Source: a phage
Direction: 5' to 3' (one strand)
DNA length: 44,330 nucleotides
Sequence record: PZ527900.1
In this document: in pieces, positions 1 through 44,330 of the stretch
Position numbering within the stretch: the stretch's first letter is position 1
Layout of the letters: each line of letters opens with the position of its first letter
The notes under the pieces: model-generated
What the model saw: the letters and a program-made list of their open reading frames with translations, nothing else
What the model was told of the DNA's origin: nothing
Database searches by the model: none
Position numbers and translations under genes: made by a program

Positions 1-403
1 TATCTAACCTAGGTCGAGTGCGTAGTGCTAAGGGCGTGCTCAAGGAGTTCATTCAAGATAACGGATACGTTGCCGTGATGTTAGGTGCTGGTGTGCGTAA
101 ACTGGTACACCGCTTAGTGGCTGTAGCATTTGTAGCTAATCCAGAAGGGAACCAGAGGTTAATCATAAAGACCATGTGCGCCATCACAATATGGCAGTTA
201 ACCTTGAATGGGTTACACGACAAGAGAATATCGATCACTCAAACAACATTACTACCTTCCGTTTAAGAAACGAAATAACAGGTGAAGTTGTAGAAGGGCG
301 TAATTTGGCAGCCTTCGCTAAAGAGCGAGGTTTAATTTATCCCAATCTCAATAAAGTAAATACAGGTGTGCGTCGTTCGCATAAAGGATGGGTAAAAGCA
401 TGA
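1..403 (+). CDS. HNH homing endonuclease, continuation of the ORF that starts at 44233; reading frame broken by a 1-nt indel near 148-152 (ORF pieces 18-266 and 176-403)
   Basis: Frame 0 gives VSNLGRVRS...GYVAVML...VHRLVAVAFVANPEG; the +2 frame continues EVNHKDHVRHHNMAVNLEWVTRQENIDHS, a His-Asn-His motif. Neither frame alone gives a full-length protein. Confidence 0.6.
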
Positions 404-2388
404 GCATTATTCAGAACGTTGGTTGTCCTGAGTGCATGAAAAACAACCACGATAAATCGCAGAACCACTTGATGATTTTCGAAGATGGTGCGGGTTACTG
501 CAATCGTTCACATTTCCATGACAATGGCAGACCATATTACCACAAGCCAGAAGGCGGCATTGAAATAACCGAATTACCTATTACTGGCAACATCAAATAT
601 ACACCTTCTCAATTCAAAGAGGTGGAGAAGGAAGGGAAGATAAGCGACCCTAAACTACGCGCCATCGCACTTGGCGGTATGCGTATGAAAGACCGCTGGG
701 AGGTTATGAATGAGCAAGAAAGGGCAGACCAAGAAGCAGAATGGAAACTTGATGTTGAATGGTTCCGCACGCTTAAGCGTAAGAACCTTGTTTCCAGACA
801 CATTCGCGGCGACATTTGCGCATTGTATGATGTACGTGTCGGACACGATGAAGAGGGTAGAGTCTCACGGCATTACTACCCACGCTTCGAGAAGGGTGAG
901 CTAGTAGGTGCCAAGTGCCGTACTTTACCTAAAGATTTTAAGTTTGGACACCTAGGTAAACTCTTTGGTATGCAAGACCTTTTCGGGATGAATACTTTGT
1001 CTCACGTGTTAGACAAGGGAAGACGAAAGGATTGCTTGCTTATTGTAGGTGGTGAACTTGATGCACTAGCAGCCCAGCAGATGCTACTTGATTCTGCCAA
1101 GGGCACTAAGTGGGAAGGGCAACCTTATCATGTATGGTCTGTTAACAAGGGGGAGTCTTGCCTTGAAGAAATAGTGCAGAACCGTGAACACATTGCCCAA
1201 TTCAAAAAGATTATTTGGGGTTTTGATGGAGATGAGGTAGGGCAGAAGCAGAATCAGCAAGCGGCTCGCCTGTTTCCCGGCAAATCCTATATTCTTGAGT
1301 ACCCTTCTGGTTGCAAAGATGCTAACAAGGCATTGATGGCTGGCAAGGCTAAAGAGTTTGTGGATGCTTGGTTTAATGCAAAATCATCTGATGAAGTCTT
1401 TGGTAGCCAGATTAAATCTATCGCATCTCAAAGGGATAAGTTGAAGGCTGCACGACCAGAGCAAGGGCTGTCATGGCCTTGGCCTAAGCTGAATAAGGTA
1501 ACACTGGGTATTCGTAAGAACCAGCTTATTATTGTAGGTGCAGGCTCTGGTGTAGGTAAGACCGAGTTCCTTCGTGAAGTAGTTAAGCACCTCATCGAAG
1601 AACATGGTGAATCTGTAGGTATCATTTCTACGGAAGACCCGATGGTCAAGGTATCCCGTGCTTTTATCGGTAAGTGGATTGATAAGCGCATTGAACTACC
1701 GCCAACCAACGACCCGAAAGAGGATGGATACCGCGAGGTGTTCGACTATACCGAGGAAGAAGCTAACGCTGCCATTGACTATGTAGCTGATACAGGGAAG
1801 CTGTTTGTGGCTGACCTAGAAGGTGATTATTCAATGGAGAAGGTAGAGCAGACTTGCCTTGAGTTTGAAGCTATGGGTATTTCTAATATCATCATTGATA
1901 ACTTAACGGGGATTAAACTAGATGAGCGTGCTTTTGGTGGGAAGGTTGGTGCACTTGATGAATGCGTCAAGCGGATTGGTACTATCAAAGACCGACACCC
2001 AGTTACTATATTCCTTGTATCACACCTTACACGTCCTGCGGGGAACCGCACCCAGCACGAAGAAGGTGGCGAGGTTATCCTTTCTGACTTCCGAGGCTCA
2101 GGCGCTATCGGATTCTGGGCATCTTACGCCTTGGGGATTGAGCGTAACACAAGAGCTGAAACGCTTGACGAAAGGACTACCACGTACATCTCGTGTGTCA
2201 AAGATCGCGACCAAGGTATCTTCACCGGAACCAAGATTATGCTTAAGGGTGACATTCAAACCGGTCGTTTGAGAGAACCACAGGCTAGAACAAGGTCATT
2301 TGATACAGGTGAAGCAAGGCAACAAGAAGTGCCTGATTTACCGGACACTATAGAAGAGACAACCTTTGATGATGAACAGGAGTTTTGA
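388..2388 (+). CDS. DNA primase/helicase (T7 gp4-like)
   Basis: N-terminal Cys-rich zinc ribbon (CPEC...YCNRSH), Walker A GAGSGVGKTEF, helicase motifs SHLTRPAGNRTQHEEGG and DFRGSGAIGF, acidic C-terminus ending DDEQEF. In-frame ATG at 400 is an alternative start. Confidence 0.9.
   Translation: MGKSMSIIQNVGCPECMKNNHDKSQNHLMIFEDGAGYCNRSHFHDNGRPYYHKPEGGIEITELPITGNIKYTPSQFKEVEKEGKISDPKLRAIALGGMRMKDRWEVMNEQERADQEAEWKLDVEWFRTLKRKNLVSRHIRGDICALYDVRVGHDEEGRVSRHYYPRFEKGELVGAKCRTLPKDFKFGHLGKLFGMQDLFGMNTLSHVLDKGRRKDCLLIVGGELDALAAQQMLLDSAKGTKWEGQPYHVWSVNKGESCLEEIVQNREHIAQFKKIIWGFDGDEVGQKQNQQAARLFPGKSYILEYPSGCKDANKALMAGKAKEFVDAWFNAKSSDEVFGSQIKSIASQRDKLKAARPEQGLSWPWPKLNKVTLGIRKNQLIIVGAGSGVGKTEFLREVVKHLIEEHGESVGIISTEDPMVKVSRAFIGKWIDKRIELPPTNDPKEDGYREVFDYTEEEANAAIDYVADTGKLFVADLEGDYSMEKVEQTCLEFEAMGISNIIIDNLTGIKLDERAFGGKVGALDECVKRIGTIKDRHPVTIFLVSHLTRPAGNRTQHEEGGEVILSDFRGSGAIGFWASYALGIERNTRAETLDERTTTYISCVKDRDQGIFTGTKIMLKGDIQTGRLREPQARTRSFDTGEARQQEVPDLPDTIEETTFDDEQEF
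2334..2360 (+). promoter_or_regulatory. phage RNAP promoter P12, intragenic
   Basis: GATTTACCGGACACTATAGAAGAG inside the 3' end of the primase-helicase gene; the codons encode PDLPDTIEET. Confidence 0.6.
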
Positions 2389-2549
2389 TGGAAATTATTA
2401 AACCAGTATTGAATATCGGTATTGACATCCTATTCATGCTTATGATTGCAGATTATGCTGCACGCTATGGATTCAAGAAAGCAGTGAAACTTATCATTGC
2501 ATCTGGTTTTATTATGTCAATGTTCTTTATTGTAACACGGTTTATCTAG
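2388..2549 (+). CDS. small hydrophobic protein (53 aa)
   Basis: ATG overlaps the helicase stop (TGATG); AGGAG 5 nt upstream; product MEIIKPVLNIGIDILFMLMIADYA... is membrane-like. Below the 60-aa ORF-track cutoff. Confidence 0.45.
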   Translation: MEIIKPVLNIGIDILFMLMIADYAARYGFKKAVKLIIASGFIMSMFFIVTRFI

Positions 2550-2566
2550 TGTATTTATCAGGGCTT

Positions 2567-2582
2567 GTCTCACATGCGAGAC
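2567..2582. repeat. 16-bp palindrome variant GTCTCACATGCGAGAC (copy 1 of 6, one mismatch)
   Basis: Extended stem GGGCTTGTCTCACATGCGAGACAGGCTC followed by TTATT; lies between the 53-aa ORF and gene 2622. Confidence 0.7.
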
Positions 2583-2621
2583 AGGCTCTTATTAAGTACA
2601 TTAAATAACTGGAGATTGATT

Positions 2622-3305
2622 ATGTGTAAATTAGTATTGAATGTAGGTGACAAGGTTCGTAATGTAAACAAGTATTCCCCTTACAAGGGGGAGGTCGGTG
2701 TAGTAATCAATGAAGACAAAGATATTTACTATGTACGTTACCAACAAAGCCAGGCAGAACAAGGATATCTTAAACTTAGTGCTCACAAACATCTTACAAA
2801 GATTGAAGAACCAACACATCAATGCAAGTGTGTACATGATGAGATTTGCGATAAGTGTGCTAGCCAGATGCAGAAAATGGTATTGCATCACCACATGTAC
2901 AGAGGTGGTATTCAAACCTTAGCAGAGTATATGGCAGAAAGAAAAACCACACTCAAGAAGGAGCGCCGCAATGTAATCACTGGTAAGACTCAAAGTGAAA
3001 TGATTAAGCAGTGCGGTACTGCATTAGGTGTTACACAGTTTAACACCCGTGCTCTAGGTAAATCGACAGGACAAGCTATGGTAAAGATTGGTGAAGCTAT
3101 GATGCACCCAAATGTACCTGTGCGAATCGCGGATGTGGACCATGCAATCACAGAACATGGCACACCTCGTCATGTAGCTAATAAGAACTTTGCAGCTATA
3201 GTTAATCATATTATCAAGAAGCAAGGTTTACTTGGCTTTATTGTTAATGAAGCTCATCTAGTCTACTGCCCTATCGTTACTGAAGAAACCTACGTGAATA
3301 TCTAA
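2622..3305 (+). CDS. hypothetical protein (227 aa); Cys/His-rich middle segment
   Basis: ATG at 2622 has GGAG 7 nt upstream; the ORF-track start at 2565 lies inside a palindrome hairpin and is unlikely. Segment HQCKCVHDEICDKC suggests metal binding. Confidence 0.6.
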   Translation: MCKLVLNVGDKVRNVNKYSPYKGEVGVVINEDKDIYYVRYQQSQAEQGYLKLSAHKHLTKIEEPTHQCKCVHDEICDKCASQMQKMVLHHHMYRGGIQTLAEYMAERKTTLKKERRNVITGKTQSEMIKQCGTALGVTQFNTRALGKSTGQAMVKIGEAMMHPNVPVRIADVDHAITEHGTPRHVANKNFAAIVNHIIKKQGLLGFIVNEAHLVYCPIVTEETYVNI

Positions 3306-3314
3306 GGAGTTACT

Positions 3315-3542
3315 ATGGCTACTAAAGTTTTAATATGTAAGACTGAAATAACACCTACAGGTTTAGCATATGGGGTGGTAACACCTTTTGGAGTTAAGCC
3401 TTATTTTATTAAAGAACTTGCAATTGTAGGTGCTGCTGCCTCTACATCGTTTCAGCAAGAATTGAGAGGTAAGCAGACAGAGTGGGAGTTCCGTCAGAAG
3501 AATAAAGTTGTAGGGTTTTTCATGGTGGAGGCTGAACGCTAA
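3315..3542 (+). CDS. hypothetical protein (75 aa)
   Basis: ORF with AAGGAG upstream, tightly packed with neighbours. Confidence 0.5.
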   Translation: MATKVLICKTEITPTGLAYGVVTPFGVKPYFIKELAIVGAAASTSFQQELRGKQTEWEFRQKNKVVGFFMVEAER

Positions 3543-3543
3543 T

Positions 3544-3792
3544 ATGTCTAAACACAGCCTTAAGATGTTTGATGGTCATGAAGATCTGCAAGCACAAATC
3601 ACTAACCAAGCCTTCCTGTTTGCACAGCTAACTATGGCTGAAGCAAAGAAGAATAGCCTGACGCGTGAGCAGGTTATCAAAGAGGCAACTTGGGAGCCAC
3701 ACCAAGGTAAATACATGGGCCAGAAATTAACTGTAACACGCAGTCGTGGTGCTACTCGTCGTATCAAAAACCACAGAAGTGGTGCTCGCTAG
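3544..3792 (+). CDS. hypothetical protein (82 aa)
   Basis: ORF starting 2 nt after the previous stop (translational coupling). Confidence 0.5.
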   Translation: MSKHSLKMFDGHEDLQAQITNQAFLFAQLTMAEAKKNSLTREQVIKEATWEPHQGKYMGQKLTVTRSRGATRRIKNHRSGAR

Positions 3793-3857
3793 TCGATAAG
3801 TCAAGGGTTGTCCAACGTGTTGGACAGCCTCTTTATCATATTGATCGGAGGTATTAA

Positions 3858-4010
3858 ATGACTAAGTTTACTATGCAAGACCTCATTAAACTACGTGATG
3901 AAATAGAATCACCGGAAGTTAATACAGAGTTTCACTACATTGATCCACGAGATAAACGAGAGATACCTGACTATCAGATTGAGACGGAGTTAATGTATGA
4001 AGACTATTAA
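3858..4010 (+). CDS. hypothetical acidic protein (50 aa)
   Basis: GGAGG 5 nt upstream of ATG 3858; below the ORF-track length cutoff. Confidence 0.4.
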   Translation: MTKFTMQDLIKLRDEIESPEVNTEFHYIDPRDKREIPDYQIETELMYEDY

Positions 4011-4215
4011 GCTAAGTAAGGTTTGCTCTTGCGGTAAAGGCTATCGTAGTCGTATTGATGGTAAGTGCGGACATTGCAGGTCTAAGAAAGAGGCTGCTTT
4101 GTTTGATAAGTACCACAATGAATTAGCATATAACTATCCTCATCTAACACCTAATTCTTTATTAGGGCTTGGTTATAGGGCTAAATACTTTGGGGCCATC
4201 TATGAAATCAATTGA
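3997..4215 (+). CDS. hypothetical small Cys-rich protein (72 aa)
   Basis: GGAG 7 nt upstream of ATG; CSCGKGYRSRIDGKCGHC looks like a zinc ribbon; overlaps neighbours by about 14 nt on each side. Confidence 0.4.
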   Translation: MKTIKLSKVCSCGKGYRSRIDGKCGHCRSKKEAALFDKYHNELAYNYPHLTPNSLLGLGYRAKYFGAIYEIN

Positions 4216-6748
4216 TTGGAAGAAGGAAGCAGAAGGCCGTATCCTTGTAATGGATGCGGAAGCTAAAGGTCTGCTTGACGCTATCCGCTATGGTCATCGT
4301 GAAGATGTACACATCATTTGCTGCATGGATTTGCTTACTACCGAGGAATTCTTATTCTTCGACCCTTATGAGATGCGTGACCCTGAAGCAAGGGAACGCC
4401 TGAAGGAGTGGGAAGGCCATCAAGATGGTGACTTAGTTGATGGTGTTAACTTCCTGAAGCACTGTGAAGCTATCGTGTCGCAAAACTTCCTAGGGTATGA
4501 CGGTCTTCTCTTTGAGAAAGCATTCCCTACTATCTGGAAGGGCTTTAACTATACCGAGAGGCGAGGCAAGGGCAGACTCCGCGCTGACCTGTGTCCTGTG
4601 CGAGTCATGGACACGCTGGTCATGAGCCGCCTGTTAAACCCAGACAGACGCCTTCCTCCTCAAGCATACGCCAAAGGTATGGGTAACGTCGCCCCTCACT
4701 CAATTGAAGCGCACGGCATCCGTATAGGCCGTTATAAGCCGGAGAATGAGGATTGGTCTAAGCTAACCGACCACATGGTTCACCGTGTACGTGAAGACGT
4801 GGCGATTGGTCGTGACCTTTTTCTCTGGCTATTTAACGGAGAATGGACGGAGCACAAACGCCGTGGCGTGAACAAACGTACTGGCCTAGGCATTGAGACT
4901 GCCTTCCACATGGAGTCCATTGTAGCGCTGGAGATGAGCCGTCAGGCCGAGCGCGGATTCCGTCTGGACATCGACAAAGCGTTAGCGCGATGCGAAGAAC
5001 TGGACGCTAAGATTGATGAGACAGTCGCAGCGTTCCGCCCACACATGCCTATGCGTATCAAGTCTAAACCTTTTAAACCGGAAGAAAAGAATGAAGTATG
5101 CCAACGCGCAAATGAGTATGGAGCTAGCAACAATATACCTACTGTCCTTGACCCCTCTCACTTTCTCCACGCAGAGAGACGAGGAGATCGCAAGACAGTA
5201 TGGAGTGTCACTACTAAGTCTGGTGATTGGTCGGCTAGTGTCAAGAAAGACTTTCCTCACCTTAGAGGAAACCGTAATGACACGCCAAGTATCAAGTGGG
5301 TCGGCGCTTACTCTCCCGTCACGTTTGAAGAGATTCCCTTGGGAAACCGTGACACCGTTAAGCAAGTGCTCTATGACTATGGCTGGAAAGGTGTGGAGTT
5401 CAACGATACAGAGCAAGCCTATCTTGATGAAAATGGTGTCCTACCTAAGCCTTGGAGTGGTAAGATAAATGAAAAGTCCCTTACTCTATGGCAAGAAAGA
5501 GCCGCACGTGAAGGTAAAACAGTCCCTGATTGGTGCTTGGGTATCGCTGCATGGTACATACTCGTATCCCGTCGTGGTCAGATACTCAACCGTGGTGACG
5601 TTGAAGCCTTCAACGAGAAAGGAACGTGGCCCTCTCAGGCTGGTGTACGAAAGTGTCGCGGCCTTGTACCTGTAGCATTTAACAAGGAGTTAGGAATCAA
5701 TGCGCAGCAATACTACGAGAGGTATGGGTGTTGGCCTACGTCTGACAAGGATGACGGAGAGTGGCGTGTGCCAGCTATTGCTATTAGCATTGGCACTTCT
5801 ACGTTCCGTATGCGTCATCGTAACGTGGTTAATATTCCTGCCCGTGGCTTGTATCCTTTACGTGATTTATTCATAGCAGGGAAAGGAAAGTTAATCCTTG
5901 GTTGTGATGGTGCAGGTCTTGAACTGCGTGTACTGTCTCACTTCATGAATGACCCTGAGTACCAAGATATTGTACTGCATGGTGATATCCATACTCATAA
6001 CCAGATGAAGGCCGGTCTTCCTAAGCGTGACATGGCGAAGACATTTATATATGCATTCCTCTATGGTTCTGGTATAGCTAACCTTGCAGCAGTATGTGGT
6101 GTTACTGAGGAAGAAATGAAGGAGGTTGTGGCAAGATTTGAGATTGAACTACCATCTCTTGCACGTCTTCGTGAAAATGTTATTGCACAAGGTAACAAGT
6201 TTGGCTACCTGCAAGCACCTGATGGACATTGGGGTCGCATCCGCATGTCTGGTGGTGAACTTAAAGAGCACACTATGCTTAACGTATTGCTACAGATGAC
6301 GGGTTCTTTGTGTATGAAATATGCATTGGTCAAGGCGTTTGCAGTGATGCGCAAGGAAGGTGTGGCTCTAGATAGCATGGGGAACCCTTGTGGTGTAGCT
6401 AACGTGCACGATGAGATTCAGATGGAAGTACCCGAAGATGAAGTCTTGTATCTTAACTACGACCTACCTTTCACCTTAGAGGGTTTTGAAACAGAGAAGG
6501 CTGCTGTGAAAGCAGTGTTCGATGCAGAGGAGAAACGCGTGCATGTGGACTCTGAGGGGCGCATGTGGTCTGCTGCTAACTTGGTTGAAGTGGATGCTGA
6601 TGCTGGTGTACTCCATTGCCAGCGTCGTTATCACCGTGCAGGGCATATCATTGCAGACGCCATGACTTGGGCTGGTCAGTATCTTAAGATGCGTTGCCCG
6701 ATGGCAGGCGAGTACAAGATTGGTGCAAGTTGGAAGGAGACACACTGA
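4202..6748 (+). CDS. DNA polymerase, family A (T7 gp5-like)
   Basis: Exo motif VMDAEAKGL; Pol I motif A LILGCDGAGLELRVLSHF; motif B RDMAKTFIYAFLYGSG; motif C VHDEIQMEV. Start set at the first in-frame ATG (MKSIDW...); the ORF-track start at 4169 is TTG. Confidence 0.9.
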   Translation: MKSIDWKKEAEGRILVMDAEAKGLLDAIRYGHREDVHIICCMDLLTTEEFLFFDPYEMRDPEARERLKEWEGHQDGDLVDGVNFLKHCEAIVSQNFLGYDGLLFEKAFPTIWKGFNYTERRGKGRLRADLCPVRVMDTLVMSRLLNPDRRLPPQAYAKGMGNVAPHSIEAHGIRIGRYKPENEDWSKLTDHMVHRVREDVAIGRDLFLWLFNGEWTEHKRRGVNKRTGLGIETAFHMESIVALEMSRQAERGFRLDIDKALARCEELDAKIDETVAAFRPHMPMRIKSKPFKPEEKNEVCQRANEYGASNNIPTVLDPSHFLHAERRGDRKTVWSVTTKSGDWSASVKKDFPHLRGNRNDTPSIKWVGAYSPVTFEEIPLGNRDTVKQVLYDYGWKGVEFNDTEQAYLDENGVLPKPWSGKINEKSLTLWQERAAREGKTVPDWCLGIAAWYILVSRRGQILNRGDVEAFNEKGTWPSQAGVRKCRGLVPVAFNKELGINAQQYYERYGCWPTSDKDDGEWRVPAIAISIGTSTFRMRHRNVVNIPARGLYPLRDLFIAGKGKLILGCDGAGLELRVLSHFMNDPEYQDIVLHGDIHTHNQMKAGLPKRDMAKTFIYAFLYGSGIANLAAVCGVTEEEMKEVVARFEIELPSLARLRENVIAQGNKFGYLQAPDGHWGRIRMSGGELKEHTMLNVLLQMTGSLCMKYALVKAFAVMRKEGVALDSMGNPCGVANVHDEIQMEVPEDEVLYLNYDLPFTLEGFETEKAAVKAVFDAEEKRVHVDSEGRMWSAANLVEVDADAGVLHCQRRYHRAGHIIADAMTWAGQYLKMRCPMAGEYKIGASWKETH

Positions 6749-6759
6749 GTTATACTCAA

Positions 6760-6780
6760 GGTCACTTAAGAGTGGCCTTT
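6760..6780 (+). terminator. weak hairpin plus T-tract after the DNA polymerase gene
   Basis: GGTCACTTAAGAGTGGCC (7-bp stem, 4-nt loop) followed by TTTAT; shares GAGTGGCCTTT with the post-RNAP terminator at 43781. Confidence 0.3.
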
Positions 6781-6814
6781 ATGAATAACTTATTCCTACT
6801 TATTTTGTCTAACA

Positions 6815-6840
6815 TGATTTACTGGACACTATAGAAGGAA
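6815..6840 (+). promoter_or_regulatory. phage RNAP promoter P1
   Basis: ATTTACTGGACACTATAGAAGG; one substituted block (ACTGG for AGGTG) relative to the SP6 promoter ATTTAGGTGACACTATAGAAG. Confidence 0.8.
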
Positions 6841-6903
6841 AGCCTAGGTAATCTAGGTTTATAAGGTAGTATAGGTAATTAAGTAAATATAGGAGATATA
6901 AAT

Positions 6904-7281
6904 ATGTCTATGGTAACTACTCTGGTTTTCGTAGCTCAATACTTTCGTGGTCTGGCTAATAAATTCAAGGCCAAGGCTATCAAAGCTATTGAGTCCCGCA
7001 TCGAGGCAGTACAGGAGGAGCAGGTTGAAGTTGAGGAACATCGCAGCTCTCAAATGATTGACTGCCACAATCGCTACTATGCCTCTCGTGATGACCTCAA
7101 TGCACGTCAAGTCAAAGAGGTTGAAGAGATGTTAGCACGTCACCAGCAAGAGCGTGACAACCTGAAAGCGGATTTCGAAGAGAACAAGGCATCCATTGCG
7201 CTTGTACATCAAGCTGCATCTGACAGCCTGAAGAAAGAGATTGTTATGCTGGAAATGGAGTTAGACAATCTGACCAAGTAA
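6904..7281 (+). CDS. hypothetical coiled-coil protein (125 aa)
   Basis: AGGAG 8 nt upstream; Glu/Lys/Gln-rich heptad-like sequence; lies between P1 and P2. Confidence 0.6.
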   Translation: MSMVTTLVFVAQYFRGLANKFKAKAIKAIESRIEAVQEEQVEVEEHRSSQMIDCHNRYYASRDDLNARQVKEVEEMLARHQQERDNLKADFEENKASIALVHQAASDSLKKEIVMLEMELDNLTK

Positions 7282-7302
7282 TTACTGGACACTATAGAAC
7301 AA
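7278..7302 (+). promoter_or_regulatory. phage RNAP promoter P2
   Basis: TAATTACTGGACACTATAGAAC; overlaps the stop of the preceding gene. Confidence 0.7.
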
Positions 7303-7488
7303 TAGGGCGTGGGTTTGTCAGAGACAGTAAATCCAAGGTGCTCAGTGAGCGTAAAGCCTAAGCACGTCCTATGATTGTAAAGTGTTGAACCCTATTGTGC
7401 ATCTTGCACAACCCGACTCCATCGGGCTTTCTAGTGAGTACATGCTTGTGCTCAGTACAAAGCTAACTGACAATAGGAGACTAAATAA

Positions 7489-8298
7489 ATGGCACGTGGT
7501 GATTTTGATTTTGGTGCTCAGGTTACTAAAGCTGAAGGTAAAGTATTTAAGAACCCTGAAGTTGGTGATCATGAAGCAGTAATCTCTGGTATCATTCATG
7601 TTGGTTCCTTCCAAGATATTTTTAAGAAAGGTAATACCACTGAAGTTAAGAAGCCAGCAAACTTTGTTCTTGTTAAGATTGTCTTGATGGGCGATGATGA
7701 CAAGAATGAAGATGATTCTCGCATGGAACAATGGATGCCTGTACCGCTGAAGTCTGGTGACAAGGCAACACTGACTAAGTTCCTGAATGCAGTTGACCCT
7801 AAAGAATTGCTGGGTGGCTTCGATGACTTCATTGGCGAATGTCTGACTGCAACTATGGTTGGCTCTGGAGACAAGAATGACGATGGCTCATTCAAGTATG
7901 TTAACTGGAAAGGTTTTGGTGGTATGCCAGACAAGCTGAAGAAACTTGTTATTGCTCAGGTAGAAGAAGAAGGTTTGGCTATGACAGGTCACATTACCTT
8001 CGACAAGCTGACCAAAGAAATCATTGATGACATTCCTGCTAATCTGGTACGTCAATACCTCTTGAATGAGACACCTCGTGGTAAGAACCTGTCTGTTGCT
8101 GGCTCTCACGTAGAAGCAATCATTAAAGCTGCTCGTGAAGAAGACCCAGAATGGAAGAAGGCTAAGAAGAAAGACGAAGAAGAAGATGCTACTCCGGCTA
8201 ATCGTAAATCTCTGGACACTGGTGAGTCTGTTCCACAGGAAGTACCAGAAGCGGACAATGCGCCTGCACCGGAAATGGATGAGGACGCGGAATATTAA
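7489..8298 (+). CDS. hypothetical protein with acidic C-terminal tail (269 aa); possible ssDNA-binding-type replication protein
   Basis: AGGAGA 8 nt upstream; Lys/Asp-rich; ends PEMDEDAEY (acidic tail with terminal aromatic). Function is a guess from the tail and genomic position. Confidence 0.6.
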   Translation: MARGDFDFGAQVTKAEGKVFKNPEVGDHEAVISGIIHVGSFQDIFKKGNTTEVKKPANFVLVKIVLMGDDDKNEDDSRMEQWMPVPLKSGDKATLTKFLNAVDPKELLGGFDDFIGECLTATMVGSGDKNDDGSFKYVNWKGFGGMPDKLKKLVIAQVEEEGLAMTGHITFDKLTKEIIDDIPANLVRQYLLNETPRGKNLSVAGSHVEAIIKAAREEDPEWKKAKKKDEEEDATPANRKSLDTGESVPQEVPEADNAPAPEMDEDAEY

Positions 8299-8307
8299 GG
8301 AGGACGG

Positions 8308-8526
8308 ATGAAAGTACAAATCGTAACCCTGCACTGCAAGCGTGGCATTACTACCCTCGGCGGCACAACTTTTCACTCCTTCTCTGAAGGGGAGACATAC
8401 GCCGACCTGCACTACATCTGGCGCGATGGACAGCACGTGGTGAACTACAGCGACCCAGCTACTGGGAAACGCCACGGCGTGTCGCTTCCGGCGCATGACA
8501 TTGCGCAGGTGAACACAGTTTTATAA
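8308..8526 (+). CDS. hypothetical protein (72 aa)
   Basis: Strong RBS TAAGGAGGA; followed immediately by a palindrome and promoter P3. Confidence 0.55.
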   Translation: MKVQIVTLHCKRGITTLGGTTFHSFSEGETYADLHYIWRDGQHVVNYSDPATGKRHGVSLPAHDIAQVNTVL

Positions 8527-8527
8527 A

Positions 8528-8543
8528 GTCTCACGTGTGAGAC
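8528..8543. repeat. 16-bp palindrome GTCTCACGTGTGAGAC (copy 2 of 6)
   Basis: Perfect inverted repeat starting 2 nt after the stop at 8526 and 15 nt upstream of P3. Confidence 0.8.
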
Positions 8544-8556
8544 AAATCGGTGTCCG

Positions 8557-8582
8557 GTATTTACTGGACACTATAGAAGAGA
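8557..8582 (+). promoter_or_regulatory. phage RNAP promoter P3
   Basis: TATTTACTGGACACTATAGAAGAG. Confidence 0.8.
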
Positions 8583-8630
8583 AGAATTTTAATCGGCGAT
8601 AATGCCATAACCAACAAAAGGAGAATTAAT

Positions 8631-8999
8631 ATGTTCGCTATTGAAACTATCGTAAACCGTGTTGTTAAAGGTGCTGCTCTGGTATCCGTTGAGTCTTTCA
8701 TTATCGTCGATGAAGCTGGCTCTCTGGTCGCTGGCACTAAAGCCTATGACACCCGTGAAGAAGCTCAGGCTAAGATTGACAGCATGGGTAACTTCGCTGC
8801 TGGTCTGGAGTTCGCTCGTGCTTGCTTCCCTGAGCAGGCTGACAAAGCTCAAATTGGTAAGGCTAACATCGTAGCTGAATATCTGGACTGGATTGCTGCT
8901 GGTAAACCAGTGAAAGAAGTTAAAGCTGCTGAAGAAGCTGAAGTAGTAGAAGACGTAGCTGCACCGGAAGTACCGGTAAGCGAAGAGGAGGAGTTTTGA
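8631..8999 (+). CDS. hypothetical protein (122 aa), probably highly expressed; acidic C-terminus ending EEEEF
   Basis: AAAGGAG RBS; own promoter (P3) and hairpin terminator (9058); codon choice dominated by GCT, CTG, GAA, GTT, GGT. Confidence 0.65.
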   Translation: MFAIETIVNRVVKGAALVSVESFIIVDEAGSLVAGTKAYDTREEAQAKIDSMGNFAAGLEFARACFPEQADKAQIGKANIVAEYLDWIAAGKPVKEVKAAEEAEVVEDVAAPEVPVSEEEEF

Positions 9000-9057
9000 T
9001 AATAGTAGGTGTTGCCTCTGTTAGTCCTAGTTGACTATCACGCTCACCCATCTAATG

Positions 9058-9090
9058 CCCTGTCTGCCTTAGTGTAGGCAGGGTCTTTTG
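9058..9090 (+). terminator. hairpin plus U-tract terminator
   Basis: CCCTGTCT...AGGCAGGG 8-bp stem followed by TCTTTTG; near-identical in design to the terminator after the capsid gene. Confidence 0.55.
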
Positions 9091-9115
9091 CGTAATAGTT
9101 ATTGGAGAATGAATT

Positions 9116-9388
9116 ATGCCGACTATTGAATCTCGAATTACAATGGACATTAGCTACAATGCAATCACCAGACAATACATTGGAGTGGCCTATGATTACA
9201 AAACTGGTGAGAAGCTAGTGGAGGTGAGACAATGGGATGACTATTGGTTAAGACAGAATCTCCACGATGCGGTGTCCTCCTTCTTGAAGGAGTGGCCTAC
9301 ATGCGACCAAACTTCAACTTCGGAGCTACAGTATCGGAAGACAATAATCTCATCCTGTGGCCAACTGAAGGTAATCGAATCGCTTTAA
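9116..9388 (+). CDS. hypothetical protein (90 aa)
   Basis: GGAG 8 nt upstream; overlaps the start of the exonuclease gene. Confidence 0.4.
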   Translation: MPTIESRITMDISYNAITRQYIGVAYDYKTGEKLVEVRQWDDYWLRQNLHDAVSSFLKEWPTCDQTSTSELQYRKTIISSCGQLKVIESL

Positions 9389-10329
9389 TAGACGCTGATA
9401 TGCTACCCTACATCGTAGGTTATACTATCAGTGACATGACTTATGTACGAGCTACCACTCGTGTTAAGTCAGGACAAGTCCCATCAATCAAAGATACACC
9501 TGAGTGTAAGCAAGCGTGTGACCGTGTGAACTCCTTGCTTAATTCTTGGGTGTATGCAGCAGAGTGTGATGCAGCCAAGTTATTCATGACGAAATCAGAA
9601 GCTAACTTCCGTGTCCGCCTAGCATTCACCAAGCCTTACAAGGGTCAGCGTAAGACCGAGAAGCCTCCATTTTTCTATGAATTGCGAGAGCATCTCTTAG
9701 CGGTTCATGGTGCAATCTTGGCAGATGGTGAAGAAGCAGATGACCTCATGAGCATTGCACAATGGGATAGCCACCGCCGCTTCCAGCAAGATACAGGTAA
9801 CGAGTTTCCTATCGGTAGTCCAGAGCATAAAGCATTCTCTGATACTTGCATCGTTTCCTTAGATAAGGACTTGATGATTGTTCCCGGTTGGCATCTTCAG
9901 CCGGGTCAAGAGAAGAAATGGGTAGAGCCTATGGGTTGGCTTGAGTTACGCCGCAAGGCTAATGGTCAAGTCAAAGACCTAAAAGGTGCAGGCATCATGT
10001 TTCATTACGCACAGATGGTGATTGGTGATGACATTGATAATTATGCTGGCATACCCAGTCGTGGTGCTAAATATGCCTATGACCTTCTCAAAGATTGTAA
10101 GACAGAGAAAGAGTTGTACATGGCAGTGCTTGGTGCTTACAAGGCTAAGTTCGGACATGGACAAGTTAAGATTAAGAATTACCGAGGTGGTTATCGTATC
10201 GGCAAAGCATTTGACCTGATGCTTGAATGTGGTCGCTTGGCTCACATGGCTAGGTTCAAAGGGGATATATGGCGAGCCGATAAGAACCCAATCTTGTGGG
10301 GAGATGATGCGAAATGGTTAGCAAATTAA
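9301..10329 (+). CDS. 5'-3' exonuclease, FEN-like (T7 gp6-like)
   Basis: AAGGAG 8 nt upstream of ATG 9301; N-terminal IALIDADMLPYIVGY resembles the T7 gp6 N-terminus; acidic cluster GEEADDLMSIA; sits upstream of endonuclease VII. Confidence 0.8.
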   Translation: MRPNFNFGATVSEDNNLILWPTEGNRIALIDADMLPYIVGYTISDMTYVRATTRVKSGQVPSIKDTPECKQACDRVNSLLNSWVYAAECDAAKLFMTKSEANFRVRLAFTKPYKGQRKTEKPPFFYELREHLLAVHGAILADGEEADDLMSIAQWDSHRRFQQDTGNEFPIGSPEHKAFSDTCIVSLDKDLMIVPGWHLQPGQEKKWVEPMGWLELRRKANGQVKDLKGAGIMFHYAQMVIGDDIDNYAGIPSRGAKYAYDLLKDCKTEKELYMAVLGAYKAKFGHGQVKIKNYRGGYRIGKAFDLMLECGRLAHMARFKGDIWRADKNPILWGDDAKWLAN

Positions 10330-10724
10330 AAGCATCGGAGGTGGCAGCTTATAAGAAGGAATTACTAGACAAGCAAGGGTGGAGGTGTCCACTATGCGGT
10401 GGTAGTCTCAAGGCTGTTACTCCTGTAAACCGTGTACTTGACCATGACCATGAGACAGGCTTCTGTCGTGCTGTTGTATGCCGAGGGTGCAACGGTGCAG
10501 AGGGAAAGATTAAGGGTGTTATCTCTGGTTATGGTAAGGCGGGCAATAATCGTTACTTCCAGCTTCAATGGTTAGAGCGACTGTATGAATACTGGAAGTT
10601 ACATAGTACGCCTCAGACAGATAAGTTATATCACAAACATCAAACGGAGGCAGAGAAGCGCGAGGCTAAGAACCGTAAGGCACGCCTTGCTTATGCAAGA
10701 AAGAAGGAGGTTAAAGTTGGGTAA
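10314..10724 (+). CDS. endonuclease VII-type Holliday-junction resolvase
   Basis: CPLCGG...DHDHETGFCRAVVCRGCNGAEG matches the zinc-binding H-N-H signature of the T4 endonuclease VII family. Confidence 0.8.
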   Translation: MVSKLKASEVAAYKKELLDKQGWRCPLCGGSLKAVTPVNRVLDHDHETGFCRAVVCRGCNGAEGKIKGVISGYGKAGNNRYFQLQWLERLYEYWKLHSTPQTDKLYHKHQTEAEKREAKNRKARLAYARKKEVKVG

Positions 10725-11724
10725 GCTTCGCAGCTTGTACAAAGACTCCGAGGTACTTGATGCAATCGAGCAAGCTACCGACGAGAAAGGTAATGTTAAC
10801 TACAATGAGATGGCACGTATATTATCGTGTCACCCTGTGGGTAAGAAGATTACCCGCCAATTGGCTCGATACTGGCATGGTCAATTCAAGAAGACCAAGA
10901 AGAATGGTGATTATTACCAGACTCTTCTGCAAGAAGATAAGCGTATCAAAGAAGAGCGTAAGCTCAGGACTCCTGACCGCTACGAGGATTTGGCTATTGT
11001 ACCATTGCCTGACTCGCCTCATCGAAGTGTACTGGTAATACCTGATACTCATGCACCTTATGAGCACCCAGATGCTTTAGAATTCCTTGCAGCAGTTGCA
11101 GCACGTTATCGTCCAGACACTGTGGTTCATTTGGGGGATGAGGCGGATAAACATGCCTTGTCATTCCACGATTCGGACCCAAATCTAGATAGTGCTGGCA
11201 TGGAGTTAGAAAAGGCTCGTGTCTTCATGCACAAGTTGCACAAGATGTTCCCTGTGATGCGCCTGTGTCATTCTAATCACGGCTCTATGCACTTCCGTAA
11301 GGCGAGCGCCAAAGGTATCCCTGTGCAATATCTGCGTACCTACCGTGAAGTCTTCTTCCCAAATGGAGGTGGCGACCAGTGGGATTGGCAGCACACTCAT
11401 GTACTTGAATTGCCGAACGGTGAACAGGTAGCGTTCAAGCATCAACCTGCTGGCTCTGTCCTAGCAGATGCAGCACATGAGCGTATGAATCTAGTGTGTG
11501 GACATTTGCACGGTAAGATGTCTGTGGAGTATGCACGTAATACTCATGAGCAATACTGGGCGGTGCAGGGTGGCTGTCTGATTGATGAGTCGTCTCGTGC
11601 ATTCGCCTATGGTCGTGAGTCTAAGTACAAGCCAGCATTAGGTTGTGTGGTTATTCTGGATGGTGTGCCGCACATTGTCCCGATGCAAACCAATAGTGAC
11701 AATCGCTGGATTGGCAAGATTTAG
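10693..11724 (+). CDS. calcineurin-like metallophosphatase
   Basis: Motifs VIPDTHAPYEH (DxH), HLGDEADKH (GDxxD) and HSNHG (GNH-like). Start uncertain: ATG 10693 has a weak RBS, whereas in-frame TTG 10717 has AAGGAGG 6 nt upstream. Confidence 0.7.
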   Translation: MQERRRLKLGKLRSLYKDSEVLDAIEQATDEKGNVNYNEMARILSCHPVGKKITRQLARYWHGQFKKTKKNGDYYQTLLQEDKRIKEERKLRTPDRYEDLAIVPLPDSPHRSVLVIPDTHAPYEHPDALEFLAAVAARYRPDTVVHLGDEADKHALSFHDSDPNLDSAGMELEKARVFMHKLHKMFPVMRLCHSNHGSMHFRKASAKGIPVQYLRTYREVFFPNGGGDQWDWQHTHVLELPNGEQVAFKHQPAGSVLADAAHERMNLVCGHLHGKMSVEYARNTHEQYWAVQGGCLIDESSRAFAYGRESKYKPALGCVVILDGVPHIVPMQTNSDNRWIGKI

Positions 11725-11741
11725 GTGACACTATAGAACAA
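11719..11741 (+). promoter_or_regulatory. phage RNAP promoter P4 (identical to the SP6 promoter core)
   Basis: ATTTAGGTGACACTATAGAACA; followed by hairpin GGGCAGGTAGTGGCTTGCCC at the transcript 5' end. Confidence 0.8.
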
Positions 11742-11791
11742 AGGGCAGGTAGTGGCTTGCCCTTGATTGTATAGTGAGTGGAGGAGTTAAT

Positions 11792-12130
11792 ATGTTACAG
11801 CATCATTATGACAATACCTGTATGGCCTGCTTAGGAGAAGGTGAAGGGTACCTGCATACTTGCAAAGGCCCGGTTAAGTCCAACATGTTGGACAACAATA
11901 TGGTTACTAAGCCGAAGCACTATGAGTTCTTCGAAGGTGTAGAGGCAATCACTATCATTGCCCGTAGCATGACCGAGAAGCAATTCGCTGGGTATTGCAT
12001 GGGTAACGCTTTGAAGTATCGCCTGCGTGCAGGTAAGAAATTCAACACTGAAGAAGACCTGAAGAAAGCAGACTACTACAAAGAGTTATTCCAGAAGCAT
12101 CGTCACGAATGTATTGATGAGGATATTTGA
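11792..12130 (+). CDS. DUF3310-like phage protein (112 aa)
   Basis: GGAGGAG 5 nt upstream of ATG; PKHYEF...GNALKYRLRAGKK...DLKKADYY pattern typical of the DUF3310 family (recalled). Confidence 0.55.
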   Translation: MLQHHYDNTCMACLGEGEGYLHTCKGPVKSNMLDNNMVTKPKHYEFFEGVEAITIIARSMTEKQFAGYCMGNALKYRLRAGKKFNTEEDLKKADYYKELFQKHRHECIDEDI

Positions 12131-12131
12131 T

Positions 12132-13079
12132 ATGAATATCTTTGAGTTCCTAGGGCTTCCAGAAGACCACCGCAGCCACCCATTCATGTTGGTGAAACAT
12201 CGTGGTGAAGTTCCTGAGAAGAAATTAAACTTTCCATGTTATGCACAGGTGAAACGAGATGGGATATTTAGTGCTGTTGTGGTCCGTAATGATGGTGCTG
12301 TTGCCATCTTTGGTCGTACTGGTAAAAAGCTCGCAAATGTTGAAGACTTGGAAAAGCTATTTAGTATATTTCCTGTCGGGTTGTATCTTGGTGAGTTGCA
12401 ATCTATGGCTGTTGGTGTATATCTTGAAGCTCTATCGGGAGTAGTAAACCCTAATCGTACAGAGCCACTTGATTTCATAGGGCAGCAGATTAAAGACAAC
12501 CTGTATATCGACTTCTTCGATATGTTAACCATTAAGGCATTCCATGATGGATTCACTGATGTTTCTTATCTCAAACGTTACGATGCTTTACATCGTCGCA
12601 TCGGCGCTCATCTTAGCGGGAACAACGCTATCCTTCCTATCACCCCTTGCCATAATGAGCGAGATGTTGAAGCGTTTGCGCAAGAGCAAATAGATGCAGG
12701 CCGAGAGGGTGCTGTATTTAAACTTGATGTGGAGTATGAAAGTGGGCACAAGGGCTATCGTCAAACGAAGATCGTGCGTATGGTATCTTACGACCTCACC
12801 TGCATTGGGTGGGAGGAGGGAAAAGGTAAGTATAAAGGTAAGGTAGCTAACCTCATTTTCAAATGGAAAGGAGGCAAGACAATCAAAGCTATGTTAGGTA
12901 AAGGGTGGACTCATGCAGATGCAGAACAGATGTTCCACGATATTAAACATGGCGGACGATTGAATGTCATTGGTAAAATCTTTGAAGTAAAAGGTCTTCA
13001 GGATTCAAGCAAGGGCAACATTCGTCTGCCCAAAGCGGGAGAATTAAGACATGACAAAGATGAACCAGATTTCTTTTGA
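12132..13079 (+). CDS. ATP-dependent DNA ligase
   Basis: Motif I VKRDG (adenylation Lys), motif IV REGAVFK; size and position as for T7-like ligases. Confidence 0.8.
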   Translation: MNIFEFLGLPEDHRSHPFMLVKHRGEVPEKKLNFPCYAQVKRDGIFSAVVVRNDGAVAIFGRTGKKLANVEDLEKLFSIFPVGLYLGELQSMAVGVYLEALSGVVNPNRTEPLDFIGQQIKDNLYIDFFDMLTIKAFHDGFTDVSYLKRYDALHRRIGAHLSGNNAILPITPCHNERDVEAFAQEQIDAGREGAVFKLDVEYESGHKGYRQTKIVRMVSYDLTCIGWEEGKGKYKGKVANLIFKWKGGKTIKAMLGKGWTHADAEQMFHDIKHGGRLNVIGKIFEVKGLQDSSKGNIRLPKAGELRHDKDEPDFF

Positions 13080-13266
13080 TTCCATGAAGGCAACTCGTGC
13101 CGTTGAGGTGGCAGAGGCTATCTTTGAAACTCTATCTTGTGGCATGGAAGTGCCATATAACTTACTGGCTGATGCAGAAGAACTTGGTCTTTCTGTAGAA
13201 GCTATCCAAGAGAAGGTTGACGAATTATATGGTACAGACGAAGAAGAAACCGACGATTTCATTTGA
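13051..13266 (+). CDS. hypothetical acidic protein (71 aa)
   Basis: ORF overlapping the ligase 3' end; acidic C-terminus DEEETDDFI. Confidence 0.4.
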   Translation: MTKMNQISFDSMKATRAVEVAEAIFETLSCGMEVPYNLLADAEELGLSVEAIQEKVDELYGTDEEETDDFI

Positions 13267-13399
13267 AGGAATGGAGATGCTTGAGATGATTCTCAAGCCT
13301 TCTTCTCCGAAGGTGACTAAGACTCACGAAGAGTTAATCGTAGATGAAGTGAAGCGTTACATTATGGATTGTGTTAGAGCACAACTGGTGGTCCAATGA
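13229..13399 (+). CDS. hypothetical protein (56 aa), weak
   Basis: First in-frame ATG of track ORF 13217-13399; no good RBS. Confidence 0.25.
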   Translation: MVQTKKKPTISFEGMEMLEMILKPSSPKVTKTHEELIVDEVKRYIMDCVRAQLVVQ

Positions 13400-13857
13400 T
13401 ACGTCCAGCTTCTTTCCTAGATATTCCTGAGATTATAAACCTTGGGAATAAATATGTGGAAGAGGAAGTCAAGGTGGTGGCCCATCACTCAGCCTCATGG
13501 AATGCAGAACAAAGCGCACATAACCTTTGTGTATCTCTTAGTAGAGAAGATTTATTCCTATGGGTGGCTGTAGATGAAGGGCAGATTGTAGGGTTCCTGT
13601 GGGCTGGCTATCACGAGTTGGCCCCTTGGACACCTGTAAGAGTTGCCTCTGACATTCTCTTTTACATTATACCAGAGAAGCGAGGGACACTGCTCGGTAT
13701 GCGTCTCATCAAGGCTCTTAAACAATGGGCCAATGAGAGTGAATGCTCTGAGGTTCGTCTATCTATCGCCTCTGGTATCAATGAAGAACGTGTCGGACGT
13801 ATGTATAAGCGACTTGGCTTTGAACCGTTTGGCACTGTGTATAACCTGAAGTTCTAA
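13396..13857 (+). CDS. GNAT-family N-acetyltransferase (putative)
   Basis: EKRGTLLGMRL...YKRLGFEP resembles the acetyl-CoA-binding motif A and C-terminal motif of GNAT enzymes. Confidence 0.55.
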   Translation: MIRPASFLDIPEIINLGNKYVEEEVKVVAHHSASWNAEQSAHNLCVSLSREDLFLWVAVDEGQIVGFLWAGYHELAPWTPVRVASDILFYIIPEKRGTLLGMRLIKALKQWANESECSEVRLSIASGINEERVGRMYKRLGFEPFGTVYNLKF

Positions 13858-13866
13858 GGAGATAAC

Positions 13867-14076
13867 ATGGGTGTTGTAAAGAAAGCATTTAAGGCTGTCG
13901 GTCTTGCTCAAGATGCACCACGTATTGAAGCTAAAGTCCCAGCGCAACAGCTTGAGCGTAAACCTGAGACAGAAGCTGAAGATATTCAGATTGGTGCAGG
14001 TGAGGATGACGCCACTGCATCTGCAAAAGGAAAACGGGGTCTTGTCCGTCCAGTAGCCTCTAGCTTGAAGGTGTAA
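13867..14076 (+). CDS. hypothetical small protein (69 aa) upstream of portal
   Basis: TAAGGAG RBS; same position as the small gp6.7/gp7.3-type virion proteins of T7. Confidence 0.5.
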   Translation: MGVVKKAFKAVGLAQDAPRIEAKVPAQQLERKPETEAEDIQIGAGEDDATASAKGKRGLVRPVASSLKV

Positions 14077-14077
14077 T

Positions 14078-15628
14078 ATGAAACAGAGCACAGATTTGGA
14101 GTATGGAGGTAAGCAGTCTAAGATACCTAAGCTATGGGAGAAATTCTCCAATAAACGTAGCTCTTTCCTTGATAGGGCAAAGCATTACTCCAGACTAACC
14201 TTGCCCTATCTGATGAATGACAAAGGTGATAACGAGACTTCGCAGAATGGATGGCAAGGTGTAGGTGCTCAAGCAACTAACCATCTAGCCAACAAGCTGG
14301 CGCAAGTGCTATTCCCTGCACAGCGTTCCTTCTTCCGTGTAGACTTGACTGCACAAGGTGAGAAGGTTCTTAATCAGCGTGGTCTGAAGAAGACAGAGCT
14401 AGCTACTATCTTTGCTCAAGTGGAAACACGGGCAATGAAAGAGTTAGAGCAACGTCAATTCCGGCCTGCTGTGGTAGAGGCATTCAAGCATCTTATTGTT
14501 GCTGGTAGTTGTATGCTATACAAGCCAAGTAAAGGTGCAATCAGTGCTATCCCGATGCATCATTATGTAGTTAACCGTGATACTAATGGCGACCTGTTAG
14601 ACATTATCTTGCTACAAGAGAAAGCCTTACGCACCTTTGACCCAGCTACACGTGCTGTAGTAGAGGTTGGCTTGAAAGGTAAGAAGTGCAAGGAAGATGA
14701 CAGCATTAAGCTATACACACATGCTAAGTATCTTGGTGATGGATTTTGGGAACTCAAGCAATCTGCTGATGATATTCCTGTCGGTAAGGTAAGTAAAATC
14801 AAATCAGAAAAGCTACCTTTCATTCCACTGACTTGGAAGAGAAGCTATGGTGAGGATTGGGGTCGCCCTCTTGCAGAGGATTACTCCGGCGATTTATTCG
14901 TTATCCAATTCTTATCTGAAGCGGTTGCCCGTGGTGCTGCATTGATGGCAGACATCAAGTACCTGATTCGTCCGGGTGCGCAGACTGATGTTGATCACTT
15001 TGTTAACTCTGGCACTGGTGAGGTTGTCACTGGTGTAGAAGAGGACATCCATATTGTACAGTTAGGTAAGTACGCAGACCTCACACCTATTAGCGCGGTT
15101 CTAGAGGTGTATACTCGCCGTATCGGTGTTGTCTTCATGATGGAGACAATGACACGCCGTGATGCCGAACGTGTTACTGCTGTAGAAATCCAGCGAGATG
15201 CGTTAGAGATTGAGCAGAACATGGGTGGTGTATATTCCCTCTTTGCTACTACTATGCAATCGCCAGTAGCGATGTGGGGTCTGCTGGAGGCAGGAGAGTC
15301 CTTTACTAGTGAACTAGTGGACCCTGTGATTGTCACAGGTATTGAAGCATTGGGTCGCATGGCTGAACTGGATAAGTTGGCAAACTTTGCCCAGTACATG
15401 TCGTTGCCTCTGCAATGGCCTGAGCCTGTCATAGCTGCTGTGAAATGGCCTGACTATATGGATTGGGTGCGTGGTCAAATCTCTGCTGAACTGCCATTCC
15501 TTAAATCGGCTGGAGAGATGGCACAAGAGCAGGAAGCACAGATGCAAGCACAGCAAGCACAGATGCTTGAAGAAGGTGTGGCTAAGGCCGTACCGGGTGT
15601 AATTCAACAAGAACTTAAGGAGGCGTAA
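14078..15628 (+). CDS. head-tail connector (portal) protein, T7 gp8-like
   Basis: WQGVGAQATNHLANKLAQVLFP and RDAERVTAVEIQRDALEIEQNMGGVYSLF match conserved T7 gp8 segments as recalled; 516 aa. Confidence 0.9.
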   Translation: MKQSTDLEYGGKQSKIPKLWEKFSNKRSSFLDRAKHYSRLTLPYLMNDKGDNETSQNGWQGVGAQATNHLANKLAQVLFPAQRSFFRVDLTAQGEKVLNQRGLKKTELATIFAQVETRAMKELEQRQFRPAVVEAFKHLIVAGSCMLYKPSKGAISAIPMHHYVVNRDTNGDLLDIILLQEKALRTFDPATRAVVEVGLKGKKCKEDDSIKLYTHAKYLGDGFWELKQSADDIPVGKVSKIKSEKLPFIPLTWKRSYGEDWGRPLAEDYSGDLFVIQFLSEAVARGAALMADIKYLIRPGAQTDVDHFVNSGTGEVVTGVEEDIHIVQLGKYADLTPISAVLEVYTRRIGVVFMMETMTRRDAERVTAVEIQRDALEIEQNMGGVYSLFATTMQSPVAMWGLLEAGESFTSELVDPVIVTGIEALGRMAELDKLANFAQYMSLPLQWPEPVIAAVKWPDYMDWVRGQISAELPFLKSAGEMAQEQEAQMQAQQAQMLEEGVAKAVPGVIQQELKEA

Positions 15629-16548
15629 TGTCTTTCTCATTTACTGAACCGTCAACAACTCATCCTACTGCTGAAGAGAATCCGGTAGAAACCAAGGAGG
15701 TAACAACTGATGCTGCTACTACTGATACTCCTGCTGACACTGGCACTGATGTACAAGATGACAATGCTGGTGCACAATCTGCTGAAGACACCGGAGGAGA
15801 AACCCCTGGACAGCCTTCAGAAGAAGGAAACAATGGCGGAGAGAATGGTGAATCTAAGCCAGATGATACCGCGACCGATGCTGAGGAAGTGCAATACTTC
15901 TTCGGAGAGCATGAAGTAACAGTAGACATCCCACAGGATGTGACTGATAGTCTTAAAGAGAAAGGTATTGATGCTAAGCAGGTTGCCAAGGAACTCTATG
16001 CCAAAGATGGCAAGTTTGAACTGTCCGATGTAACCAAGCAGAAGTTGTATGATGCCTTTGGCAAGTTTGCAGTAGATGCCTACTTGTCTGGTCTGAAAGC
16101 GCAGAATGAGGCCTTCTTCCTGAAGGAAGCCAATGCTGCAAAGGAACTTGAAAAAGCGAATACTCAGCGCTTCTCTGATGTTTCCAAGGAAGTTGGTGGT
16201 GAAGAAGGCTGGTCCCGCCTTGAGGCGTGGGCGCTTGAAGCACTGTCCGATGACGAACTTACGGCCTTCAATGAGGTTATGGCTTCTGGCAACCAGTACC
16301 TCCAGCAGTACGCTGTGCGCGAACTGGAGGGTCGCCGTAAGGCTGCACAAGGTGATGACAAGCCAAACCTGATTGAGCCTACTGCACCTGCTGCCGCATC
16401 GGAAGACAACGGCCCGCTTTCTCGTGAGCAATATATCCGTGAGATGATGACTCTTAGCAGTCGCTTCGGTAAGGATAAGAAGGCGGCTGCGGAATATCAG
16501 GCTCAGCTGGATGCACGCCGCCGGGCGGGTATGGCTCGCGGATTGTAA
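15628..16548 (+). CDS. capsid assembly (scaffolding) protein
   Basis: Acidic, low-complexity N-terminus; sits between portal and capsid as T7 gp9 does. Confidence 0.8.
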   Translation: MSFSFTEPSTTHPTAEENPVETKEVTTDAATTDTPADTGTDVQDDNAGAQSAEDTGGETPGQPSEEGNNGGENGESKPDDTATDAEEVQYFFGEHEVTVDIPQDVTDSLKEKGIDAKQVAKELYAKDGKFELSDVTKQKLYDAFGKFAVDAYLSGLKAQNEAFFLKEANAAKELEKANTQRFSDVSKEVGGEEGWSRLEAWALEALSDDELTAFNEVMASGNQYLQQYAVRELEGRRKAAQGDDKPNLIEPTAPAAASEDNGPLSREQYIREMMTLSSRFGKDKKAAAEYQAQLDARRRAGMARGL

Positions 16549-16552
16549 TTCA

Positions 16553-16578
16553 GTATTTACTGGACACTATAGAAGGGA
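16553..16578 (+). promoter_or_regulatory. phage RNAP promoter P5 (capsid promoter)
   Basis: TATTTACTGGACACTATAGAAGGGAGA. Confidence 0.8.
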
Positions 16579-16627
16579 GAAATATCTCCCTAAATTATCA
16601 ATTTGATTTATAAGGAGACCATAATAC

Positions 16628-17830
16628 ATGTCTACACCGAATACTCTGACTAACGTTGCTGTATCCGCATCTGGTGAGGTTGACAGCCTTCTTATTGAGA
16701 AGTTTAATGGTAAGGTCAATGAGCAGTACATGAAAGGTGAGAACATTCTTTCCTACTTTGATGTACAGACCGTAACTGGTACAAACACTGTTAGTAATAA
16801 ATATTTAGGCGAGACTGAGTTGCAGGTGTTAGCACCGGGTCAGTCTCCTAATGCTACCCCGACTCAGGCAGATAAAAACCAGCTGGTAATTGATACCACT
16901 GTTATTGCCCGTAACACTGTGGCACATATCCATGATGTGCAAGGTGACATTGATAGCCTGAAACCTAAGCTGGCTATGAACCAAGCCAAGCAACTTAAGC
17001 GTCTGGAAGATCAGATGGCAATTCAGCAGATGCTGTTGGGTGGTATTGCTAACACCAAAGCAAAGCGCAATAAGCCTCGTGTAAAAGGTCATGGCTTCTC
17101 TATCAACGTCAACATTACTGAGAGCGAAGCACTTTCTAACCCACAGTATGTCATGGCTGCTGTGGAGTATGCTCTGGAACAACAGCTTGAGCAGGAAGTG
17201 GATATCTCTGATGTAGCTATTCTGATGCCATGGAAATTCTTCAATGCGCTGCGTGATGCAGATCGCATTGTAGATAAGACTTACACTATTAGTCAGTCTG
17301 GTAGTACGGTACAAGGCTTTGTATTGTCTTCTTACAATTGCCCTGTTATCCCGTCTAACCGTTTCCCAACCTTTGCACAAGGTGCAGCCCACCACCTGTT
17401 ATCTAATGCAGATAACGGGTATCGCTATGACCCGACAGCAGAGATGAATGGTGCAGTTGCTGTACTGTTTACAGCGGATGCGTTGTTAGTCGGTCGTACC
17501 ATTGATGTAACTGGCGACATCTTCTATGAGAAGAAAGAGAAGACCTACTACATCGATACCTTCATGGCAGAGGGTGCAATCCCAGACCGCTGGGAAGCTG
17601 TGTCTGTAGTTACAACCAAACGCAACACCACCACTGGTGTGGCTGAGGCTGGTGGTACTGATCACGCCACCGTTCTGTCTCGTGCACAGCGCAAGGCTGT
17701 ATACGTCAAGAGTGCAAACCCTACAGCAGCTGCAGTCGCTGCGAGCCTGCCTGCTGAAGACTTGGTTGCTGCCGTTCGTGCTGTAATTGCTAAGGACATT
17801 AAACCTGCTGCGATGACAACTGCTGTGTAA
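16628..17830 (+). CDS. major capsid protein
   Basis: 400 aa; own promoter and terminator; AAGGAG RBS; position between scaffold and tail tube genes. Confidence 0.9.
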   Translation: MSTPNTLTNVAVSASGEVDSLLIEKFNGKVNEQYMKGENILSYFDVQTVTGTNTVSNKYLGETELQVLAPGQSPNATPTQADKNQLVIDTTVIARNTVAHIHDVQGDIDSLKPKLAMNQAKQLKRLEDQMAIQQMLLGGIANTKAKRNKPRVKGHGFSINVNITESEALSNPQYVMAAVEYALEQQLEQEVDISDVAILMPWKFFNALRDADRIVDKTYTISQSGSTVQGFVLSSYNCPVIPSNRFPTFAQGAAHHLLSNADNGYRYDPTAEMNGAVAVLFTADALLVGRTIDVTGDIFYEKKEKTYYIDTFMAEGAIPDRWEAVSVVTTKRNTTTGVAEAGGTDHATVLSRAQRKAVYVKSANPTAAAVAASLPAEDLVAAVRAVIAKDIKPAAMTTAV

Positions 17831-17838
17831 TACCTATG

Positions 17839-17872
17839 CCCTATCTACCTTGCGTAGGTAGGGTTCTTTTTG
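17839..17872 (+). terminator. hairpin plus U-tract terminator after the capsid gene
   Basis: CCCTATCT...AGGTAGGG stem followed by TTCTTTTTG. Confidence 0.6.
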
Positions 17873-17884
17873 TTAGGAGGATTC

Positions 17885-18622
17885 ATGCCTGTAATTAAAC
17901 AAACCAGTAAAGTCGGATCCCTGATGGAAGATGTGGCATTCCAGATTATTGATAGTAAACTTGAAGCGGTCAACTTGTGTATGCGAGCTATTGGTCGTGA
18001 GGGTGTGGATTCTCTCGACTCAGGCGATCTTGATGCAGAAGATGCAAGTAAGATGATTGATATTGTGTCCCAGAGATTTCAATATAATAAGGGTGGTGGT
18101 TGGTGGTTCAATCGCGAACCTAACTGGCAGCTTGCACCGGACACCAACGGCGAGGTGAACCTGCCCAATAATTGCCTTGCTGTGTTGCAGTGCTATGCTT
18201 TAGGTGAGAAGAAAGTACCTATGACTATGCGAGCAGGTAAGCTCTACTCTACATGGAGTCACACCTTTGATATGCGTAAGCATGTTAATGCCAATGGTAT
18301 GTTGCGTCTTACCTTACTTACCTTACTCCCGTATGAGCACCTACCAACCAGTGTGATGCAGGCAATTGCGTATCAGGCTGCTGTAGAGTTTATTGTGTCT
18401 AAGGATGCAGATAAGACTAAGCTGGCTACTGCACAGCAAATTGCTACGCAACTCCTTATGGATGTGCAATCAGAACAAATGTCGCAGAAGCGATTGAACA
18501 TGCTTGTACATAACCCCACCCAACGCCAGTTTGGTATCATGGCTGGTGGTTCACAGAATGTACCTGCTTACTCTCATTCACCTTATGACAGTTGGACACT
18601 TCGTCCGTGGGAGGACCGTTAA
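17885..18622 (+). CDS. tail tubular protein A (T7 gp11-like)
   Basis: TAGGAGGA RBS; AVNLCMRAIGREGVDSLD and GGGWWFN correspond to T7 gp11 segments as recalled. Confidence 0.85.
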   Translation: MPVIKQTSKVGSLMEDVAFQIIDSKLEAVNLCMRAIGREGVDSLDSGDLDAEDASKMIDIVSQRFQYNKGGGWWFNREPNWQLAPDTNGEVNLPNNCLAVLQCYALGEKKVPMTMRAGKLYSTWSHTFDMRKHVNANGMLRLTLLTLLPYEHLPTSVMQAIAYQAAVEFIVSKDADKTKLATAQQIATQLLMDVQSEQMSQKRLNMLVHNPTQRQFGIMAGGSQNVPAYSHSPYDSWTLRPWEDR

Positions 18623-21024
18623 TGGAAGTACAAGGTTCATTAGGCAGACAAATTCAAGGTATAAGCCAGCAACCACCAGCAGTGCGTTTGGATGGACAGT
18701 GCACATCCATGGTTAATATGGTACCTGATGTAGTAAATGGTACACAATCACGCATGGGTACAACTCATATTGCAAAGCTACTTGATGCAGGCACGGATGA
18801 TATGGCTACTCATCATTATCGCAGAGGTGATGGTGATGAAGAGTACTTCTTCACGTTAAAGAAGGGGCAGGTGCCTGAGATATTTGATAAGCGTGGGCGC
18901 AAGTGTAATGTTACCTCACAAGATGCACCTATGACTTATTTGTCTGAGGTGGTAAACCCAAGAGAAGATGTTCAATTCATGACGATAGCTGATGTTACTT
19001 TCATGCTTAACCGTAGGAAAGTAGTTAAAGCTAGTGACAGAAAGTCACCTAAAGTTGGAAACAAAGCCATTGTGTTTTGTGCATATGGTCAGTATGGTAC
19101 ATCTTATTCCATTGTAATTAATGGTGCCAACGCTGCTAGTTTTAAAACACCAGATGGTGGAAGTGCAGAACAGGTTGAACAAATTCGAACGGAACATATC
19201 ACTTCGGAATTGTATTCTAAGTTGCAGCAATGGAGTGGTGTGGGTGACTATGAGATACAAAGAGATGGTACTAGTATATTTATCGAGAGACGGGATGGCA
19301 CCAGCTTTACAATAACAACTACCGATGGTGCAAAAGGGAAAGACTTAGTGGCTATCAAGAATAAGGTCAGCTCTACCGACCTCCTTCCTTCTCGTGCACC
19401 TGAAGGCTATAAAGTACAAGTGTGGCCTACTGGAAGTAAGCCTGAGGCCCGTTACTGGCTACAAGCTGAGCCTAAAGAGGGAAACCTCGTATCTTGGCAA
19501 GAGACAGTAGCTGCGGATGTCTTACTCGGTTTTGATAAAGGCACAATGCCTTACATCATTGAACGGACAGGTATCATTGATGGCATAGCTCAATTCAAGA
19601 TAAGACAAGGGGATTGGGAAGATCGTAAAGTAGGGGATGACCTGACTAACCCTATGCCATCCTTTATTGATGAGGAAGTACCTCAGACAATCGGTGGGAT
19701 GTTCATGGTGCAGAACCGCTTATGCTTTACAGCAGGTGAGGCTGTTATTGCATCTCGTACTTCCTACTTCTTTGACTTCTTTCGTTACACAGTTATCTCA
19801 GCTTTAGCCACCGACCCTTTCGATATTTTCTCCGATGCGAGTGAGGTTTACCAATTAAAGCACGCAGTGACGCTGGATGGTGCTACTGTGCTGTTCTCTG
19901 ACAAATCACAATTCATCTTGCCGGGAGATAAGCCACTAGAGAAATCCAATGCTTTACTAAAACCTGTAACTACCTTTGAAGTGAACAATAAGGTTAGGCC
20001 AGTTGCCACTGGTGAATCTGTGATGTTCGCCACAAATGATGGTGCATACTCTGGTGTACGAGAGTTTTATACCGATTCTTATAGTGACACTAAGAAGGCA
20101 CAGGCGATAACTAGTCACGTGAACAAGCTCATCGAAGGTAATATCATAGGTATGGAAGCTAGTACCAATGTTAACCGCTTGCTTGTTACTACAGATAAGT
20201 ACCGTAACATAATCTACTGCTATGATTGGTTATGGCAAGGCACAGACCGTGTTCAATCAGCGTGGCATGTGTGGGAGTGGCCTTTGGGTACAAAGGTACG
20301 AGGAACGTTTTATTCCGGTGAATTGCTTTACCTGCTTCTTGAACGAGGTGATGGCGTCTATCTAGAGAAGATGGATATGGGTGATGCCTTAACATATGGA
20401 CTAAATGACCGTATCCGTATGGACAGGCAAGCAGAGTTAATATTCCGTCATTTCAAAGAGGAGGATGAGTGGGTGTCTGAACCTCTTCCTTGGAAACCAA
20501 CTAATCCAGAGTTACTGGATTGCATCTTAATAGATGGGTGGGATTCCTATAAAGGTGGCTCGTTCTTATTCAGGTACAACCCTGGAGATAACACTCTCAC
20601 CACTACCTTTGATATGCATGATGAGAGTCACGTAAAAGCAAAGGTTATTGTGGGACAGATTTATCCTCAGGAATTTGAACCTACACCTGTTGTTATCAGA
20701 GATAATCAAGAGCGAGTATCGTATATTGATGTTCCGGTGGTAGGCTTGGTTCATCTTAATCTTGATATGTACCCAGACTTCTCGGTAGAAGTTAAGAATG
20801 TTAAGAGTGGTAAAGTGCGCAAAGTATTGGCGTCAAACCGTATAGGCGGTGCTCTCAACAATACAGTAGGTTATGTTGAACCGAGAGAAGGTGTCTTCAG
20901 GTTTCCACTGAGAGCCAAGAGTACGGATGTTACTTGTCGTATTATTGTAGAGTCACCCCACACATTCCAGCTTCGTGATATTGAATGGGAAGGAAGTTAC
21001 AATCCAACAAGAAGGGGGGTATAA
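18622..21024 (+). CDS. tail tubular protein B (T7 gp12-like)
   Basis: N-terminal GISQQP, ADVTFMLNRRKVV and C-terminal WEGSYNPTRRG match T7 gp12 landmarks; ATG overlaps the previous stop. Confidence 0.9.
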   Translation: MEVQGSLGRQIQGISQQPPAVRLDGQCTSMVNMVPDVVNGTQSRMGTTHIAKLLDAGTDDMATHHYRRGDGDEEYFFTLKKGQVPEIFDKRGRKCNVTSQDAPMTYLSEVVNPREDVQFMTIADVTFMLNRRKVVKASDRKSPKVGNKAIVFCAYGQYGTSYSIVINGANAASFKTPDGGSAEQVEQIRTEHITSELYSKLQQWSGVGDYEIQRDGTSIFIERRDGTSFTITTTDGAKGKDLVAIKNKVSSTDLLPSRAPEGYKVQVWPTGSKPEARYWLQAEPKEGNLVSWQETVAADVLLGFDKGTMPYIIERTGIIDGIAQFKIRQGDWEDRKVGDDLTNPMPSFIDEEVPQTIGGMFMVQNRLCFTAGEAVIASRTSYFFDFFRYTVISALATDPFDIFSDASEVYQLKHAVTLDGATVLFSDKSQFILPGDKPLEKSNALLKPVTTFEVNNKVRPVATGESVMFATNDGAYSGVREFYTDSYSDTKKAQAITSHVNKLIEGNIIGMEASTNVNRLLVTTDKYRNIIYCYDWLWQGTDRVQSAWHVWEWPLGTKVRGTFYSGELLYLLLERGDGVYLEKMDMGDALTYGLNDRIRMDRQAELIFRHFKEEDEWVSEPLPWKPTNPELLDCILIDGWDSYKGGSFLFRYNPGDNTLTTTFDMHDESHVKAKVIVGQIYPQEFEPTPVVIRDNQERVSYIDVPVVGLVHLNLDMYPDFSVEVKNVKSGKVRKVLASNRIGGALNNTVGYVEPREGVFRFPLRAKSTDVTCRIIVESPHTFQLRDIEWEGSYNPTRRGV

Positions 21025-21752
21025 TGGCTATAGGCTCAGCTGTTATGGCTGGTATGTCTTCTATTGGTAGTATGTTTGCAGGTAGCGGTGCAGCAGCCAC
21101 TGCTGGTGGTGCTGCCGCAACAGCAGGTGGTGGAGGTATGCTAGGTTCACTTGGCGGATTCTTAAGCGGCTCCACTGGTGGCTTCTCTAATGCTGGCCTT
21201 CTTGGTGCTGGTCTTCAAGGGTTAGGCTTAATTGGAGATTTCTTTGGTGGAAGTGATGAAGCCAAGGCTATGAAGAAGGCACAAAAGGAGCAATGGCGGC
21301 AGCAACTTATTGCTACACAAGAGGCATACAAGACAGTAGCAGATGCAGAGCGCTCTGCTGCTAAACAGTATCATGCAGATGCAATAAGCAATCAGGCTTC
21401 ACTGCTTCAGCAGCGAGCACAGGTTGCATTACTTGCTGGCGCTACTGGTACTGGTGGTAACTCTGTATCTTCTATGCTGAATGACTTAGCAGCAGAAGGC
21501 GGGAGAAACCAGAGTACAATTATTGATAACTATGAGAATCAGAAAATTAATTTCACCAATCAGCTTAAGTCTATTCAACGTGGTGGACAGATGCAGATGC
21601 GTGAGTTTAAGAAGCCTTCTGCCGTAAGTACCTTGGTTCAAGGTATTCCAAGTCTGGCCTCTGCCTATGTAACTGGTAGTAAGTCTGGCATGGCTTTAGG
21701 TAAAGCTCTAACTGATTCTCGTACATATTCATCTGGAACAAGGGGTATTTAA
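21024..21752 (+). CDS. internal virion protein (Gly-rich N-terminus)
   Basis: Position after tail tube B; Gly/Ala-rich N-terminus typical of ejected core proteins. Confidence 0.65.
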   Translation: MAIGSAVMAGMSSIGSMFAGSGAAATAGGAAATAGGGGMLGSLGGFLSGSTGGFSNAGLLGAGLQGLGLIGDFFGGSDEAKAMKKAQKEQWRQQLIATQEAYKTVADAERSAAKQYHADAISNQASLLQQRAQVALLAGATGTGGNSVSSMLNDLAAEGGRNQSTIIDNYENQKINFTNQLKSIQRGGQMQMREFKKPSAVSTLVQGIPSLASAYVTGSKSGMALGKALTDSRTYSSGTRGI

Positions 21753-24700
21753 TGGCAATTGAGCGGCAAGCAGTACAAGGTCTGCCACAAGTGCAGGCCA
21801 CTTCTCCTAATGTCATGACCTTTGCACCTCAGCGAGTTGGAGGTGTGGAGGCTGGCGTGGCTTCTACCTCCGGTAGTCGATTTATCGAAGATCTTATTCG
21901 AGCAGCGAGTAGTGTAGCTGATGTTACTACTGGTATCCTTAATCAGAAGATTGAGGAAGATAAGGTTGTTCAAATGGAACGGGCATATAATGGATTGATG
22001 CCTTCTGAGGATGCAACTCGTGGTGGCGCTCGTGCTAACATGCTTGTCAAAGCTCAACTGCTAGCTAATGATGAAGCAGCACGAATGAAAGACATGGCTA
22101 CTCGTTTCCAAGGAACGGATGACGAGTGGACACAACTCATGGTAGACTCTCGTAATGATATGCAGAACAAGCTGTTCCAGCAATACCCTGAGTTGCAAGG
22201 TGACAAAGATACAATGCGTATGGTCACTAACGTATTCCAAGAGCAGCAGCCTCAGATTTGGGCTACACGAACCCAGCATAAACTTGAACGGGAACAAGCT
22301 GATCGTGAAGATACCTTTGATGGAAGAGTGGCATCCACTTGGGATTCTAACCTTGACCCAGAAGCATCCGGTTATGCACTACAAGAGCGTATTCGTGAAG
22401 GTCTAACTCAAGGGTTATTGCCAGAGCAGATGCACAAGAAGTTAGTAGATAGGGCTATTTCTCTTGCACAAAGCGGTGATATCAGCATGGCTAAAGCCTT
22501 GAAGTATGTTAAGGATGACAAGGGTGTTTCTGTGTATGCGAAGAATCCGCAGCTTATCACAGCTATCACTAATGGTAATGCAGCTTGGGCTAGAAATAAT
22601 GTAGCTGATGTAACTCGTATGTCTTTCGAAGTTAAAGAGTCCTACCTTGCAGGTGATTTAACTGATGAAGAATTACTGGAGCGAGCACAACATATTAATA
22701 GTCTGACAGGTAACTCTGTGTTCTCTAACTCAGAACTTGAAGGGTTAATGCGCCAACGAGCGAAGCAGAATGCAGAGCTAGGTGCAATGCAAGATATGCG
22801 CCGTGAACTTTACTCGGACCGTATGATTGGTCTTCAAGGTAAATCGGATAAAGAAAAGAAAGCATATGTTGATCTTATCAAGCAAGACAGTCAACTCTAT
22901 GCAGACCAGCAGATTAAACAGCGGGGTCTTGACCCTTACAGCCAAGAAGCTGAAGCTATTCGTGGTGCTATAGAAGTTCAACGCCTCCAGTTTATGAACT
23001 CCAAAGGCTTAGTGGATGACACTTTTGAGTCTCGTATCAAAGCTATGGAATCCATGCTATCACCTGAGCACTTTGCTAAAGGTGAACCACAAGAGTTAAT
23101 GACTATTCGTCAATTGTGGGAGCAGTTACCAGAAGAGAGCCGAGGTGTCTTTGGTGACACAGTTAATGGCTATATGGATAACTACAACACTGCATTGCAG
23201 ATGGGTGAGACACCTTTGCAGGCTGCAAGGTTTGCCCGTGAAGCACAGCAGAAGTTCTCCCGTACTGAGAAAGAAACTAAGAAGTTCAACGCAGCTATTG
23301 GAGACGCCTTGGATACCGTGTCCGGTGCTGGGTGGTTTGATGGTAAGAAAGAGGTGTCTGACTTAGGTAAAGCTATTGCAGAAGAAGAATTACGAGCTAA
23401 GGCCAACATGTTGTGGTCCAGTGGTATGCGTAACATGGATTCCCTCAAGAAGGCTTTAATTACTTGGGGGAATAAACGCTACACTCAATCAGAGGATGCA
23501 AAGATCTCCGGTGGGTATTTTATCAAAGGTGATTATACCTCTGCATCTGATATGCTTATGTCCGTTGGGAAAGGGGTAAACCCTACTGATGTACCACTGG
23601 CTCTTGGTCGGTATGTAGAAGAACAGATGCCAGAGTTGAAGAAGGAACTTCAAGAGTGGGAGACTAAGAAGGACGTGTACATTGATTATAATGAACAGAA
23701 AGGCACTTTCGTAATTCGTGCTGGTGCCGCAGGTCGGCCTCTTTCTGGGGTAATCCCTATAACCTCCTTGGACACCACTTCCTTGTTGGATTCTGCTTAC
23801 AAGAAGAAAGTAGAAGAACGAGATAAAGGTGAATATGTACATCCATATCGTACAGATATTGGCACACAAGAGCCTATGCCTGCTAAACCAACTGCCAAAG
23901 ATATTGGTAAGTTTGGACTAGCTAACTTCCTCATGTCTTCTGCTTTCGCCTCTGGTGAGAGTCTCCCTTCTAACTTCGAAATTAACTATCGAGGAAATAT
24001 GCAACAATTCTATGATAAATTGGCTATGGATGAGAATAAAGACAAAGTTGGCTTTAATAGTGCAACTGGTACTTTTACTCCATACAAAGATGCTCACGGG
24101 GAATCTATCGGCTACGGTCATTTCTTGACGGAGGAAGAGAAGCGGAACGGGTACATTAAGATAGGAGATGAACTAGTCCCATATCGAGGGTCTATGTCTC
24201 AGCTTACAGAGAGCAAAGCTCGTGCTCTTATGGAGCAAGATGCTAAGAAGCATGTGCCCCCTACTCGTGACTGGAAGATTCCGTTTGACCAGATGCACCC
24301 TGCACAGCAACGTGGCTTGATGGATTTAACCTACAATTTAGGTAAGGGTGGAATCCAGAACTCACCGCGTGCTCTTGCTGCATTCAAAGCTGGTAAACTT
24401 ACGGAAGGTTTTATCGAAATGCTGGGCACTGCATCAAGTGAAGGTAAGCGTATTCCGGGCCTACTGAAGCGACGAGCCGAGGCTTACAACATGGCATCTG
24501 CTGGTGGTGTACCAAAGATTACCGAAGTAGAGACTCGTGAGGATGGTTCTATGTGGGTTAAGTTTGGTGGACCCATGCCAGCAGGCTCTGTCTCTGCGTG
24601 GACTCATAAACGTATTGGTGCGGATGGTTGGTATCAGGTTTATGAGGCTGCACCTACTAAGCTGGCTAAAGGTGCCAAAGTAGGTAAAGTTAAGTTGTAG
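21752..24700 (+). CDS. internal virion protein with lysozyme-like segment
   Basis: 982 aa; C-terminal PYKDAHGESIGYGHFLT resembles the T4 lysozyme YKDTEGYYTIGIGHLLT region. Confidence 0.8.
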   Translation: MAIERQAVQGLPQVQATSPNVMTFAPQRVGGVEAGVASTSGSRFIEDLIRAASSVADVTTGILNQKIEEDKVVQMERAYNGLMPSEDATRGGARANMLVKAQLLANDEAARMKDMATRFQGTDDEWTQLMVDSRNDMQNKLFQQYPELQGDKDTMRMVTNVFQEQQPQIWATRTQHKLEREQADREDTFDGRVASTWDSNLDPEASGYALQERIREGLTQGLLPEQMHKKLVDRAISLAQSGDISMAKALKYVKDDKGVSVYAKNPQLITAITNGNAAWARNNVADVTRMSFEVKESYLAGDLTDEELLERAQHINSLTGNSVFSNSELEGLMRQRAKQNAELGAMQDMRRELYSDRMIGLQGKSDKEKKAYVDLIKQDSQLYADQQIKQRGLDPYSQEAEAIRGAIEVQRLQFMNSKGLVDDTFESRIKAMESMLSPEHFAKGEPQELMTIRQLWEQLPEESRGVFGDTVNGYMDNYNTALQMGETPLQAARFAREAQQKFSRTEKETKKFNAAIGDALDTVSGAGWFDGKKEVSDLGKAIAEEELRAKANMLWSSGMRNMDSLKKALITWGNKRYTQSEDAKISGGYFIKGDYTSASDMLMSVGKGVNPTDVPLALGRYVEEQMPELKKELQEWETKKDVYIDYNEQKGTFVIRAGAAGRPLSGVIPITSLDTTSLLDSAYKKKVEERDKGEYVHPYRTDIGTQEPMPAKPTAKDIGKFGLANFLMSSAFASGESLPSNFEINYRGNMQQFYDKLAMDENKDKVGFNSATGTFTPYKDAHGESIGYGHFLTEEEKRNGYIKIGDELVPYRGSMSQLTESKARALMEQDAKKHVPPTRDWKIPFDQMHPAQQRGLMDLTYNLGKGGIQNSPRALAAFKAGKLTEGFIEMLGTASSEGKRIPGLLKRRAEAYNMASAGGVPKITEVETREDGSMWVKFGGPMPAGSVSAWTHKRIGADGWYQVYEAAPTKLAKGAKVGKVKL

Positions 24701-24717
24701 TACCTAACTCAAGGCTT

Positions 24718-24733
24718 GTCTCACATGTGAGAC
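24718..24733. repeat. 16-bp palindrome GTCTCACATGTGAGAC (copy 3 of 6)
   Basis: Perfect palindrome; extended stem GGCTTGTCTCACATGTGAGACAGGTC followed by TTTAT. Confidence 0.8.
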
Positions 24734-24764
24734 AGGTCTTTATGATAGGCACTATGGAGGAACT

Positions 24765-27700
24765 ATGGAACAAGATATTAAAAATAATTGGGCTGGTTAT
24801 GTCCAGTCCACTCCTGAGCCGTTTTCTATTGAGGCGGCTCCGGTATCGGCTCCTACGATACGCCAGCGTAATGAGTTACAAGAGCAAGTTCTTGAAGCTA
24901 AAGCTGACGCGGACATCCTAGGGGCTGTGGGTGCTGCCTTCCAGAATGAGTGGCTGGCATTTGGAGGCAAGCGGTGGTATGACCGTGCCACCGCAGATTT
25001 CACACCTCAACCTGATTTTGAAATCCAGCCAGATAGACGTGAAGCACTTCGCTTCAAATATGGTACGGATATGATGCAGAAAATCACAGATGGTGTTCGC
25101 TCTGAGGATGAATTAAACTTCCGTATTCAGAATGCAGATGAAGACCTTGAGCGCAATAAACGTATTGCTCAGGCAGGCTGGGCGGGGTCTGTGGCAACGA
25201 TTGGCGCCGCTGTGCTTGACCCTGTTGGCTGGGTTGCCTCTATCCCAACTGGTGGTGCAGCTAAGGTGGGGCTTGTAGGACGTGCTGTTCGTGGTGCCAT
25301 TGCTGCTGGTGTGAGCAATGCCGCTATTGAATCCGTATTGGTACAAGGTGACATGACCCGTGATTTAGATGACATTATGGTAGCACTAGGCTCCGGTATG
25401 GCGATGGGTGGTGTTATTGGCGCTGTGGCACGTGGTAGGGCTACTAAACTCAGCGAGCAAGGCGACGATACGGCTGCTAGTGTTGTGCGAAGTGCAGACG
25501 CTGGGGACCGATATGTACGTGCCGTTGCCGATGACAGCATCGGTGCAATGCGTGTTAAGGGAGAAGAGGTGCTCACTGAGGGTGCATTTGATGTATCCAG
25601 TAAAGGTGAAGACTTGTTAAAAACATTGCAGCGAGAGGGTAATGCGATTGACATGACACCGCGCCGATGGGCCGGAACTATGTCTGCCCTTGGGACTGTC
25701 GTGCATTCCTCGCAGGATGCTAGTGTACGTGGCCTAGGTGCTCGCCTATTTGAATCACCACAAGGCTTAGGTATGCAGAAAGCATCTGCTAGTCTAATGC
25801 AGAATACCAACTTGAACCGTTTAAAGTCTGCTGATATGAACCGTTTTAATGATGGATTTGACTTATGGCTCAAAGAGAACAACATCAATCCGGTTGCAGG
25901 GCACACTAACTCTCACTATGTGCAGCAATACAATGAGCAGGTATGGGAGGCTGTTCGTATTGGCATGGATGAGTCCACACCTGAATCCATCCGCATGGCA
26001 GCTGAGGGGCAGCAGACTATGTACAGAGAAGCACTGGCTTTACGTCAACGCTCTGGTGAAGCTGGCTTTGAAAAGGTCAAGGCTGACAACAAGTATATGC
26101 CTGATATATTTGATAGTATGAAAGCCAGACGTCAGTTCGATATGCACGATAAAGAAGATATAATCGAACTCTTCTCTCGTGCCTATCAAAATGGTGCTCG
26201 TAAGATTCCAAAAGAAGCAGCAGATGAGATCGCACGAGCACAAGTGAATCGTGTTGCTGATGCTACCTTAACTGGAAGGCTTAGTTTTGAAAGGGCTATG
26301 TCCGGTCAGACTAAGGCGGAGTATGAAGCTATCATGCGTAAGGCTGGCTTTAGCGATGAAGAGATTGAAAAGATGGTAGAAGCTCTGGATAACAAAGAAA
26401 CCAGAGATAATATCTCTAATCGCGCTAAGATGAGTCTAGGGTTAGATGTTACTCAAGAATATAATGGTATTCGTATGCGTGACTTCATGAATACCAACGT
26501 AGAGGAGTTAACTGATAACTACATGAAGGAGGCAGCAGGTGGTGCTGCATTGGCTCGCCAAGGGTTCTCTACCTACCAGGCTGCACTTAATGCAATTGAC
26601 CTTGTTGAGCGAAATGCGCGTAACGCAGCTAAGAGCAGTAAAGAGAGTTTGGCGTTAGACGAAGAGATTCGTCAGATGCGAGAAGGTCTTCGCTTGATTA
26701 TGGGTAAATCTATTGATGCAGACCCACAAGCCCTGTCTACTAAGATGATGCGGCGTGGGCGCGACATTACAGGTGTGCTTCGCTTAGGGCAGATGGGGTT
26801 TGCACAGTTAGGTGAACTTGCTAACTTCATGGGTGAGTTTGGTATTGCTGCAACCACAATGGCTTTAGGTAAGCAATTTCGCTTTACCTCTAAGGCATTA
26901 CGCAATGGCGATGGCTTCTTCCGAGACAAGAACTTAGCAGAAGTAGAGCGAATGGTTGGCTATATTGGTGAGGACAACTGGCTGACAACGAAGGGAGCAC
27001 GTCCAGATGAGTTCGGTGACGTGACAACCATTCGTGGTGCTATGGCTCACTTTGACCAATCGATGAACTCAATTCGTCGTGCTCAGACCAACCTGTCCCT
27101 CTTCCGCATGGCTCAGGGTTCTCTGGAACGAATGACCAATAGGCAAATAGCCTTGTCTTTCATCGACCACCTTGAAGGTAAGAAGATTATCCCTCAGAAG
27201 AAACTGGAGGAGCTTGGTCTTACTCAGGAGTTCATGAGCCGTCTACAGAAACACTATGATGCTAACTCTAAAGGCTCAGGGTTGCTTGGCTTTGATACAA
27301 TGCCTTATGCCATGGGTGAGACTCTAGCTAATGCTATTCGTCGTAAGTCAGGTCTAATCATTCAACGTAACTTCATTGGTGATGAAGGTATCTGGATGAA
27401 CAAAGCCCTAGGCAAGACCTTTGCACAGCTTAAGTCCTTCTCTTTGGTGTCTGGTGAGAAGCAATTCGGTCGAGGCATTCGCCACGATAAGATTGGCCTA
27501 GCTAAGAAGACAGCCTTTGGCTTTGCTTTAGGTTCAATCGTGTATGCAGCGAAAGCCTACGTGAACTCTATTGGGAGAGAAGACCAAGATGAATATCTGG
27601 AAGAGAAGTTATCGCCTAAAGGGTTAGCCTTTGGTGCGATGGGTGTAATGAGTACAACTGCTGTATTTAGTCTAGGCGGAGATTTCTTAGGTGGCCTAGG

Positions 27701-27950
27701 TGTTCTGCCTTCCGAACTCATTCAATCACGTTATGAAGCAGGCTTCCAAAGTAAAGGTCTGATTGACCAAATACCTCTGGTTGGCGTTGGTGCAGATGCA
27801 GTAAATCTGGCTAACTCAATCAAGAAGTATGCAGAAGGTGACACAGAGGGTGTAGATGTAGCTAGGCGAGCACTTCGTCTTGTGCCACTGACTAATGTAA
27901 TAGGTGTCCAAAACGCATTGCGTTATGGCTTAGATGAACTGGAGGATTGA
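24765..27950 (+). CDS. internal virion protein (large ejection/core protein, gp16-like position)
   Basis: 1061 aa; GGAGG RBS; last of three large genes between tail tube B and the adaptor. Confidence 0.8.
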   Translation: MEQDIKNNWAGYVQSTPEPFSIEAAPVSAPTIRQRNELQEQVLEAKADADILGAVGAAFQNEWLAFGGKRWYDRATADFTPQPDFEIQPDRREALRFKYGTDMMQKITDGVRSEDELNFRIQNADEDLERNKRIAQAGWAGSVATIGAAVLDPVGWVASIPTGGAAKVGLVGRAVRGAIAAGVSNAAIESVLVQGDMTRDLDDIMVALGSGMAMGGVIGAVARGRATKLSEQGDDTAASVVRSADAGDRYVRAVADDSIGAMRVKGEEVLTEGAFDVSSKGEDLLKTLQREGNAIDMTPRRWAGTMSALGTVVHSSQDASVRGLGARLFESPQGLGMQKASASLMQNTNLNRLKSADMNRFNDGFDLWLKENNINPVAGHTNSHYVQQYNEQVWEAVRIGMDESTPESIRMAAEGQQTMYREALALRQRSGEAGFEKVKADNKYMPDIFDSMKARRQFDMHDKEDIIELFSRAYQNGARKIPKEAADEIARAQVNRVADATLTGRLSFERAMSGQTKAEYEAIMRKAGFSDEEIEKMVEALDNKETRDNISNRAKMSLGLDVTQEYNGIRMRDFMNTNVEELTDNYMKEAAGGAALARQGFSTYQAALNAIDLVERNARNAAKSSKESLALDEEIRQMREGLRLIMGKSIDADPQALSTKMMRRGRDITGVLRLGQMGFAQLGELANFMGEFGIAATTMALGKQFRFTSKALRNGDGFFRDKNLAEVERMVGYIGEDNWLTTKGARPDEFGDVTTIRGAMAHFDQSMNSIRRAQTNLSLFRMAQGSLERMTNRQIALSFIDHLEGKKIIPQKKLEELGLTQEFMSRLQKHYDANSKGSGLLGFDTMPYAMGETLANAIRRKSGLIIQRNFIGDEGIWMNKALGKTFAQLKSFSLVSGEKQFGRGIRHDKIGLAKKTAFGFALGSIVYAAKAYVNSIGREDQDEYLEEKLSPKGLAFGAMGVMSTTAVFSLGGDFLGGLGVLPSELIQSRYEAGFQSKGLIDQIPLVGVGADAVNLANSIKKYAEGDTEGVDVARRALRLVPLTNVIGVQNALRYGLDELED

Positions 27951-28912
27951 TGAGTTATACTTTCACAGAACATACAGCCGACGGCACGCAAGTCACCTAT
28001 CCCTTTAGCTTTGCTGGTAGGGATAAAGGTTATCTTCGTGCCTCAGATGTGATAGTGGAATTTCTCCAAGCGGGGGCTTGGACAGAAGTAACATCTGGTT
28101 GGCAACTATCTGGTACACACCAGATTACTTTTGATGTGGCACCAGTCGAGGGTTTGAAGTTCCGTATTCGAAGAGAAGTACAAAAGGAATATCCATATGC
28201 AGAGTTTGACCGTGGTGTTGCTCTGGATATGAAGTCCTTGAATGGCTCCTTTATTCACATTCTAGAGATCACCCAAGAGATTCTAGATGGGTTTTATCCA
28301 GAAGGTTACTTCGTTAAGCAGAATGTATCATGGGGTGGTAATAAAATTACAAACCTTGCAGACGGCACAGAGCCTAATGATGCAGTAAATAAGGGACAGC
28401 TTGATGCCATTGATAAGAAGCATACAGACTGGAATAACCAGCAAGACTTAGCTATTGCAGGCATCAAGGCAGGTTTAACTTCAGGTGTTGCACATCGCAC
28501 AGTACCTTGGTTTACTACAGCGGCTGGTGGCGAGACTGTGATTCGCCCACCTTATATCTTTGATGATGCACTAGTTTATCTGAATGGAGTCTTGCAGCAC
28601 GAATTAGCCAAGGCTGTTACTGTGGCTAATAGTACAATTACTTTTGCAGAACCACTAGTGCGTGGTACAGAAGTGTACGTGCTTATTGGTAGTCGTACTG
28701 CAACATCTGCACCAAACGCCTTCATTGAGTTTAATAAAGACCTAGAAGAGGGCACACGGGAAGTAAACCTTGGCGTGGCATTTAAGCATATTGATGTGTA
28801 CCTTGATGGCTTGTTTCAGCCTATGTCTACATATCAAATTAATGGCAGTGTAATCACTTTCTCGGAGGGTGTACCTGCTTGCCACATGTCTGTTAATGTG
28901 ATTACTGCATAG
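27950..28912 (+). CDS. tailspike adaptor protein (T7 gp17 N-terminal-domain homologue)
   Basis: YPFSFAGRDKGYLRASDV and NKITNLADGTEPNDAVNKGQL parallel the T7 gp17 N-terminus (FNIPFEYLAR, RRIVNLANAVDDRDAVPFGQL); ATG overlaps the upstream stop. Confidence 0.85.
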   Translation: MSYTFTEHTADGTQVTYPFSFAGRDKGYLRASDVIVEFLQAGAWTEVTSGWQLSGTHQITFDVAPVEGLKFRIRREVQKEYPYAEFDRGVALDMKSLNGSFIHILEITQEILDGFYPEGYFVKQNVSWGGNKITNLADGTEPNDAVNKGQLDAIDKKHTDWNNQQDLAIAGIKAGLTSGVAHRTVPWFTTAAGGETVIRPPYIFDDALVYLNGVLQHELAKAVTVANSTITFAEPLVRGTEVYVLIGSRTATSAPNAFIEFNKDLEEGTREVNLGVAFKHIDVYLDGLFQPMSTYQINGSVITFSEGVPACHMSVNVITA

Positions 28913-28920
28913 GAGGTGCA

Positions 28921-29115
28921 ATGATTAACTCCGAACTGGTAGACAATGGGATGAAGCTGGCGCCACCTGCATTAGTCTCAGGTGGGTACTTCCTCGGTAT
29001 CAGTTGGGATAATTGGGTGTTAATAGCAACATTCATTTATACCGTGTTGCAAATAGGGGACTGGTTTTATAATAAGTTCAAGATTTGGAGGAAGAAGCGT
29101 GAGCGTACACAATAA
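28921..29115 (+). CDS. class II holin (T7 gp17.5-like)
   Basis: ISWDNWVLIATFIYTVLQIG parallels T7 holin LSLNEWFYVAAIAYTVVQIG; one transmembrane segment and a basic C-terminus. Confidence 0.75.
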   Translation: MINSELVDNGMKLAPPALVSGGYFLGISWDNWVLIATFIYTVLQIGDWFYNKFKIWRKKRERTQ

Positions 29116-29401
29116 ACATGCAGCTACAGAAGATGAGGTTGGCATCCTACATGGTGCTATTACCAAGATGTTCAACAAGAAAGCACAGGCAATACTGGAC
29201 ACTATAGAAGGGGACCCAGATGCAGCACTAGCTTTGGTATCCGGTAAGGATATTGGTGCCATGTGTAAGTGGGTTCTTGACAATGGAATTACAGCCACAC
29301 CTGCTGCACAGCAGGAAGAATCCAAGCTGTCTAAGCGCCTCAAGGCTATCCGAGAGGCATCCAGTGGCAAGATTATTCATTTTACAAAAGAGGATAACTA
29401 A
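29099..29401 (+). CDS. terminase small subunit (by position)
   Basis: 100-aa ORF directly upstream of the large terminase; GTG start with GGAGG upstream. Contains promoter P6. Confidence 0.6.
   Translation: MSVHNKHAATEDEVGILHGAITKMFNKKAQAILDTIEGDPDAALALVSGKDIGAMCKWVLDNGITATPAAQQEESKLSKRLKAIREASSGKIIHFTKEDN
29188..29214 (+). promoter_or_regulatory. phage RNAP promoter P6, intragenic
   Basis: AATACTGGACACTATAGAAGGGG inside the small terminase gene; the codons encode ILDTIEGD. Confidence 0.6.
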
Positions 29402-31299
29402 TGGCTAAGGCAAGAGAATCACAAGCGGAGGCTCTTGCCAGATGGGAGATGCTACAGGAATTACAGCAGACCTTTCCTTATACAGCGGAAGGTTTGCTCC
29501 TCTTTGCAGACACAGTTATTCATAACTTGATTGCAGGCAACCCTCATCTGATTCGTATGCAGGCTGATATATTGAAGTTCCTATTCTATGGACACAAGTA
29601 TCGCCTCATCGAAGCGCCCCGTGGTATCGCTAAAACTACATTATCAGCAATCTATACAGTCTTCCGTATCATCCATGAACCACATAAGCGTATCATGGTT
29701 GTATCTCAAAACGCCAAGCGAGCAGAGGAAATCGCTGGCTGGGTGGTGAAAATCTTCCGTGGCCTAGACTTCCTTGAGTTTATGCTACCGGATATCTACG
29801 CAGGGGACCGTGCCTCTGTTAAGGCATTTGAGATTCATTACACCCTACGTGGCAGTGACAAGTCGCCTTCTGTATCTTGTTACTCGATCGAAGCAGGTAT
29901 GCAGGGTGCTCGTGCTGATATTATCTTAGCGGACGATGTTGAGTCGATGCAGAATGCTCGTACCGCCGCAGGCCGTGCATTGCTTGAGGAGTTGACCAAG
30001 GAGTTTGAATCTATCAACCAGTTTGGTGATATTATCTACCTTGGTACCCCTCAGAACGTAAACTCTATCTACAACAACCTGCCTGCTCGTGGCTACTCGG
30101 TTCGCATCTGGACTGCACGTTACCCTTCAGTGGAGCAGGAGCAATGTTATGGTGACTTCCTTGCACCTATGATTGTGCAAGATATGAAGGACAACCCAGC
30201 ACTTCGCTCAGGTTATGGTTTGGACGGTAACAGCGGAGCACCTTGTGCCCCTGAAATGTATGATGATGACGTCCTTATTGAGAAGGAAATCTCGCAGGGT
30301 GCTGCTAAGTTCCAGCTCCAATTCATGCTTAACACTCGCATGATGGATGCTGACCGCTACCCTCTACGGCTGAATAACCTTATCTTTACCTCATTCGGTA
30401 CGGAGGAAGTCCCTGTGATGCCTACATGGAGCAATGACTCTATTAACATCATTGGCGATGCACCTAAGTATGGCAACAAGCCTACAGACTTCATGTATAG
30501 ACCTGTGGCCCGTCCCTATGAATGGGGTGCTGTTACTCGCAAGATCATGTATATTGACCCAGCGGGTGGCGGTAAGAACGGAGATGAAACGGGTGTAGCG
30601 ATTGTCTTCCTGCACGGAACATTCATTTATGTGTATCAGTGCTTCGGTGTACCGGGCGGATACCGAGAATCGTCCCTGAATCGCATTGTGCAGGCCGCAA
30701 AGCAGGCAGGGGTTAAAGAGGTATTCATTGAGAAGAACTTTGGTCATGGCGCGTTTGAGGCCGTAATTAAGCCGTACTTTGAACGGGAGTGGCCTGTCAC
30801 TCTGGAGGAGGATTACGCCACAGGACAGAAGGAATTGCGTATCATTGAGACGCTGGAGCCACTCATGGCGGCGCACAGGCTCATCTTTAATGCCGAGATG
30901 GTCAAGTCTGACCTTGAGTCAGTACAGCACTATCCACTTGAACTACGCATGTCCTACAGCCTTTTCAATCAAATGTCGAACATCACGATTGAGAAGAACA
31001 GCCTCCGGCATGATGACCGCTTAGACGCGCTGTATGGCGCTATACGGCAATTAACTTCTCAGATAGACTATGACGAGGTTACACGGATTAATCGCCTCAG
31101 AGCGCAGGAGATGCGCGATTACATCCAAGCCATGAACACACCTCACCTACGCAGGGCAATGCTCTATGGGGATTATGGAACTGAGCGAAGAGTGACCAAC
31201 ACCTCTGTAGCGATGCAGCAGCGGGTTTACGGTCGGAACTACCGGAATAAGTCCTCCAATAGAAATACAATTTCTGCAAGGATTTCAAGGACTTATTAA
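29401..31299 (+). CDS. terminase large subunit (T7 gp19-like)
   Basis: 632 aa; ATPase P-loop-like PRGIAKTT and Walker B ADIILADDVES; C-terminal nuclease region. Confidence 0.9.
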   Translation: MAKARESQAEALARWEMLQELQQTFPYTAEGLLLFADTVIHNLIAGNPHLIRMQADILKFLFYGHKYRLIEAPRGIAKTTLSAIYTVFRIIHEPHKRIMVVSQNAKRAEEIAGWVVKIFRGLDFLEFMLPDIYAGDRASVKAFEIHYTLRGSDKSPSVSCYSIEAGMQGARADIILADDVESMQNARTAAGRALLEELTKEFESINQFGDIIYLGTPQNVNSIYNNLPARGYSVRIWTARYPSVEQEQCYGDFLAPMIVQDMKDNPALRSGYGLDGNSGAPCAPEMYDDDVLIEKEISQGAAKFQLQFMLNTRMMDADRYPLRLNNLIFTSFGTEEVPVMPTWSNDSINIIGDAPKYGNKPTDFMYRPVARPYEWGAVTRKIMYIDPAGGGKNGDETGVAIVFLHGTFIYVYQCFGVPGGYRESSLNRIVQAAKQAGVKEVFIEKNFGHGAFEAVIKPYFEREWPVTLEEDYATGQKELRIIETLEPLMAAHRLIFNAEMVKSDLESVQHYPLELRMSYSLFNQMSNITIEKNSLRHDDRLDALYGAIRQLTSQIDYDEVTRINRLRAQEMRDYIQAMNTPHLRRAMLYGDYGTERRVTNTSVAMQQRVYGRNYRNKSSNRNTISARISRTY

Positions 31300-31320
31300 T
31301 TACTGGACACTATAGAAGGA
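31296..31320 (+). promoter_or_regulatory. phage RNAP promoter P7
   Basis: TAATTACTGGACACTATAGAAGGA overlapping the terminase stop codon. Confidence 0.75.
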
Positions 31321-31455
31321 AGGCCAAGAGAATAAGAGAATAATAAGGATAATATAGGTTAACCTAGGTTATATAGGTATGCCTTAGTATGGGTGTACTC
31401 CTGTACACCCTATTCCTTACTTCCTTACTATAGTTAACTATGAATAGGAGATATG

Positions 31456-31734
31456 ATGGCTAACGAATATAGTGATCAGCCACTTACAGGCCGATACGAT
31501 AGAAAACAGGTACAACCAGTTAGTGAACACTTAATGGTTCCAAGTGTTAACACTGACATTGAACTATATAATCCAGCAAAACAAGCTAGTGTTATTAATG
31601 ACACAACAAAGTCTGGCAAGCAGCTTGGAGCTATGATTGTAACAGGAATGGGTGTCCTGATGCTAGCTCGTGGAGGTGAACCAACAAGCAAGTGGGACCA
31701 GACAAAGACAGCAGAGATTATTGTTCCAGCCTAA
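31456..31734 (+). CDS. hypothetical protein, paralogue A of a 3-gene family
   Basis: GGAG upstream; shares motif SGKQxGAM(I/V)V...P..(K)WD with the next two genes. Confidence 0.55.
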   Translation: MANEYSDQPLTGRYDRKQVQPVSEHLMVPSVNTDIELYNPAKQASVINDTTKSGKQLGAMIVTGMGVLMLARGGEPTSKWDQTKTAEIIVPA

Positions 31735-31749
31735 CAAGAGGAGAAAGAT

Positions 31750-32037
31750 ATGCCTAAGTATGGAGATGCAAGCACTGTAACAGGACAGTCATTCCGTGTT
31801 AAAGATGTTCAAACGATTGCAACTGCACTGCCACTACCTGTTGTAGCAGAAGCAGACCTTAAATCCAAAGCGCACCCAATTAACATCCACCATCTTTCTG
31901 GTAAACAAAAAGGTGCTATGGTTGCGGTACAGAAGGTGGATGGATCGCTATATATCGCTGTAGCACGAGATGCACTTCCTGAGTCACCTTGGGATGCCAC
32001 GACCATGAATGTTGATGCTGTTACCCCAGCGGAGTGA
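31750..32037 (+). CDS. hypothetical protein, paralogue B
   Basis: AGAGGAGA RBS; LSGKQKGAMVAV...PESPWDAT. Confidence 0.55.
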   Translation: MPKYGDASTVTGQSFRVKDVQTIATALPLPVVAEADLKSKAHPINIHHLSGKQKGAMVAVQKVDGSLYIAVARDALPESPWDATTMNVDAVTPAE

Positions 32038-32722
32038 TACTATCGTGTTAGGTATTACAGGACAACGAGGCGTAAGCCACAGAGCTAAGGTTGCCACGGA
32101 AGTGGCTCCTATTGTTGATATCTCAGAAGTATCTGACGTTAACTCTTATCTAAACCAAAAGTACCTATCAGGTAAACAGGAAGGATATATTGTTCTAACT
32201 AAGAAAGGCTCACGTCACTCATTGTATGCTGCAACAGGCCCTAAGCCAGAAGACAAGTGGTTGCCTTTAGAGCAAGCAATTCTACCGGATTCAAGTGCGT
32301 TAGAGTTAATTGACACCATCAATACTGAAGTTGCAAGTGCAAGCGATACGGTAGAAGTTAATGTAACAAAAGAAAGAACTGTGTGTATCCAGACACCTAT
32401 GAAAGATCTGGCAGGTACTACAGTTTACAGGCAAGAATTGACTGCTAACATTAACCTAACCATTAATGAAAACGGAAGCCCAAGCGATACAGTTAAATTA
32501 AACATATCCATTCCTAATTTGCCAGGAACATCTAGTGGGTCTTACTATACAGTGGATAATGTGCTGTGTACCTCTTTTGGTGGTGACAGTCCCGTTGTTG
32601 CTAATATAGATGTTGATAAGGCTAACACTAACTTGATTGCTGTTACACTCCGTAAAGAGACGGCAACAGATATCAAGCTGTCTCTGGTGATTAGGTGGTC
32701 AATGCCCGTGGAGGTAGTATAG
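32009..32722 (+). CDS. hypothetical protein, paralogue C with beta-rich C-terminal extension
   Basis: LSGKQEGYIVL...PEDKWLPL; C-terminal half has the internal repeat SASDTVEVNVT / SPSDTVKLNISI. Start uncertain (ATG 32009 or 32015, or GTG 32045). Confidence 0.5.
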   Translation: MLMLLPQRSDTIVLGITGQRGVSHRAKVATEVAPIVDISEVSDVNSYLNQKYLSGKQEGYIVLTKKGSRHSLYAATGPKPEDKWLPLEQAILPDSSALELIDTINTEVASASDTVEVNVTKERTVCIQTPMKDLAGTTVYRQELTANINLTINENGSPSDTVKLNISIPNLPGTSSGSYYTVDNVLCTSFGGDSPVVANIDVDKANTNLIAVTLRKETATDIKLSLVIRWSMPVEVV

Positions 32723-33066
32723 TGCTTAACAAATACTTCAAGCGTAAAGAATTTTCTTGCCGTTGTGGATGCGGTACATCTACTGTTGATGCTGAGTTAC
32801 TACAGGTAATCACAGATGTGCGTGAGCACTTTGGTGCTCCTGTAGTTATCACCTCTGGTCATCGCTGTGCCAAGCACAATGCCAACGTGGGCGGAGCTAA
32901 GAACTCCATGCATCTTACTGGTAAGGCTGCTGACATTAAGGTGTCTGGCATCTTACCCTCTGAAGTGCATAAGTATCTTACTGATAAGTATCAAGGCAAG
33001 TATGGTATTGGTAAGTATAATTCCTTCACACATATTGATGTACGAGATGGGTATGCACGATGGTAA
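32719..33066 (+). CDS. endolysin, peptidase M15 family (zinc D-Ala-D-Ala carboxypeptidase-like)
   Basis: SGHRCAKHN...MHLTGKAADI...FTHIDVRD is the M15 zinc-binding signature; GTG start with GGAGG 5 nt upstream. Confidence 0.65.
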   Translation: MVLNKYFKRKEFSCRCGCGTSTVDAELLQVITDVREHFGAPVVITSGHRCAKHNANVGGAKNSMHLTGKAADIKVSGILPSEVHKYLTDKYQGKYGIGKYNSFTHIDVRDGYARW

Positions 33067-33173
33067 GATGTGTTGAGTGGTGTGAACGCATGGTTGCTAA
33101 GGCTTCAGAGGAGGCAACTATGAGGATTGGCAGAACTACTCTGATTTGTTAGCTCAATGGAAGGGGAGATGCA

Positions 33174-33323
33174 ATGAAAAAGCTGTTTAAGTCTAAGAAA
33201 GTGGTAGGTGCAATGATTGCACTAGTGATTGCCCTTGTTTCTGTAGGTCTTGGCGTAGACCTTGGTGAAGGTACGGAAGGTTCCGTCACTGACGTGGTAT
33301 GCCAAGTAATTACCTGTGAATAA
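33174..33323 (+). CDS. small membrane protein (49 aa), lysis-associated by position
   Basis: AAGGGGAG RBS; basic N-terminus, one transmembrane segment (VVGAMIALVIALVSVGLGV), acidic C-terminus. Confidence 0.4.
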   Translation: MKKLFKSKKVVGAMIALVIALVSVGLGVDLGEGTEGSVTDVVCQVITCE

Positions 33324-33537
33324 GGTGCTTGAGGTGGTGGCAGGCCTTATTGGCCTGCTGCTTGCCGCTAAGAAGAAGAAGGAAGAGAAGGAGGCACAAA
33401 GTGAGGCGAATCATGCTAGCGACAATCCTGCTGATTGGTTCGCTGACCACTTCAGGGTGTCAGACGGCGTTACCAGAAAGTCCAAAGGTGAAGCCTCTGA
33501 AGCCGACGCTGACGGCAGTTTACGAGGTGGACGATAA
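33316..33537 (+). CDS. putative i-spanin-like protein (short)
   Basis: Hydrophobic N-terminus VLEVVAGLIGLLLAA followed by charged region; contains an embedded lipoprotein ORF in the +1 frame. Start uncertain. Confidence 0.3.
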   Translation: MNKVLEVVAGLIGLLLAAKKKKEEKEAQSEANHASDNPADWFADHFRVSDGVTRKSKGEASEADADGSLRGGR

Positions 33538-33610
33538 GGTTTGCTTCAGTAAGCCTGACGCTACAAAATTAGGTTTGTATATTCTTTCGCTAGAACGCGG
33601 ATATAATTAA
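33401..33610 (+). CDS. putative o-spanin (outer-membrane lipoprotein, Rz1-like), embedded or overlapping
   Basis: GTG start with AAGGAGG 7 nt upstream gives MRRIMLATILLIGSLTTSGCQ, a signal peptide with a lipobox-like Cys. Confidence 0.45.
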   Translation: MRRIMLATILLIGSLTTSGCQTALPESPKVKPLKPTLTAVYEVDDKVCFSKPDATKLGLYILSLERGYN

Positions 33611-33639
33611 TACATAGCTTTATGTATCAAGGTCTTACG

Positions 33640-33662
33640 ATTTACTGGACACTATAGAAGAG
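33640..33662 (+). promoter_or_regulatory. phage RNAP promoter P8 (tailspike cassette)
   Basis: GATTTACTGGACACTATAGAAGAG. Confidence 0.8.
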
Positions 33663-33742
33663 ATAAAGATAGTGCCGTTCTTTTGAGCGGCCTATTACTA
33701 GCCAATCTTCATAGGGAGGGTTGGGAAGTAATAGGAGATAAC

Positions 33743-35665
33743 ATGGCTAGTATCACTAAACCCAGGACAACAGGTATTATTCATAAAGACACATCTTTAT
33801 ACGAATACCTAGAATCCTACTCTACAAAAGGTGCAGTACAACCAGAGCAGTTTGGTGCAGACAACAAGGGTATTACATATTCTACAGAAGCACTGCGTTC
33901 TACATTCGTATTTGCTAAAGAGCATGGTATGAGGGTAGTAGGTTCCGGTGTCTATCTTGTAGATGGCTCAATAGAGACACATGGTGTACCTTTTGACCTC
34001 TCTGCTGCAACATTAAAACTTGATGGTGCTAAGATGGGAGGTGGCGTGAAGACGCTACTCATTACAGACGAAGAAACACAAGTTATACCTAATTTTGACT
34101 TAGGTGGGATGGTGAAAGGTCAGTCTGGTACTTTGACGCTTGCAACTTATGATGAGTGCTCTGTAGGTATCGACTCAACTGAACCGGCTTATCTTCGTGC
34201 AATTACACCTTCATATACTTTGTATAAGAAGGATATACTTGTTATCAATAAGAATGTACATCGTCTTACTCCTGCATTCTATGATATTACTTCTCCTGTA
34301 ACATTGACAGTTAGACCACTACGTCAAGAGATACATTGTAAGCTGCCTAAGTTCGTATTACATACAACTCCATCGGGTAGGTTTGGTTCTCTAGTGTATG
34401 TTGCTCGAAACAATGTAAAATTATCTGGTGGTTACGTGGATTCTGACACGATGAGTGTTGCTCTTTCCAGAAATATTCTTGAATCATTCATTCGTGCAGA
34501 GAAGTGTGCATTTTTGACTGTACTAGATGTACACTCAAAGATGAGCCCACTAGACAGCGGATACCAGGTTGTAGTAGACCAAGTACACGGTCTTACTATG
34601 GAACGATGCACGGACCAAACAGGGTGGAGGTTACAGGATGGTAACTACTTCCGCAATACGATGATTCGTGATTGCCAAGGAAGGGGTATAGGTGGTCATG
34701 CTATGACTTACAACTATTCTGTTGAGAACTTCACTAATTGCTATAATGGTATTCATCTTACTGGTGAGGGTTACTTGAGTGTCAAGAACATCCGCAATGT
34801 AGACTATGGTGGTAACTTGAAAGATGGTGGTATAGTTAAGATTCGTGAAGACTATGGTACAAGCTGGGATGGTGATATTTATATTGATGGCGTAGATATT
34901 CTGGTACAACCTGTGACTGGTTCACCTGATGCACTTTCTGTGCTTCTTATGTGGGCATCCTACACTGGGACACAGGACTATACGCAGGAAAGCGTACAAT
35001 GGGGTAAGTCTGTTACTGTCAAGAATGTACACATAACCAACCGTACATCAAATCGTATCAACTTGACACCTGTGGAATGGAAAACATCTCTTGCTCAGAA
35101 CGTTACACCTCCCTCTCAGATCAACGTAGATACAGTAACTATGTCTGGTGTCGGTGATGTGCGAGTATTACCTCTTGGGTTTGATTTATATTCAGATGCT
35201 AAAGTGGCACAAGTCACTACCATCATGAATGTATCCAATATCGATAACAAGTTAGGTACGGTGGATATAGCTCAATCTATTGCAGATGGCACTAAACCTA
35301 ATATCCGTAATGCTATTGTGCGTAACATTAGCAATTACCGTGGACTCGGTTTAACCCTAAGTGTTCCCGATAAATGCTACACTTATGTTAAGGACAGTGT
35401 TGTAAACTTTATAAATGGTGCAGCTAAGGATGAAGGTAAGCACTACTTTTATAATTGTCGAATGACAGGCACTGAGTTTAGCACTAACCAAGGTTTTAAC
35501 CACTTTTACAATTGCCATTTTGATACCGCTAAAGCGGACTTCAAGGTAGGTACAAGGGTTACTGTAGGTTGTCATATTAATAATGGTGCGGCTATTACAG
35601 GCGGTGGCGGTGGGGTTACTTCTGCTGCTGCATTATGGTCCTATAAGGACTCCACTTATGCTTAA
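33743..35665 (+). CDS. tailspike protein 1, pectate-lyase-like beta-helix (probable polysaccharide depolymerase)
   Basis: N-terminal VQPEQFGADNKGITYSTEALRS is typical of pectate-lyase-type tailspikes; Gly/Asn/Val/Thr-rich repetitive composition; no T7 gp17-like N-terminal anchor. Confidence 0.75.
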   Translation: MASITKPRTTGIIHKDTSLYEYLESYSTKGAVQPEQFGADNKGITYSTEALRSTFVFAKEHGMRVVGSGVYLVDGSIETHGVPFDLSAATLKLDGAKMGGGVKTLLITDEETQVIPNFDLGGMVKGQSGTLTLATYDECSVGIDSTEPAYLRAITPSYTLYKKDILVINKNVHRLTPAFYDITSPVTLTVRPLRQEIHCKLPKFVLHTTPSGRFGSLVYVARNNVKLSGGYVDSDTMSVALSRNILESFIRAEKCAFLTVLDVHSKMSPLDSGYQVVVDQVHGLTMERCTDQTGWRLQDGNYFRNTMIRDCQGRGIGGHAMTYNYSVENFTNCYNGIHLTGEGYLSVKNIRNVDYGGNLKDGGIVKIREDYGTSWDGDIYIDGVDILVQPVTGSPDALSVLLMWASYTGTQDYTQESVQWGKSVTVKNVHITNRTSNRINLTPVEWKTSLAQNVTPPSQINVDTVTMSGVGDVRVLPLGFDLYSDAKVAQVTTIMNVSNIDNKLGTVDIAQSIADGTKPNIRNAIVRNISNYRGLGLTLSVPDKCYTYVKDSVVNFINGAAKDEGKHYFYNCRMTGTEFSTNQGFNHFYNCHFDTAKADFKVGTRVTVGCHINNGAAITGGGGGVTSAAALWSYKDSTYA

Positions 35666-35747
35666 GGATGTCGCGGCGTAAGCCGCGCTTCTACGCAACT
35701 TTTCTTAAAGGTTATCATGGTGGTAGCCTTTCAGAAAAGGAGATTAC

Positions 35748-37340
35748 ATGTTACAGCGTTTAACCTCTAAGTTAGTAAAATATAATGACGGGAATCTTAA
35801 AGACTACCTAGACCTACAACGTAATGGGTTATCAGAAGGTAATGTAGATACTATTGGTTTCTACTTGAACTTTGGTTCATTCAAGGTAAATAAAGATGCC
35901 ACATTCATTGCATCTGGTGGTCTGATTCCTGGAGGCTATGACAGGGTGGATAGAAGTTTCTCTGAGGGATATAGGTATGAATATGGTGCCCTTAAGATGC
36001 AAAAGTATTGCTTTGGTATATTTGAGGATGCTTGTGTGCTTGCTGCCATAGCAGGTAGTAGGTCAAAGGAAAATGCGACACAAATACTTGGGGCGGGTAC
36101 TGGTGCAGATGTTGCTAAATACAACAATATAGACACAGCAGCCACATTCTTTGAAAACGTAGCTCAACCTGCATATCTTCGTTCTGACACTGCCATCTTC
36201 ACACAAACTACTGCATCTGGTATTTCTGTTCCAGAAAAGATGAGATACAACATGGTAGCTATGGTTGTTAACGGTGAGAAGCGCTGGTATGGTCTTATTA
36301 AATCATGGACTCAAGACAGCATCACAGTAGACGGGTGGTATGAAGCTAAGACAGCTAAAGCGTCATTACCTTCAGGTACACTACTGATTCAACCTCAGTT
36401 GCGAGTGTGGGCGTCTAATATGCTTGTTGATATACCAGCTAATTCTGATGCGGAGTCTGCTGTTGGTCTTGAGACTATGGTTACATTGCAAAAAAGAGGT
36501 GTTGGTGCAAACACCCAAATCTACAAGGCTATCAATAACAATGTCATAGGCGAAAGGGCAGATTCAGCATATGAAAGTGTTGGCTTATTTGCTACCGGAT
36601 ATAGAGCAACACAAGGTTGTGTAGAAGGTTTTAAGTCTGAAGCTTCTAGCAATTCAGGCTTTATCTCGGTGCAAGACCAGATTGGATTACGTGTACTAAA
36701 CCCAGTAGTTAATGCCTTTCAAATTGATAACGCAGACCATACTAACCTCTTTATCGATGCAGGTGGTTCTATCATGCAGCAGTCTAAGAAGGCCGCCGGG
36801 TCTGTCGTGGCATCTTTTGGTCCAAACCCAGCGGCAGGTCTTACTGTCTATGCAAGAGGTGGTGGTGGTGCAAATGGTGCAGCTACTGTCGTTACAGTAG
36901 GTAAGGATGTAGACACTGGTCGCTCTATTAATGCTGGCGGTACTATAAACGCATCAGGTGCAGACTACGCTGAATATATGGTTAAGTCCGAAGGTTGTCC
37001 GGTGATTAATAAAGGGGATGTGTGTGGTGTAAATAGTGATGGAGAGCTAACAATGGTCTTTGATGATGCAATCTCCTTTGTTGTTAAATCAACAGACCCT
37101 GGGTTAGTAGGGGGTGACATCCATGAAGACTTAACTAAAGTGGACCGTATCGCATTCTGTGGAAGGGTTCCTGTAAATGTTGCTGGCAAAGCAGGTGACT
37201 ATATTATTCCTATCAGAAAGGATGATGGCTCTATTGGTGCTGTTTCTGTGCACGAACCAACCTTCGCGCAATACAAACTTGCTGTAGGTAGGGTATGGTC
37301 TTCTGGAGAAGAAACTATTATTGCAGTTAAAGTGTGCTGA
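35748..37340 (+). CDS. tailspike or tail fibre protein 2 with C-terminal autochaperone-like domain
   Basis: AAGGAG RBS; C-terminal GADYAEYMVKSEG...GDVCGVNSDGEL resembles the ADYAEY signature of autoproteolytic intramolecular chaperone domains. Confidence 0.7.
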   Translation: MLQRLTSKLVKYNDGNLKDYLDLQRNGLSEGNVDTIGFYLNFGSFKVNKDATFIASGGLIPGGYDRVDRSFSEGYRYEYGALKMQKYCFGIFEDACVLAAIAGSRSKENATQILGAGTGADVAKYNNIDTAATFFENVAQPAYLRSDTAIFTQTTASGISVPEKMRYNMVAMVVNGEKRWYGLIKSWTQDSITVDGWYEAKTAKASLPSGTLLIQPQLRVWASNMLVDIPANSDAESAVGLETMVTLQKRGVGANTQIYKAINNNVIGERADSAYESVGLFATGYRATQGCVEGFKSEASSNSGFISVQDQIGLRVLNPVVNAFQIDNADHTNLFIDAGGSIMQQSKKAAGSVVASFGPNPAAGLTVYARGGGGANGAATVVTVGKDVDTGRSINAGGTINASGADYAEYMVKSEGCPVINKGDVCGVNSDGELTMVFDDAISFVVKSTDPGLVGGDIHEDLTKVDRIAFCGRVPVNVAGKAGDYIIPIRKDDGSIGAVSVHEPTFAQYKLAVGRVWSSGEETIIAVKVC

Positions 37341-37341
37341 T

Positions 37342-37485
37342 ATGCCATTAGTGAGGTCAGTAAAGCAAAGTGCTGTACGCCAGAATACAGAAGAACTCAT
37401 CAAGTCAGGACGTGACCCTAAGCAGGCTTATGCTATTGCTAAGGACGTACAACGTCGTGCCTTGAAGAGGCCTTCTGCATCTTAA
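37342..37485 (+). CDS. possible small basic protein (47 aa), weak
   Basis: ORF without a convincing RBS. Confidence 0.2.
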   Translation: MPLVRSVKQSAVRQNTEELIKSGRDPKQAYAIAKDVQRRALKRPSAS

Positions 37486-37496
37486 AGGAGATTGAT

Positions 37497-37872
37497 ATGG
37501 AAACGTGGGTAACTATTCCTGGCTACCCACGGTATCAAGTGCCTACTCATGGACGTGTCAAATCGCTCATTGGTAATCACAAGATACTGAAGCCGGGCAA
37601 GTCAAAGAGTGGGTATTTAAATGTAGTTCTTAGTAACGAGGGAGGCAAGAGGACATTCCGTGTGCATCGCTTGGTTGCACTATGTCACTTGCCTAACCCT
37701 CATAACCTTCCCCTTAGTGAACCACAAGGATGAAGACAAGGCACATAATCATGTAGACAACTTAGAGTGGTGTACTGAAGAGTACAATCTAAAGTATTCA
37801 CGTGACTATGACAGGTCTTCTCTTAGTGTAACCCAAGGGAAGAAGAAGGTATGGCTTCCAGTTGACCTGTAA
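37497..37872 (+). CDS. second HNH homing endonuclease; frame broken by +1 C in a C4 run near 37710 (ORF pieces 37497-37733 and 37660-37872)
   Basis: AAGGAG RBS; N-part WVTIPGYPRYQV...HRLVALCHLPNP, C-part VNHKDEDKAHNHVDNLEWCTEEYN in the +1 frame. Confidence 0.6.
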
Positions 37873-38249
37873 CATTTAGGTAACAAAGTCAAAATTTTGA
37901 TATAGGCGTGTGTGGGGTGTCTCGGCCTCGGCCTCGCCGGGTTGTCCCCGTATGGGGTCGCTCGGCGGTTGGCTTGGGAATTGGTCTAGGCTGGTCCGTC
38001 TTCGACGGGTAGGCCGAGGCTTGCCTTGTACTCGCTTAGTGGTACACAAGGAGGGTGCCTAGGAAGCGCTAGGGCACGCCTTAGTATTGGACAAGGTGAT
38101 TGCCTTAGTGCAACCGCTTAGGGCTTACACAGGGCCATTCTGGGCCTTTATGGGCTATTGACAGGGTGGGCGGGTGTGGGCTATCTGTTCGTTTCGCCTA
38201 GCGGCTCAACTCAGCTCACTCCGCTTGCGCTACGTTCACTCGCTCACGT

Positions 38250-38380
38250 GTACCTTAGGTTATTCCTTGATGGATAGCCTAGGTTGGCCTTAGTTGATTG
38301 CCTTGGTATCAACCTTAGTTCTTATCTTAGTAACAACTTAGTAATGTACCTTAGTTAGTCTTAGTGTCAGACCTTAGTGA
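38250..38380. repeat. array of short direct repeats (C/T)CTTAGT at roughly 10-13 bp spacing
   Basis: At least nine copies in about 120 bp, with more scattered between 38079 and 38600; analogous to the CCTAAAG repeats at the T7 left end. Confidence 0.6.
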
Positions 38381-38524
38381 TTGCATAGCTAAAGCTATAA
38401 GATGCAAATATGTCGCGGTCGGTAGACCGCTAAGAAGAGTAATAGTAATAAGATGCAGCAGGAGGAACACCAGAACCCTAACAAACCTAACCTATCCTAG
38501 TCTTGTATCTATTGCTTTTCCTTA

Positions 38525-38540
38525 GTCTAACATGTGAGAC
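38525..38540. repeat. 16-bp palindrome variant GTCTAACATGTGAGAC (copy 4 of 6, one mismatch)
   Basis: Lies about 35 nt upstream of the candidate host promoter. Confidence 0.5.
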
Positions 38541-38573
38541 AACCTAGATTTGTCTTAGTGAGGTAACTTAGTG

Positions 38574-38602
38574 TTGACAAGGTAACATTAGTATAATACT
38601 AT
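38574..38602 (+). promoter_or_regulatory. candidate host sigma70 early promoter
   Basis: TTGACA, 17-nt spacer, TACTAT (a TATAAT also overlaps the spacer). Confidence 0.45.
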
Positions 38603-38746
38603 GCATCACGTAGGCGGTGCCGAGGCACCTAGTAGCCAGCTAGTAAGGCGTATGAAGAGACTAGTGCTTACATTGCTCTTTAACAATTTGCTTAGTGTAA
38701 CCTATGTATGCCGTGGTTAATTACTTATTAAAATGAGGAATTAGCT

Positions 38747-38929
38747 ATGACATTAAATAACCGTGAACTATCCGTTCTCTTCACTCTGTTATGCTACATG
38801 ATTCGTAACAACGAATTACTTACAGATGATGAGTTAGCCTTGTATCACCGCTTTCTTGACGAAGGTTGGACCGATACAGTAAACCAGAAACGTGACTTGA
38901 TGAAGGAGTTAAGCAATGTATCAGCATGA
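38747..38929 (+). CDS. early hypothetical protein (60 aa)
   Basis: TGAGGA RBS 7 nt upstream; first ORF after the genome-end region. Confidence 0.5.
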   Translation: MTLNNRELSVLFTLLCYMIRNNELLTDDELALYHRFLDEGWTDTVNQKRDLMKELSNVSA

Positions 38930-39140
38930 GGTTTTCTTCGAATCAGCTAAAGAAGTTATTCGCTTGCATGATGATATGAAGTTAGCAGACATGGATGTTG
39001 GCTTGACCAGCTTCCTGCTGGATTACAACATGGAATATCACCGCGTTACCTTGGTATCTGAGTATGACCATCAAACGATTACCGAGTATCTAGGTAGTGA
39101 AGACTATGATTACGACCAAGTAATCACAACAACCCTATAA
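38916..39140 (+). CDS. early hypothetical acidic protein (74 aa)
   Basis: AAGGAG RBS; overlaps the previous ORF by 14 nt. Confidence 0.5.
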   Translation: MYQHEVFFESAKEVIRLHDDMKLADMDVGLTSFLLDYNMEYHRVTLVSEYDHQTITEYLGSEDYDYDQVITTTL

Positions 39141-39148
39141 ATTAACTA

Positions 39149-39177
39149 TTGACAGCCACGGCATACAAGGTTACATT
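39149..39177 (+). promoter_or_regulatory. candidate second host sigma70 promoter
   Basis: TTGACA, 17-nt spacer, TACATT, upstream of the ocr-like gene. Confidence 0.35.
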
Positions 39178-39318
39178 GAGCACCAAGACGGCGACGTCTC
39201 AAAACATCCACCGCTCTTTAACAATTTGGACAAAGCTTCTTAGTCTGGCGAGGTTAGACCTAGGGTATTCTTTTGAGTACCCTATAATGTAACCTAACTA
39301 ACTAATGAGGATTAAATC

Positions 39319-39654
39319 ATGGAACGTAACGCAAACGCTTATTACAATCTGCTGGCTGCAACTGTTGAAGCCTTCAACGAGCGTATTCAGTCCGATGGTA
39401 TCCGTGAAGGTGATGATTATTCTGATGCATTACATGAGGTTGTTGATAGCAACGTGCCGCACTACTATCATGAAATTTTCACGGTGATGGCAGCCGACGG
39501 GATTGATATTAGTTTTGAGGATGAAGGTTTGATTCCTGACACGAAGGATGTAACCAAGATTCTACAAGCTCGCATCTATGAGGCGCTTTATAATGATGTA
39601 CCGAATGACAGCAATGTAGTTTGGTATGAAGACGAGGAAGAAGAGGAAGAATAA
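39319..39654 (+). CDS. ocr: Ocr-like DNA-mimic anti-restriction protein (T7 gp0.3 homologue)
   Basis: [47 protein letters not shown] closely parallels T7 Ocr as recalled ([47 protein letters not shown]); strongly acidic, ends EDEEEEEE. Confidence 0.85.
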   Translation: [111 protein letters not shown]

Positions 39655-39655
39655 G

Positions 39656-39769
39656 ATGGAAAAGCAATATAACTTCATCTTTTCGGATGGTGTAACCCTG
39701 AAGTGTTCCTTGCGATTTGCCCAGATTCGTGAGGAAGTGCTAGGAACTACATACAAGTTATTTAGCTGA
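39656..39769 (+). CDS. possible small early protein (37 aa)
   Basis: GAGGAAG RBS 6 nt upstream; its 3' end overlaps promoter-like element P9. Confidence 0.3.
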   Translation: MEKQYNFIFSDGVTLKCSLRFAQIREEVLGTTYKLFS

Positions 39770-39782
39770 CACTATAAGAGAG
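39758..39782 (+). promoter_or_regulatory. variant phage promoter P9 (A at +1)
   Basis: ATTTAGCTGACACTATAAGAG: SP6-like -17 to -1 with C at -11 and AGAG instead of GAAG start; followed by a 7-bp hairpin. Confidence 0.45.
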
Positions 39783-39849
39783 GATTTAACAGGGCGTTAC
39801 TTGTTAGCGCCCGATTAAGTTTATCTCAATAAACCAAATAGGTGAATAT

Positions 39850-40734
39850 ATGACTACTGAAAACACCCTCGTTTCTGTTCGTGAAGCTGCAACCGCTGAA
39901 ATCAAGCAACACTTAGACAATATCGGCACTTCTTACATCAAAGTTGGCGCTTGTCTGAATGAATTACGTGGTGACTTCGAAGGTCAAAAAGACTTTTTAG
40001 CTTATGTAGAATCAGAGTTCGGCATTAAGAAAGCACAATGTTACAAGCTGATGAGCGTAGCGCGTGTCTTTGAAGGTGACGAACGCTTCAAAGGTGTGGC
40101 TATGCGTGTAATGCTGGTGCTTGTTCCTTTCGCTGATGAAAGTATCATTATGGAGAAGGCCGCAGAACTTGCCGCAGATGGCAAGCTGGACACTGCCGCC
40201 GTAAACGCCTTGATTGAGCCTAAGAAAGAGCCAAAGACTGAGACGATACAATCTAAGCCTGAGCCAGTAAAACCGCAGGAGAACGCGACTGAGGACGCAG
40301 AATCACAGGAAACGCAAGCGCCGCAGGCAGTTCCGCCAGCTATCGAGTCAGATGCCGATGAAGCCTCACCATGGGAAGAGGAAAGCAAGACGGAAGCACC
40401 GAAGGCCGCGCCACGGGATAACACGGCTAACACTGAAAACGCCGCTATCGCGGGATTATTGGCACAAATTAAAGCACTGACGGAGCAGTTGCAGGCAGCT
40501 AATGACCGCATCGCCTCTTTAAGTAGCGCACGCGAAAGCAAGAAGGCAGCAGCGCCTATGCTTCCACAATTCAAATCATCTTGCTTCTACGCTCGCTTGG
40601 GTTTGAGTGCTGAGGAAGCAACGAAGAAGACCGCAGTAAACAAGGCACGCCGTGAACTGGTCAAGCTGGGATACGGTGAAGGCCATGAGGCATGGGCCTT
40701 AATCTCTGAGGCAGTAGAAGAATTGACTAAGTAA
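39850..40734 (+). CDS. early protein of unknown function (294 aa): folded N-domain, acidic/Pro-rich disordered linker, helical C-domain
   Basis: Linker EPKKEPKTETIQSKPEPVKPQENATEDAESQETQAPQAVPPAIESDADE; C-terminal FYARLGLSAEEATKKTAVNKARRELVKLGY resembles the start of a J-domain but lacks HPD. No kinase motifs. Confidence 0.65.
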   Translation: MTTENTLVSVREAATAEIKQHLDNIGTSYIKVGACLNELRGDFEGQKDFLAYVESEFGIKKAQCYKLMSVARVFEGDERFKGVAMRVMLVLVPFADESIIMEKAAELAADGKLDTAAVNALIEPKKEPKTETIQSKPEPVKPQENATEDAESQETQAPQAVPPAIESDADEASPWEEESKTEAPKAAPRDNTANTENAAIAGLLAQIKALTEQLQAANDRIASLSSARESKKAAAPMLPQFKSSCFYARLGLSAEEATKKTAVNKARRELVKLGYGEGHEAWALISEAVEELTK

Positions 40735-40797
40735 TCTTATCGGTGGTATTCTTCCTGAGTACCACCTCTTAAGGTTTCTTTCACTGGAGTAAGTATT

Positions 40798-41139
40798 ATG
40801 TGTGGCAAACGCGGCAGACCTGTTAATCAGGAGAATGAAAAGCTAAGACAAGCCGCCAAAGAGCGAGGTGATAAGGTATATGACTCTATACAACCATGTA
40901 AACACGGGCATATAGCCCGCTTGGTATCAGACAATAGGTGCCACGCCTGTAAACTTCAAAAGGCTAAAAGGTACAGAGATGCTATGAATCTGGAGCAGAA
41001 AGAAAAGCAAATGGCACACGTCAGGGCTTACATGAAGAAGCGGTATGATAGTGATCCTGCTTTTCGTAAGTATCAAATTGTAAACAGCGAAATCAACCGC
41101 CACCTACGCGCACTGAATAAACTACTAGATATGGAGTAA
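40798..41139 (+). CDS. early hypothetical basic protein with Cys/His cluster (113 aa)
   Basis: GGAG RBS; [18 protein letters not shown] may bind zinc; directly upstream of RNAP. Confidence 0.55.
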
Positions 41140-41144
41140 ACAAG

Positions 41145-43772
41145 ATGCAAGATTTACATGCTATCCAGCTTCAATTAGAGGAAGAGATGTTTAACGGCGG
41201 TATTCGTCGCTTTGAAGCAGACCAACAGCGACAAATTGCATCAGGTAATGAGTCTGATACGGCTTGGAATCGCCGCCTATTGTCTGAATTAATCGCGCCG
41301 ATGGCTGAAGGTATTCAGGCATACAAGGAAGAGTATGAAGGTAAAAGAGGTCGTGCACCGCGTGCCCTTGCTTTCATTAACTGCGTAGAAAACGAAGTGG
41401 CAGCATATATCACGATGAAAATCGTAATGGATATGCTTAACACTGATGTTACCTTGCAGGCCATTGCCATGAATGTAGCGGACCGCATCGAAGACCAAGT
41501 GCGCTTCAGTAAGCTAGAAGGTCACGCCGCAAAATACTTTGAGAAAGTGAAGAAGTCGCTTAAGGCAAGTAAGACTAAGGCATATCGCCATGCGCACAAT
41601 GTAGCAGTAGTGGCTGAAAAGTCTGTAGCTGACCGTGACGCGGATTTCTCCCGCTGGGAGGCATGGCCCAAAGACACCTTGTTGCAAATAGGTACTACCT
41701 TGCTGGAAATCTTGGAGAATAGCGTATTCTTCAACGGGCAGCCTGTTTTCCTTCGTACCTTGCGCACTAACGGCGGCAAACATGGTATTTATTACTTACA
41801 AACTAGCGAACACGTAGGTGAATGGATAACGGCCTTCAAAGAGCACGTAGCGCAACTGAGTCCTGCCTATGCACCTTGCGTTATCCCTCCGCGTCCTTGG
41901 GTGTCTCCTTTTAATGGCGGTTTTCACACCGAGAAGGTAGCAAGCCGTATCCGTCTAGTTAAAGGCAACCGTGAGCACGTCCGTAAGCTGACCAAAAAGC
42001 AAATGCCAGCGGTATACAAGGCTGTTAACGCCTTACAGGCCACTAAATGGCAAGTCAATAAGGAAGTATTGCAGGTTGTTGAAGATGTTATTCGTCTCGA
42101 CCTTGGTTATGGTGTGCCTTCATTTAAGCCACTCATCGACCGCGAGAACAAGCCAGCTAATCCCGTGCCGTTAGAGTTCCAGCATCTAAGAGGCCGTGAA
42201 CTTAAAGAGATGCTAACGCCGGAACAATGGCAAGCCTTCATTAACTGGAAAGGCGAGTGCACCAAGCTGTATACCGCTGAGACTAAGCGCGGCAGCAAAT
42301 CGGCGGCAACCGTCCGCATGGTCGGGCAGGCCCGTAAATACAGCCAGTTTGACGCTATATACTTCGTGTATGCACTGGACAGCCGCAGCCGCGTCTACGC
42401 GCAATCTAGCACGCTCTCCCCGCAATCAAACGATTTAGGCAAGGCATTGCTCCGCTTTACCGAAGGGCAACCGCTAGATAGCGCTGAGGCGCTTAAATGG
42501 TTTTTGGTGAACGGGGCTAATAGCTGGGGTTGGGATAAGAAAACTTTTGACGTGCGCACCGCTAACGTGCTGGAGGGTGAGTTCCAAGATATGTGCCGCG
42601 ACATTGCAGCCGACCCGCTGACCTTCACTCAATGGGTGAATGCCGATTCGCCTTATGGCTTCCTTGCATGGTGCTTTGAATATGCGCGTTATCTGGATGC
42701 ACTGGATGAAGGTAAGCAAGACCAATTCATGACACACCTACCCGTCCATCAAGATGGTAGTTGCTCTGGTATCCAGCACTATAGCGCGATGTTACGCGAT
42801 GAAGTAGGTGCGAAAGCGGTAAACCTTAAGCCGTCCGACGAGCCGCAAGACATTTACGGTGCGGTTGCGCAGGTTGTTATACAGAAGAATTACGCCTACA
42901 TGAATGCAGACGATGCAGTAACTTTCACATCTGGCAGCGTCACCCTTACAGGTGCGGAATTGCGTAGCATGGCTAGCGCATGGGATATGATTGGAATCAC
43001 TCGCGGCTTAACCAAAAAGCCGGTTATGACCTTGCCATATGGTTCCACCCGCTTAACCTGCCGTGAGTCGGTTATTGATTACATCGTTGATTTGGAAGAA
43101 AAAGAGGCACAAAGGGCTATTGCAGAAGGGCGGACGGCGAATCCGGTGCACCCTTTTGATAATGACCGTAAAGACTATCTGACACCGGGCGCAGCTTATA
43201 ACTATATGACAGCCTTAATTTGGCCTTCAATCTCTGAAGTTGTTAAAGCCCCTATAGTGGCGATGAAAATGATTCGCCAGCTTGCACGATTTGCAGCTAA
43301 AAGAAATGAAGGGTTAGAATACCCCTTACCTACTGGTTTCATCTTGCAACAAAAGATCATGGCAACTGATATGCTACGCGTTTCTACTTGCTTGATGGGT
43401 GAAATCAAGATGAGTCTACAGATTGAAACGGATGTAGTGGATGAAACGGCAATGATGGGCGCTGCGGCCCCTAACTTTGTTCACGGGCATGATGCTAGTC
43501 ACCTTATCCTGACTGTATGTGACCTCGTGGATAAAGGTATTACATCCATTGCAGTTATTCATGACTCTTTTGGCACTCATGCAGGCCGCACCGCAGACCT
43601 GCGGGATAGCTTAAGGGCAGAAATGGTAAAAATGTATCAAGGTCGTAATGCCCTGCAAAGCCTGCTAGATGTACATGAAGAGCGTTGGCTAGTAGATACC
43701 GGCATCCAAGTGCCGGAGCAAGGGGAGTTTAACCTTGAAGAGATCTTAGTTTCTGACTATTGCTTCGCATAA
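41145..43772 (+). CDS. single-subunit DNA-directed RNA polymerase (SP6/T7 family)
   Basis: 875 aa; [42 protein letters not shown] and C-terminal ...DYCFA; N-terminus [32 protein letters not shown] matches SP6 RNAP as recalled. Confidence 0.95.
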
Positions 43773-43780
43773 TATTGATA

Positions 43781-43810
43781 GGCCATTCCTTCGGGAGTGG
43801 CCTTTTCTTT
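43781..43810 (+). terminator. rho-independent-type terminator after the RNAP gene (candidate early terminator)
   Basis: GGCCATTCC-TTCG-GGAGTGGCC (9-bp stem, UUCG loop) followed by TTTTCTTT. Confidence 0.6.
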
Positions 43811-43844
43811 ACCTGCTACCTGTAACATTTCATTAACATAAAGT

Positions 43845-43860
43845 GTCTCACATGTGAGAC
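43845..43860. repeat. 16-bp palindrome GTCTCACATGTGAGAC (copy 5 of 6)
   Basis: Directly abuts promoter P10. Confidence 0.8.
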
Positions 43861-43862
43861 TT

Positions 43863-43887
43863 ATATTTACCGGACACTATAGGAGAG
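43863..43887 (+). promoter_or_regulatory. phage RNAP promoter P10
   Basis: ATTTACCGGACACTATAGGAGAG. Confidence 0.7.
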
Positions 43888-44021
43888 AACCGTCGGAGAC
43901 GGGAGAGAGAAGGGAAGGTAAAGGATATAAAGGAAGTAATAAGTATTAAAGGTTATATAGGTTTACCTAGGAATACCTATTACCTTCTTCCTTCCTCTTA
44001 TTACTACTTAGAGGAAGGGCA
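43888..44021. other. AT-rich, purine-then-pyrimidine skewed segment between tandem promoters; candidate primary replication origin
   Basis: GA-rich left half (GGGAGAGAGAAGGGAAGGTAAAGG...), CT-rich right half (ACCTTCTTCCTTCCTCTTATTAC); contains AGGTTATATAGGT. Confidence 0.35.
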
Positions 44022-44037
44022 GACCTAGGTTGTCTCA
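44022..44037. repeat. 16-bp palindrome GTCTCACATGTGAGAC (copy 6 of 6)
   Basis: Directly abuts promoter P11. Confidence 0.8.
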
Positions 44038-44050
44038 CATGTGAGACTTG

Positions 44051-44076
44051 GTATTTACCGGACAGTATAGATAAGA
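44051..44076 (+). promoter_or_regulatory. phage RNAP promoter P11 (variant CAGTATAG)
   Basis: TATTTACCGGACAGTATAGATAAG, with C to G at -5 relative to the consensus. Confidence 0.5.
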
Positions 44077-44100
44077 CTAACTTACTTTGGAGATTTAACC

Positions 44101-44229
44101 ATGCGTAACTTTGAGAAGATGACCCGTAAAGCTAAGCGTTTCGACATGGAAGAGGGGCAGACGAAAGGCAAGAAGCTGAATAAACCTGTCCGTGACCGTG
44201 CATCTAAACGCGCAGCGTGGGAGTTCTAA
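44101..44229 (+). CDS. T7 gene 1.1-like small basic protein (42 aa)
   Basis: GGAG 8 nt upstream; MRNFEKMTRKAKRF...KGKKLNKPVRDRASKRAAWEF matches the size, position after tandem promoters, and sequence pattern of T7 gp1.1 as recalled. Confidence 0.6.
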   Translation: MRNFEKMTRKAKRFDMEEGQTKGKKLNKPVRDRASKRAAWEF

Positions 44230-44232
44230 GTT

Positions 44233-44330
44233 ATGGAATTGTGGCGCAACATAGAAGGTCATGAAGGTTATGAGGTATCTAACCTAGGTCGAGTGCGTAG
44301 TGCTAAGGGCGTGCTCAAGGAGTTCATTCA
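44233..44330 (+). CDS. N-terminus of the HNH homing endonuclease that continues at window position 1
   Basis: ATG 3 nt after the previous stop; MELWRNIEGHEGYEVSNLGRVRS... is in frame with ORF 18-266 through the 55-nt overlap. Confidence 0.6.
   Translation, partial: MELWRNIEGHEGYEVSNLGRVRSAKGVLKEFI
44276..44330. other. 55-nt duplicate of window positions 1-55 (circular-assembly overlap)
   Basis: Exact identity of the last 55 nt with the first 55 nt, inside a coding sequence. Confidence 0.9.

Follow-up and report, generated by a model that had tools for sequence, protein, structure and literature searches.

Three long-standing paralogs between the terminase and endolysin genes of a K1E-like phage: probable virion proteins and candidate capsid-surface anchors

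What do the three small genes between the large terminase gene (TerL) and the endolysin gene of the phage in sequence record PZ527900.1 encode, and where would their products act? A sequence-only reading of this DNA had described them as consecutive paralogs of unknown function, with virion decoration, an accessory to the tailspike or adsorption apparatus, and a late exclusion or anti-defence function as candidate roles. We followed up this description across the window, by which we mean the whole 44,330-nt stretch of DNA that was analyzed. In nucleotide comparisons, the 1.4-kb region carrying the genes is 93% identical to Escherichia phage PSK8 and ~90% identical to mutPK1A2, and it matches many Vectrevirus (K1E/K1-5-like) genomes; judged by these matches, the source phage is a Vectrevirus, a K1E/SP6-like coliphage. 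We refer to the three genes as A, B, and C, and the features of the locus and its surroundings are as follows.

29401-31299, + strand: large terminase gene (TerL), upstream of A, B, and C
31300-31319, + strand: phage RNA-polymerase promoter of the K1E/SP6 type, an exact match to TTACTGGACACTATAGAAGG
31391-31410, + strand: GC-rich hairpin GGGTGTAC-TCCT-GTACACCC in the 5' leader, a terminator-like match that is present in the centroid fold
31453-31734, + strand: gene A, 93 aa (92 aa from 31456), putative anchor domain only
31750-32037, + strand: gene B, 95 aa, putative anchor domain only
32031-32034, + strand: Shine-Dalgarno sequence GGAG of gene C, inside the end of gene B and 10 nt upstream of the GTG at 32045
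32045-32722, + strand: gene C, 225 aa from the GTG at 32045 (the mechanically called open reading frame runs from the ATG at 32009)
32045-~32285, + strand: putative N-terminal anchor domain of gene C, aa 1-~80
~32286-32719, + strand: putative C-terminal display domain of gene C, ~140 aa
32722-33066, + strand: endolysin gene, M15 type (Peptidase_M15_3; PF08291, E = 4.5e-33), product 83% identical to K1E gp43
33683-35665, + strand: tailspike gene, in the late region behind the promoter at 33642

The promoter sequence TTACTGGACACTATAGAAGG occurs nine times in the window against an expectation of 0.01, and the site at 31300-31319 is the seventh, in agreement with the earlier placement of the genes in the late region behind a promoter called P7. 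This promoter probably drives A, B, C, and the endolysin, holin, and spanin genes, the last two of which lie 3' of the endolysin gene, while the next phage promoter, at 33642, precedes the tailspike gene. Promoter and leader are kept at 83-85% in many Vectrevirus records, even where the downstream genes are not, and the leader hairpin may serve as a partial terminator or a processing site. Gene A opens with ATGATG at 31453/31456, either of which could be the start. At the other end of the array, the GTG start of the endolysin gene at 32722 overlaps the stop codon of C (taGTG) and is preceded by GGAGG at 32710-32714. For gene C, which had been taken to begin at the ATG at 32009, the GTG at 32045 is the most likely start on sequence grounds, because GGAG stands 10 nt upstream of it, the match of the longer open reading frame to phrog_32357 (E = 1.5e-112, over the full length of C) begins only at residue 13, and PSK8, the nearest relative, has the gene annotated from the equivalent GTG.

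The proposed paralogy of the three genes is upheld. Pairwise alignment, suggested earlier as a check on whether the shared motif is significant, gave significant BLASTP scores for A and B (36% identity over 80 aa, E = 8e-8) and for B and C (33% identity over 76 aa, E = 2e-5), though not for A and C, and all three proteins match phrog_2725 over profile positions ~4-99 (E = 9e-30 for A, 4e-42 for B, and 4e-14 for C). What they have in common is a domain of ~85 aa, which in C is located at the N-terminus. In an alignment of 19 sequences from several phage genera, A, B, and C among them, residues N45, S50, G51, K52, G55, and W81 (in the numbering of B) are invariant in 19 of 19, and the SGKQxGAM...W motif that had first drawn attention to the genes is contained in these conserved positions. 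The C-terminus is (I/V)TPA in most family members of this alignment, IVPA in A, and VTPAE in B, while C carries ILPD at the corresponding position, followed by its extra domain, and has no terminal TPA.

The description of these genes as a tandem duplication needs revision insofar as it suggests a recent local event. A neighbor-joining tree and pairwise scores group A with K1E gp41, SP6 gp42, Kp7 gp45, and PP1 gp43; B with K1E gp42, SP6 gp43, Kp7 gp46, and PP1 gp45; and C with Kp7 gp47 and SP6 gp44. Identities follow the same lines: A is 47% identical to K1E gp41 and 43% to Kp7 gp45 (E = 1e-21), B is 74% identical to K1E gp42 and 48% to Kp7 gp46 (E = 4e-18), and the N-terminal domain of C is 30% identical to Kp7 gp47 (E = 1e-8). 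Because the genes of K1E, SP6, PP1, and Kp7 pair off by position with the individual paralogs, the split predates the Molineuxvirinae genera, and by these comparisons the duplication is ancient, with each copy retained.

The positional orthologs are K1E gp41/gp42, K1-5 gene 42, SP6 gp42/gp43/(gp44+gp45), and PP1 gp43-45, corresponding to A and B and, in SP6, to C as well, so that a synteny comparison with SP6 proposed by the sequence-only reading finds counterparts of all three genes after TerL. In contrast to the source phage, K1E has no third gene, SP6 has a split and eroded one, and PP1 has three short copies. SP6 gp44 is a truncated anchor domain and SP6 gp45 aligns with the final third of the C-type C-terminal domain (E = 1.6e-13), indicating that gp44 and gp45 together are the remains of a decayed C-type gene. 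Across the phages considered, the domain is present in one copy in ECBP5 and an Edwardsiella phage, in two copies in K1E and Alpheus (one short and one long in the latter), in two copies plus the eroded third in SP6, and in three copies in PP1, Kp7, K13PH07C1S, MGD2, and the source phage.

To describe the distribution of the family, we surveyed phage records with tblastn, which located the domain in 166-177 records from phages of Escherichia, Klebsiella, Salmonella, Proteus, Pectobacterium, Vibrio, Aeromonas, Edwardsiella, Pseudomonas, Erwinia, and Ralstonia; relatives of B fall into 74 database clusters. Synteny was inspected in K1E, SP6, PP1, Kp7, K13PH07C1S, ECBP5, Alpheus, MGD2, and two uncultured contigs, and wherever the upstream gene was visible the family was found downstream of TerL, either adjoining it or separated from it by one knob (head-fibre-like) gene. 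A, B, and C occupy the same place as in these relatives, after TerL and before the lysis genes. Relative to K1E, TerL is 93-100% identical and the endolysin 83%, compared with 47% for A and 74% for B. A, B, and C evolve far faster than their neighbors, and with the patchy occurrence of C (12 records, none of it in K1E, eroded in SP6) this is what would be expected of an exposed accessory.

An exhaustive profile search of 1.84 billion representatives returned 274 relatives at E ≤ 1e-3, and these differ chiefly in what is attached to the domain. Short members (~90 aa) consist of the domain only, whereas long members add unrelated C-terminal modules. K13PH07C1S protein 5 (near-identical to Kp7 gp47) and P0260 have an Ig_3 module, P0187 and P0245 an Sf6-type tail-needle knob, and Alpheus protein 68 fibre-like repeats recognized by eye; the downstream protein of contig L014 has a collagen triple-helix repeat whose Gly-X-Y run begins directly after the domain. 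In the distant member P0265, a segment matches the C-terminal part of the phi29 head fibre with 26.5 bits, above the Pfam cut-off of 24.6 for PF11133, a model to which A, B, and C give no match. Modules of these kinds are characteristic of virion parts that are exposed or trimeric. In one metagenomic relative, P0215, known from a single contig, the domain is fused to an Acb2/Tad1-type anti-CBASS hairpin. Several further added domains, that of C included, have no database match. Knob-bearing members and some members with helical inserts keep an ITP(A/V) tail at the extreme C-terminus, suggesting a tail that folds back to the protein's base.

Of the 150 best representatives, 39 (about a quarter) have the domain three times in tandem within one chain of 260-320 aa. 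In both fusion contigs with upstream sequence, the triple fusion directly follows a TerL gene whose product is 44-46% identical to that of the source phage. Domains 1, 2, and 3 of the fusions show no consistent ordered correspondence to the A, B, and C types, and for this reason the fusions support a general capacity for self-association rather than an A:B:C heterotrimer.

Structure prediction gave a partly ordered domain. For B alone, modeled with AF2 from a 23-sequence alignment, the mean pLDDT is 67 and that of the core 75-81; in this model the ~30 N-terminal residues are disordered, and the ordered part consists of a strand, then a short helix, then a three-stranded sheet. The model of a triple-domain protein (P0128) is more confident (mean pLDDT 87.4, pTM 0.83, domain cores 92-96), and its confident predicted fold implies that the domains pack on each other in a defined way, possibly with pseudo-threefold symmetry. 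Collagen and knob modules both need three chains. Because of these attached three-chain modules and the triple fusions, we infer that the ~85-aa domain forms trimers, and we hold this with less confidence than the capsid-surface role discussed below. Searching the PDB with the sequences of B, C, and ECBP5 gp50 and with two profiles yielded no meaningful match, and the profile search found no solved structure containing the domain; matches in BFVD are mainly family members, all of them labeled "uncharacterized".

The most direct evidence on function comes from Klebsiella phage Kp7, which like the source phage belongs to the Molineuxvirinae and has a homologous three-gene array between TerL and endolysin (gp45/46/47, ON148527), in which two of the products are again short and the third is extended by an additional C-terminal domain. 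The two arrays differ in that identities are 30-48% and in that the C-terminal domain of gp47 is Ig-like, whereas C has an unrelated domain of ~140 aa. SDS-PAGE and mass spectrometry of purified virions identified all three Kp7 proteins, as three separate gel bands, and they were named minor capsid proteins, with the tail proteins listed apart; the T7-like phages Kp9 and Kp11 have no proteins of this type (bioRxiv 10.1101/2024.05.19.594906). In the GenBank record, likewise, two of the genes are annotated as "minor capsid protein" and the third as "minor capsid protein with Ig-domain". These data, from one preprint, show association with the virion, while the capsid location is the label given by the authors. 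A literature search returned no published structure or map of the Kp7 capsid, no structure or attachment site of these proteins for Kp7 or the source phage, and no experiments on the family in the source phage or any Vectrevirus. Papers on UAB_Phi78, KBNP1315, PP99, AerP_220, Aeromonas phages, and phiRIO-1 were searched for virion proteomics or mention of the family, and in none of them had these proteins been tested.

A second line of evidence is the arrangement of the genes. In phage PhiM1, the two genes immediately after TerL encode capsid decoration proteins verified by cryo-EM, one short and consisting of the capsid-binding motif only, the other long and combining the motif with a fibre, and the two occupy different quasi-equivalent sites (PMC11440229). 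[quoted passage not shown] The proteins themselves are different: PhiM1_47 and PhiM1_48 are Ala-rich helix-turn-helix homodimers at 2-fold axes, while the A-B-C domain is predicted to combine a short helix with a beta hairpin sheet and is probably trimeric. Homology to the alpha-claw proteins was considered and rejected, the sequences being unrelated and the alpha-claw family occurring in Pectobacterium and Dickeya phages only; what PhiM1 offers is an analogy of arrangement and not homologs.

With this evidence in hand, we consider it probable that A, B, and C are structural proteins of the virion, and, with somewhat less assurance, we favor the view that they are late-expressed anchor or decoration proteins of the capsid surface. 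The Kp7 label, the head-fibre-type modules, and the PhiM1 precedent all point to the capsid, and of the roles proposed at the outset it is virion decoration that gains from the presence of the Kp7 homologs in virions, while a tailspike accessory is not favored. That alternative would have A, B, and C on the tail or neck, as small trimeric accessories of the whisker, collar, or adaptor type close to the tailspike apparatus. The late region is indeed shared with the tailspike gene (33683-35665), tail fibres too can carry knob, collagen, and fibre-repeat modules, and mass spectrometry cannot tell head from tail. However, the only group to have examined homologs in virions, that working on Kp7, named them capsid proteins and kept the tail proteins separate; the tailspike gene is set off from the A-B-C operon by its own phage promoter at 33642; the proteins of PhiM1, the closest positional analogue, are located on the capsid; and the neighboring knob protein of Gajwadongvirus phages has been called a head fibre by others. 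We therefore regard a tail or neck location as unlikely.

It is more improbable still that the three are non-structural late proteins, whether assembly or packaging helpers, factors in lysis timing, or agents of exclusion or anti-defence, and that their detection in Kp7 virions reflects contamination. Co-transcription and tight coupling with the lysis cassette, with an overlap between the end of C and the beginning of the endolysin gene, would suit such a role, as would the small size and fast evolution of the proteins and the fusion of the domain to an Acb2/Tad1-type anti-CBASS hairpin in P0215. Against this, three separate family members were seen as gel bands from purified Kp7 virions, the modules attached to the domain are overwhelmingly structural, the Acb2 fusion comes from one contig, and matches in PADLOC, NCBIfam, and Pfam are absent. 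PADLOC, whose models cover defence rather than anti-defence proteins, is a weak test in this respect, but the exclusion or anti-defence role suggested earlier finds no support for A, B, or C here. Least credible of all is the name that the databases provide. RefSeq records and phrog_2725 call the family "acetyl-CoA acetyltransferase", and the repetition of this label across many records is what speaks for A, B, and C being thiolases. Thiolases are proteins of ~390 aa with a catalytic Cys/His/Cys set. A, B, and C, at 93, 95, and 225 aa, have a quarter to little over half of that length, structure prediction gives the shared domain a small beta hairpin fold, and they match neither a thiolase nor any other Pfam domain at E ≤ 1, nor any NCBIfam model. 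An enzymatic identity is next to impossible, and the label looks like a propagated annotation error. Its consequences are practical, given that most of the ~170 phage records with the family are annotated as "hypothetical" or wrongly as "acetyl-CoA acetyltransferase", and that a metabolic-gene label misleads in the dossiers of therapeutic phages, with many K1 and Klebsiella therapy candidates affected. The phrase "unknown function" in the sequence-only reading is accordingly half right: the family is poorly characterized, but it has been recognized, misnamed in RefSeq and PHROGs, and, according to one preprint, detected in virions by proteomics. A, B, and C thus belong to a known, barely characterized family and not a new kind of system, and their homology is to no well-characterized one.

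If A, B, and C are capsid-surface proteins, as we favor, they would be minor capsid, decoration, or head-fibre proteins bound to the exterior of the T=7 capsid. The ~85-aa module may be envisaged as starting in a flexible N-terminal arm that bears the signature TG(Q/K)...P(I/V)V, continuing in a small alpha/beta core with the invariant N...SGKxxG...W, and closing with an (I/V)TPA tail, the whole forming a self-associating and probably trimeric anchor that would dock on the virion surface. A and B would then be the anchor alone, acting as cement or site-filling subunits, with a stabilizing role on the capsid that we put forward less confidently than the surface location itself. C would combine the anchor with an outward-facing C-terminal domain of ~140 aa as a dispensable head appendage, conceivably adhesive, and this domain could be a swappable accessory in the position where other phages place Ig, knob, collagen, or fibre modules. 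In the simplest model, the three old and position-conserved paralogs would take different quasi-equivalent sites of the capsid lattice, or would co-assemble; copy number varies (two in K1E, one in ECBP5), and the stoichiometry is accordingly not fixed.

The head fibre gp8.5 of phi29, gpD of lambda, and Dec of phage L are trimeric capsid add-ons, and the principle proposed here, a small trimeric capsid base with or without a protruding fibre, would be analogous to theirs. The anchor domain differs from them in having no sequence or fold similarity to lambda gpD, the OB-fold of phage L Dec, T4 Soc, or phi29 gp8.5. A more ambitious and distinctly speculative extension is that the domain is a structurally new trimer-forming capsid anchor, a plug-in platform for head modules in many Autographiviridae, with A, B, and C forming a heterotrimer or holding separate quasi-threefold sites of the T=7 lattice. 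Were this the case, the platform would accept Ig, Sf6-type knob, collagen, and phi29-type fibre-tip modules, the C domain, and one Acb2-like cyclic-nucleotide-sponge hairpin, and it would constitute an unusual site-specialized decoration system in an otherwise "naked" T7 supergroup, which is usually taught as having no decoration proteins. If the domain is an anchor that assembles by itself on the head and accepts unrelated modules at its C-terminus, it would also lend itself to display on phages of the SP6 and K1E type as a ready-made scaffold. Taken with PhiM1 and HRP29, the A-B-C family points to a general "head accessory" locus in the Autographiviridae, located in the slot behind the terminase gene.

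The C-terminal domain of C can be described somewhat further. It had been credited with an internal repeat of its own; what is found is a single 18-residue motif, TINxE..S.SDTV.xN[VI][TS], with a score of 40 against 24±4 in shuffles as the best of many cut points, which is weak evidence for a repeated motif and does not suggest a domain duplication. The domain has no match in Pfam or the PDB, and its identification as a diverged Sf6-type knob was rejected at an hhalign probability of 0.2%. It belongs to a wider domain family in metagenomic sequences, and among phage records it appears in only 12, always at the locus of A, B, and C.

The promoter upstream of gene A and its 130-nt leader, which includes a hairpin at 31391-31410, are 83-85% conserved across dozens of Vectrevirus genomes (window 31300-31452), and in those same genomes the downstream genes A, B and C are no longer alike at the DNA level. 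Retention of the leader while the coding DNA diverges makes the locus look like a conserved expression cassette whose cargo is exchangeable. The large terminase gene that precedes it is intact in the window, whereas in K1E it is interrupted by a homing-endonuclease gene (40A / 40.5 / 40B; L004:1288-1821).

Relatives of the locus carry the anchor domain common to A, B and C in several other arrangements, and some encode a separate knob protein.

Family members and knob proteins at related loci
L013:735-1634, triple fusion in an uncultured phage, directly after the large terminase gene
L014:1050-1907, triple fusion in an uncultured phage, directly after the large terminase gene
L014:1916-2680, fourth family member, the next gene after the triple fusion
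L010:1865-2476, separate knob protein (gp49 of phage ECBP5)
L007:179-793, separate knob protein

Three tandem anchor domains occur in a single chain in the metagenomic representatives P0127-P0134 and in about 30 others, and the AF2 model of one such triple fusion, P0128, is confident (pLDDT 87, pTM 0.83). The successive domains of these fusions do not match the A, B and C types in order. In the fourth family member of the uncultured contig L014, a collagen-like Gly-X-Y run of some 40-45 residues begins immediately after the anchor domain and precedes a further domain. Collagen requires three chains, a requirement that argues for a trimeric anchor domain.

In Gajwadongvirus-type phages, a gene of its own between the large terminase and a single family member encodes a 203-aa protein that bears an Sf6-type needle-knob domain; other authors have named this protein "head fiber." That knob is instead inserted within the family protein itself in P0187 and P0245, where the ITPV tail is still found at the extreme end. 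P0215 (L015:114-482; 122 aa) combines the anchor domain with an Acb2/Tad1-type hairpin (Pfam E=7.8e-11) in one protein, which matches PDB chains named "p26" (8h2j, 8ixz) over 33 residues with E=5e-6; we take these chains to be Acb2, the phage anti-CBASS protein. P0215, whose sole source is one 2.6-kb contig, could be an anti-defence module displayed on or delivered by the virion, or else an assembly chimera.

The C-type gene is wholly lost from K1E. In SP6, the 81-aa gp44 corresponds to a truncated anchor domain, and the 55-aa gp45 matches the final third of the C-terminal domain found in C-type proteins (E=1.6e-13); together (L005:3298-3733), they look like the remnant of one C-type gene that was split and internally deleted.

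At the window's locus, A and B lie in an identical frame, parted by a TAA and five codons alone (31732-31752). K1E gp41 and gp42 likewise share one frame, as do all three genes in PP1; SP6 and Kp7 do not have this arrangement, so the common frame of A and B may be chance. The mechanical start of the endolysin open reading frame (32695-33066) is GTG 32695, within gene C. The nearest relative, PSK8, uses the start at GTG 32722, which is backed by a GGAGG at 32710-32714 and overlaps the C stop codon (taGTG), an overlap implying that C and the endolysin would be translationally coupled.

Follow-up and report, generated by a model that had tools for sequence, protein, structure and literature searches.

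A receptor-recognition cassette, very probably of the K1-5/SP6 type, with two independently exchanged tailspike slots

The region from 33640 to 37340 of this phage genome is very probably the receptor-recognition cassette of a K1-5/K1E-like podovirus (Vectrevirus), built on the known K1-5/SP6 design in which an adaptor carries two different tailspikes. We found two tailspike genes, TSP1 and TSP2, close to the right end of the genome. They are neighbours downstream of a phage promoter, with a structured spacer between them, just as in K1-5 and SP6. Each of the two slots has been exchanged independently of the other. Both tailspike enzymes are new among catalogued phages, whereas the architecture and mechanism of the cassette are already known.

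Genome context and layout of the cassette

The window, by which we mean the whole stretch of 44,330 nucleotides that was analysed (record PZ527900.1), is a circularly permuted Vectrevirus genome. Its backbone (positions 1-25000) shares 90-91% nucleotide identity with Vectreviruses such as K1E and K1-5, and the counterpart of the physical right end of the K1-5 and Sem2 genomes lies at about 38183. The initial annotation, which was made from the letters alone and placed the cassette at the right end of the genome, was thus correct biologically but not in the coordinates of the window, which are shifted by the circular permutation. It had also described two tailspike reading frames, and both are found at the positions it gave. 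The cassette, its adaptor and its neighbours comprise the following features:

27947-28912, + strand: adaptor protein, K1-5 gp37-like, 321 aa; Pfam Phage_T7_tail at residues 3-154; phrog_2710, E 4.5e-142
33640-33662, + strand: phage RNA-polymerase promoter of the SP6/K1-5 type, perfect consensus ATTTACTGGACACTATAGAAGAG, 23 nt
33743-35665, + strand: TSP1 gene, 640 aa; ATG at 33743 is the preferred start
33743-33814, + strand: TSP1 docking segment, residues 1-24, MASITKPRTTGIIHKDTSLYEYLE; counterpart of the K1-5 heptapeptide MAKLTKP
33836-35665, + strand: TSP1 body (residues 32-640), a predicted depolymerase of the right-handed beta-helix type, with residues 32-76 as a pectate-lyase-like N-terminal cap
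35672-35687, + strand: intergenic hairpin 1, CGCGGC-GTAA-GCCGCG, starting 7 nt past the TSP1 stop codon
35699-35739, + strand: intergenic hairpin 2, a long, almost invariant stem
35748-37340, + strand: TSP2 gene, 530 aa
35748-35780, + strand: TSP2 docking undecapeptide MLQRLTSKLVK, from protein alignment
35847-36962, + strand: TSP2 body, residues about 34-405, depolymerase-type domain; kin are Acinetobacter phage Solidus gp83 and P22-like and siphovirus-like phage tailspikes
36963-37340, + strand: C-terminal domain of TSP2 (D406-C530), a short homologue of the autochaperone domain in phi29 gp12 (Pfam Peptidase_G2), with predicted self-cleavage at A405|D406
37342-37485, + strand: small gp48-like ORF, 47 aa, phrog_2423, E 3.7e-22; conserved right-hand flank of the cassette
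37497-37872, + strand: free-standing HNH endonuclease gene (NUMOD4 + HNH_3), frameshifted, with Pfam and PHROG matches in two frames

We chose the ATG at 33743 as the start of TSP1 because a fitting Shine-Dalgarno sequence (AGGAGA, 33733-33738) precedes it and because it opens an MA..TKP N-terminus common to relatives. GC3 is 32% in each tailspike gene against 44-49% in core genes, which points to a foreign composition. In the two tailspike genes, synonymous codon differences outnumber non-synonymous ones by 116:30 and 85:25, and both genes are therefore under constraint.

The dedicated promoter that had been proposed for the cassette is real as a sequence. In fact, the window contains 8 copies of the phage promoter, all of them on the + strand and 2 of them perfect, against 0 in shuffled sequence. 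The copy at 33640-33662 is conserved among relatives, and in the K5 lyase record Y10025 the annotated features under the match to this region include a promoter. From this site, the phage's own RNA polymerase would transcribe both tailspike genes. The spacer between them (82 nt) folds into two hairpins that are conserved in 14 distinct sequences. Across these sequences hairpin 1 shows compensatory double changes in 3 of its 6 pairs and 0 broken pairs, and hairpin 2 retains its pairing under every single-side change. The region of hairpin 2 (35660-35750) has a fold z-score of -5.35, and the 3' arm of this hairpin covers the first bases of the TSP2 Shine-Dalgarno sequence (AAGGAG, 35737-35742).

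Adaptor, docking peptides and the K1-5 and SP6 systems

The tailspikes had been predicted to lack a T7 gp17-type anchor and to rely on a separate adaptor, and this is what we observe: a Pfam scan found no Phage_T7_tail in either tailspike, and that domain sits instead on the T7 gp17-like adaptor encoded at 27947-28912, the separate adaptor expected of a K1-5/SP6 system, where this protein is about 300 aa long and carries no receptor-binding domain itself. Compared with K1-5 gp37, residues 1-160 of the adaptor are 85-95% identical and residues 161-321, the docking half, only 52-68%. On the side of the spikes, TSP1 begins with MASITKP, which matches the K1-5 heptapeptide at five of seven residues, and its residues 1-24 are conserved with K1-5, Sem2 and VEc3 in the protein alignment. 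Similarly, the TSP2 undecapeptide is identical to that of K1-5 (MIQRLGSSLVK) at 8 of 11 residues.

A model in which hepta- and undecapeptides dock onto the adaptor has been described for K1-5 (PMC6872550). In our phage, the short N-terminal peptide of each tailspike (MASITKP... or MLQRLTSKLVK) would plug into one of two sites in the C-terminal half of the adaptor. Neither tailspike would bind the tail directly, and it is the T7 gp17-like N-terminus of the adaptor that would be seated on the tail. Both spikes, probably trimeric, would dock on one adaptor and thus each tail vertex would carry two different polysaccharide-degrading spikes, a cassette of presumed dual specificity. We also considered that adaptor alleles co-vary with docking-peptide alleles and rejected this idea: the adaptor of PSK8 is 97% identical and its docking peptides, MARLTRP... 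and MALQRLSSELVK, differ.

In K1-5 itself, gp46 (a K5 lyase) and gp47 (an endosialidase) are both carried by the gp37 adaptor, according to the summary that PMC6872550 gives of Scholl 2001/2004 and Leiman 2007. Our phage is like K1-5 in its genus, its backbone (about 90% nucleotide identity), its cassette promoter and its hepta-/undecapeptide docking scheme, and also in the conserved two-hairpin spacer (about 85 nt), the gp48 flank and the type of adaptor. It is unlike K1-5 in that both catalytic bodies are unrelated (the match between TSP1 and gp46 is limited to residues 1-55), in the divergence of the adaptor docking half and in the HNH gene inserted downstream here. The C-terminal domain of TSP2 is another difference, being of the phi29-gp12/G2 type where an endosialidase-type intramolecular chaperone is expected in K1-5 gp47. 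We take the K1-5 chaperone to be of Pfam family S74.

The adaptor and two-spike design is also that of Salmonella phage SP6, where the first tailspike of the pair is P22-tailspike-like and O-antigen specific. The two phages differ in host genus, their bodies are unrelated, and specificity was tested in SP6 whereas here it is predicted. In SP6, a body shared with a P22-type tailspike is grafted onto the short docking peptide, and the same pattern is seen here for both bodies. The initial annotation had not identified the cassette as this published K1-5/SP6 architecture.

The tailspike bodies, the TSP2 C-terminal domain and likely targets

Pfam recognises no domain in either tailspike. Accordingly, the pectate-lyase-type N-terminus that had been ascribed to TSP1 finds no direct match, since PF12708 does not hit TSP1 itself at E up to 0.1, but it is recovered through homology and modelling. 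The homologue P0127, 36% identical to TSP1 over 608 residues, passes PF12708 at its residues 155-199 (31.4 bits, cut-off 27), and the aligned segment is TSP1 32-76. In addition, the AlphaFold model of TSP1 (pLDDT 69.9) has 8x8m_A as its best Foldseek match (E 6.5e-13) and also matches the beta-helix structures 4ru5, 4ru4 and 3gq7 and HK620 tailspikes. A phmmer search of TSP1 against PDB sequences found no match.

The DNA of the TSP1 body has no match among phage records. At the protein level, it is 61-68% identical to tailspikes with P22 head-binding or PF18668 N-termini, and members of its family are found joined to a range of N-termini, among them P22 Head_binding, PF18668 and T7-tail. Only about 20 true body relatives were visible in an exhaustive profile search, because the P22 head-binding columns of the alignment dominated; a second protein search, word-indexed and started from the TSP1 alignment, added no relatives. 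The closest bodies to both TSP1 (61-68%) and TSP2 (about 50-54%) belong to P22-like E. coli prophage tailspikes (Head_binding PF09008). Those of the TSP2 type carry the C-terminal domain of TSP2 too. Unlike the spikes described here, which have a docking peptide of 11-24 residues, the prophage proteins have a head-binding module of ~115 residues.

The AlphaFold model of TSP2 is poor outside residues 145-215 and 406-530 and unreliable at 22-115 and 218-323. Given this model, we claim nothing about the fold of the TSP2 body beyond its relation to the Acinetobacter phage Solidus gp83 tailspike depolymerase (PDB 24qj), to which its identity is low (16-22%).

The C-terminal domain is better defined. 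Its ADYAEY region had been called autochaperone-like, and we can now place it as a distant homologue of the autochaperone domain of Bacillus phi29 gp12, the pre-neck appendage (PDB 3gq7, 3gqh, 3suc; MEROPS/Pfam Peptidase_G2), whose N-terminal fragment matches the TSP1 beta-helix. The evidence lies in a likeness to the C-terminal domain of gp12, both in profile-profile comparison and in fold, and TSP2 406-530 aligns with the released domain D4. The D-Y-A-E-Y motif and 28 positions are invariant in 85 aligned sequences, D406 and E409 included. These two residues align with D692 and E695 of phi29, which reportedly act in cleavage. Moreover, 3gqh, the C-terminal fragment of phi29, has 163 residues, the length of 692-854, so that it would start at the very Asp that aligns with D406. 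In Dpo31, too, the D4 domain is released; its trace begins at Asp664 (PMC13317679).

Unlike phi29 gp12, TSP2 is not scored by PF11962, which gives nothing on the whole of TSP2 or on the final 149 residues alone at any E up to 10, and matches only 2 of 65 family members, weakly (best E 0.0047). When the C-terminus alone was run with phmmer against PDB sequences, only chance matches appeared. A chaperone of the S74 (endosialidase) type was also looked for in TSP2: there is no Pfam match and no PDB sequence match to the chaperone domains of K1F, GA-1 or T5.

We propose that TSP2 folds with the help of this phi29-gp12-type autochaperone domain, which, from the alignments, is probably cut off at A405|D406. 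Cleavage at this bond would turn the full-length protein of 56 kDa into a mature spike of 43.0 kDa and a fragment of 13.3 kDa. The TSP2 domain is without the central insert of roughly 40-100 residues that is found in most relatives and in phi29 gp12 (some 50 residues in the comparison with gp12), and self-cleavage may therefore differ or be lost. It could be that the domain, having lost its insert, is retained in the mature spike and forms a distal beta-barrel with a role in trimer stability or receptor binding. We regard this as unlikely, as the invariant motif and positions, including the counterparts of phi29 D692 and E695, speak against it. With release at A405|D406 as the preferred reading, the 125-residue domain might even be a minimal self-cleaving G2-type autochaperone that has lost the insert and possibly works independently of ATP, a suggestion that we make with considerable doubt. 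The phi29 autochaperone step is reported to be ATP-dependent. Were the suggestion true, trimeric spikes would have in this domain their smallest portable "fold-then-cut" tag, and this in a genus whose known chaperones have so far been of the S74 type.

What do these spikes recognise? Both bodies probably target rare E. coli surface polysaccharides. Across 5,426 complete E. coli genomes, blastn with the TSP2 body as query retrieved no match. The analysis gave a single hit in a complete E. coli genome, where the tailspike gene of a P22-like prophage adjoins a GtrA/glycosyltransferase operon, and one TSP2 relative adjoins P22 gp16. Because the closest kin of both bodies are P22-like E. coli prophage tailspikes, two E. 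coli O-antigens appear to be the most likely targets. Alternatively, the phage could attack two capsular (K) polysaccharides, as K1-5 does. Its backbone belongs to a genus known for phages of the K1 and K5 capsules, and known Vectreviruses mostly attack capsules. Moreover, the best structural match of TSP1, 8x8m, is the capsule tailspike of a Klebsiella K64 phage, and for TSP2 the one relative with a solved structure (24qj) is a tailspike depolymerase from an Acinetobacter phage. K antigens could therefore be the targets, and we keep this as a tentative possibility. Against it, the closest kin in sequence (53-68% identity) are prophage tailspikes lying beside O-antigen-modifying gtr-type genes and P22 gp16, and the tailspikes of SP6, built on the same architecture, are directed at O-antigens (PMC6872550, citing Gebhart 2017 and Tu 2017). 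O-antigens are thus the targets that we favour.

Independent exchange of the slots and the HNH gene

The cassette had been proposed to be a horizontally exchangeable module. This is strongly supported by the related contigs, which sharpen the proposal to a separate exchange of each slot. There, TSP2 (88-95% amino-acid identity) adjoins unrelated TSP1 bodies of 640, 454, 552 and 487 aa. With four unrelated TSP1 bodies next to one and the same TSP2, exchange at one slot is independent of the other, and the pair is not fixed together in all relatives, which is what would have spoken against exchange.

The borders of these exchanges are sharp. In fact, 98 phage records match the flanks and the spacer only, never the tailspike bodies, and DNA homology to relatives ends at 33813, spans 35676-35776 and resumes at 37341. 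The three conserved stretches could serve as homology arms, namely (i) the promoter, 5'UTR and TSP1 codons 1-24, (ii) the two-hairpin spacer and TSP2 codons 1-10, and (iii) gp48. With such arms, either body would be replaceable alone by recombination between co-infecting relatives.

Tailspike cassettes set the host range of phages and are therefore the part that phage-therapy engineers swap. The two uncatalogued depolymerase bodies add to a chassis already in use for such swaps, and the related contigs are a natural demonstration of replacement in the first slot, which has taken place at least four times beside an unchanged TSP2. Since the natural breakpoints fall exactly at the docking peptide and the intergenic hairpins, they offer ready-made junction coordinates for engineering.

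Most claims of the initial annotation hold, and the one that fails is the role it gave to the endonuclease gene as a component of the exchange design. An HNH gene is indeed present at 37497-37872, though not directly behind the cassette, as the 47-aa gp48-like ORF intervenes, and its frame is broken. Compared with the intact 124-aa gene of Sem2, an extra C in the run at 37710-37713, either genuine or a homopolymer error, separates NUMOD4 (frame 37497-37733) from HNH_3 (frame 37660-37872), such that the two do not form a single intact reading frame. Homing endonucleases can co-convert adjacent markers, and this gene follows TSP2 at a distance of 157 nt; in principle, the cassette could owe its mobility to homing accompanied by co-conversion of the DNA around it. 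We consider this very improbable. Not only is the frame broken in this phage, but the four other contigs with the same TSP2 (L004, L030, L031 and L032) all lack the gene, as does K1-5, the exchange breakpoints fall at the docking peptides and spacer and not at the HNH gene, and a 97% identical gene occurs in Sem phages beside a different cassette. Being frameshifted and missing from the four relatives that share TSP2, the gene is therefore an insertion and not part of the cassette.

Cassette architecture and genome context

The two-tailspike cassette is a real feature and adds a new member to a system that is itself well described already. The initial annotation, which took it for a horizontally exchangeable module with its own promoter, followed by a homing endonuclease gene, read it correctly in most respects, the exception being the HNH gene as a component of exchange. 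The features are:

27947-28912, adaptor, 321 aa (Pfam Phage_T7_tail at residues 3-154; phrog_2710, E 4.5e-142)
33640-33662, + strand, phage promoter, a perfect copy: ATTTACTGGACACTATAGAAGAG
33743-35665, TSP1, first tailspike, 640 aa
35666-35747, 82-nt spacer between the tailspike genes, two conserved RNA hairpins
35672-35687, hairpin 1, GTAA loop, two stem versions three compensatory pairs apart
35699-35739, hairpin 2, its 3' arm overlapping the start of the TSP2 Shine-Dalgarno
35748-37340, TSP2, second tailspike, 530 aa
37342-37485, gp48-like ORF downstream of TSP2, 47 aa (phrog_2423)

The dedicated promoter thus stands upstream of TSP1; it is one of eight copies in the window at up to three mismatches, all on the + strand, with none in 100 shuffles. 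ORFs were called at 33683..35665 and 35748..37340, yet the true TSP1 start is most probably ATG 33743, not 33683, because an AGGAGA Shine-Dalgarno precedes it and the MASITKP... N-terminus is kept in relatives. Both tailspike genes have a GC3 of ~32%, against 44-49% in core genes, and are under purifying selection.

This architecture is the already published K1-5/SP6 design. In K1-5, according to PMC6872550, which cites Leiman 2007, lyase gp46 is docked on adaptor gp37 via the heptapeptide MAKLTKP and endosialidase gp47 via the undecapeptide MIQRLGSSLVK; in the window, the N-termini are instead MASITKP (TSP1) and MLQRLTSKLVK (TSP2). As annotated, TSP1 lacks a T7 gp17-type anchor, as does TSP2; it is found on the adaptor. 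The adaptor is a mosaic: compared with K1-5 gp37, identity is 85-95% over residues 1-160 and only 52-68% over the tailspike-docking half (161-321). Whole-length identity of 95-99% is seen in only 2 of 621 matching phage records; in the one listed of these, phage PSK8, the adaptor is 97% identical, yet the docking peptides differ.

Many Vectrevirus genomes, K1E and K1-5 among them, share 90-91% DNA identity with window positions 1-25000. Gene order and an 875-aa RNA polymerase near the window end show that the sequence is a circular permutation of the phage genome. K1-5 and Sem2 both place the physical right end at ~38183, so the cassette, placed at the genome right end in the annotation, lies ~0.8-4.5 kb from it in biological terms; the K1-5 left end picks up from ~38057. 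A G+C-rich non-coding stretch (37880-38183) shares homology with the final ~280 nt of K1-5 (6110-6386 of locus L002), which take in its 234-bp terminal repeat. This stretch marks the physical genome end, so the window is a circularly permuted assembly in which one copy of the repeat has collapsed. Half of the genome's CTTAGT motifs (14 of 28) crowd into a 720-bp non-coding stretch, 38000-38720. They lie just within the left end of the genome, upstream of a sigma-70 promoter close to consensus (TTGACA-17-TACTAT, 38574-38602).

Exchange of tailspike slots

The novel part of the cassette is its cargo, the two tailspike bodies. When 33600-37900 is compared by megablast with 50,697 phage records, 98 of them match, in three pieces only (up to 33813; 35676-35776; 37341 onward), and neither tailspike body is matched by any of them. 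Among phage-record proteins, the best TSP1 match reaches 36% identity (a Vibrio phage), and TSP2 finds partial matches only.

Members of the TSP2 90% cluster sit on contigs of 31-46 kb. On these contigs, which are Vectrevirus-like, a TSP2 with 88-95% amino-acid identity to that of the window adjoins TSP1 proteins of 454, 552 and 487 aa that, past the docking segment, are unrelated to one another and to the 640-aa TSP1. DNA homology to these contigs ends at 33813, 33749 or 33737 and returns at 35670-35676. A scan of IMG/VR with the spacer sequence adds more pairings (TSP1 of 111, 581 or 632 aa; TSP2 of 433, 570 or 811 aa). With one TSP2 beside unrelated TSP1 bodies, the two proteins are not conserved in place, and these combinations settle the refuting condition set for the proposed horizontal exchange in favor of exchange. 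They show that the unit exchanged is one slot, the place of a single tailspike body, rather than the tailspike pair. The relatives of the cassette document slot-wise exchange cleanly, as it occurs in nature. The cassette itself, of modest interest overall, would add two new depolymerase bodies and a putative G2-type chaperone in Vectrevirus.

The spacer is kept in every relative examined and folds as two hairpins (z = -5.35). Across 14 distinct sequences, hairpin 1 keeps 6/6 pairs, three of which switch via compensatory double changes; hairpin 2 is near-invariant, and its pairing survives every single-side change. With the two stem versions of hairpin 1 and the overlap of hairpin 2 with the TSP2 Shine-Dalgarno, this points to a site where the transcript may end or be processed, and to control over the translation of TSP2.

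Tailspike bodies and the TSP2 C-terminus

TSP1 has six relatives in a collection of 5.8 billion proteins. One, 95% identical, lies within the near-identical cassette of contig L004; the others share 61-68% identity across residues ~32-640, behind other N-termini: P22 Head_binding (PF09008), PF18668, an unannotated one (P0002) and a short one from a different podovirus (L005). A T7-tail N-terminus is seen on P0136, a more distant member of this body family. Among 5,426 complete genomes of E. coli, only one carries a relative of the TSP1 body, the tailspike of a P22-like prophage, adjoining a GtrA/glycosyltransferase operon and IntS. On L005 (4219-6105) and L006 (4028-5914), which are podovirus-like but unrelated (T7-type terminase, KilA-N), the sole tailspike is a protein of 628 aa that shares 65% identity with TSP1 over near-full length and has yet a further short N-terminus.

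The AlphaFold model of TSP1 (7-sequence alignment, pLDDT 69.9) is beta-rich and matches beta-helix tailspikes, with 8x8m at the top (E 6.5e-13, TMq 0.63), followed by phi297 gp61, LKA1 gp49, the phi29 gp12 N-terminal fragment and HK620. TSP1 itself has no Pfam hit to PF12708. Its relative P0127, 36% identical over 608 residues, passes PF12708 at residues 155-199, which align to TSP1 32-76; in substance, then, the annotation of a pectate-lyase-type N-terminus holds.

Tailspikes of 788-802 aa share ~50-54% identity with the TSP2 body (residues ~34-405); they come from P22-like prophages, where they adjoin P22 gp16, and from a siphovirus-like contig. From ~R392 on, conservation is very strong in >1,500 proteins, and D406-Y-A-E-Y410 is invariant in 85 aligned sequences. 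At the equivalent positions phi29 gp12 reads ...TWS-DFAEY..., with D692 and E695; a profile of the TSP2-type domain matches one built from ten gp12-type domains (hhalign probability 93.4%, E 2.5e-7), and the 163 residues of 3gqh are 692-854. In the marine tailspike Dpo31, the homologous D4 domain is likewise shed, traced from Asp664 (PMC13317679). The autochaperone-like C-terminus that had been noted is thus well supported, and cleavage at A405|D406 is predicted, giving products of 43.0 and 13.3 kDa, with the caveat that this domain is the shortest of its family and without the central insert. Pfam Peptidase_G2 gives it no score.

The downstream HNH gene

After the gp48-like ORF, an HNH gene (37497-37872) has its NUMOD4 and HNH_3 parts in different frames: relative to the intact 124-aa Sem2 gene (97% identical), the C run at 37710-37713 is longer by one base, a +1 frameshift. 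This is either a decaying homing-endonuclease gene, as it appears to be, or a sequencing error in a C homopolymer. The gene is an insertion relative to K1-5 and four contigs with the same TSP2 (L004, L030, L031, L032), which have about 200-260 nt where the window has 37484-37884, and it is intact in Sem phages, whose first spike is K5-lyase-like. By these comparisons it has no part in the proposed exchange module and is an independent mobile gene, apparently in decay. L004, the nearest relative to share the cassette, has no such gene after its tailspikes; a different NUMOD4 endonuclease gene (12590-13090) sits shortly after its RNA polymerase gene, so HNH insertions move about within this phage group.

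Follow-up and report, generated by a model that had tools for sequence, protein, structure and literature searches.

The early region of a K1-5/K1E-like phage: a conserved module with three variable slots, an Ocr homologue and a rare zinc-module gene

The window analyzed here, 44,330 nt of phage DNA (PZ527900.1), is a permuted Vectrevirus genome with approximately 90% DNA identity to its K1-5/K1E relatives. Six open reading frames precede the gene of the single-subunit RNA polymerase (RNAP), all on the plus strand and where the original prediction had placed them (Table 1). By sequence comparison, five of these correspond to gp1, gp2, gp3 (Ocr), gp4 and gp6 of K1-5, while the sixth, here called z113, encodes a protein of 113 amino acids. 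Homologues of all six are found in related phages, and comparison with a related contig at 96–98% identity gives dN/dS values of about 0.04–0.15; on both grounds the early frames are genes, and a chance origin is rejected. The same comparison indicates that purifying selection acts on all six. The early regions of K1-5, K1E and SP6 have the five named genes and their order in common with the window, the identity of the early proteins to K1-5 and K1E being 72–100%, and the phage promoter 5' of gp6 and the hairpin 3' of gp6 are likewise held in common. Our main reading is that the region is a conserved early (class I) module transcribed by the host polymerase, and that the phage is a new species-level, K1-5/K1E-like Vectrevirus of the Molineuxvirinae; together with the roles proposed below for gp6 and z113, we give it a probability of roughly 0.6. 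A class I module is where T7-like phages keep their host-takeover genes, as the original prediction had supposed of this region.

Table 1. Features of the early region and their positions in the window.
Feature	Position	Strand	Basis
Sigma-70-like early promoter (TTGACA, 17 nt, TACTAT)	38574..38602	+	Scan; flanking DNA conserved in K1-5 relatives
gp1, 60 aa, pI 4.6	38747..38929	+	phrog_9275 at 3.7e-40
gp2, 74 aa, acidic, pI 4.2	38916..39140	+	phrog_6403 at 4.3e-26
Second sigma-70-like promoter, perfect TTGACA, in the variable gp2-gp3 gap	39149..39177	+	Scan
gp3, Ocr, DNA-mimic anti-restriction protein, 111 aa, pI 4.05	39319..39654	+	PF08684, phrog_2568, PDB
gp4, 37-aa microprotein	39656..39769	+	phrog_11746 at 1e-29
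SP6/K1-5-type phage RNAP promoter core (TGACACTATAAGAGA), overlapping the end of gp4	39767..39781	+	Exact match
Stable hairpin just 3' of the phage promoter	39792..39812	+	Folding -14.3 kcal/mol, z -3.8
gp6, 294 aa, whole ORF	39850-40734	+	ORF list, K1-5 homology
gp6 N-terminal helical domain (aa 1-124), ParB/KorB-type HTH-like fold	39850..40221	+	Predicted
gp6 acidic Pro/Gln/Glu-rich linker (aa 125-191), predicted disordered	40222..40422	+	pLDDT <50
gp6 long helix or coiled coil (aa 193-234)	40426..40551	+	AF2 model
gp6 PxLPQF motif (aa 236-241), then J-like three-helix domain (aa ~245-294)	40552..40731	+	
Hairpin with T-rich tail 3' of gp6	40742..40766	+	-17.8 kcal/mol, z -5.7
z113, 113 aa, basic, pI 9.9, in the gp6-RNAP slot	40798..41139	+	ORF list, homologues
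z113 zinc module (aa 17-51), R..A...G...Y....PC..GH..R......C..C	40846..40950	+	Invariant columns
z113 C-terminal helical hairpin (aa 65-112), conserved KRY..D..FR	40990..41133	+	Alignment, AF2 model
RNAP gene, single-subunit, K1-5 gp7 homologue	41145..43772	+	ORF list, comparison with relatives

The module contains two sigma-70-like sites, although the promoter scan overall shows no enrichment (5 sites versus 6.1 expected from shuffles). The core of the phage RNAP promoter has relatives on the plus strand at positions 2343, 8566, 11726, 33647 and 43872 (9 matches versus 1.67 expected), and the copy at 39767–39781 is conserved in K1-5 and in the related locus L008. As this promoter precedes gp6, gp6 and z113 are not purely host-promoter genes, which amends the prediction on this point. 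Host RNA polymerase would read the module from the sigma-70 promoters, and the phage polymerase would also read it from 39767 onward. Of the two hairpins, the upstream one lies at the spot where gp5 would come next in K1-5. In K1-5 and in Klebsiella phage F4M1D, paired changes preserve the stem of the downstream one, and a terminator is annotated at the matching position in Proteus phage Premi; this hairpin may serve as a terminator, an attenuator or a processing site.

Comparison with the relatives shows three variable slots, located between gp2 and gp3, between gp4 and gp6, and between gp6 and the RNAP gene, with z113 as a rare cassette in the last of them. The first holds genes 2.5 and 2.8 in K1E; the second holds gp5 in K1-5, which is absent from this phage; and in the third, the 63 bp that separate gp6 from the polymerase gene in K1-5 give way here to z113. 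We dropped the notion that z113 and K1-5 gp5 are mutually exclusive alternatives: K1-5-type gp5 occurs in only 14 records, so that most phages have neither.

The gp3 product is the Ocr-type DNA mimic anticipated from its sequence. It matches the Pfam family PF08684 at 105.9 bits (cut-off 25; E = 1.7e-30; profile positions 5–97 of 101), phrog_2568 at 9.5e-52, and the T7 Ocr structures 1s7z and 2y7c at E = 1e-26, with residues 7–110 aligned to residues 7–110, and it has 29 Asp and Glu against 6 Lys and Arg residues. The full-length match, strong acidity and early host-transcribed position are shared with T7 Ocr (gp0.3), while a poly-Glu C-terminal tail distinguishes the homologue of this phage. 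T7 Ocr blocks type I restriction-modification and BREX, and by analogy this established knowledge predicts the same activity for the protein described here. An S-AdoMet lyase occupies the place of Ocr in phage Era103, which defines the gene-3 position as an anti-restriction slot.

The remaining five early proteins had been described as free of enzymatic motifs, and their searches against Pfam, NCBIfam and PADLOC indeed returned nothing significant. Homology searches assigned none of them to a housekeeping enzyme, and the PDB yielded no significant sequence match, whether queried with single proteins or with profiles. None of these searches, PADLOC included, matched a known anti-defence or defence family; the PHROG families carry only the label 'unknown function'. 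Literature searches found no functional study for gp1, gp2, gp4, gp5 or gp6, and the function of SP6 gp6 is stated to be unidentified (PMC4099482). The small genes differ in their rates of change. gp1 displays 89–93% identity to K1-5, K1E and L008, with a dN/dS of 0.08, whereas gp2 is the fastest-diverging early gene, with 61–73% identity in phages whose other early genes reach 90–100%, and a dN/dS of 0.15–0.16. At the other extreme, gp4 is 100% identical to its K1-5 counterpart at the protein level (0 nonsynonymous versus 12 synonymous changes); its mechanical ORF begins at 39626, but the 37-aa form is the one that agrees with PHROG and with the annotation of K1-5. gp4 is a core gene of SP6-like phages.

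gp6 is found at full length in 214 phage records from Molineuxvirinae, Colwellvirinae and Gajwadongvirus, whose host genera range from Escherichia to Vibrio, Pseudomonas and Marinomonas, and all loci inspected have it upstream of the RNAP gene. We regard it as part of the core of at least three SP6-like phage groups with many host genera, and reject accessory status. The AF2 model, built from an alignment of 12 sequences, is of moderate quality overall, with a mean pLDDT of 69.7 and a pTM of 0.39. Foldseek matches of the N-terminal domain to ParB-like proteins all have E >0.1. Raf1 scores similarly, so the ParB/KorB-type fold is not diagnostic; neither gp6 nor its profile has a ParB-family match in Pfam, NCBIfam or PDB sequences. 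Compared with ParB, Spo0J, KorB and SopB, gp6 lacks both the ParB N-terminal CTP-binding domain and the ParB-type C-terminal dimerisation domain. The linker is poorly conserved and variable in length (the slice of residues 125–192 has a pI of 4.3), whereas PxLPQF is invariant. Against a reference of ten J-domain sequences, hhalign scores the C-terminus 8 sd above column shuffles with a probability of 71.5%, and the helix II-loop-helix III fold of J-domains is present, with GYGEGH as its loop in place of HPD. From J-domains and HPD-less J-like domains (Tim14/Tim16, DNAJC27, ERdj5, HscB) the gp6 version differs in its invariant Y-G-x-x-H, in its truncation after helix III and in its fusion to a DNA-binding-like domain. 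Several other assignments were rejected. DUF3102 (PF11300) matches one of 16 homologues at a sub-threshold E of 0.01 and does not match the protein of the window, and the BicD and Rad50 matches are coiled-coil or low-complexity noise. The labels 'protein kinase', 'late transcription factor VLTF-4', 'endolysin' and 'DNA polymerase', carried by records of gp6 or Ocr homologues, have no search support and are treated as errors. A tblastn search of plasmids with gp6 gave no match.

These features suggest that gp6 is a core takeover factor or a transcription or DNA-handling factor, rather than a defence-specific inhibitor. It would act as a dimeric DNA-bound adaptor or regulator, in which the ParB/KorB-like HTH domain would seat the protein on DNA while the flexible acidic linker and coiled coil would present the J-like domain and the PxLPQF peptide to a partner protein. 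A CTTAGT array at 38035–38691 is one candidate for the DNA site of gp6. Without HPD, the J-like domain should not fire the DnaK ATPase; it could dock onto a J-protein or another partner, for which the docking of Tim16 with Tim14 provides a model. It is very unlikely that gp6 acts as a genuine J-protein co-chaperone, bringing host DnaK to DNA-bound substrates and activating it there. Both the fold and the profile of its C-terminus do resemble J-domains, and phage J-proteins reportedly have a precedent in Rki of phage RB43. Stimulation of the Hsp70 ATPase, however, requires the HPD tripeptide, which occurs in none of the 16 aligned gp6 homologues and is replaced in all of them by GYGxGH-type sequences, and the Pfam DnaJ model has no match to the C-terminal 67 residues even at E <= 10.

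z113 is absent from K1-5 and K1E and missing from nearly all Vectreviruses, and a search of 5.8 billion proteins gave only 2 close relatives. A subfamily of 97–122 aa occupies the same slot between gp6 and the RNAP gene in L003, L006, L007, L008/9, L010 and L011, which makes seven loci with the present one, and all of its members lack a nuclease. Divergence across these loci tracks that of the neighbors, at 34–48% identity for z113, 47–59% for gp6 and 69–77% for the RNAP. The Cys/His cluster remarked upon in the original prediction is real and conserved: C34, G37, H38, R41, C48 and C51 are invariant in the subfamily, and C34, H38, C48 and C51 are the predicted zinc ligands (CHCC). The AF2 model of z113 reaches a pLDDT of 89, and Foldseek found no structural relative for it in the PDB. 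Searching with phmmer retrieved 276 relatives at E <= 1e-3. Among the family matches listed, 148 of 149 carry the zinc module, in one to four copies per protein; it is always N-terminal to the HNH motif (111 of 111 among those listed), and the nuclease motif is unrecognisable in about two-thirds of the members listed, some of which may be fragments. Similar N-terminal repeats of the module (G..Y....PC..GH...R......C..C) are shared by phage and prophage endonucleases of the HNH (PF01844) or EndoVII (PF02945) type. z113 carries one complete module, which fits the consensus at every conserved position except TG, and the helical segment that follows; its hairpin resembles the RKYREQNKE helical repeats of Vibrio phage proteins, which connect the zinc modules there with the HNH domain. 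It differs from these endonucleases in its subfamily-specific C-terminal helix, in its fixed spot before an SP6-like RNAP gene and in lacking the nuclease domain: Pfam detects no HNH or beta-beta-alpha-metal motif, and the chain stops at residue 113, short of the H.DH..P...N seen in its homologues. A tblastn search of plasmids with z113 gave no match. Another homing endonuclease, broken by a frameshift, is present in the same genome.

We infer that z113 is a domesticated, nuclease-less DNA-targeting module of a phage HNH endonuclease. The pairing of the module with nucleases and the positive charge predict DNA binding, and a protein with one CHCC zinc knuckle and a helical hairpin would bind DNA without cutting it, either regulating a specific site or competing with a nuclease by occupying its target. 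I-TevI, which is said to be a transcriptional autorepressor through its own DNA-binding domain, offers a precedent for regulatory, non-cleaving work by such a module; the analogy is functional only, as I-TevI is a GIY-YIG protein, of another fold and family and with another kind of zinc finger, and retains its nuclease. We consider it highly improbable that z113 is merely what is left, decaying and without function, of a free-standing HNH homing endonuclease formerly encoded beside the RNAP gene. Such a history would agree with the position of the module N-terminal to nucleases elsewhere, with the absence of z113 from most relatives, with the broken endonuclease gene in this genome and with the frequent location of homing endonuclease genes next to conserved phage genes. 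A decaying gene, however, is at odds with 23 synonymous versus 5 nonsynonymous changes (dN/dS 0.04), and with the retention of the architecture, the zinc ligands and the KRY..D..FR helix in the same slot despite such low identity. z113 also comes with a Shine-Dalgarno sequence of its own, and the Shine-Dalgarno sequence of the RNAP gene (GGAGTAA) includes the z113 stop codon.

That z113 abuts the RNAP gene, with this overlap, could instead suggest that the zinc knuckle binds protein or RNA and not DNA, for example as a small inhibitor or modulator of the host or phage RNAP. Small early zinc proteins can bind proteins, and the Foldseek result leaves z113 with no structural relative among DNA binders. 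We nevertheless find this reading doubtful: no domain other than a DNA nuclease recurs beside the module, the nuclease always lies C-terminal to it, and the strong positive charge agrees with nucleic acid binding. A further reading, decidedly unlikely as a whole, makes gp6 an undescribed class of core hub protein and has z113, as a domesticated homing-endonuclease targeting module, protect or regulate a specific DNA site without cutting it. In this reading gp6 would tether its HPD-less J-like domain to DNA through the ParB/KorB-like domain and so capture or silence a host J-protein, DnaK or a nucleoid factor during takeover by SP6-like phages, and z113 could, for instance, shield the polymerase-gene region from a competitor or host nuclease. 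Current understanding would change only if the readings given here are confirmed at the bench.

The early proteins had been put forward together as prime anti-defence candidates. This is borne out for Ocr and the gene-3 slot, but not as a blanket label, which has position as its sole basis. In its strongest form the proposal would make all five uncharacterised proteins dedicated host-defence inhibitors, grouped as an anti-defence island around Ocr, which we judge unlikely. The five do lie beside Ocr in the early region read by the host polymerase, the gene-3 slot carries one or the other of two anti-restriction genes, and the cargo of the three variable slots changes; gp2 is a small, acidic protein that diverges fast, z113 has a rare and patchy occurrence, and counter-defence genes do concentrate in phage accessory regions (bioRxiv 10.1101/2023.04.06.535777). 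The spread of gp6 across phages and hosts and the invariance of gp4, on the other hand, fit a conserved core infection role better than that of an arms-race inhibitor. Core, slowly evolving genes are atypical of defence inhibitors. The five proteins also show no similarity to defence components in PADLOC or to solved inhibitors in the PDB, and the homology of z113 leads to a nuclease targeting module and not to a known inhibitor. We regard an anti-defence role as unlikely for gp4 and gp6, and as plausible for gp2 and z113, where it is a guess from position; the acidity and rapid divergence of gp2 make it the best remaining candidate. Phages of the K1-5, K1E and SP6 type serve as candidates for therapy of infections by encapsulated E. 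coli, Klebsiella and Salmonella, and three results narrow the choice among their early genes: gp6 is a core protein with DNA-binding-like and J-like domains, the truly accessory genes sit in three variable slots, and one of these genes is a nuclease-less targeting module. Defence evasion is best sought in gp2 and the slot genes, and basic infection biology in gp4 and gp6. gp4 is also found 3' of non-Ocr genes, in L006 and L007.

The window is a podophage genome, 44.3 kb long, circularly permuted and K1-5/K1E-like (Autographiviridae, Molineuxvirinae, genus Vectrevirus). The nearest isolates are ~90-91% identical to it over the first 25 kb, which amounts to species-level novelty and no more. No transcribed part of the physical genome lies further left than the early region (38574-41140), which ends at the RNA polymerase gene; 143 phage records match it, the best with 87-90% identity over 85% of the query. 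All six predicted early ORFs are present in place, and five pair one-to-one with K1-5 genes. Where K1-5 and K1E have 63 bp between gp6 and the polymerase gene, the window carries a 113-aa ORF, here named z113. By contrast, K1-5 gene 5 is cleanly missing, and the promoter-proximal hairpin runs straight into the gp6 ribosome-binding site. The gp4-gp6 slot, one of the variable positions of the early module (39770-39849, + strand), is empty in the window; the 62-aa gene 5 that K1-5 has there encodes a signal-peptide-like N-terminus and is of a type that only 14 phage records contain. As a whole, the early module is of a familiar type in a phage that is new at species level; one of its genes is an anti-restriction gene already known, and one is an accessory gene not sampled before.

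Genes of the early region and the adjoining polymerase gene
Feature	Coordinates	Strand	Product	K1-5 counterpart	PHROG
gp1	38747-38929	+	60 aa	gene 1	phrog_9275
gp2	38916-39140	+	74 aa	gene 2	phrog_6403
Ocr	39319-39654	+	111 aa	gene 3	phrog_2568
gp4	39656-39769	+	37 aa	gene 4	phrog_11746
gp6	39850-40734	+	294 aa	gene 6	phrog_4571
z113	40798-41139	+	113 aa	none in K1-5 or K1E	
Single-subunit RNA polymerase gene	41145-43772				

Synonymous change far exceeds nonsynonymous change in every early gene when the window is compared with a metagenomic contig 96-98% identical in early proteins (dN/dS: gp1 0.08, gp2 0.15, gp4 0.07, gp6 0.08, z113 0.04, polymerase 0.02). The low ratios show that the early ORFs are functional genes.

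The Ocr-type DNA mimic is correctly identified: the protein matches Pfam PF08684 (1.7e-30), scoring 105.9 bits where the cut-off is 25, its residues 7-110 match the solved T7 protein (1e-26), and its pI is 4.05. This identity is already known, as the RefSeq K1-5 and K1E records label the gene 'ocr-like anti-restriction'. Erwinia phage Era103 differs in encoding an S-AdoMet lyase (PF23780, 2.8e-34) at the corresponding early site ahead of gp6, and two comparison loci (L006, L007) have other uncharacterised proteins at the Ocr position; the slot thus behaves as an anti-restriction slot. GenBank product names clash for Ocr and gp6 homologues ('putative protein kinase', 'late transcription factor VLTF-4', 'andolysin'/'endolysin', 'similar to DNA polymerase'), and none is supported by any search run here.

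The original prediction named the other early proteins as anti-defence candidates. The reading holds for Ocr, is plausible for gp2 and z113, and fits poorly with gp4 and gp6, which are core genes. Pfam, PHROG, NCBIfam and PDB sequence searches detect no relative of known function for gp1, gp2 or gp4. Both gp1 and gp2 are acidic (pI 4.6 and 4.2), and gp2 identity drops to 61-73% between phages that share 90-100% identity in their other early proteins. The gp4 gene differs from that of K1-5 by 12 synonymous and 0 nonsynonymous substitutions, leaving the protein identical; it is kept even where Ocr is replaced, and is 71-77% identical in Klebsiella-type relatives. Judged from these substitutions, the constraint is unusually strong for an unannotated microprotein.

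Full-length gp6 is found by tblastn in 214 phage records at 31-93% identity, with host genera including Escherichia, Klebsiella, Salmonella, Proteus, Erwinia, Pectobacterium, Pseudomonas, Vibrio, Aeromonas, Shewanella and Marinomonas. Every locus inspected has it a short way ahead of the polymerase gene, with 0, 1 or 2 small variable genes between them; such breadth and constancy of position mark a core gene. The sole literature statement found gives the function of SP6 gp6 as unidentified (PMC4099482), and gp6 has no sequence match in Pfam, NCBIfam or PDB. An AlphaFold2 model built from 12 sequences (mean pLDDT 69.7) predicts a helical N-domain (pLDDT 82-89 across residues 31-120), an acidic disordered linker (residues 125-191), a 40-residue helix, and a small helical C-terminal domain (pLDDT 82-89). 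Foldseek matched the model weakly to ParB-like targets (E 0.4-8), and one distant homologue touches DUF3102 (E 0.01).

A J-domain was suspected from the pattern of the gp6 C-terminus by eye and then tested with hhalign, aligning a profile of nine diverse gp6 C-termini with one of ten J-domains. The match (probability 71.5%, score 28.3) compares with 10.0 +/- 2.3 for 200 column shuffles (maximum 18.3) and 10.3 for the reversed profile. The C-terminus has a J-like fold, though gp6 is not a J-protein family member, since the HPD tripeptide is missing; an invariant Y-G-x-x-H loop replaces it in all aligned homologues. Just ahead of the domain stands a PxLPQF peptide, likewise invariant, which reads PMLPQF in this phage. 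The architecture holds at the level of the model, and the proposed pairing of ParB/KorB-like and J-like domains was not found in the literature. On the favoured reading, gp6 would act as a dimeric, DNA-tethered adaptor or regulator, its J-like domain and linear motif engaging a partner.

The Cys/His cluster predicted in z113 is borne out: C34, H38, C48 and C51 are invariant, together with G37 and R41. The protein is basic (pI 9.9), and its confident model (pLDDT 89.3) runs from a helix through a beta-hairpin knuckle and a second helix to a long helical hairpin, with no structural relative in PDB. A search of 5.8 billion clustered proteins gives only two close relatives. Matches in the phage collection come from three Klebsiella Molineuxvirinae phages (~42% identity) and from two Vibrio phage proteins (226-251 aa), the latter via their N-termini. 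Exhaustive phmmer yields 276 relatives at E <= 1e-3. The nearest (31-49% identity, mostly 97-122 aa) have the whole architecture in common, and in the rest the same module of ~35 residues (consensus R..A...G...Y.TG.PC..GH...R......C..C) occurs 1-4 times. Pfam finds HNH in 26 and Endonuclease VII in 17 of 120 family members, and no other recurrent domain, cysteine-pattern noise aside. Among the matches listed, an H.DH..P...N-type motif occurs in 48 of 149, and all 111 modules in these 48 proteins are N-terminal to the nuclease motif; z113 ends ahead of any nuclease. We infer that z113 binds zinc and DNA, as a zinc-stabilised DNA-recognition module kept without its nuclease; this assignment as a nuclease-less HNH targeting module was not found in the literature. 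The joint reading, in which gp6 would be a DNA-tethered J-like hub of a new class and z113 a domesticated site-shielding module, is improbable, at roughly 15%.

Wherever context is visible, the gene of the z113 subfamily occupies the gp6-polymerase interval of SP6-like phages: in the window, Klebsiella phage F4M1D and comparison loci L006, L007, L008/L009, L010 and L011. Across these loci z113 is 34-48% identical, gp6 47-59% and the polymerase 69-77%. This parallel divergence suggests an old gene since lost from most Vectreviruses, or one that recombination has restored. Two copies of GGAGTAA, a Shine-Dalgarno sequence, bound the cassette, and the z113 stop codon falls within the copy that serves the polymerase gene. 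Other SP6-like phages have different cargo in this slot: a T7 gp0.7-like protein kinase in Vibrio phage AS51 (L017:1988-2884; phrog_18305, 7.2e-107), and unrelated uncharacterised 57-82-aa proteins in Njord, Aer_P220, CPG1g and ECBP5.

At 38574 and 39149 there are sigma-70-like sites whose -35 hexamers are perfect; the overall scan shows no enrichment over shuffled sequence. An exact SP6/K1-5-type phage promoter core, overlooked in the original prediction, overlaps the end of gp4 (39767-39781) and is kept in K1-5. Related cores occur at 2343, 8566, 11726, 33647 and 43872 (9 matches against 1.67 expected). The phage enzyme can therefore also transcribe gp6, z113 and the polymerase gene. Between gp6 and z113 lies a hairpin with a T-rich tail (40742-40766, + strand; -17.8 kcal/mol, z -5.7), whose stem is kept via paired substitutions in K1-5 and F4M1D; the annotation of Proteus phage Premi calls it a terminator. 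Transcription of z113 and the polymerase gene past it would need read-through or the phage promoter.

Downstream of the tail-spike-like gene, a 54-aa ORF (37321-37485, + strand) matches the uncharacterised phrog_2423 (6.1e-22). A homing endonuclease follows (37497-37872, + strand; NUMOD4 PF07463, 6.7e-10, then HNH_3 PF13392, 8.5e-4), broken into two overlapping ORFs (37497-37733 and 37660-37872), a sign of a frameshift. Only six phage records contain this DNA, in a version 1-2 nt shorter and 94-96% identical: Sem1-4, annotated as HNH homing endonuclease, and two LI10P3 records without annotation. Upstream of and between the early promoters, ~660 bp (38035-38691) hold 14 of the genome's 28 + strand CTTAGT hexamers, and none of the 17 copies of the reverse complement, ACTAAG, falls in 37900-38760; the cluster is similar to the arrays of short repeats found close to the ends of T7-like genomes.

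Follow-up and report, generated by a model that had tools for sequence, protein, structure and literature searches.

KorB, the ParB-family global repressor of the IncP plasmid RK2/RP4 (PDB 1r71, 8qa8), acts as a dimer on about a dozen copies of a palindrome in its own replicon (12 operators are bound on RK2), some directly upstream of promoters and others distant from promoters and intragenic. Among J-domain proteins (DnaJ/Hsp40, PF00226), residues Y25, K26 and F47 of DnaJ are functionally important, and a functional His-Pro-Asp (HPD) tripeptide is present both in polyomavirus large T antigen, which joins a J-domain to an origin-binding domain, and in Rki, a J-domain protein of phage RB43. Tim16/Pam16, which pairs with Tim14, is J-like without HPD. 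In phage T7, gp0.7 is a protein kinase that also takes part in host shut-off, and the primary origin lies at two promoters after gene 1. To our knowledge, the programme of SP6/K1E-type phages is thought to run on RNA polymerase and promoter strengths alone. Here we describe an early protein of these phages, gp6, which we regard, with a probability of roughly 0.6, as a KorB-like site-specific binder of the phage's own genome that carries an HPD-less J-like effector module.

The gene lies in a phage DNA of 44,330 nt (record PZ527900.1; hereafter the window) as an ORF running from ATG to stop at 39850..40734 on the + strand, and it encodes the 294-aa protein that a preliminary description of this DNA had placed there, including the sequence quoted from it. 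It corresponds to "gp6" of K1E/K1-5/SP6-type phages (phrog_4571, function entry "unknown"), which is labelled hypothetical everywhere and has been ever since the SP6 and K1-5 genomes came out; a 2014 genome paper still gave its function as unidentified. Conservation over the full length in 214 phage records, together with 132 clusters at 50% identity among 1.84 billion proteins, confirmed that the ORF is a real gene, beyond chance. It belongs to a small set of early genes that are conserved throughout Molineuxvirinae and Colwellvirinae and in many marine relatives, and its position beside the RNA polymerase (RNAP) gene is conserved in relatives. Next to it, in the host-takeover region, lies the anti-restriction gene ocr. 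The elements immediately preceding the start codon are the following.

39763..39781, + strand: phage (SP6/K1E-type) promoter core, exact match, directly upstream of gp6
39792..39812, + strand: G+C-rich hairpin with an 8-bp stem, between the promoter and the gp6 start codon

This promoter is absent from the same place in SP6 and ACG-C91. Downstream, the RNAP gene occupies 41145..43772; the gene is thus upstream of RNAP as described, but not just upstream, with a 113-aa ORF (40798..41139) in between. The likeness to T7 gp0.7, also an early gene near the RNAP gene, ends with that position. The absence of kinase motifs, already noticed in the preliminary description, held in searches of Pfam, NCBIfam, PADLOC and PHROGs, the window protein had no other significant match in Pfam, NCBIfam or PADLOC, and the folds of the two proteins are unrelated. 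A gp0.7-type kinase was therefore rejected for lack of the motifs. As a direct query against PDB sequences the window protein also gave nothing useful, and family-wide scans and profiles alone were informative.

An AlphaFold2 model of gp6 was confident in both the N- and C-terminal domains (pLDDT >90 for a helical domain at aa 10-122 and >93 for a compact domain at aa 239-293), and the protein is divided as follows.

39850..40215, + strand: N-domain, aa 1-122, predicted six-helix DUF3102 / KorB-ParB-type helix-turn-helix (HTH) DNA-binding domain
39985..40071, + strand: helix-turn-helix, aa 46-74, from model secondary structure, co-variation and blind predictions
40216..40428, + strand: acidic Pro/Ala-rich disordered linker, aa 123-193, from pLDDT of 48-61 and composition
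40429..40551, + strand: long helix, aa 194-234, from the AlphaFold2 model and a heptad repeat
40552..40731, + strand: J-like domain, aa 235-294, from profile and fold

The N-domain of about 120 aa proposed earlier agrees with the modelled helical domain, but its KorB/ParB-type HTH (DUF3102) had been overlooked, as had the long helix. The acidic, Pro-rich linker was correctly recognized and is of low model confidence, but it measures 71 aa rather than about 80 (E 20%, P 15%, A 15%; net charge −10); across the family its length and acidity are kept and its sequence is not. The helix at aa 194-234 has a clean heptad register (a = I,I,L,I and d = L,L,A,L) and weak Pfam matches to coiled-coil families, and on this model it is probably a dimerising coiled coil.

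Several lines of evidence bear on the N-domain. DUF3102 (PF11300), an uncharacterised family of phages and plasmids, was matched by 50 of 101 gp6 relatives (E≤0.1; best E 1.5e-7), with the matches falling over the HTH region at profile positions 14-75 of 129. Ten relatives scored one by one reached 15-22.5 bits, compared with a gathering score of 24.4, and the window protein itself had no match to this profile at E≤1. The structural neighbours of gp6 in BFVD were phage proteins named DUF3102, and the predicted fold of the N-domain is that of a ParB/KorB-type HTH DNA-binding domain. A Foldseek search of the PDB, proposed in the preliminary description, was non-significant for gp6 (best E 1.4), but its top two matches were ParB-family DNA complexes. 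A search of PDB sequences with an N-domain profile found no ParB or KorB and returned spurious matches only (ETV6 fusions and designed proteins). In the model, then, the gp6 N-domain is a DUF3102 / KorB-ParB-type HTH DNA-binding domain, comprising a helix at aa 46-57, a turn with G58 and a recognition helix at aa 61-74 on which Q63, Y65 and K66 (K66 codon, 40045-40047) are the putative specificity residues. DUF3102 has no known function and received passing mentions only in the literature searched in full text, and its model leaves out the coiled coil and J-like C-terminus of gp6. Differences from KorB are also clear: gp6 has no detectable sequence similarity to it, lacks the N-terminal ParB/Srx-like CTP-binding (CTPase) domain (the HTH domain of the window protein begins near aa 10, and Pfam finds no ParBc), has an extra J-like domain, and is predicted to dimerise through a coiled coil, whereas KorB does so through its C-terminal domain.

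The second likeness to KorB, found in silico, is that phages with gp6 carry a repeated short palindrome, with some copies close to promoters and some within genes, although the operator sequence is a different one and the promoters are of the single-subunit phage RNAP type. The window contains seven copies of the 16-bp palindrome GTCTCAC-RY-GTGAGAC, compared with 0.21 expected by chance, and three of the seven sit 4-15 nt upstream of phage promoters. The copies, to which no strand is assigned, are as follows.

999..1014, no strand: palindrome GTCTCACGTGTTAGAC, within the 666-aa ORF 388-2388
2567..2582, no strand: palindrome GTCTCACATGCGAGAC, apex of a longer hairpin with 7 extra pairs including G.U, then a U-rich tail
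8528..8543, no strand: palindrome GTCTCACGTGTGAGAC, 15 nt upstream of a phage promoter (core start 8566)
24718..24733, no strand: palindrome GTCTCACATGTGAGAC, apex of a longer hairpin with 7 extra pairs including G.U, then CUUUAU
38525..38540, no strand: palindrome GTCTAACATGTGAGAC, about 34 nt upstream of the first sigma-70-like early promoter (38574)
43845..43860, no strand: palindrome GTCTCACATGTGAGAC, 4 nt upstream of a phage promoter (core start 43872)
44032..44047, no strand: palindrome GTCTCACATGTGAGAC, 5 nt upstream of a phage promoter (core start 44060)

ORF 388-2388 is read as the primase/helicase gene from synteny with annotated relatives, and at the codons of its palindrome SP6 and three other loci (L023, L024 and L029) also have a class-specific palindrome. 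The copy at 38525..38540, at the left end and in front of the early promoters of host type, is syntenic with SP6 site 493, and that at 24718..24733 falls between ORFs 21752-24700 and 24765-27950. The copy at 43845..43860 lies just past the RNAP gene and its terminator-like hairpin and, with the copy at 44032 and their promoters, flanks a 150-bp AT/purine-rich stretch; this two-palindrome/promoter arrangement after the RNAP gene is conserved in SP6, PM93, Era103 and others.

Class-specific palindrome families, each a variant of its own, were present in nearly all related genomes and loci whose flanking sequence sufficed, and in several genera the palindromes lie 0-15 nt upstream of phage promoters. 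Two loci (L041 and L049) had weak or few sites only. The spacing is either 2 or 3 central bases among clades with an identical half-site. The top half-site count was 11-13 in phages with gp6, compared with 3-4 (shuffles, 2-5) in three T7-like Studiervirinae genomes that lack gp6, in which no palindromes were found. A full-text literature search returned nothing relevant on the palindrome or on gp6 function, and SP6/K1-5 papers that are not openly available may note palindromes.

A predictive link between residues of the recognition helix and the half-site was observed. Residues 63/65/66 are QYK in Vectrevirus, Era103, Vibrio, Pseudomonas and Aeromonas phages with the half-site GTCTCAC, at N-domain identities of 35-54%; Q(Y/F)(N/H) goes with GTCYAAC, YYR with GTCTACA, WYR with GTMTAGT and, in one locus only, QSK with GTTTCAC. 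The code is not strictly one-to-one, as WFK and HYR proteins both go with GTCTCCT. The observed pairings, of lysine with C:G, asparagine or histidine with A:T and arginine with G/C, agree with usual amino-acid/base preferences, and we count this as support for the specificity link. Calculated without phylogenetic correction, K66 had the lowest variation of information relative to palindrome class of the 294 gp6 columns, and its value of 0.72, compared with a best of 0.94 among 2,389 columns of three other proteins of these genomes (RNAP, primase and DNAP), made it the most class-predictive of ~2,700 alignment columns in four proteins.

The link also held for sequences not used to derive it. 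When the palindrome was predicted blind from residues 63/65/66 on unseen metagenomic contigs, all seven predictions were correct, with no match on these contigs to any other class and at most 0.01 matches expected. Two earlier predictions were likewise borne out, by a perfect site in one locus (L038) and by G-type sites with one mismatch in L049. A provisional "class H" site, GTAACAC, with two copies in L041, is weak, and another HYR protein goes with GTCTCCT. Because the recognition residues of the HTH N-domain predict a genome-repeated palindrome, gp6 looks primarily like a site-specific DNA-binding protein. Phage phiA318 has a wholly different promoter (PMC4099482), yet its half-site and its QYK are the same as in the window. 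Palindrome class does not go with RNAP or promoter specificity, and the phage RNAP was rejected as reader of the palindrome, since the same half-site occurs with an unrelated promoter consensus and no RNAP column tracks class as K66 does.

At the other end of the protein, the preliminary description had noted a J-domain-like C-terminus lacking HPD, and profile and fold both bear this out. The domain consists of a conserved P-x-L-P-Q-F lead-in, particular to the gp6 family, followed by J-domain helices I-III; the J-like segment FYARLGLSAEEATKKTAVNKARRELVKLGYGEGHE spans aa 246-280. Structure prediction gave a J fold (helix I with antiparallel helices II and III) in place of the unrelated fold that the preliminary description had named as contrary evidence. 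Pfam DnaJ was matched by 16 of the 101 family members (E≤0.1), always C-terminally and at profile positions 2-57 of 63; the top score, in protein P0142 (26.0 bits, E 1e-5), is below the gathering score of 27.8, and the window protein had no match to Pfam DnaJ. When a C-domain profile was compared with the PDB, 35 of 39 matches were J-domains (best E 2.6e-4), and Tim16 was among the structural matches. The signatures LG-x-S, A(Y/F)R-x-L and EAF-x-L occur at the correct spacing, and in the alignment the family consensus has equivalents of DnaJ Y25, K26 and F47 in (Y/F)267, R268 and an aromatic residue at 282, with R in place of (Y/F) at 267 in the window protein. We conclude that aa 235-294 are distantly but genuinely related to J-domains.

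Its departures from the canonical J-domain are equally consistent. The place of HPD is taken by Y275-G276-E277 (40672-40680), helices II and III are joined by a shorter loop, and there is no helix IV, because in the AlphaFold2 model gp6 ends at aa 294 right after helix III; matches of relatives to Pfam DnaJ end between profile positions 52 and 57 of 63. HPD is missing from all 101 aligned members, the nearest being NPD in P0142, with TPE, NKD, TAA and KGN in other relatives, and the loop varies across the family (GYGEGHE, HYNPDTN, IYTAATN, LFKGN). Without HPD and helix IV, the J-like module would not be expected to stimulate the Hsp70 ATPase canonically. In lacking HPD it resembles Tim16 and differs from large T and Rki, from which gp6 is also set apart by its domain order, its DNA-binding fold and the lack of a helicase domain. 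From J-domain proteins it is set apart by the fusion to a DNA-binding domain.

On the reading of gp6 as a KorB-like binder, the protein would be made early in infection and bind specific sites of phage DNA. Q63, Y65 and K66 would read the 7-bp half-site GTCTCAC, and the heptad helix at aa 194-234 would pair two gp6 chains, so that the dimer could recognise the 16-bp palindrome. By analogy with KorB, bound dimers would most likely modulate transcription from adjacent promoters, or organise the region equivalent to the T7 primary origin, or do both. The acidic disordered linker would tether the DNA-bound part to the J-like module, which keeps the J fold and the (Y/F)R-x-L signature of helix II and probably serves to dock a partner, for instance DnaK, a J-protein or a polymerase. 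An extended version, which is speculative and in our judgement unlikely, would make gp6 a global regulator that tethers a component of the host Hsp70 system or a polymerase to palindromes at promoters and the probable origin. Such a protein would be a phage parallel to polyomavirus large T, which combines origin binding with a J-domain, and would have a re-programmable three-residue code.

One alternative is that the palindromes act at the RNA level only, as hairpins for termination, pausing or processing or as stabilisers of mRNA 3′ ends, and are unrelated to gp6, that the HTH binds host DNA, another target or nothing, and that the correlation reflects shared ancestry. Consistent with this idea, 25 of 111 palindromes have at least 4 extra flanking pairs including G.U, compared with 2% expected, and about half of these then have U-rich tails; the flanks of the window copy at 2567..2582 and of SP6 site 8547 differ by compensatory changes; many copies are intergenic, with a Shine-Dalgarno sequence directly downstream; and some positions were named rho-independent terminators in genome papers on relatives (PMC4837284). 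At least some copies thus have a role at the RNA level, and this could be the primary role. However, the other 86 of 111 copies have bare 7-bp arms around a 2-3 nt centre and would be poor hairpins alone, mismatched window copies yield C.U, A.C and A.G instead of wobble pairs, and structure alone does not call for an identical sequence genome-wide with another in the next genus. Nor would it account for class-specific copies at homologous codons within the RNAP and primase genes, a copy upstream of the first early promoter, the seven correct blind predictions from three helix residues, or a K66 column that outranks ~2,400 columns of three other conserved proteins. We consider it unlikely that the palindromes are RNA elements and nothing else.

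Two further possibilities concern what gp6 does. It could use the same DNA sites as a replication-origin or genome-organising factor, with the J-like domain remodelling or recruiting replication proteins as in large T, or with ParB-like condensation of DNA. The two palindrome-promoter modules after the RNAP gene, in the region corresponding to the T7 primary origin, fit such a role, as does the intragenic location of some copies, which is frequent for ParB-type sites; but gp6 begins with the HTH domain and has no CTPase domain, no ParA-like partner was seen among annotated relatives, T-antigen-type chaperone activation is not expected without HPD, and the sites are scattered over the entire genome, making an origin or organising function doubtful. 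The preliminary description had instead suggested a chaperone decoy or host-factor binder, in which the J-like domain would either tie up DnaK or form a pair with a host J-protein, in the manner of Tim16 and Tim14, and the N-domain would be accessory. Although the J fold and profile similarity, the retained consensus equivalents of the DnaJ residues, the structural match to Tim16 and the location beside ocr agree with this suggestion, the absence of HPD in all 101 members implies no canonical Hsp70 activation, the replacing loop is unconserved, and searches of anti-defence and defence libraries gave no match. Moreover, the best-conserved and most informative part of gp6 is an HTH with genome-wide cognate sites, which would be superfluous for a pure decoy, and we regard it as very unlikely that gp6 is mainly a chaperone decoy or host-factor binder.

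If gp6 is a KorB-like binder, operator-like sites with a site-specific binder at phage promoters would add a regulatory layer to a T7-type programme and explain the conspicuous clade-specific palindrome family of these genomes, and the J-like domain would be a new case of such a domain in use without HPD. It would also offer a testable specificity switch, K66N, from GTCTCAC to GTCTAAC. For the engineering of SP6-RNAP expression systems and of therapeutic phages of the K1E/K1-5/SP6 type, it would supply orthogonal DNA-binding modules together with their sites.

We also considered a natural domain swap in one relative (L009), in which the last 61 aa of gp6 are identical to those of the window. 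This was rejected in favor of ordinary divergence, because aa 196-294 as a whole are only 90% identical, and RNAP and other genes are ~85% identical.

The product of the ORF at 39850..40734 (+), called gp6 after its counterparts in K1E/K1-5/SP6-type phages, is very probably a sequence-specific reader of a palindrome found throughout the genome, as judged from sequence comparisons. The 294-aa ORF is exactly as a preliminary description had reported. That account's observation is confirmed, and its interpretation is supported in part: the J-like C-terminus stands, and an N-terminal helix-turn-helix had been missed. The window, 44,330 bp, is a circularly permuted Vectrevirus genome, K1E/K1-5-like and of the SP6 supergroup. 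The gp6 gene is ∼90% identical in DNA to those of K1E, K1-5, ACG-C91 and many others, where it is labeled 'gp6' or 'hypothetical protein' or, in a few records, bears a junk name such as 'andolysin'. PHROGs assigns it to phrog_4571, function unknown (1.7e-130), and a 2014 genome paper described gp6 as 'of unidentified function in SP6'.

Surroundings of the gp6 gene
39319..39654, ocr DNA-mimic anti-restriction gene (Pfam ocr 1.7e-30; phrog_2568), directly upstream of the gp6 transcription unit
39763-39781, exact phage promoter core, immediately before the gp6 gene
39850..40734 (+), gp6
40798-41139, 113-aa Cys/His-rich ORF, between the gp6 and RNAP genes
41145..43772, single-subunit RNAP, 875 aa, downstream of both
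43780-43803, terminator-like hairpin downstream of RNAP

The 113-aa ORF had only weak PHROG matches (phrog_1081, 1.7e-5) and no tblastn match among 11 related loci, and is thus taken as accessory and confined to this phage lineage. The promoter at 39763-39781 is absent from the equivalent place in SP6 and ACG-C91. Just upstream of gp6, related phage loci (L004 ∼2360-2400, L012, L005, L023) conserve a hairpin, TAGCC-stem-loop-stem-GTGAAA, with compensatory changes; at that place the window has the consensus phage promoter and a different hairpin (39792-39812). In the distant relatives L055, L056 and L060, the slot held by ocr is occupied by an S-adenosylmethionine lyase gene (PF23780; anti-restriction of the T3 type).

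Full-length homologues were found by tblastn in 214 records of phages infecting Escherichia, Klebsiella, Salmonella, Proteus, Erwinia, Pantoea, Vibrio, Pseudomonas, Aeromonas and Marinomonas, and the gene adjoins that for RNAP in all 10 records with annotation or flanks examined. HMMER, run exhaustively over 1.84 billion cluster representatives, returned only 132 clusters, nearly all with both N- and C-terminal parts. Many members (among proteins P0129-P0252, and the homologues of L035, L040, L042 and L047-L050) carry an additional 70-150-aa helical N-terminal extension that the window protein lacks.

The N-domain is modeled as six helices (aa 10-122, pLDDT >90), and half of the family matches DUF3102 (Pfam) over aa 40-75. 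It contains a helix-turn-helix (HTH) made of a helix at aa 46-57, a turn with G58 and a recognition helix at 61-74. Positions 16 and 17 of a canonical HTH usually contact bases; with G58 taken as position 9, these are Y65 and K66. A Foldseek search, as the preliminary description had proposed, gave no significant match; its top two hits were the VirB-DNA and P1 ParB-DNA complexes, and the BFVD structural neighbors are DUF3102 phage proteins. Pfam revealed no ParB-type CTPase domain in the window protein, and neither Pfam nor a search of the N-domain profile against PDB sequences detected sequence-level similarity to ParB or KorB. The linker, described earlier as acidic, Pro-rich and ∼80 aa long, is indeed acidic and Pro/Ala-rich (net charge −10) and spans 71 aa, with low model confidence. 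Across the family it ranges from 14 to 91 aa, and most members keep it acidic (net charge −20 to +3, median −6). The 41-residue helix that follows, with its clean heptad pattern, is likely a dimerizing coiled coil according to the model.

Although the window protein alone has no Pfam match at its C-terminus or elsewhere, the proposed J-domain resemblance was borne out at the family level. DnaJ (PF00226) was matched by 16 of 101 aligned members, always C-terminally and over profile positions 2-57 of 63, with a best score of 26.0 bits, below the gathering score of 27.8. When the C-terminal 61-residue profile was compared with all PDB sequences, J-domains made up 35 of 39 hits (best E 2.6e-4), and an AlphaFold2 model built from the family alignment gave the C-domain a pLDDT >93. 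Y275-G276-E277 occupies the position of the His-Pro-Asp (HPD), whose absence had been reported; no member of the 101-member alignment has HPD, the variants there being GYGEGHE, HYNPDTN, HYTPETN, IWNKDSN, IYTAATN and LFKGN. Helix IV is also missing, and ahead of helix I lies a P-x-L-P-Q-F segment particular to the family. We conclude that the C-terminus is a degenerate J-like domain, not classed as a functional J-domain because the defining HPD is absent; we infer that it has a partner.

A KorB-like dimer would be expected to read a palindrome. In the window, GTCTCACATGTGAGAC occurs 7 times (≤2 mismatches) versus 0.21 expected by chance.

Palindrome copies in the window, by start
999, within the primase/helicase gene
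2567 and 24718, each capping a longer hairpin that contains G.U pairs and is followed by a U-rich tail
8528, 15 nt upstream of a phage promoter (core start 8566)
38525, ∼34 nt upstream of the first sigma-70-like early promoter
43845, 4 nt upstream of a phage promoter (core start 43872)
44032, 5 nt upstream of a phage promoter (core start 44060)

Relatives carry their own variants at syntenic places, and these site classes (half-site families) are mutually exclusive between genomes.

Palindromes of relatives
SP6 and many others, GTCYAAC-RY-GTTRGAC
Proteus phages, GTCCAAC-NNN-GTTGGAC
Era103, GTCTCAC-RY-GTGAGAC
Vibrio, Pseudomonas and Aeromonas phages, GTCTCAC-NNN-GTGAGAC
Other relatives, half-sites GTTTCAC, GTCTACA, GTMTAGT, GTCTCYT, GTTCGAG

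No such palindrome family exists in three T7-like genomes of Studiervirinae that lack a gp6 homologue, and their top half-site count of 3-4 equals that of shuffled sequence, compared with 11-13 in gp6 phages.

The half-site is tracked by three recognition-helix residues (63, 65 and 66).

Residues 63/65/66 and half-site
Q63/Y65/K66 (QYK), GTCTCAC; six lineages with N-domains only 35-54% identical to that of the window
Q/(Y,F)/(N,H), GTCYAAC
Y/Y/R, GTCTACA
W/Y/R, GTMTAGT
Q/S/K, GTTTCAC; one locus only, L037
W/F/K, GTCTCYT
S/S/E, GTTCGAG; one locus only, L046

Chemically, the pairings make sense: Lys goes with C:G, Asn/His with A:T and Arg with G/C. Of the 294 alignment columns of gp6, K66 comes closest to a one-to-one match with site class, followed by Q63, in a test not corrected for phylogeny; the variation of information for K66 is 0.72, versus a best value of 0.94 among 2,389 RNAP, primase and DNA polymerase columns from the same genomes. 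In a blind test, the half-site was predicted from the three residues of distant metagenomic members before their contigs were fetched, correctly in all seven cases (P0157, P0143, P0192, P0219, P0142, P0162, P0161), with no other-class hit in these contigs and a chance expectation of ≤0.01. Earlier predictions also held for L038 (a perfect site) and L049 (1-mismatch G-type sites only). An eighth contig, without prior prediction, paired an HYR protein with GTCTCCT as well, so residues and half-sites do not correspond in strict one-to-one fashion.

A purely phylogenetic effect is made less likely by the way QYK stays with GTCTCAC across deep divergences, whereas K changes to N/H among close relatives. 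The possibility that the palindrome follows RNAP specificity was rejected, since phiA318 shares the half-site and QYK despite an unrelated promoter consensus (PMC4099482). That the palindromes are RNA-only elements keeps some weight: about a quarter (25 of 111) form part of longer hairpins of RNA type, many are located directly ahead of ribosome-binding sites, and some copies must function at the RNA level as well. Binding by gp6, for its part, could lead to activation, repression, origin function or genome organization.

By analogy, gp6 would work most like KorB, a dimeric HTH protein whose roughly ten palindromic operators, on its own replicon, lie partly near promoters and partly within genes; for gp6, dimer and binding are predicted. 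By sequence, gp6 is not a KorB/ParB family member, and it is without the CTPase domain. Its C-terminus resembles Tim16, in which a J-like fold is kept and HPD lost. A search of the accessible literature, a set without the first genome papers on SP6 and K1-5, yielded neither the combination of KorB-type HTH, acidic linker, coiled coil and HPD-less J-like domain nor its link to palindromes specific to clades of T7-supergroup phages.

Many relatives have a palindrome of their own class within the RNAP gene, at matching codons (…FDVR…; L006 5754, L036 4686, L037 12038, L023 5622, L024 11675), a copy lost from the window. If gp6 binds there, it might form an autoregulatory roadblock. Between the two post-RNAP palindrome-promoter modules, 43861-44031 comprises ∼150 bp that are purine-rich and then AT-rich with internal symmetry (gaagggaagg ... 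ccttcttccttcc), a candidate origin because it lies where T7 has its primary origin region. Just past the start of the first post-RNAP promoter, a small hairpin, CCGTCGGAGACGG (43890-43902), is kept from Vectrevirus to Aeromonas phage MJG (L004 6142, L005 6456, L024 13014, L045 5720, L023 6938, L029 12980); compensatory variants in two relatives, CCATCGAAGATGG and CCTTCGGAGAAGG, suggest a structured 5′ leader RNA. Elsewhere, the overlapping ORFs 37497-37733 and 37660-37872, in different frames (…HRLVALCHLPNP… / …VNHKDEDKAHNHVDNLEWCT…), jointly read like one NUMOD4/HNH homing endonuclease, and 37497-37872 has the look of an HNH gene that is frameshifted or uses a programmed frameshift. Another NUMOD4/HNH-like ORF begins at 44234-44330 (MELWRNIEGHEGYEVSNLGRVRSAKG…) and is cut by the window end, where the genome is circularly permuted.

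Follow-up and report, generated by a model that had tools for sequence, protein, structure and literature searches.

What does the DNA that separates gene 1.1 from the phage RNA polymerase gene do in an SP6-like coliphage: does it serve as a replication origin of the T7 type, or does it only govern transcription? The question was raised by a first-pass annotation of sequence record PZ527900.1 (44,330 nt, read on one strand and called the window below), which described positions 43781–44229 as a T7-like primary origin composed of a terminator, two tandem promoters around an AT-rich skewed segment, and a gene 1.1 homologue. All elements that it listed were found in place, and they exceeded what is expected by chance. 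The reading that we prefer, at a probability of roughly 0.5, is that the locus would be the SP6-group equivalent of the T7 gene 1–gene 1.1 control region, with a role in replication initiation by analogy with T7.

The final 55 bases of the window repeat its first 55 bases, so the window represents a genome of about 44.3 kb that was assembled as a closed, permuted circle; the genome is that of a Vectrevirus (K1E/K1-5-like; SP6-like coliphage). From the position of the RNA polymerase gene in phage R4596, the natural left end was placed near window position 37750, which puts the locus approximately 6.1 kb (14%) from that end; in T7, phi1.1B lies at 5923 of 39937 bp, or 15% from the left end. The features of the locus and of the two genes that border it are as follows.

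41145–43772 (+ strand): gene for the single-subunit RNA polymerase, homologue of T7 gene 1 (Pfam RNA_pol, E 1.6e-87; RPOL_N, E 1.5e-31)
43780–43811 (+ strand): intrinsic terminator with a 10-bp stem and a UUCG loop, then TTTTCTTT (folding, covariation)
43845–43860 (no strand): copy 1 of the 16-bp perfect palindrome GTCTCACATGTGAGAC, ending 4 bp upstream of P_A
43865–43882 (+ strand): promoter P_A, exact consensus ATTTACCGGACACTATAG, with the start inferred at G 43882
43890–43902 (+ strand): stem-loop CCGUC GGA GACGG close to the 5' end of transcripts from P_A, +9 to +21 (RNAalifold)
43903–43971 (+ strand): purine-rich, AT-rich block of AGG units (WWAGGWA) spaced about 9–11 nt, ending in CCTAGG (43966–43971)
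43972–44031 (+ strand): pyrimidine-rich half that contains a local hairpin, followed by GGGCAGA and another CCTAGG (44024–44029)
44032–44047 (no strand): copy 2 of the palindrome GTCTCACATGTGAGAC, ending 5 bp upstream of P_B
44053–44070 (+ strand): promoter P_B, ATTTACCGGACAGTATAG, with C to G at -5 and the start inferred at G 44070
44071–44100 (+ strand): leader before gene 1.1, 30 nt, 70% AT, with a Shine-Dalgarno GGAG at 44089–44092
44101–44229 (+ strand): gene 1.1 homologue, 42 aa, basic (PF08200, phrog_2490, identity to T7 gp1.1)

In the relatives R4596, LL11 and K1E the counterpart of 41145–43772 carries the annotation RNA polymerase. The claim of a strong hairpin terminator directly after this gene was borne out: the G+C-rich hairpin (43780–43803) starts 8 bases past the stop codon, has 10 pairs with a folding energy of -18.2 kcal/mol (z -5.5), and is directly followed by a U-run. 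Analysis of 11 lineages showed that 97.7% of cells in the stem were paired and that 5 of 8 pairs were compensatory, and none of 500 shuffles equalled this. The pairing is thus conserved despite changes in the stem sequence, which means that the hairpin with its tail (43780–43811) is a genuine, conserved intrinsic terminator and the predicted end of early transcription by host RNA polymerase. The same hairpin is annotated as a terminator in MK373771. In the Rfam scan no family reached its gathering threshold, and the best match, suhB, scored 21.7 bits against 41 and lay on the terminator hairpin.

Matches to the phage promoter numbered 11 in the window, against 0.03 expected, and P_A and P_B were the 10th and 11th of them, which fits the labels P10 and P11 that the first-pass annotation had given to them. 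It had also put a palindrome before each promoter, and the spacing of 4 and 5 bp agrees with this. P_A is conserved in all relatives. P_B is off-consensus in every lineage (C-5G in all Vectrevirus relatives, A-1T in Zindervirus relatives), and it may be a weak promoter, as far as its sequence can tell. The start sites of P_A and P_B are 188 bp apart, and 30 nt separate the P_B start from the start codon of gene 1.1. The 42-aa product of that gene was correctly likened to T7 gp1.1: it matched Pfam PF08200 (Phage_1_1) over the full length (E 1.1e-15, 58.2 bits, gathering cut-off 21) and phrog_2490 (E 4.6e-17), and it was 56% identical to T7 gp1.1. A ribosome-binding site is annotated in LL11 at the place equivalent to the GGAG of the leader. 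The locus has, as sequence matches, the one or two rightward phage promoters that mark a T7-type origin, and it stands where such an origin is placed, after the RNA polymerase gene and before gene 1.1. The operon behind P_A and P_B consists of the gene 1.1 homologue, an HNH endonuclease gene and the primase-helicase gene, and continues towards DNA polymerase. The HNH endonuclease gene after gene 1.1 is present here and in LL11, and absent in R4596, K1E and SP6. Taken as a boundary between transcription units, with tandem promoters and an early-to-middle switch, the locus is very probably read correctly.

The layout is kept across approximately 100 SP6-like phages, and the spacer region matched about the same number of phage records, with 92–96% identity to Vectrevirus Escherichia phages (K1E, K1-5-like, LL11, R4596) and approximately 69% to Salmonella phage SP6 and its relatives. 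For the comparison, 25 IMG/VR loci were used together with several GenBank records (Vectrevirus, Zindervirus (SP6) and more distant lineages). The region is orthologous in SP6, K1E, K1-5 and other Molineuxvirinae, with the elements in the same order: terminator, palindrome, promoter, small stem-loop, AGG units 9–11 nt apart and CCTAGG, then a pyrimidine-rich stretch that forms a hairpin with a purine stretch, CCTAGG(TT), palindrome, second promoter and gene 1.1. This order is retained even in more distant lineages with a different promoter sequence. Tandem promoters before gene 1.1 were found in nearly all of 34 T7-like and SP6-like loci retrieved with the gp1.1 profile, which indicates deep synteny with T7.

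The spacer between the P_A start site and palindrome 2 is 149–150 nt long and non-coding; no small ORF was found in it, and the sole ATG belongs to an ATG-TGA within the palindrome. It had been described as a 130-bp AT-rich segment, but the length is 149 nt and the AT-richness is confined to the core. With 69% AT the core (43911–44010) ranks at the 99.6th percentile, and only one 100-bp stretch of the window is less stable; the whole spacer has 59% AT against 54.5% for the genome. Of the purine-rich left half and pyrimidine-rich right half that had been described, the former is clear: purines make up 80% of the left half (43882–43955), and the maximum of the whole window, 81%, is found in the 74-nt frame at 43879. 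The right half is merely mildly pyrimidine-rich (38–42% purine). This asymmetry arises from the AGG-containing repeats and the local hairpin, and it is not a known origin feature.

The stem-loop at 43890–43902 (-6.5 kcal/mol) was the sole pairing that RNAalifold kept over 17 sequences. Three of its five pairs are compensatory, with swaps across relatives from G-C to A-U, U-A or C-G. The array that follows is clearest in SP6, which has six AGG at a spacing of 9–10 nt (matched by 0 of 2000 shuffles) and in which Tandem Repeats Finder reported period 10 with 4.8 copies; in R4596 the period was 9. In the window's own array the AGG spacing was not significant by shuffles, and Tandem Repeats Finder reported none at a score of at least 30. 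One of its units is degenerate, AAG at 43942, and this G-to-A change also weakens a stem found in close relatives. In the local hairpin of the second half, CCUUCCUCU (43990–43998) pairs with AGAGGAAGG (44010–44018) at -14.6 kcal/mol (z -4.0), and an equivalent is predicted in most lineages.

A long hairpin of the RNase III type between the promoters, as T7 has with R1.1, was also considered. The stretch 43882–44031 folded at z -0.53, and for a long hairpin that pairs both halves the per-lineage z values were -1.5 to -6 in relatives versus -0.08 in the window copy. Such a hairpin is predicted in the relatives in a register that is not conserved. It was thus rejected for the window copy and is, by these folding models, a weak candidate in close relatives.

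In T7, replication starts at phi1.1A/phi1.1B, phiOR and phi6.5 act as secondary origins if those are deleted, and every T7 origin requires a T7 promoter (PMC8373140). A passage in PMC12839067, citing Saito 1980, places a cluster rich in A/T inside the T7 origin. In the T7 record gene 1 ends at 5822, phi1.1A lies at 5848 and phi1.1B at 5923, and gene 1.1 begins at 6007. The window shares with this region the order of gene 1, two phage promoters in the same direction and a 42-aa gene 1.1, and both have an AT-rich, easily melted block. However, the two differ in how these parts are arranged. The AT-rich block of T7 (5924–6006, 72% AT) comes after both promoters, whereas that of the window lies between them, with its 69% AT core after P_A and before P_B and only 30 nt (70% AT) after P_B. 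The T7 promoters are 75 bp apart with 57 bp between them (53% AT, containing site R1.1), whereas the starts in the window are 188 bp apart. Between genes 1 and 1.1, T7 lacks a terminator (TE, the early terminator of T7, is at 7588, after gene 1.3), whereas the window has one before the promoters. When the T7 region was read by eye, the palindromes and spaced AGG repeats of the window were not seen in it. Furthermore, the T7 region is a proven origin, whereas its counterpart in the window is a candidate. The first-pass annotation had said that the T7 primary origin is exactly such a region; the synteny of gene 1, tandem promoters and gene 1.1 supports the comparison, but the word "exactly" does not hold, as the AT block, the terminator and the uniqueness of the site differ. 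Tandem promoters precede gene 1.1 in the sampled T7-like phages as well, so the locus is, by its sequence, equivalent in position and architecture to the primary-origin region of T7, in an arrangement expected for this group.

We then ask how specific the origin-like features are. A rule based on AT content was calibrated on T7, in which the most AT-rich 61-bp windows lie exactly downstream of phiOL, phi1.1B, phi6.5 and phiOR, which are known or proposed T7 replication promoters. When it was applied to the window, the promoter at 6817 came first, with P_A and the promoter at 31298 also within the top six, and the AT-rich blocks at 6817 and 31298 equal or exceed that of P_A in AT content. All three promoters are followed by spaced AGG arrays with AT-rich DNA, and the SP6 orthologues of the 6817 and 31298 modules, at 12542 and 37773, look similar. 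Because such modules follow two other promoters, the features are not unique to the locus. At 6817 and 31298 each array leads without a break into a gene's ribosome-binding site, which is provided by its last unit, and the arrays may therefore be a leader feature rather than an origin feature. T7 phiOR, phi6.5 and phiOL likewise combine a promoter with one of the most AT-rich stretches of the genome, and the window has three modules of this kind; the spaced AGG repeats belong to the modules of the window and distinguish them from the T7 replication promoters.

The preference for an RNA:DNA hybrid over the DNA duplex reaches its window extreme at 43868–43876, about 4 sd from the mean, but it is unremarkable in SP6 and positive, that is, unfavourable, at the T7 origin. 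R-loop propensity was therefore rejected as a family-wide origin signature, and the hybrid preference is probably incidental, as it is neither conserved in SP6 nor found at the T7 origin. The authors of a study on T7-origin plasmids proposed an R-loop made by T7 RNA polymerase (PMC8373140), and the likeness to their proposal is that the P_A transcript contains the most hybrid-favouring stretch of the window. Since every gene lies on the same strand, the raw GC skew climbs throughout the genome. Once this trend was removed, the cumulative minimum was at 43881 (window) and 6690 (SP6), in each case within a plateau that spans about 6 kb and reaches the DNA polymerase gene (43062 to 5685 in the window, 5836–11769 in SP6). 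GC skew as an origin locator was thus rejected, as a minimum on so broad a plateau is not discriminating. Tseng et al. (2000) reportedly found that SP6 primase recognises 5'-GCA-3', a triplet too frequent for its presence to be informative. The searchable literature contained no replication data and no experimentally mapped origin for the SP6/K1E group; the genome papers of SP6 and K1-5 may comment on the locus. A passage in the paper on UAB_Phi78 (SP6-like) cites Dobbins 2004 for a bidirectional SP6 origin at the DNA polymerase gene. None of these indicators (AT-richness, hybrid preference, GC skew and the cited SP6 origin) separates origin from non-origin.

With the locus read as the equivalent of the T7 control region, the sequence and the comparisons give the following course of transcription. 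Host-polymerase transcription of the phage RNA polymerase gene would end at the conserved terminator, and P_A and P_B, which point in the same direction, would open the operon for DNA metabolism. The P_A transcript would carry the 5' stem-loop, a leader of about 150 nt with the AGG units, the second hairpin and the palindromic hairpin just before P_B. By analogy with T7, the transcript from P_A (or P_B) in easily melted DNA would be taken over by the phage DNA polymerase for rightward synthesis, and leftward synthesis would follow from loading of the primase-helicase, made possible by the displaced strand. In this way the locus would double as an origin driven by RNA polymerase, probably one of up to three modules of promoter and AT-rich DNA. 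That it is a usable origin in vivo is, on this analogy, a little short of an even chance, and that it is the sole or primary origin seems unlikely on the same grounds. The AT block between the promoters, its moderate AT content, the two similar modules and the skew plateau together leave origin function plausible but unproven.

The most serious rival is that the region is an expression element and nothing more, setting the timing, level and stability of the middle-gene mRNAs, with replication starting elsewhere, at the 6817 module or at several sites. The 5' hairpin would then be protective, the AGG repeats would be Shine-Dalgarno-like, and the other hairpins would mark 3' ends or processing sites. 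We regard this as a real possibility, though a doubtful one. It agrees with the spaced AGG leaders that immediately precede ordinary genes at 6817 and 31298, with the presence of the arrays solely on the transcribed strand, and with the covariation of the 5' hairpin and the terminator as RNA structures. The palindromes at 2567, 3810 and 24718, which lie within longer hairpins with T7-type RNase III flanks, can be counted on the same side, as can the literature cited for SP6 (so far as the UAB_Phi78 passage conveys it), which puts the origin at the DNA polymerase gene, and the promoter at 6817, which is next to that gene and whose downstream region is the most AT-rich in the window. However, no start codon follows the P_A array, so there is no translation leader there, and tandem promoters are kept at this position alone. 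In addition, the T7 region is both an expression element and an origin, so the two roles are not exclusive.

The palindromes bear on a further rival. Copies with at most two mismatches numbered 7 in the window, against 0.21 expected. The seven window sites have the form GTCTCAC..GTGAGAC, and their SP6 counterparts have the form GTC(C/T)AAC..GTTGGAC in orthologous places, including the left end, both promoters that follow the RNA polymerase gene, one site inside the primase gene and one beyond it, a site ahead of a middle promoter, and one that separates two virion genes. The SP6 orthologue of copy 1 is GTCCAACGTGTTGGAC at 6093. Palindrome 2 is present in Vectrevirus and Zindervirus relatives and missing in the more distant lineages L022, L023, L024 and L028. 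As RNA, copies 1 and 2 would form a weak 6-bp hairpin (-6.9 kcal/mol, z about -1.5). No open paper was found that contains either palindrome sequence. Two copies of the SP6 type persist in the window, at 3810 and 11878. In the primase-gene copy one half is altered via a nonsynonymous N-to-H substitution, and the matching change in the other half would create a stop codon (frame read by eye). At 44025 the palindrome is flanked by a TAGGTT unit, which recurs in inverted form at the left end, near 38541.

T7-type RNase III sites have a lower stem and an internal loop, and their signature, consisting of ACUCAAGG, a hairpin and CCUUUAUGA, picks out exactly R0.3, R0.5 and R1.1 in T7; the match at 5882 is taken as R1.1, whose position was reported by Dunn and Studier (1983). 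Matches were found in the window at 6777 (approximately 6753–6790) and 24738 (approximately 24705–24750) and in SP6 at 12255 and 30588; by this signature, SP6-group phages therefore carry T7-type RNase III sites. Palindrome copies 2567, 3810 and 24718 form the tops of longer hairpins with flanks of this type, complete at 24718 (ACUCAAGG...CUUUAUGA), and the palindrome can serve as the upper stem of such a site. Within 43773–44100 the signature had no match, and palindromes 1 and 2 stand without these flanks. T7 R1.1 precedes phi1.1B between the tandem promoters, and palindrome 2 is placed likewise before P_B. As short hairpins for 3'-end formation or processing, palindromes 1 and 2 may each shield the promoter behind them from transcription that arrives from upstream; another possibility is that they are bound by a protein.

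If they bind protein, the palindromes would be operators and the TAGGTA-like repeats of about 10 bp would be iteron-like sites, and a phage (or host) DNA-binding protein would gate the promoters and/or mark origins through them. We consider both the module and such a binder improbable. Near-identical 16-mers at dispersed but positionally conserved sites would suit it, as would the consistent difference between the seven window sites and their SP6 counterparts, the one-sided N-to-H change in the primase gene with a stop codon barring its match, the TAGGTT units at 44025 and, inverted, near 38541, and a repeat spacing near one helical turn. However, copies of the SP6 type persist at 3810 and 11878 in the same genome, several palindromes clearly cap longer RNA hairpins, four of the distant lineages have no palindrome 2, and the window's own array is degenerate. 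Neither was a candidate binder found: the 294-aa early protein (39850–40734) had no Pfam or PDB sequence match and belongs to a PHROG family of unassigned function. Still less probable is the wider version, in which the TAGGTA-like arrays after P_A, 6817 and 31298 and the dispersed palindromes would be putative binding arrays for a phage factor, that is, iteron-like origin or regulatory modules; if true, this would place iteron-like modules in phages for which RNA polymerase is regarded as the sole initiator of replication.

Very unlikely is a small non-coding RNA of about 170 nt, formed when a share of P_A transcripts end at palindrome 2 (hairpin, then UUGGUAUUU) and acting as a sponge for an RNA-binding factor or ribosomes: the spacer without an ORF, the predicted layout of a 5' hairpin, a largely unpaired, single-stranded AGG run and two 3' hairpins, and a consensus scan that flags the palindrome as terminator-like would all fit, but the palindrome hairpin is weak with an interrupted U-run, no Rfam family reached threshold, four lineages lack palindrome 2, and similar arrays elsewhere continue straight into genes.

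The reading of the locus as the equivalent of the T7 control region has several consequences. If it works as in T7, a second branch of the T7 supergroup would gain an origin that is defined and open to testing, and the locus would show how much the layout varies, since here the AT-rich block separates the promoters instead of following them. Replicons run by the SP6/K1E polymerase would also gain a second pair of origin and polymerase, which might work independently of that of T7. If it is not an origin, tandem promoters with AT-rich DNA after gene 1 would be a conserved expression feature and not diagnostic of an origin. For the engineering of K1-capsule phages, the approximately 330 bp of non-coding DNA here should not be treated as disposable. 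A minor observation concerns the terminator: compared by eye, the upper stem of the T7 RNase III site R1.1, GGUCAUUC..GAGUGGCCUUU, is nearly the same as the stem of the window terminator, GGCCAUUC..GAGUGGCCUUU.

The detrended cumulative GC skew of the window reached its minimum at 43881, exactly at the start site of P_A, the first phage promoter after the RNA polymerase gene, for any assumed left end, although this minimum lies on a broad plateau running from 43062 to 5685. The terminator stem of the same locus (43780-43803, GGCCATTC..GAGTGGCCTTT) was nearly the same as the upper stem of R1.1, the RNase III processing site between the tandem promoters before gene 1.1 of T7 (T7 5866-5885, GGTCATTC..GAGTGGCCTTT), which suggests that the window terminator and T7 R1.1 share ancestry as the element that forms the gene 1 mRNA 3' end. 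Signatures of T7-type RNase III sites, which consist of ACTCAAGG, a hairpin and then CCTTTATGA, were also seen at two places in the window:

about 6753-6790: first T7-type RNase III signature (SP6 counterpart about 12230-12270)
about 24705-24750: second T7-type RNase III signature (SP6 counterpart about 30560-30600)

The first signature matched the T7 R1.1 core almost exactly, and its predicted fold has a lower stem, an internal loop and an upper stem. The upper stem of the second is itself a copy (24718) of a 16-bp palindrome family that is scattered over the window, at sites orthologous to the palindrome sites of SP6:

999, 2567, 3810, 8528, 11878, 24718, 38525, 43845, 44032: copies of the 16-bp palindrome

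The Vectrevirus form GTCTCAC..GTGAGAC was present in seven copies, and the SP6 form GTCCAAC..GTTGGAC was retained in two. The copy at 999 lies within the primase gene and has a single half altered, via an Asn-to-His codon change; by our reading of the frame, the equivalent change in the other half would produce a TGA stop.

AT-rich leaders with AGG units every 9-10 nt, resembling the spacer between P_A and the second promoter P_B, were found downstream of two other phage promoters (6817 and 31298):

6836-6895: leader after promoter 6817 (SP6 counterpart 12560-12620)
31316-31380: leader after promoter 31298 (SP6 counterpart 37790-37860)

Beyond the spacer and these two leaders, the window had no further run of at least four spaced AGG units, and its minus strand had no run of at least four spaced AGG. 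The promoter at 11719-11736 agreed with the classical SP6 consensus ATTTAGGTGACACTATAG at every base, whereas the remaining promoters of the window read ATTTAC(T/C)GGACACTATAG.

Close to the inferred left end, CCTTAG, CTTAGT and CCTAGG repeats were dense but irregularly spaced (38240-38390), reminiscent of the short repeat arrays beside the terminal repeats of T7. These are followed by the palindrome at 38525, with an inverted TAGGTT flank, and about 30 bp downstream of it by the -35 hexamer of a sigma-70 consensus promoter (TTGACA, 17 bp, TATAAT). A Cys/His-rich ORF of 113 aa (40798-41139) lies between the RNA polymerase gene and that of a 294-aa early protein; its PHROG hits were all weak and to families of unknown function, and SP6 has no gene annotated at this position. 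Positions 1-55 of the window were identical to 44276-44330; this 55-nt identity is an assembly overlap from circularisation of the contig, which makes the window a permuted genome. A gene for an HNH homing endonuclease, located after gene 1.1 and before the primase-helicase gene, begins at 44233 and therefore runs on from position 1, to about 400. An HNH gene at that position is missing from R4596, K1E and SP6 and is found in phage LL11.
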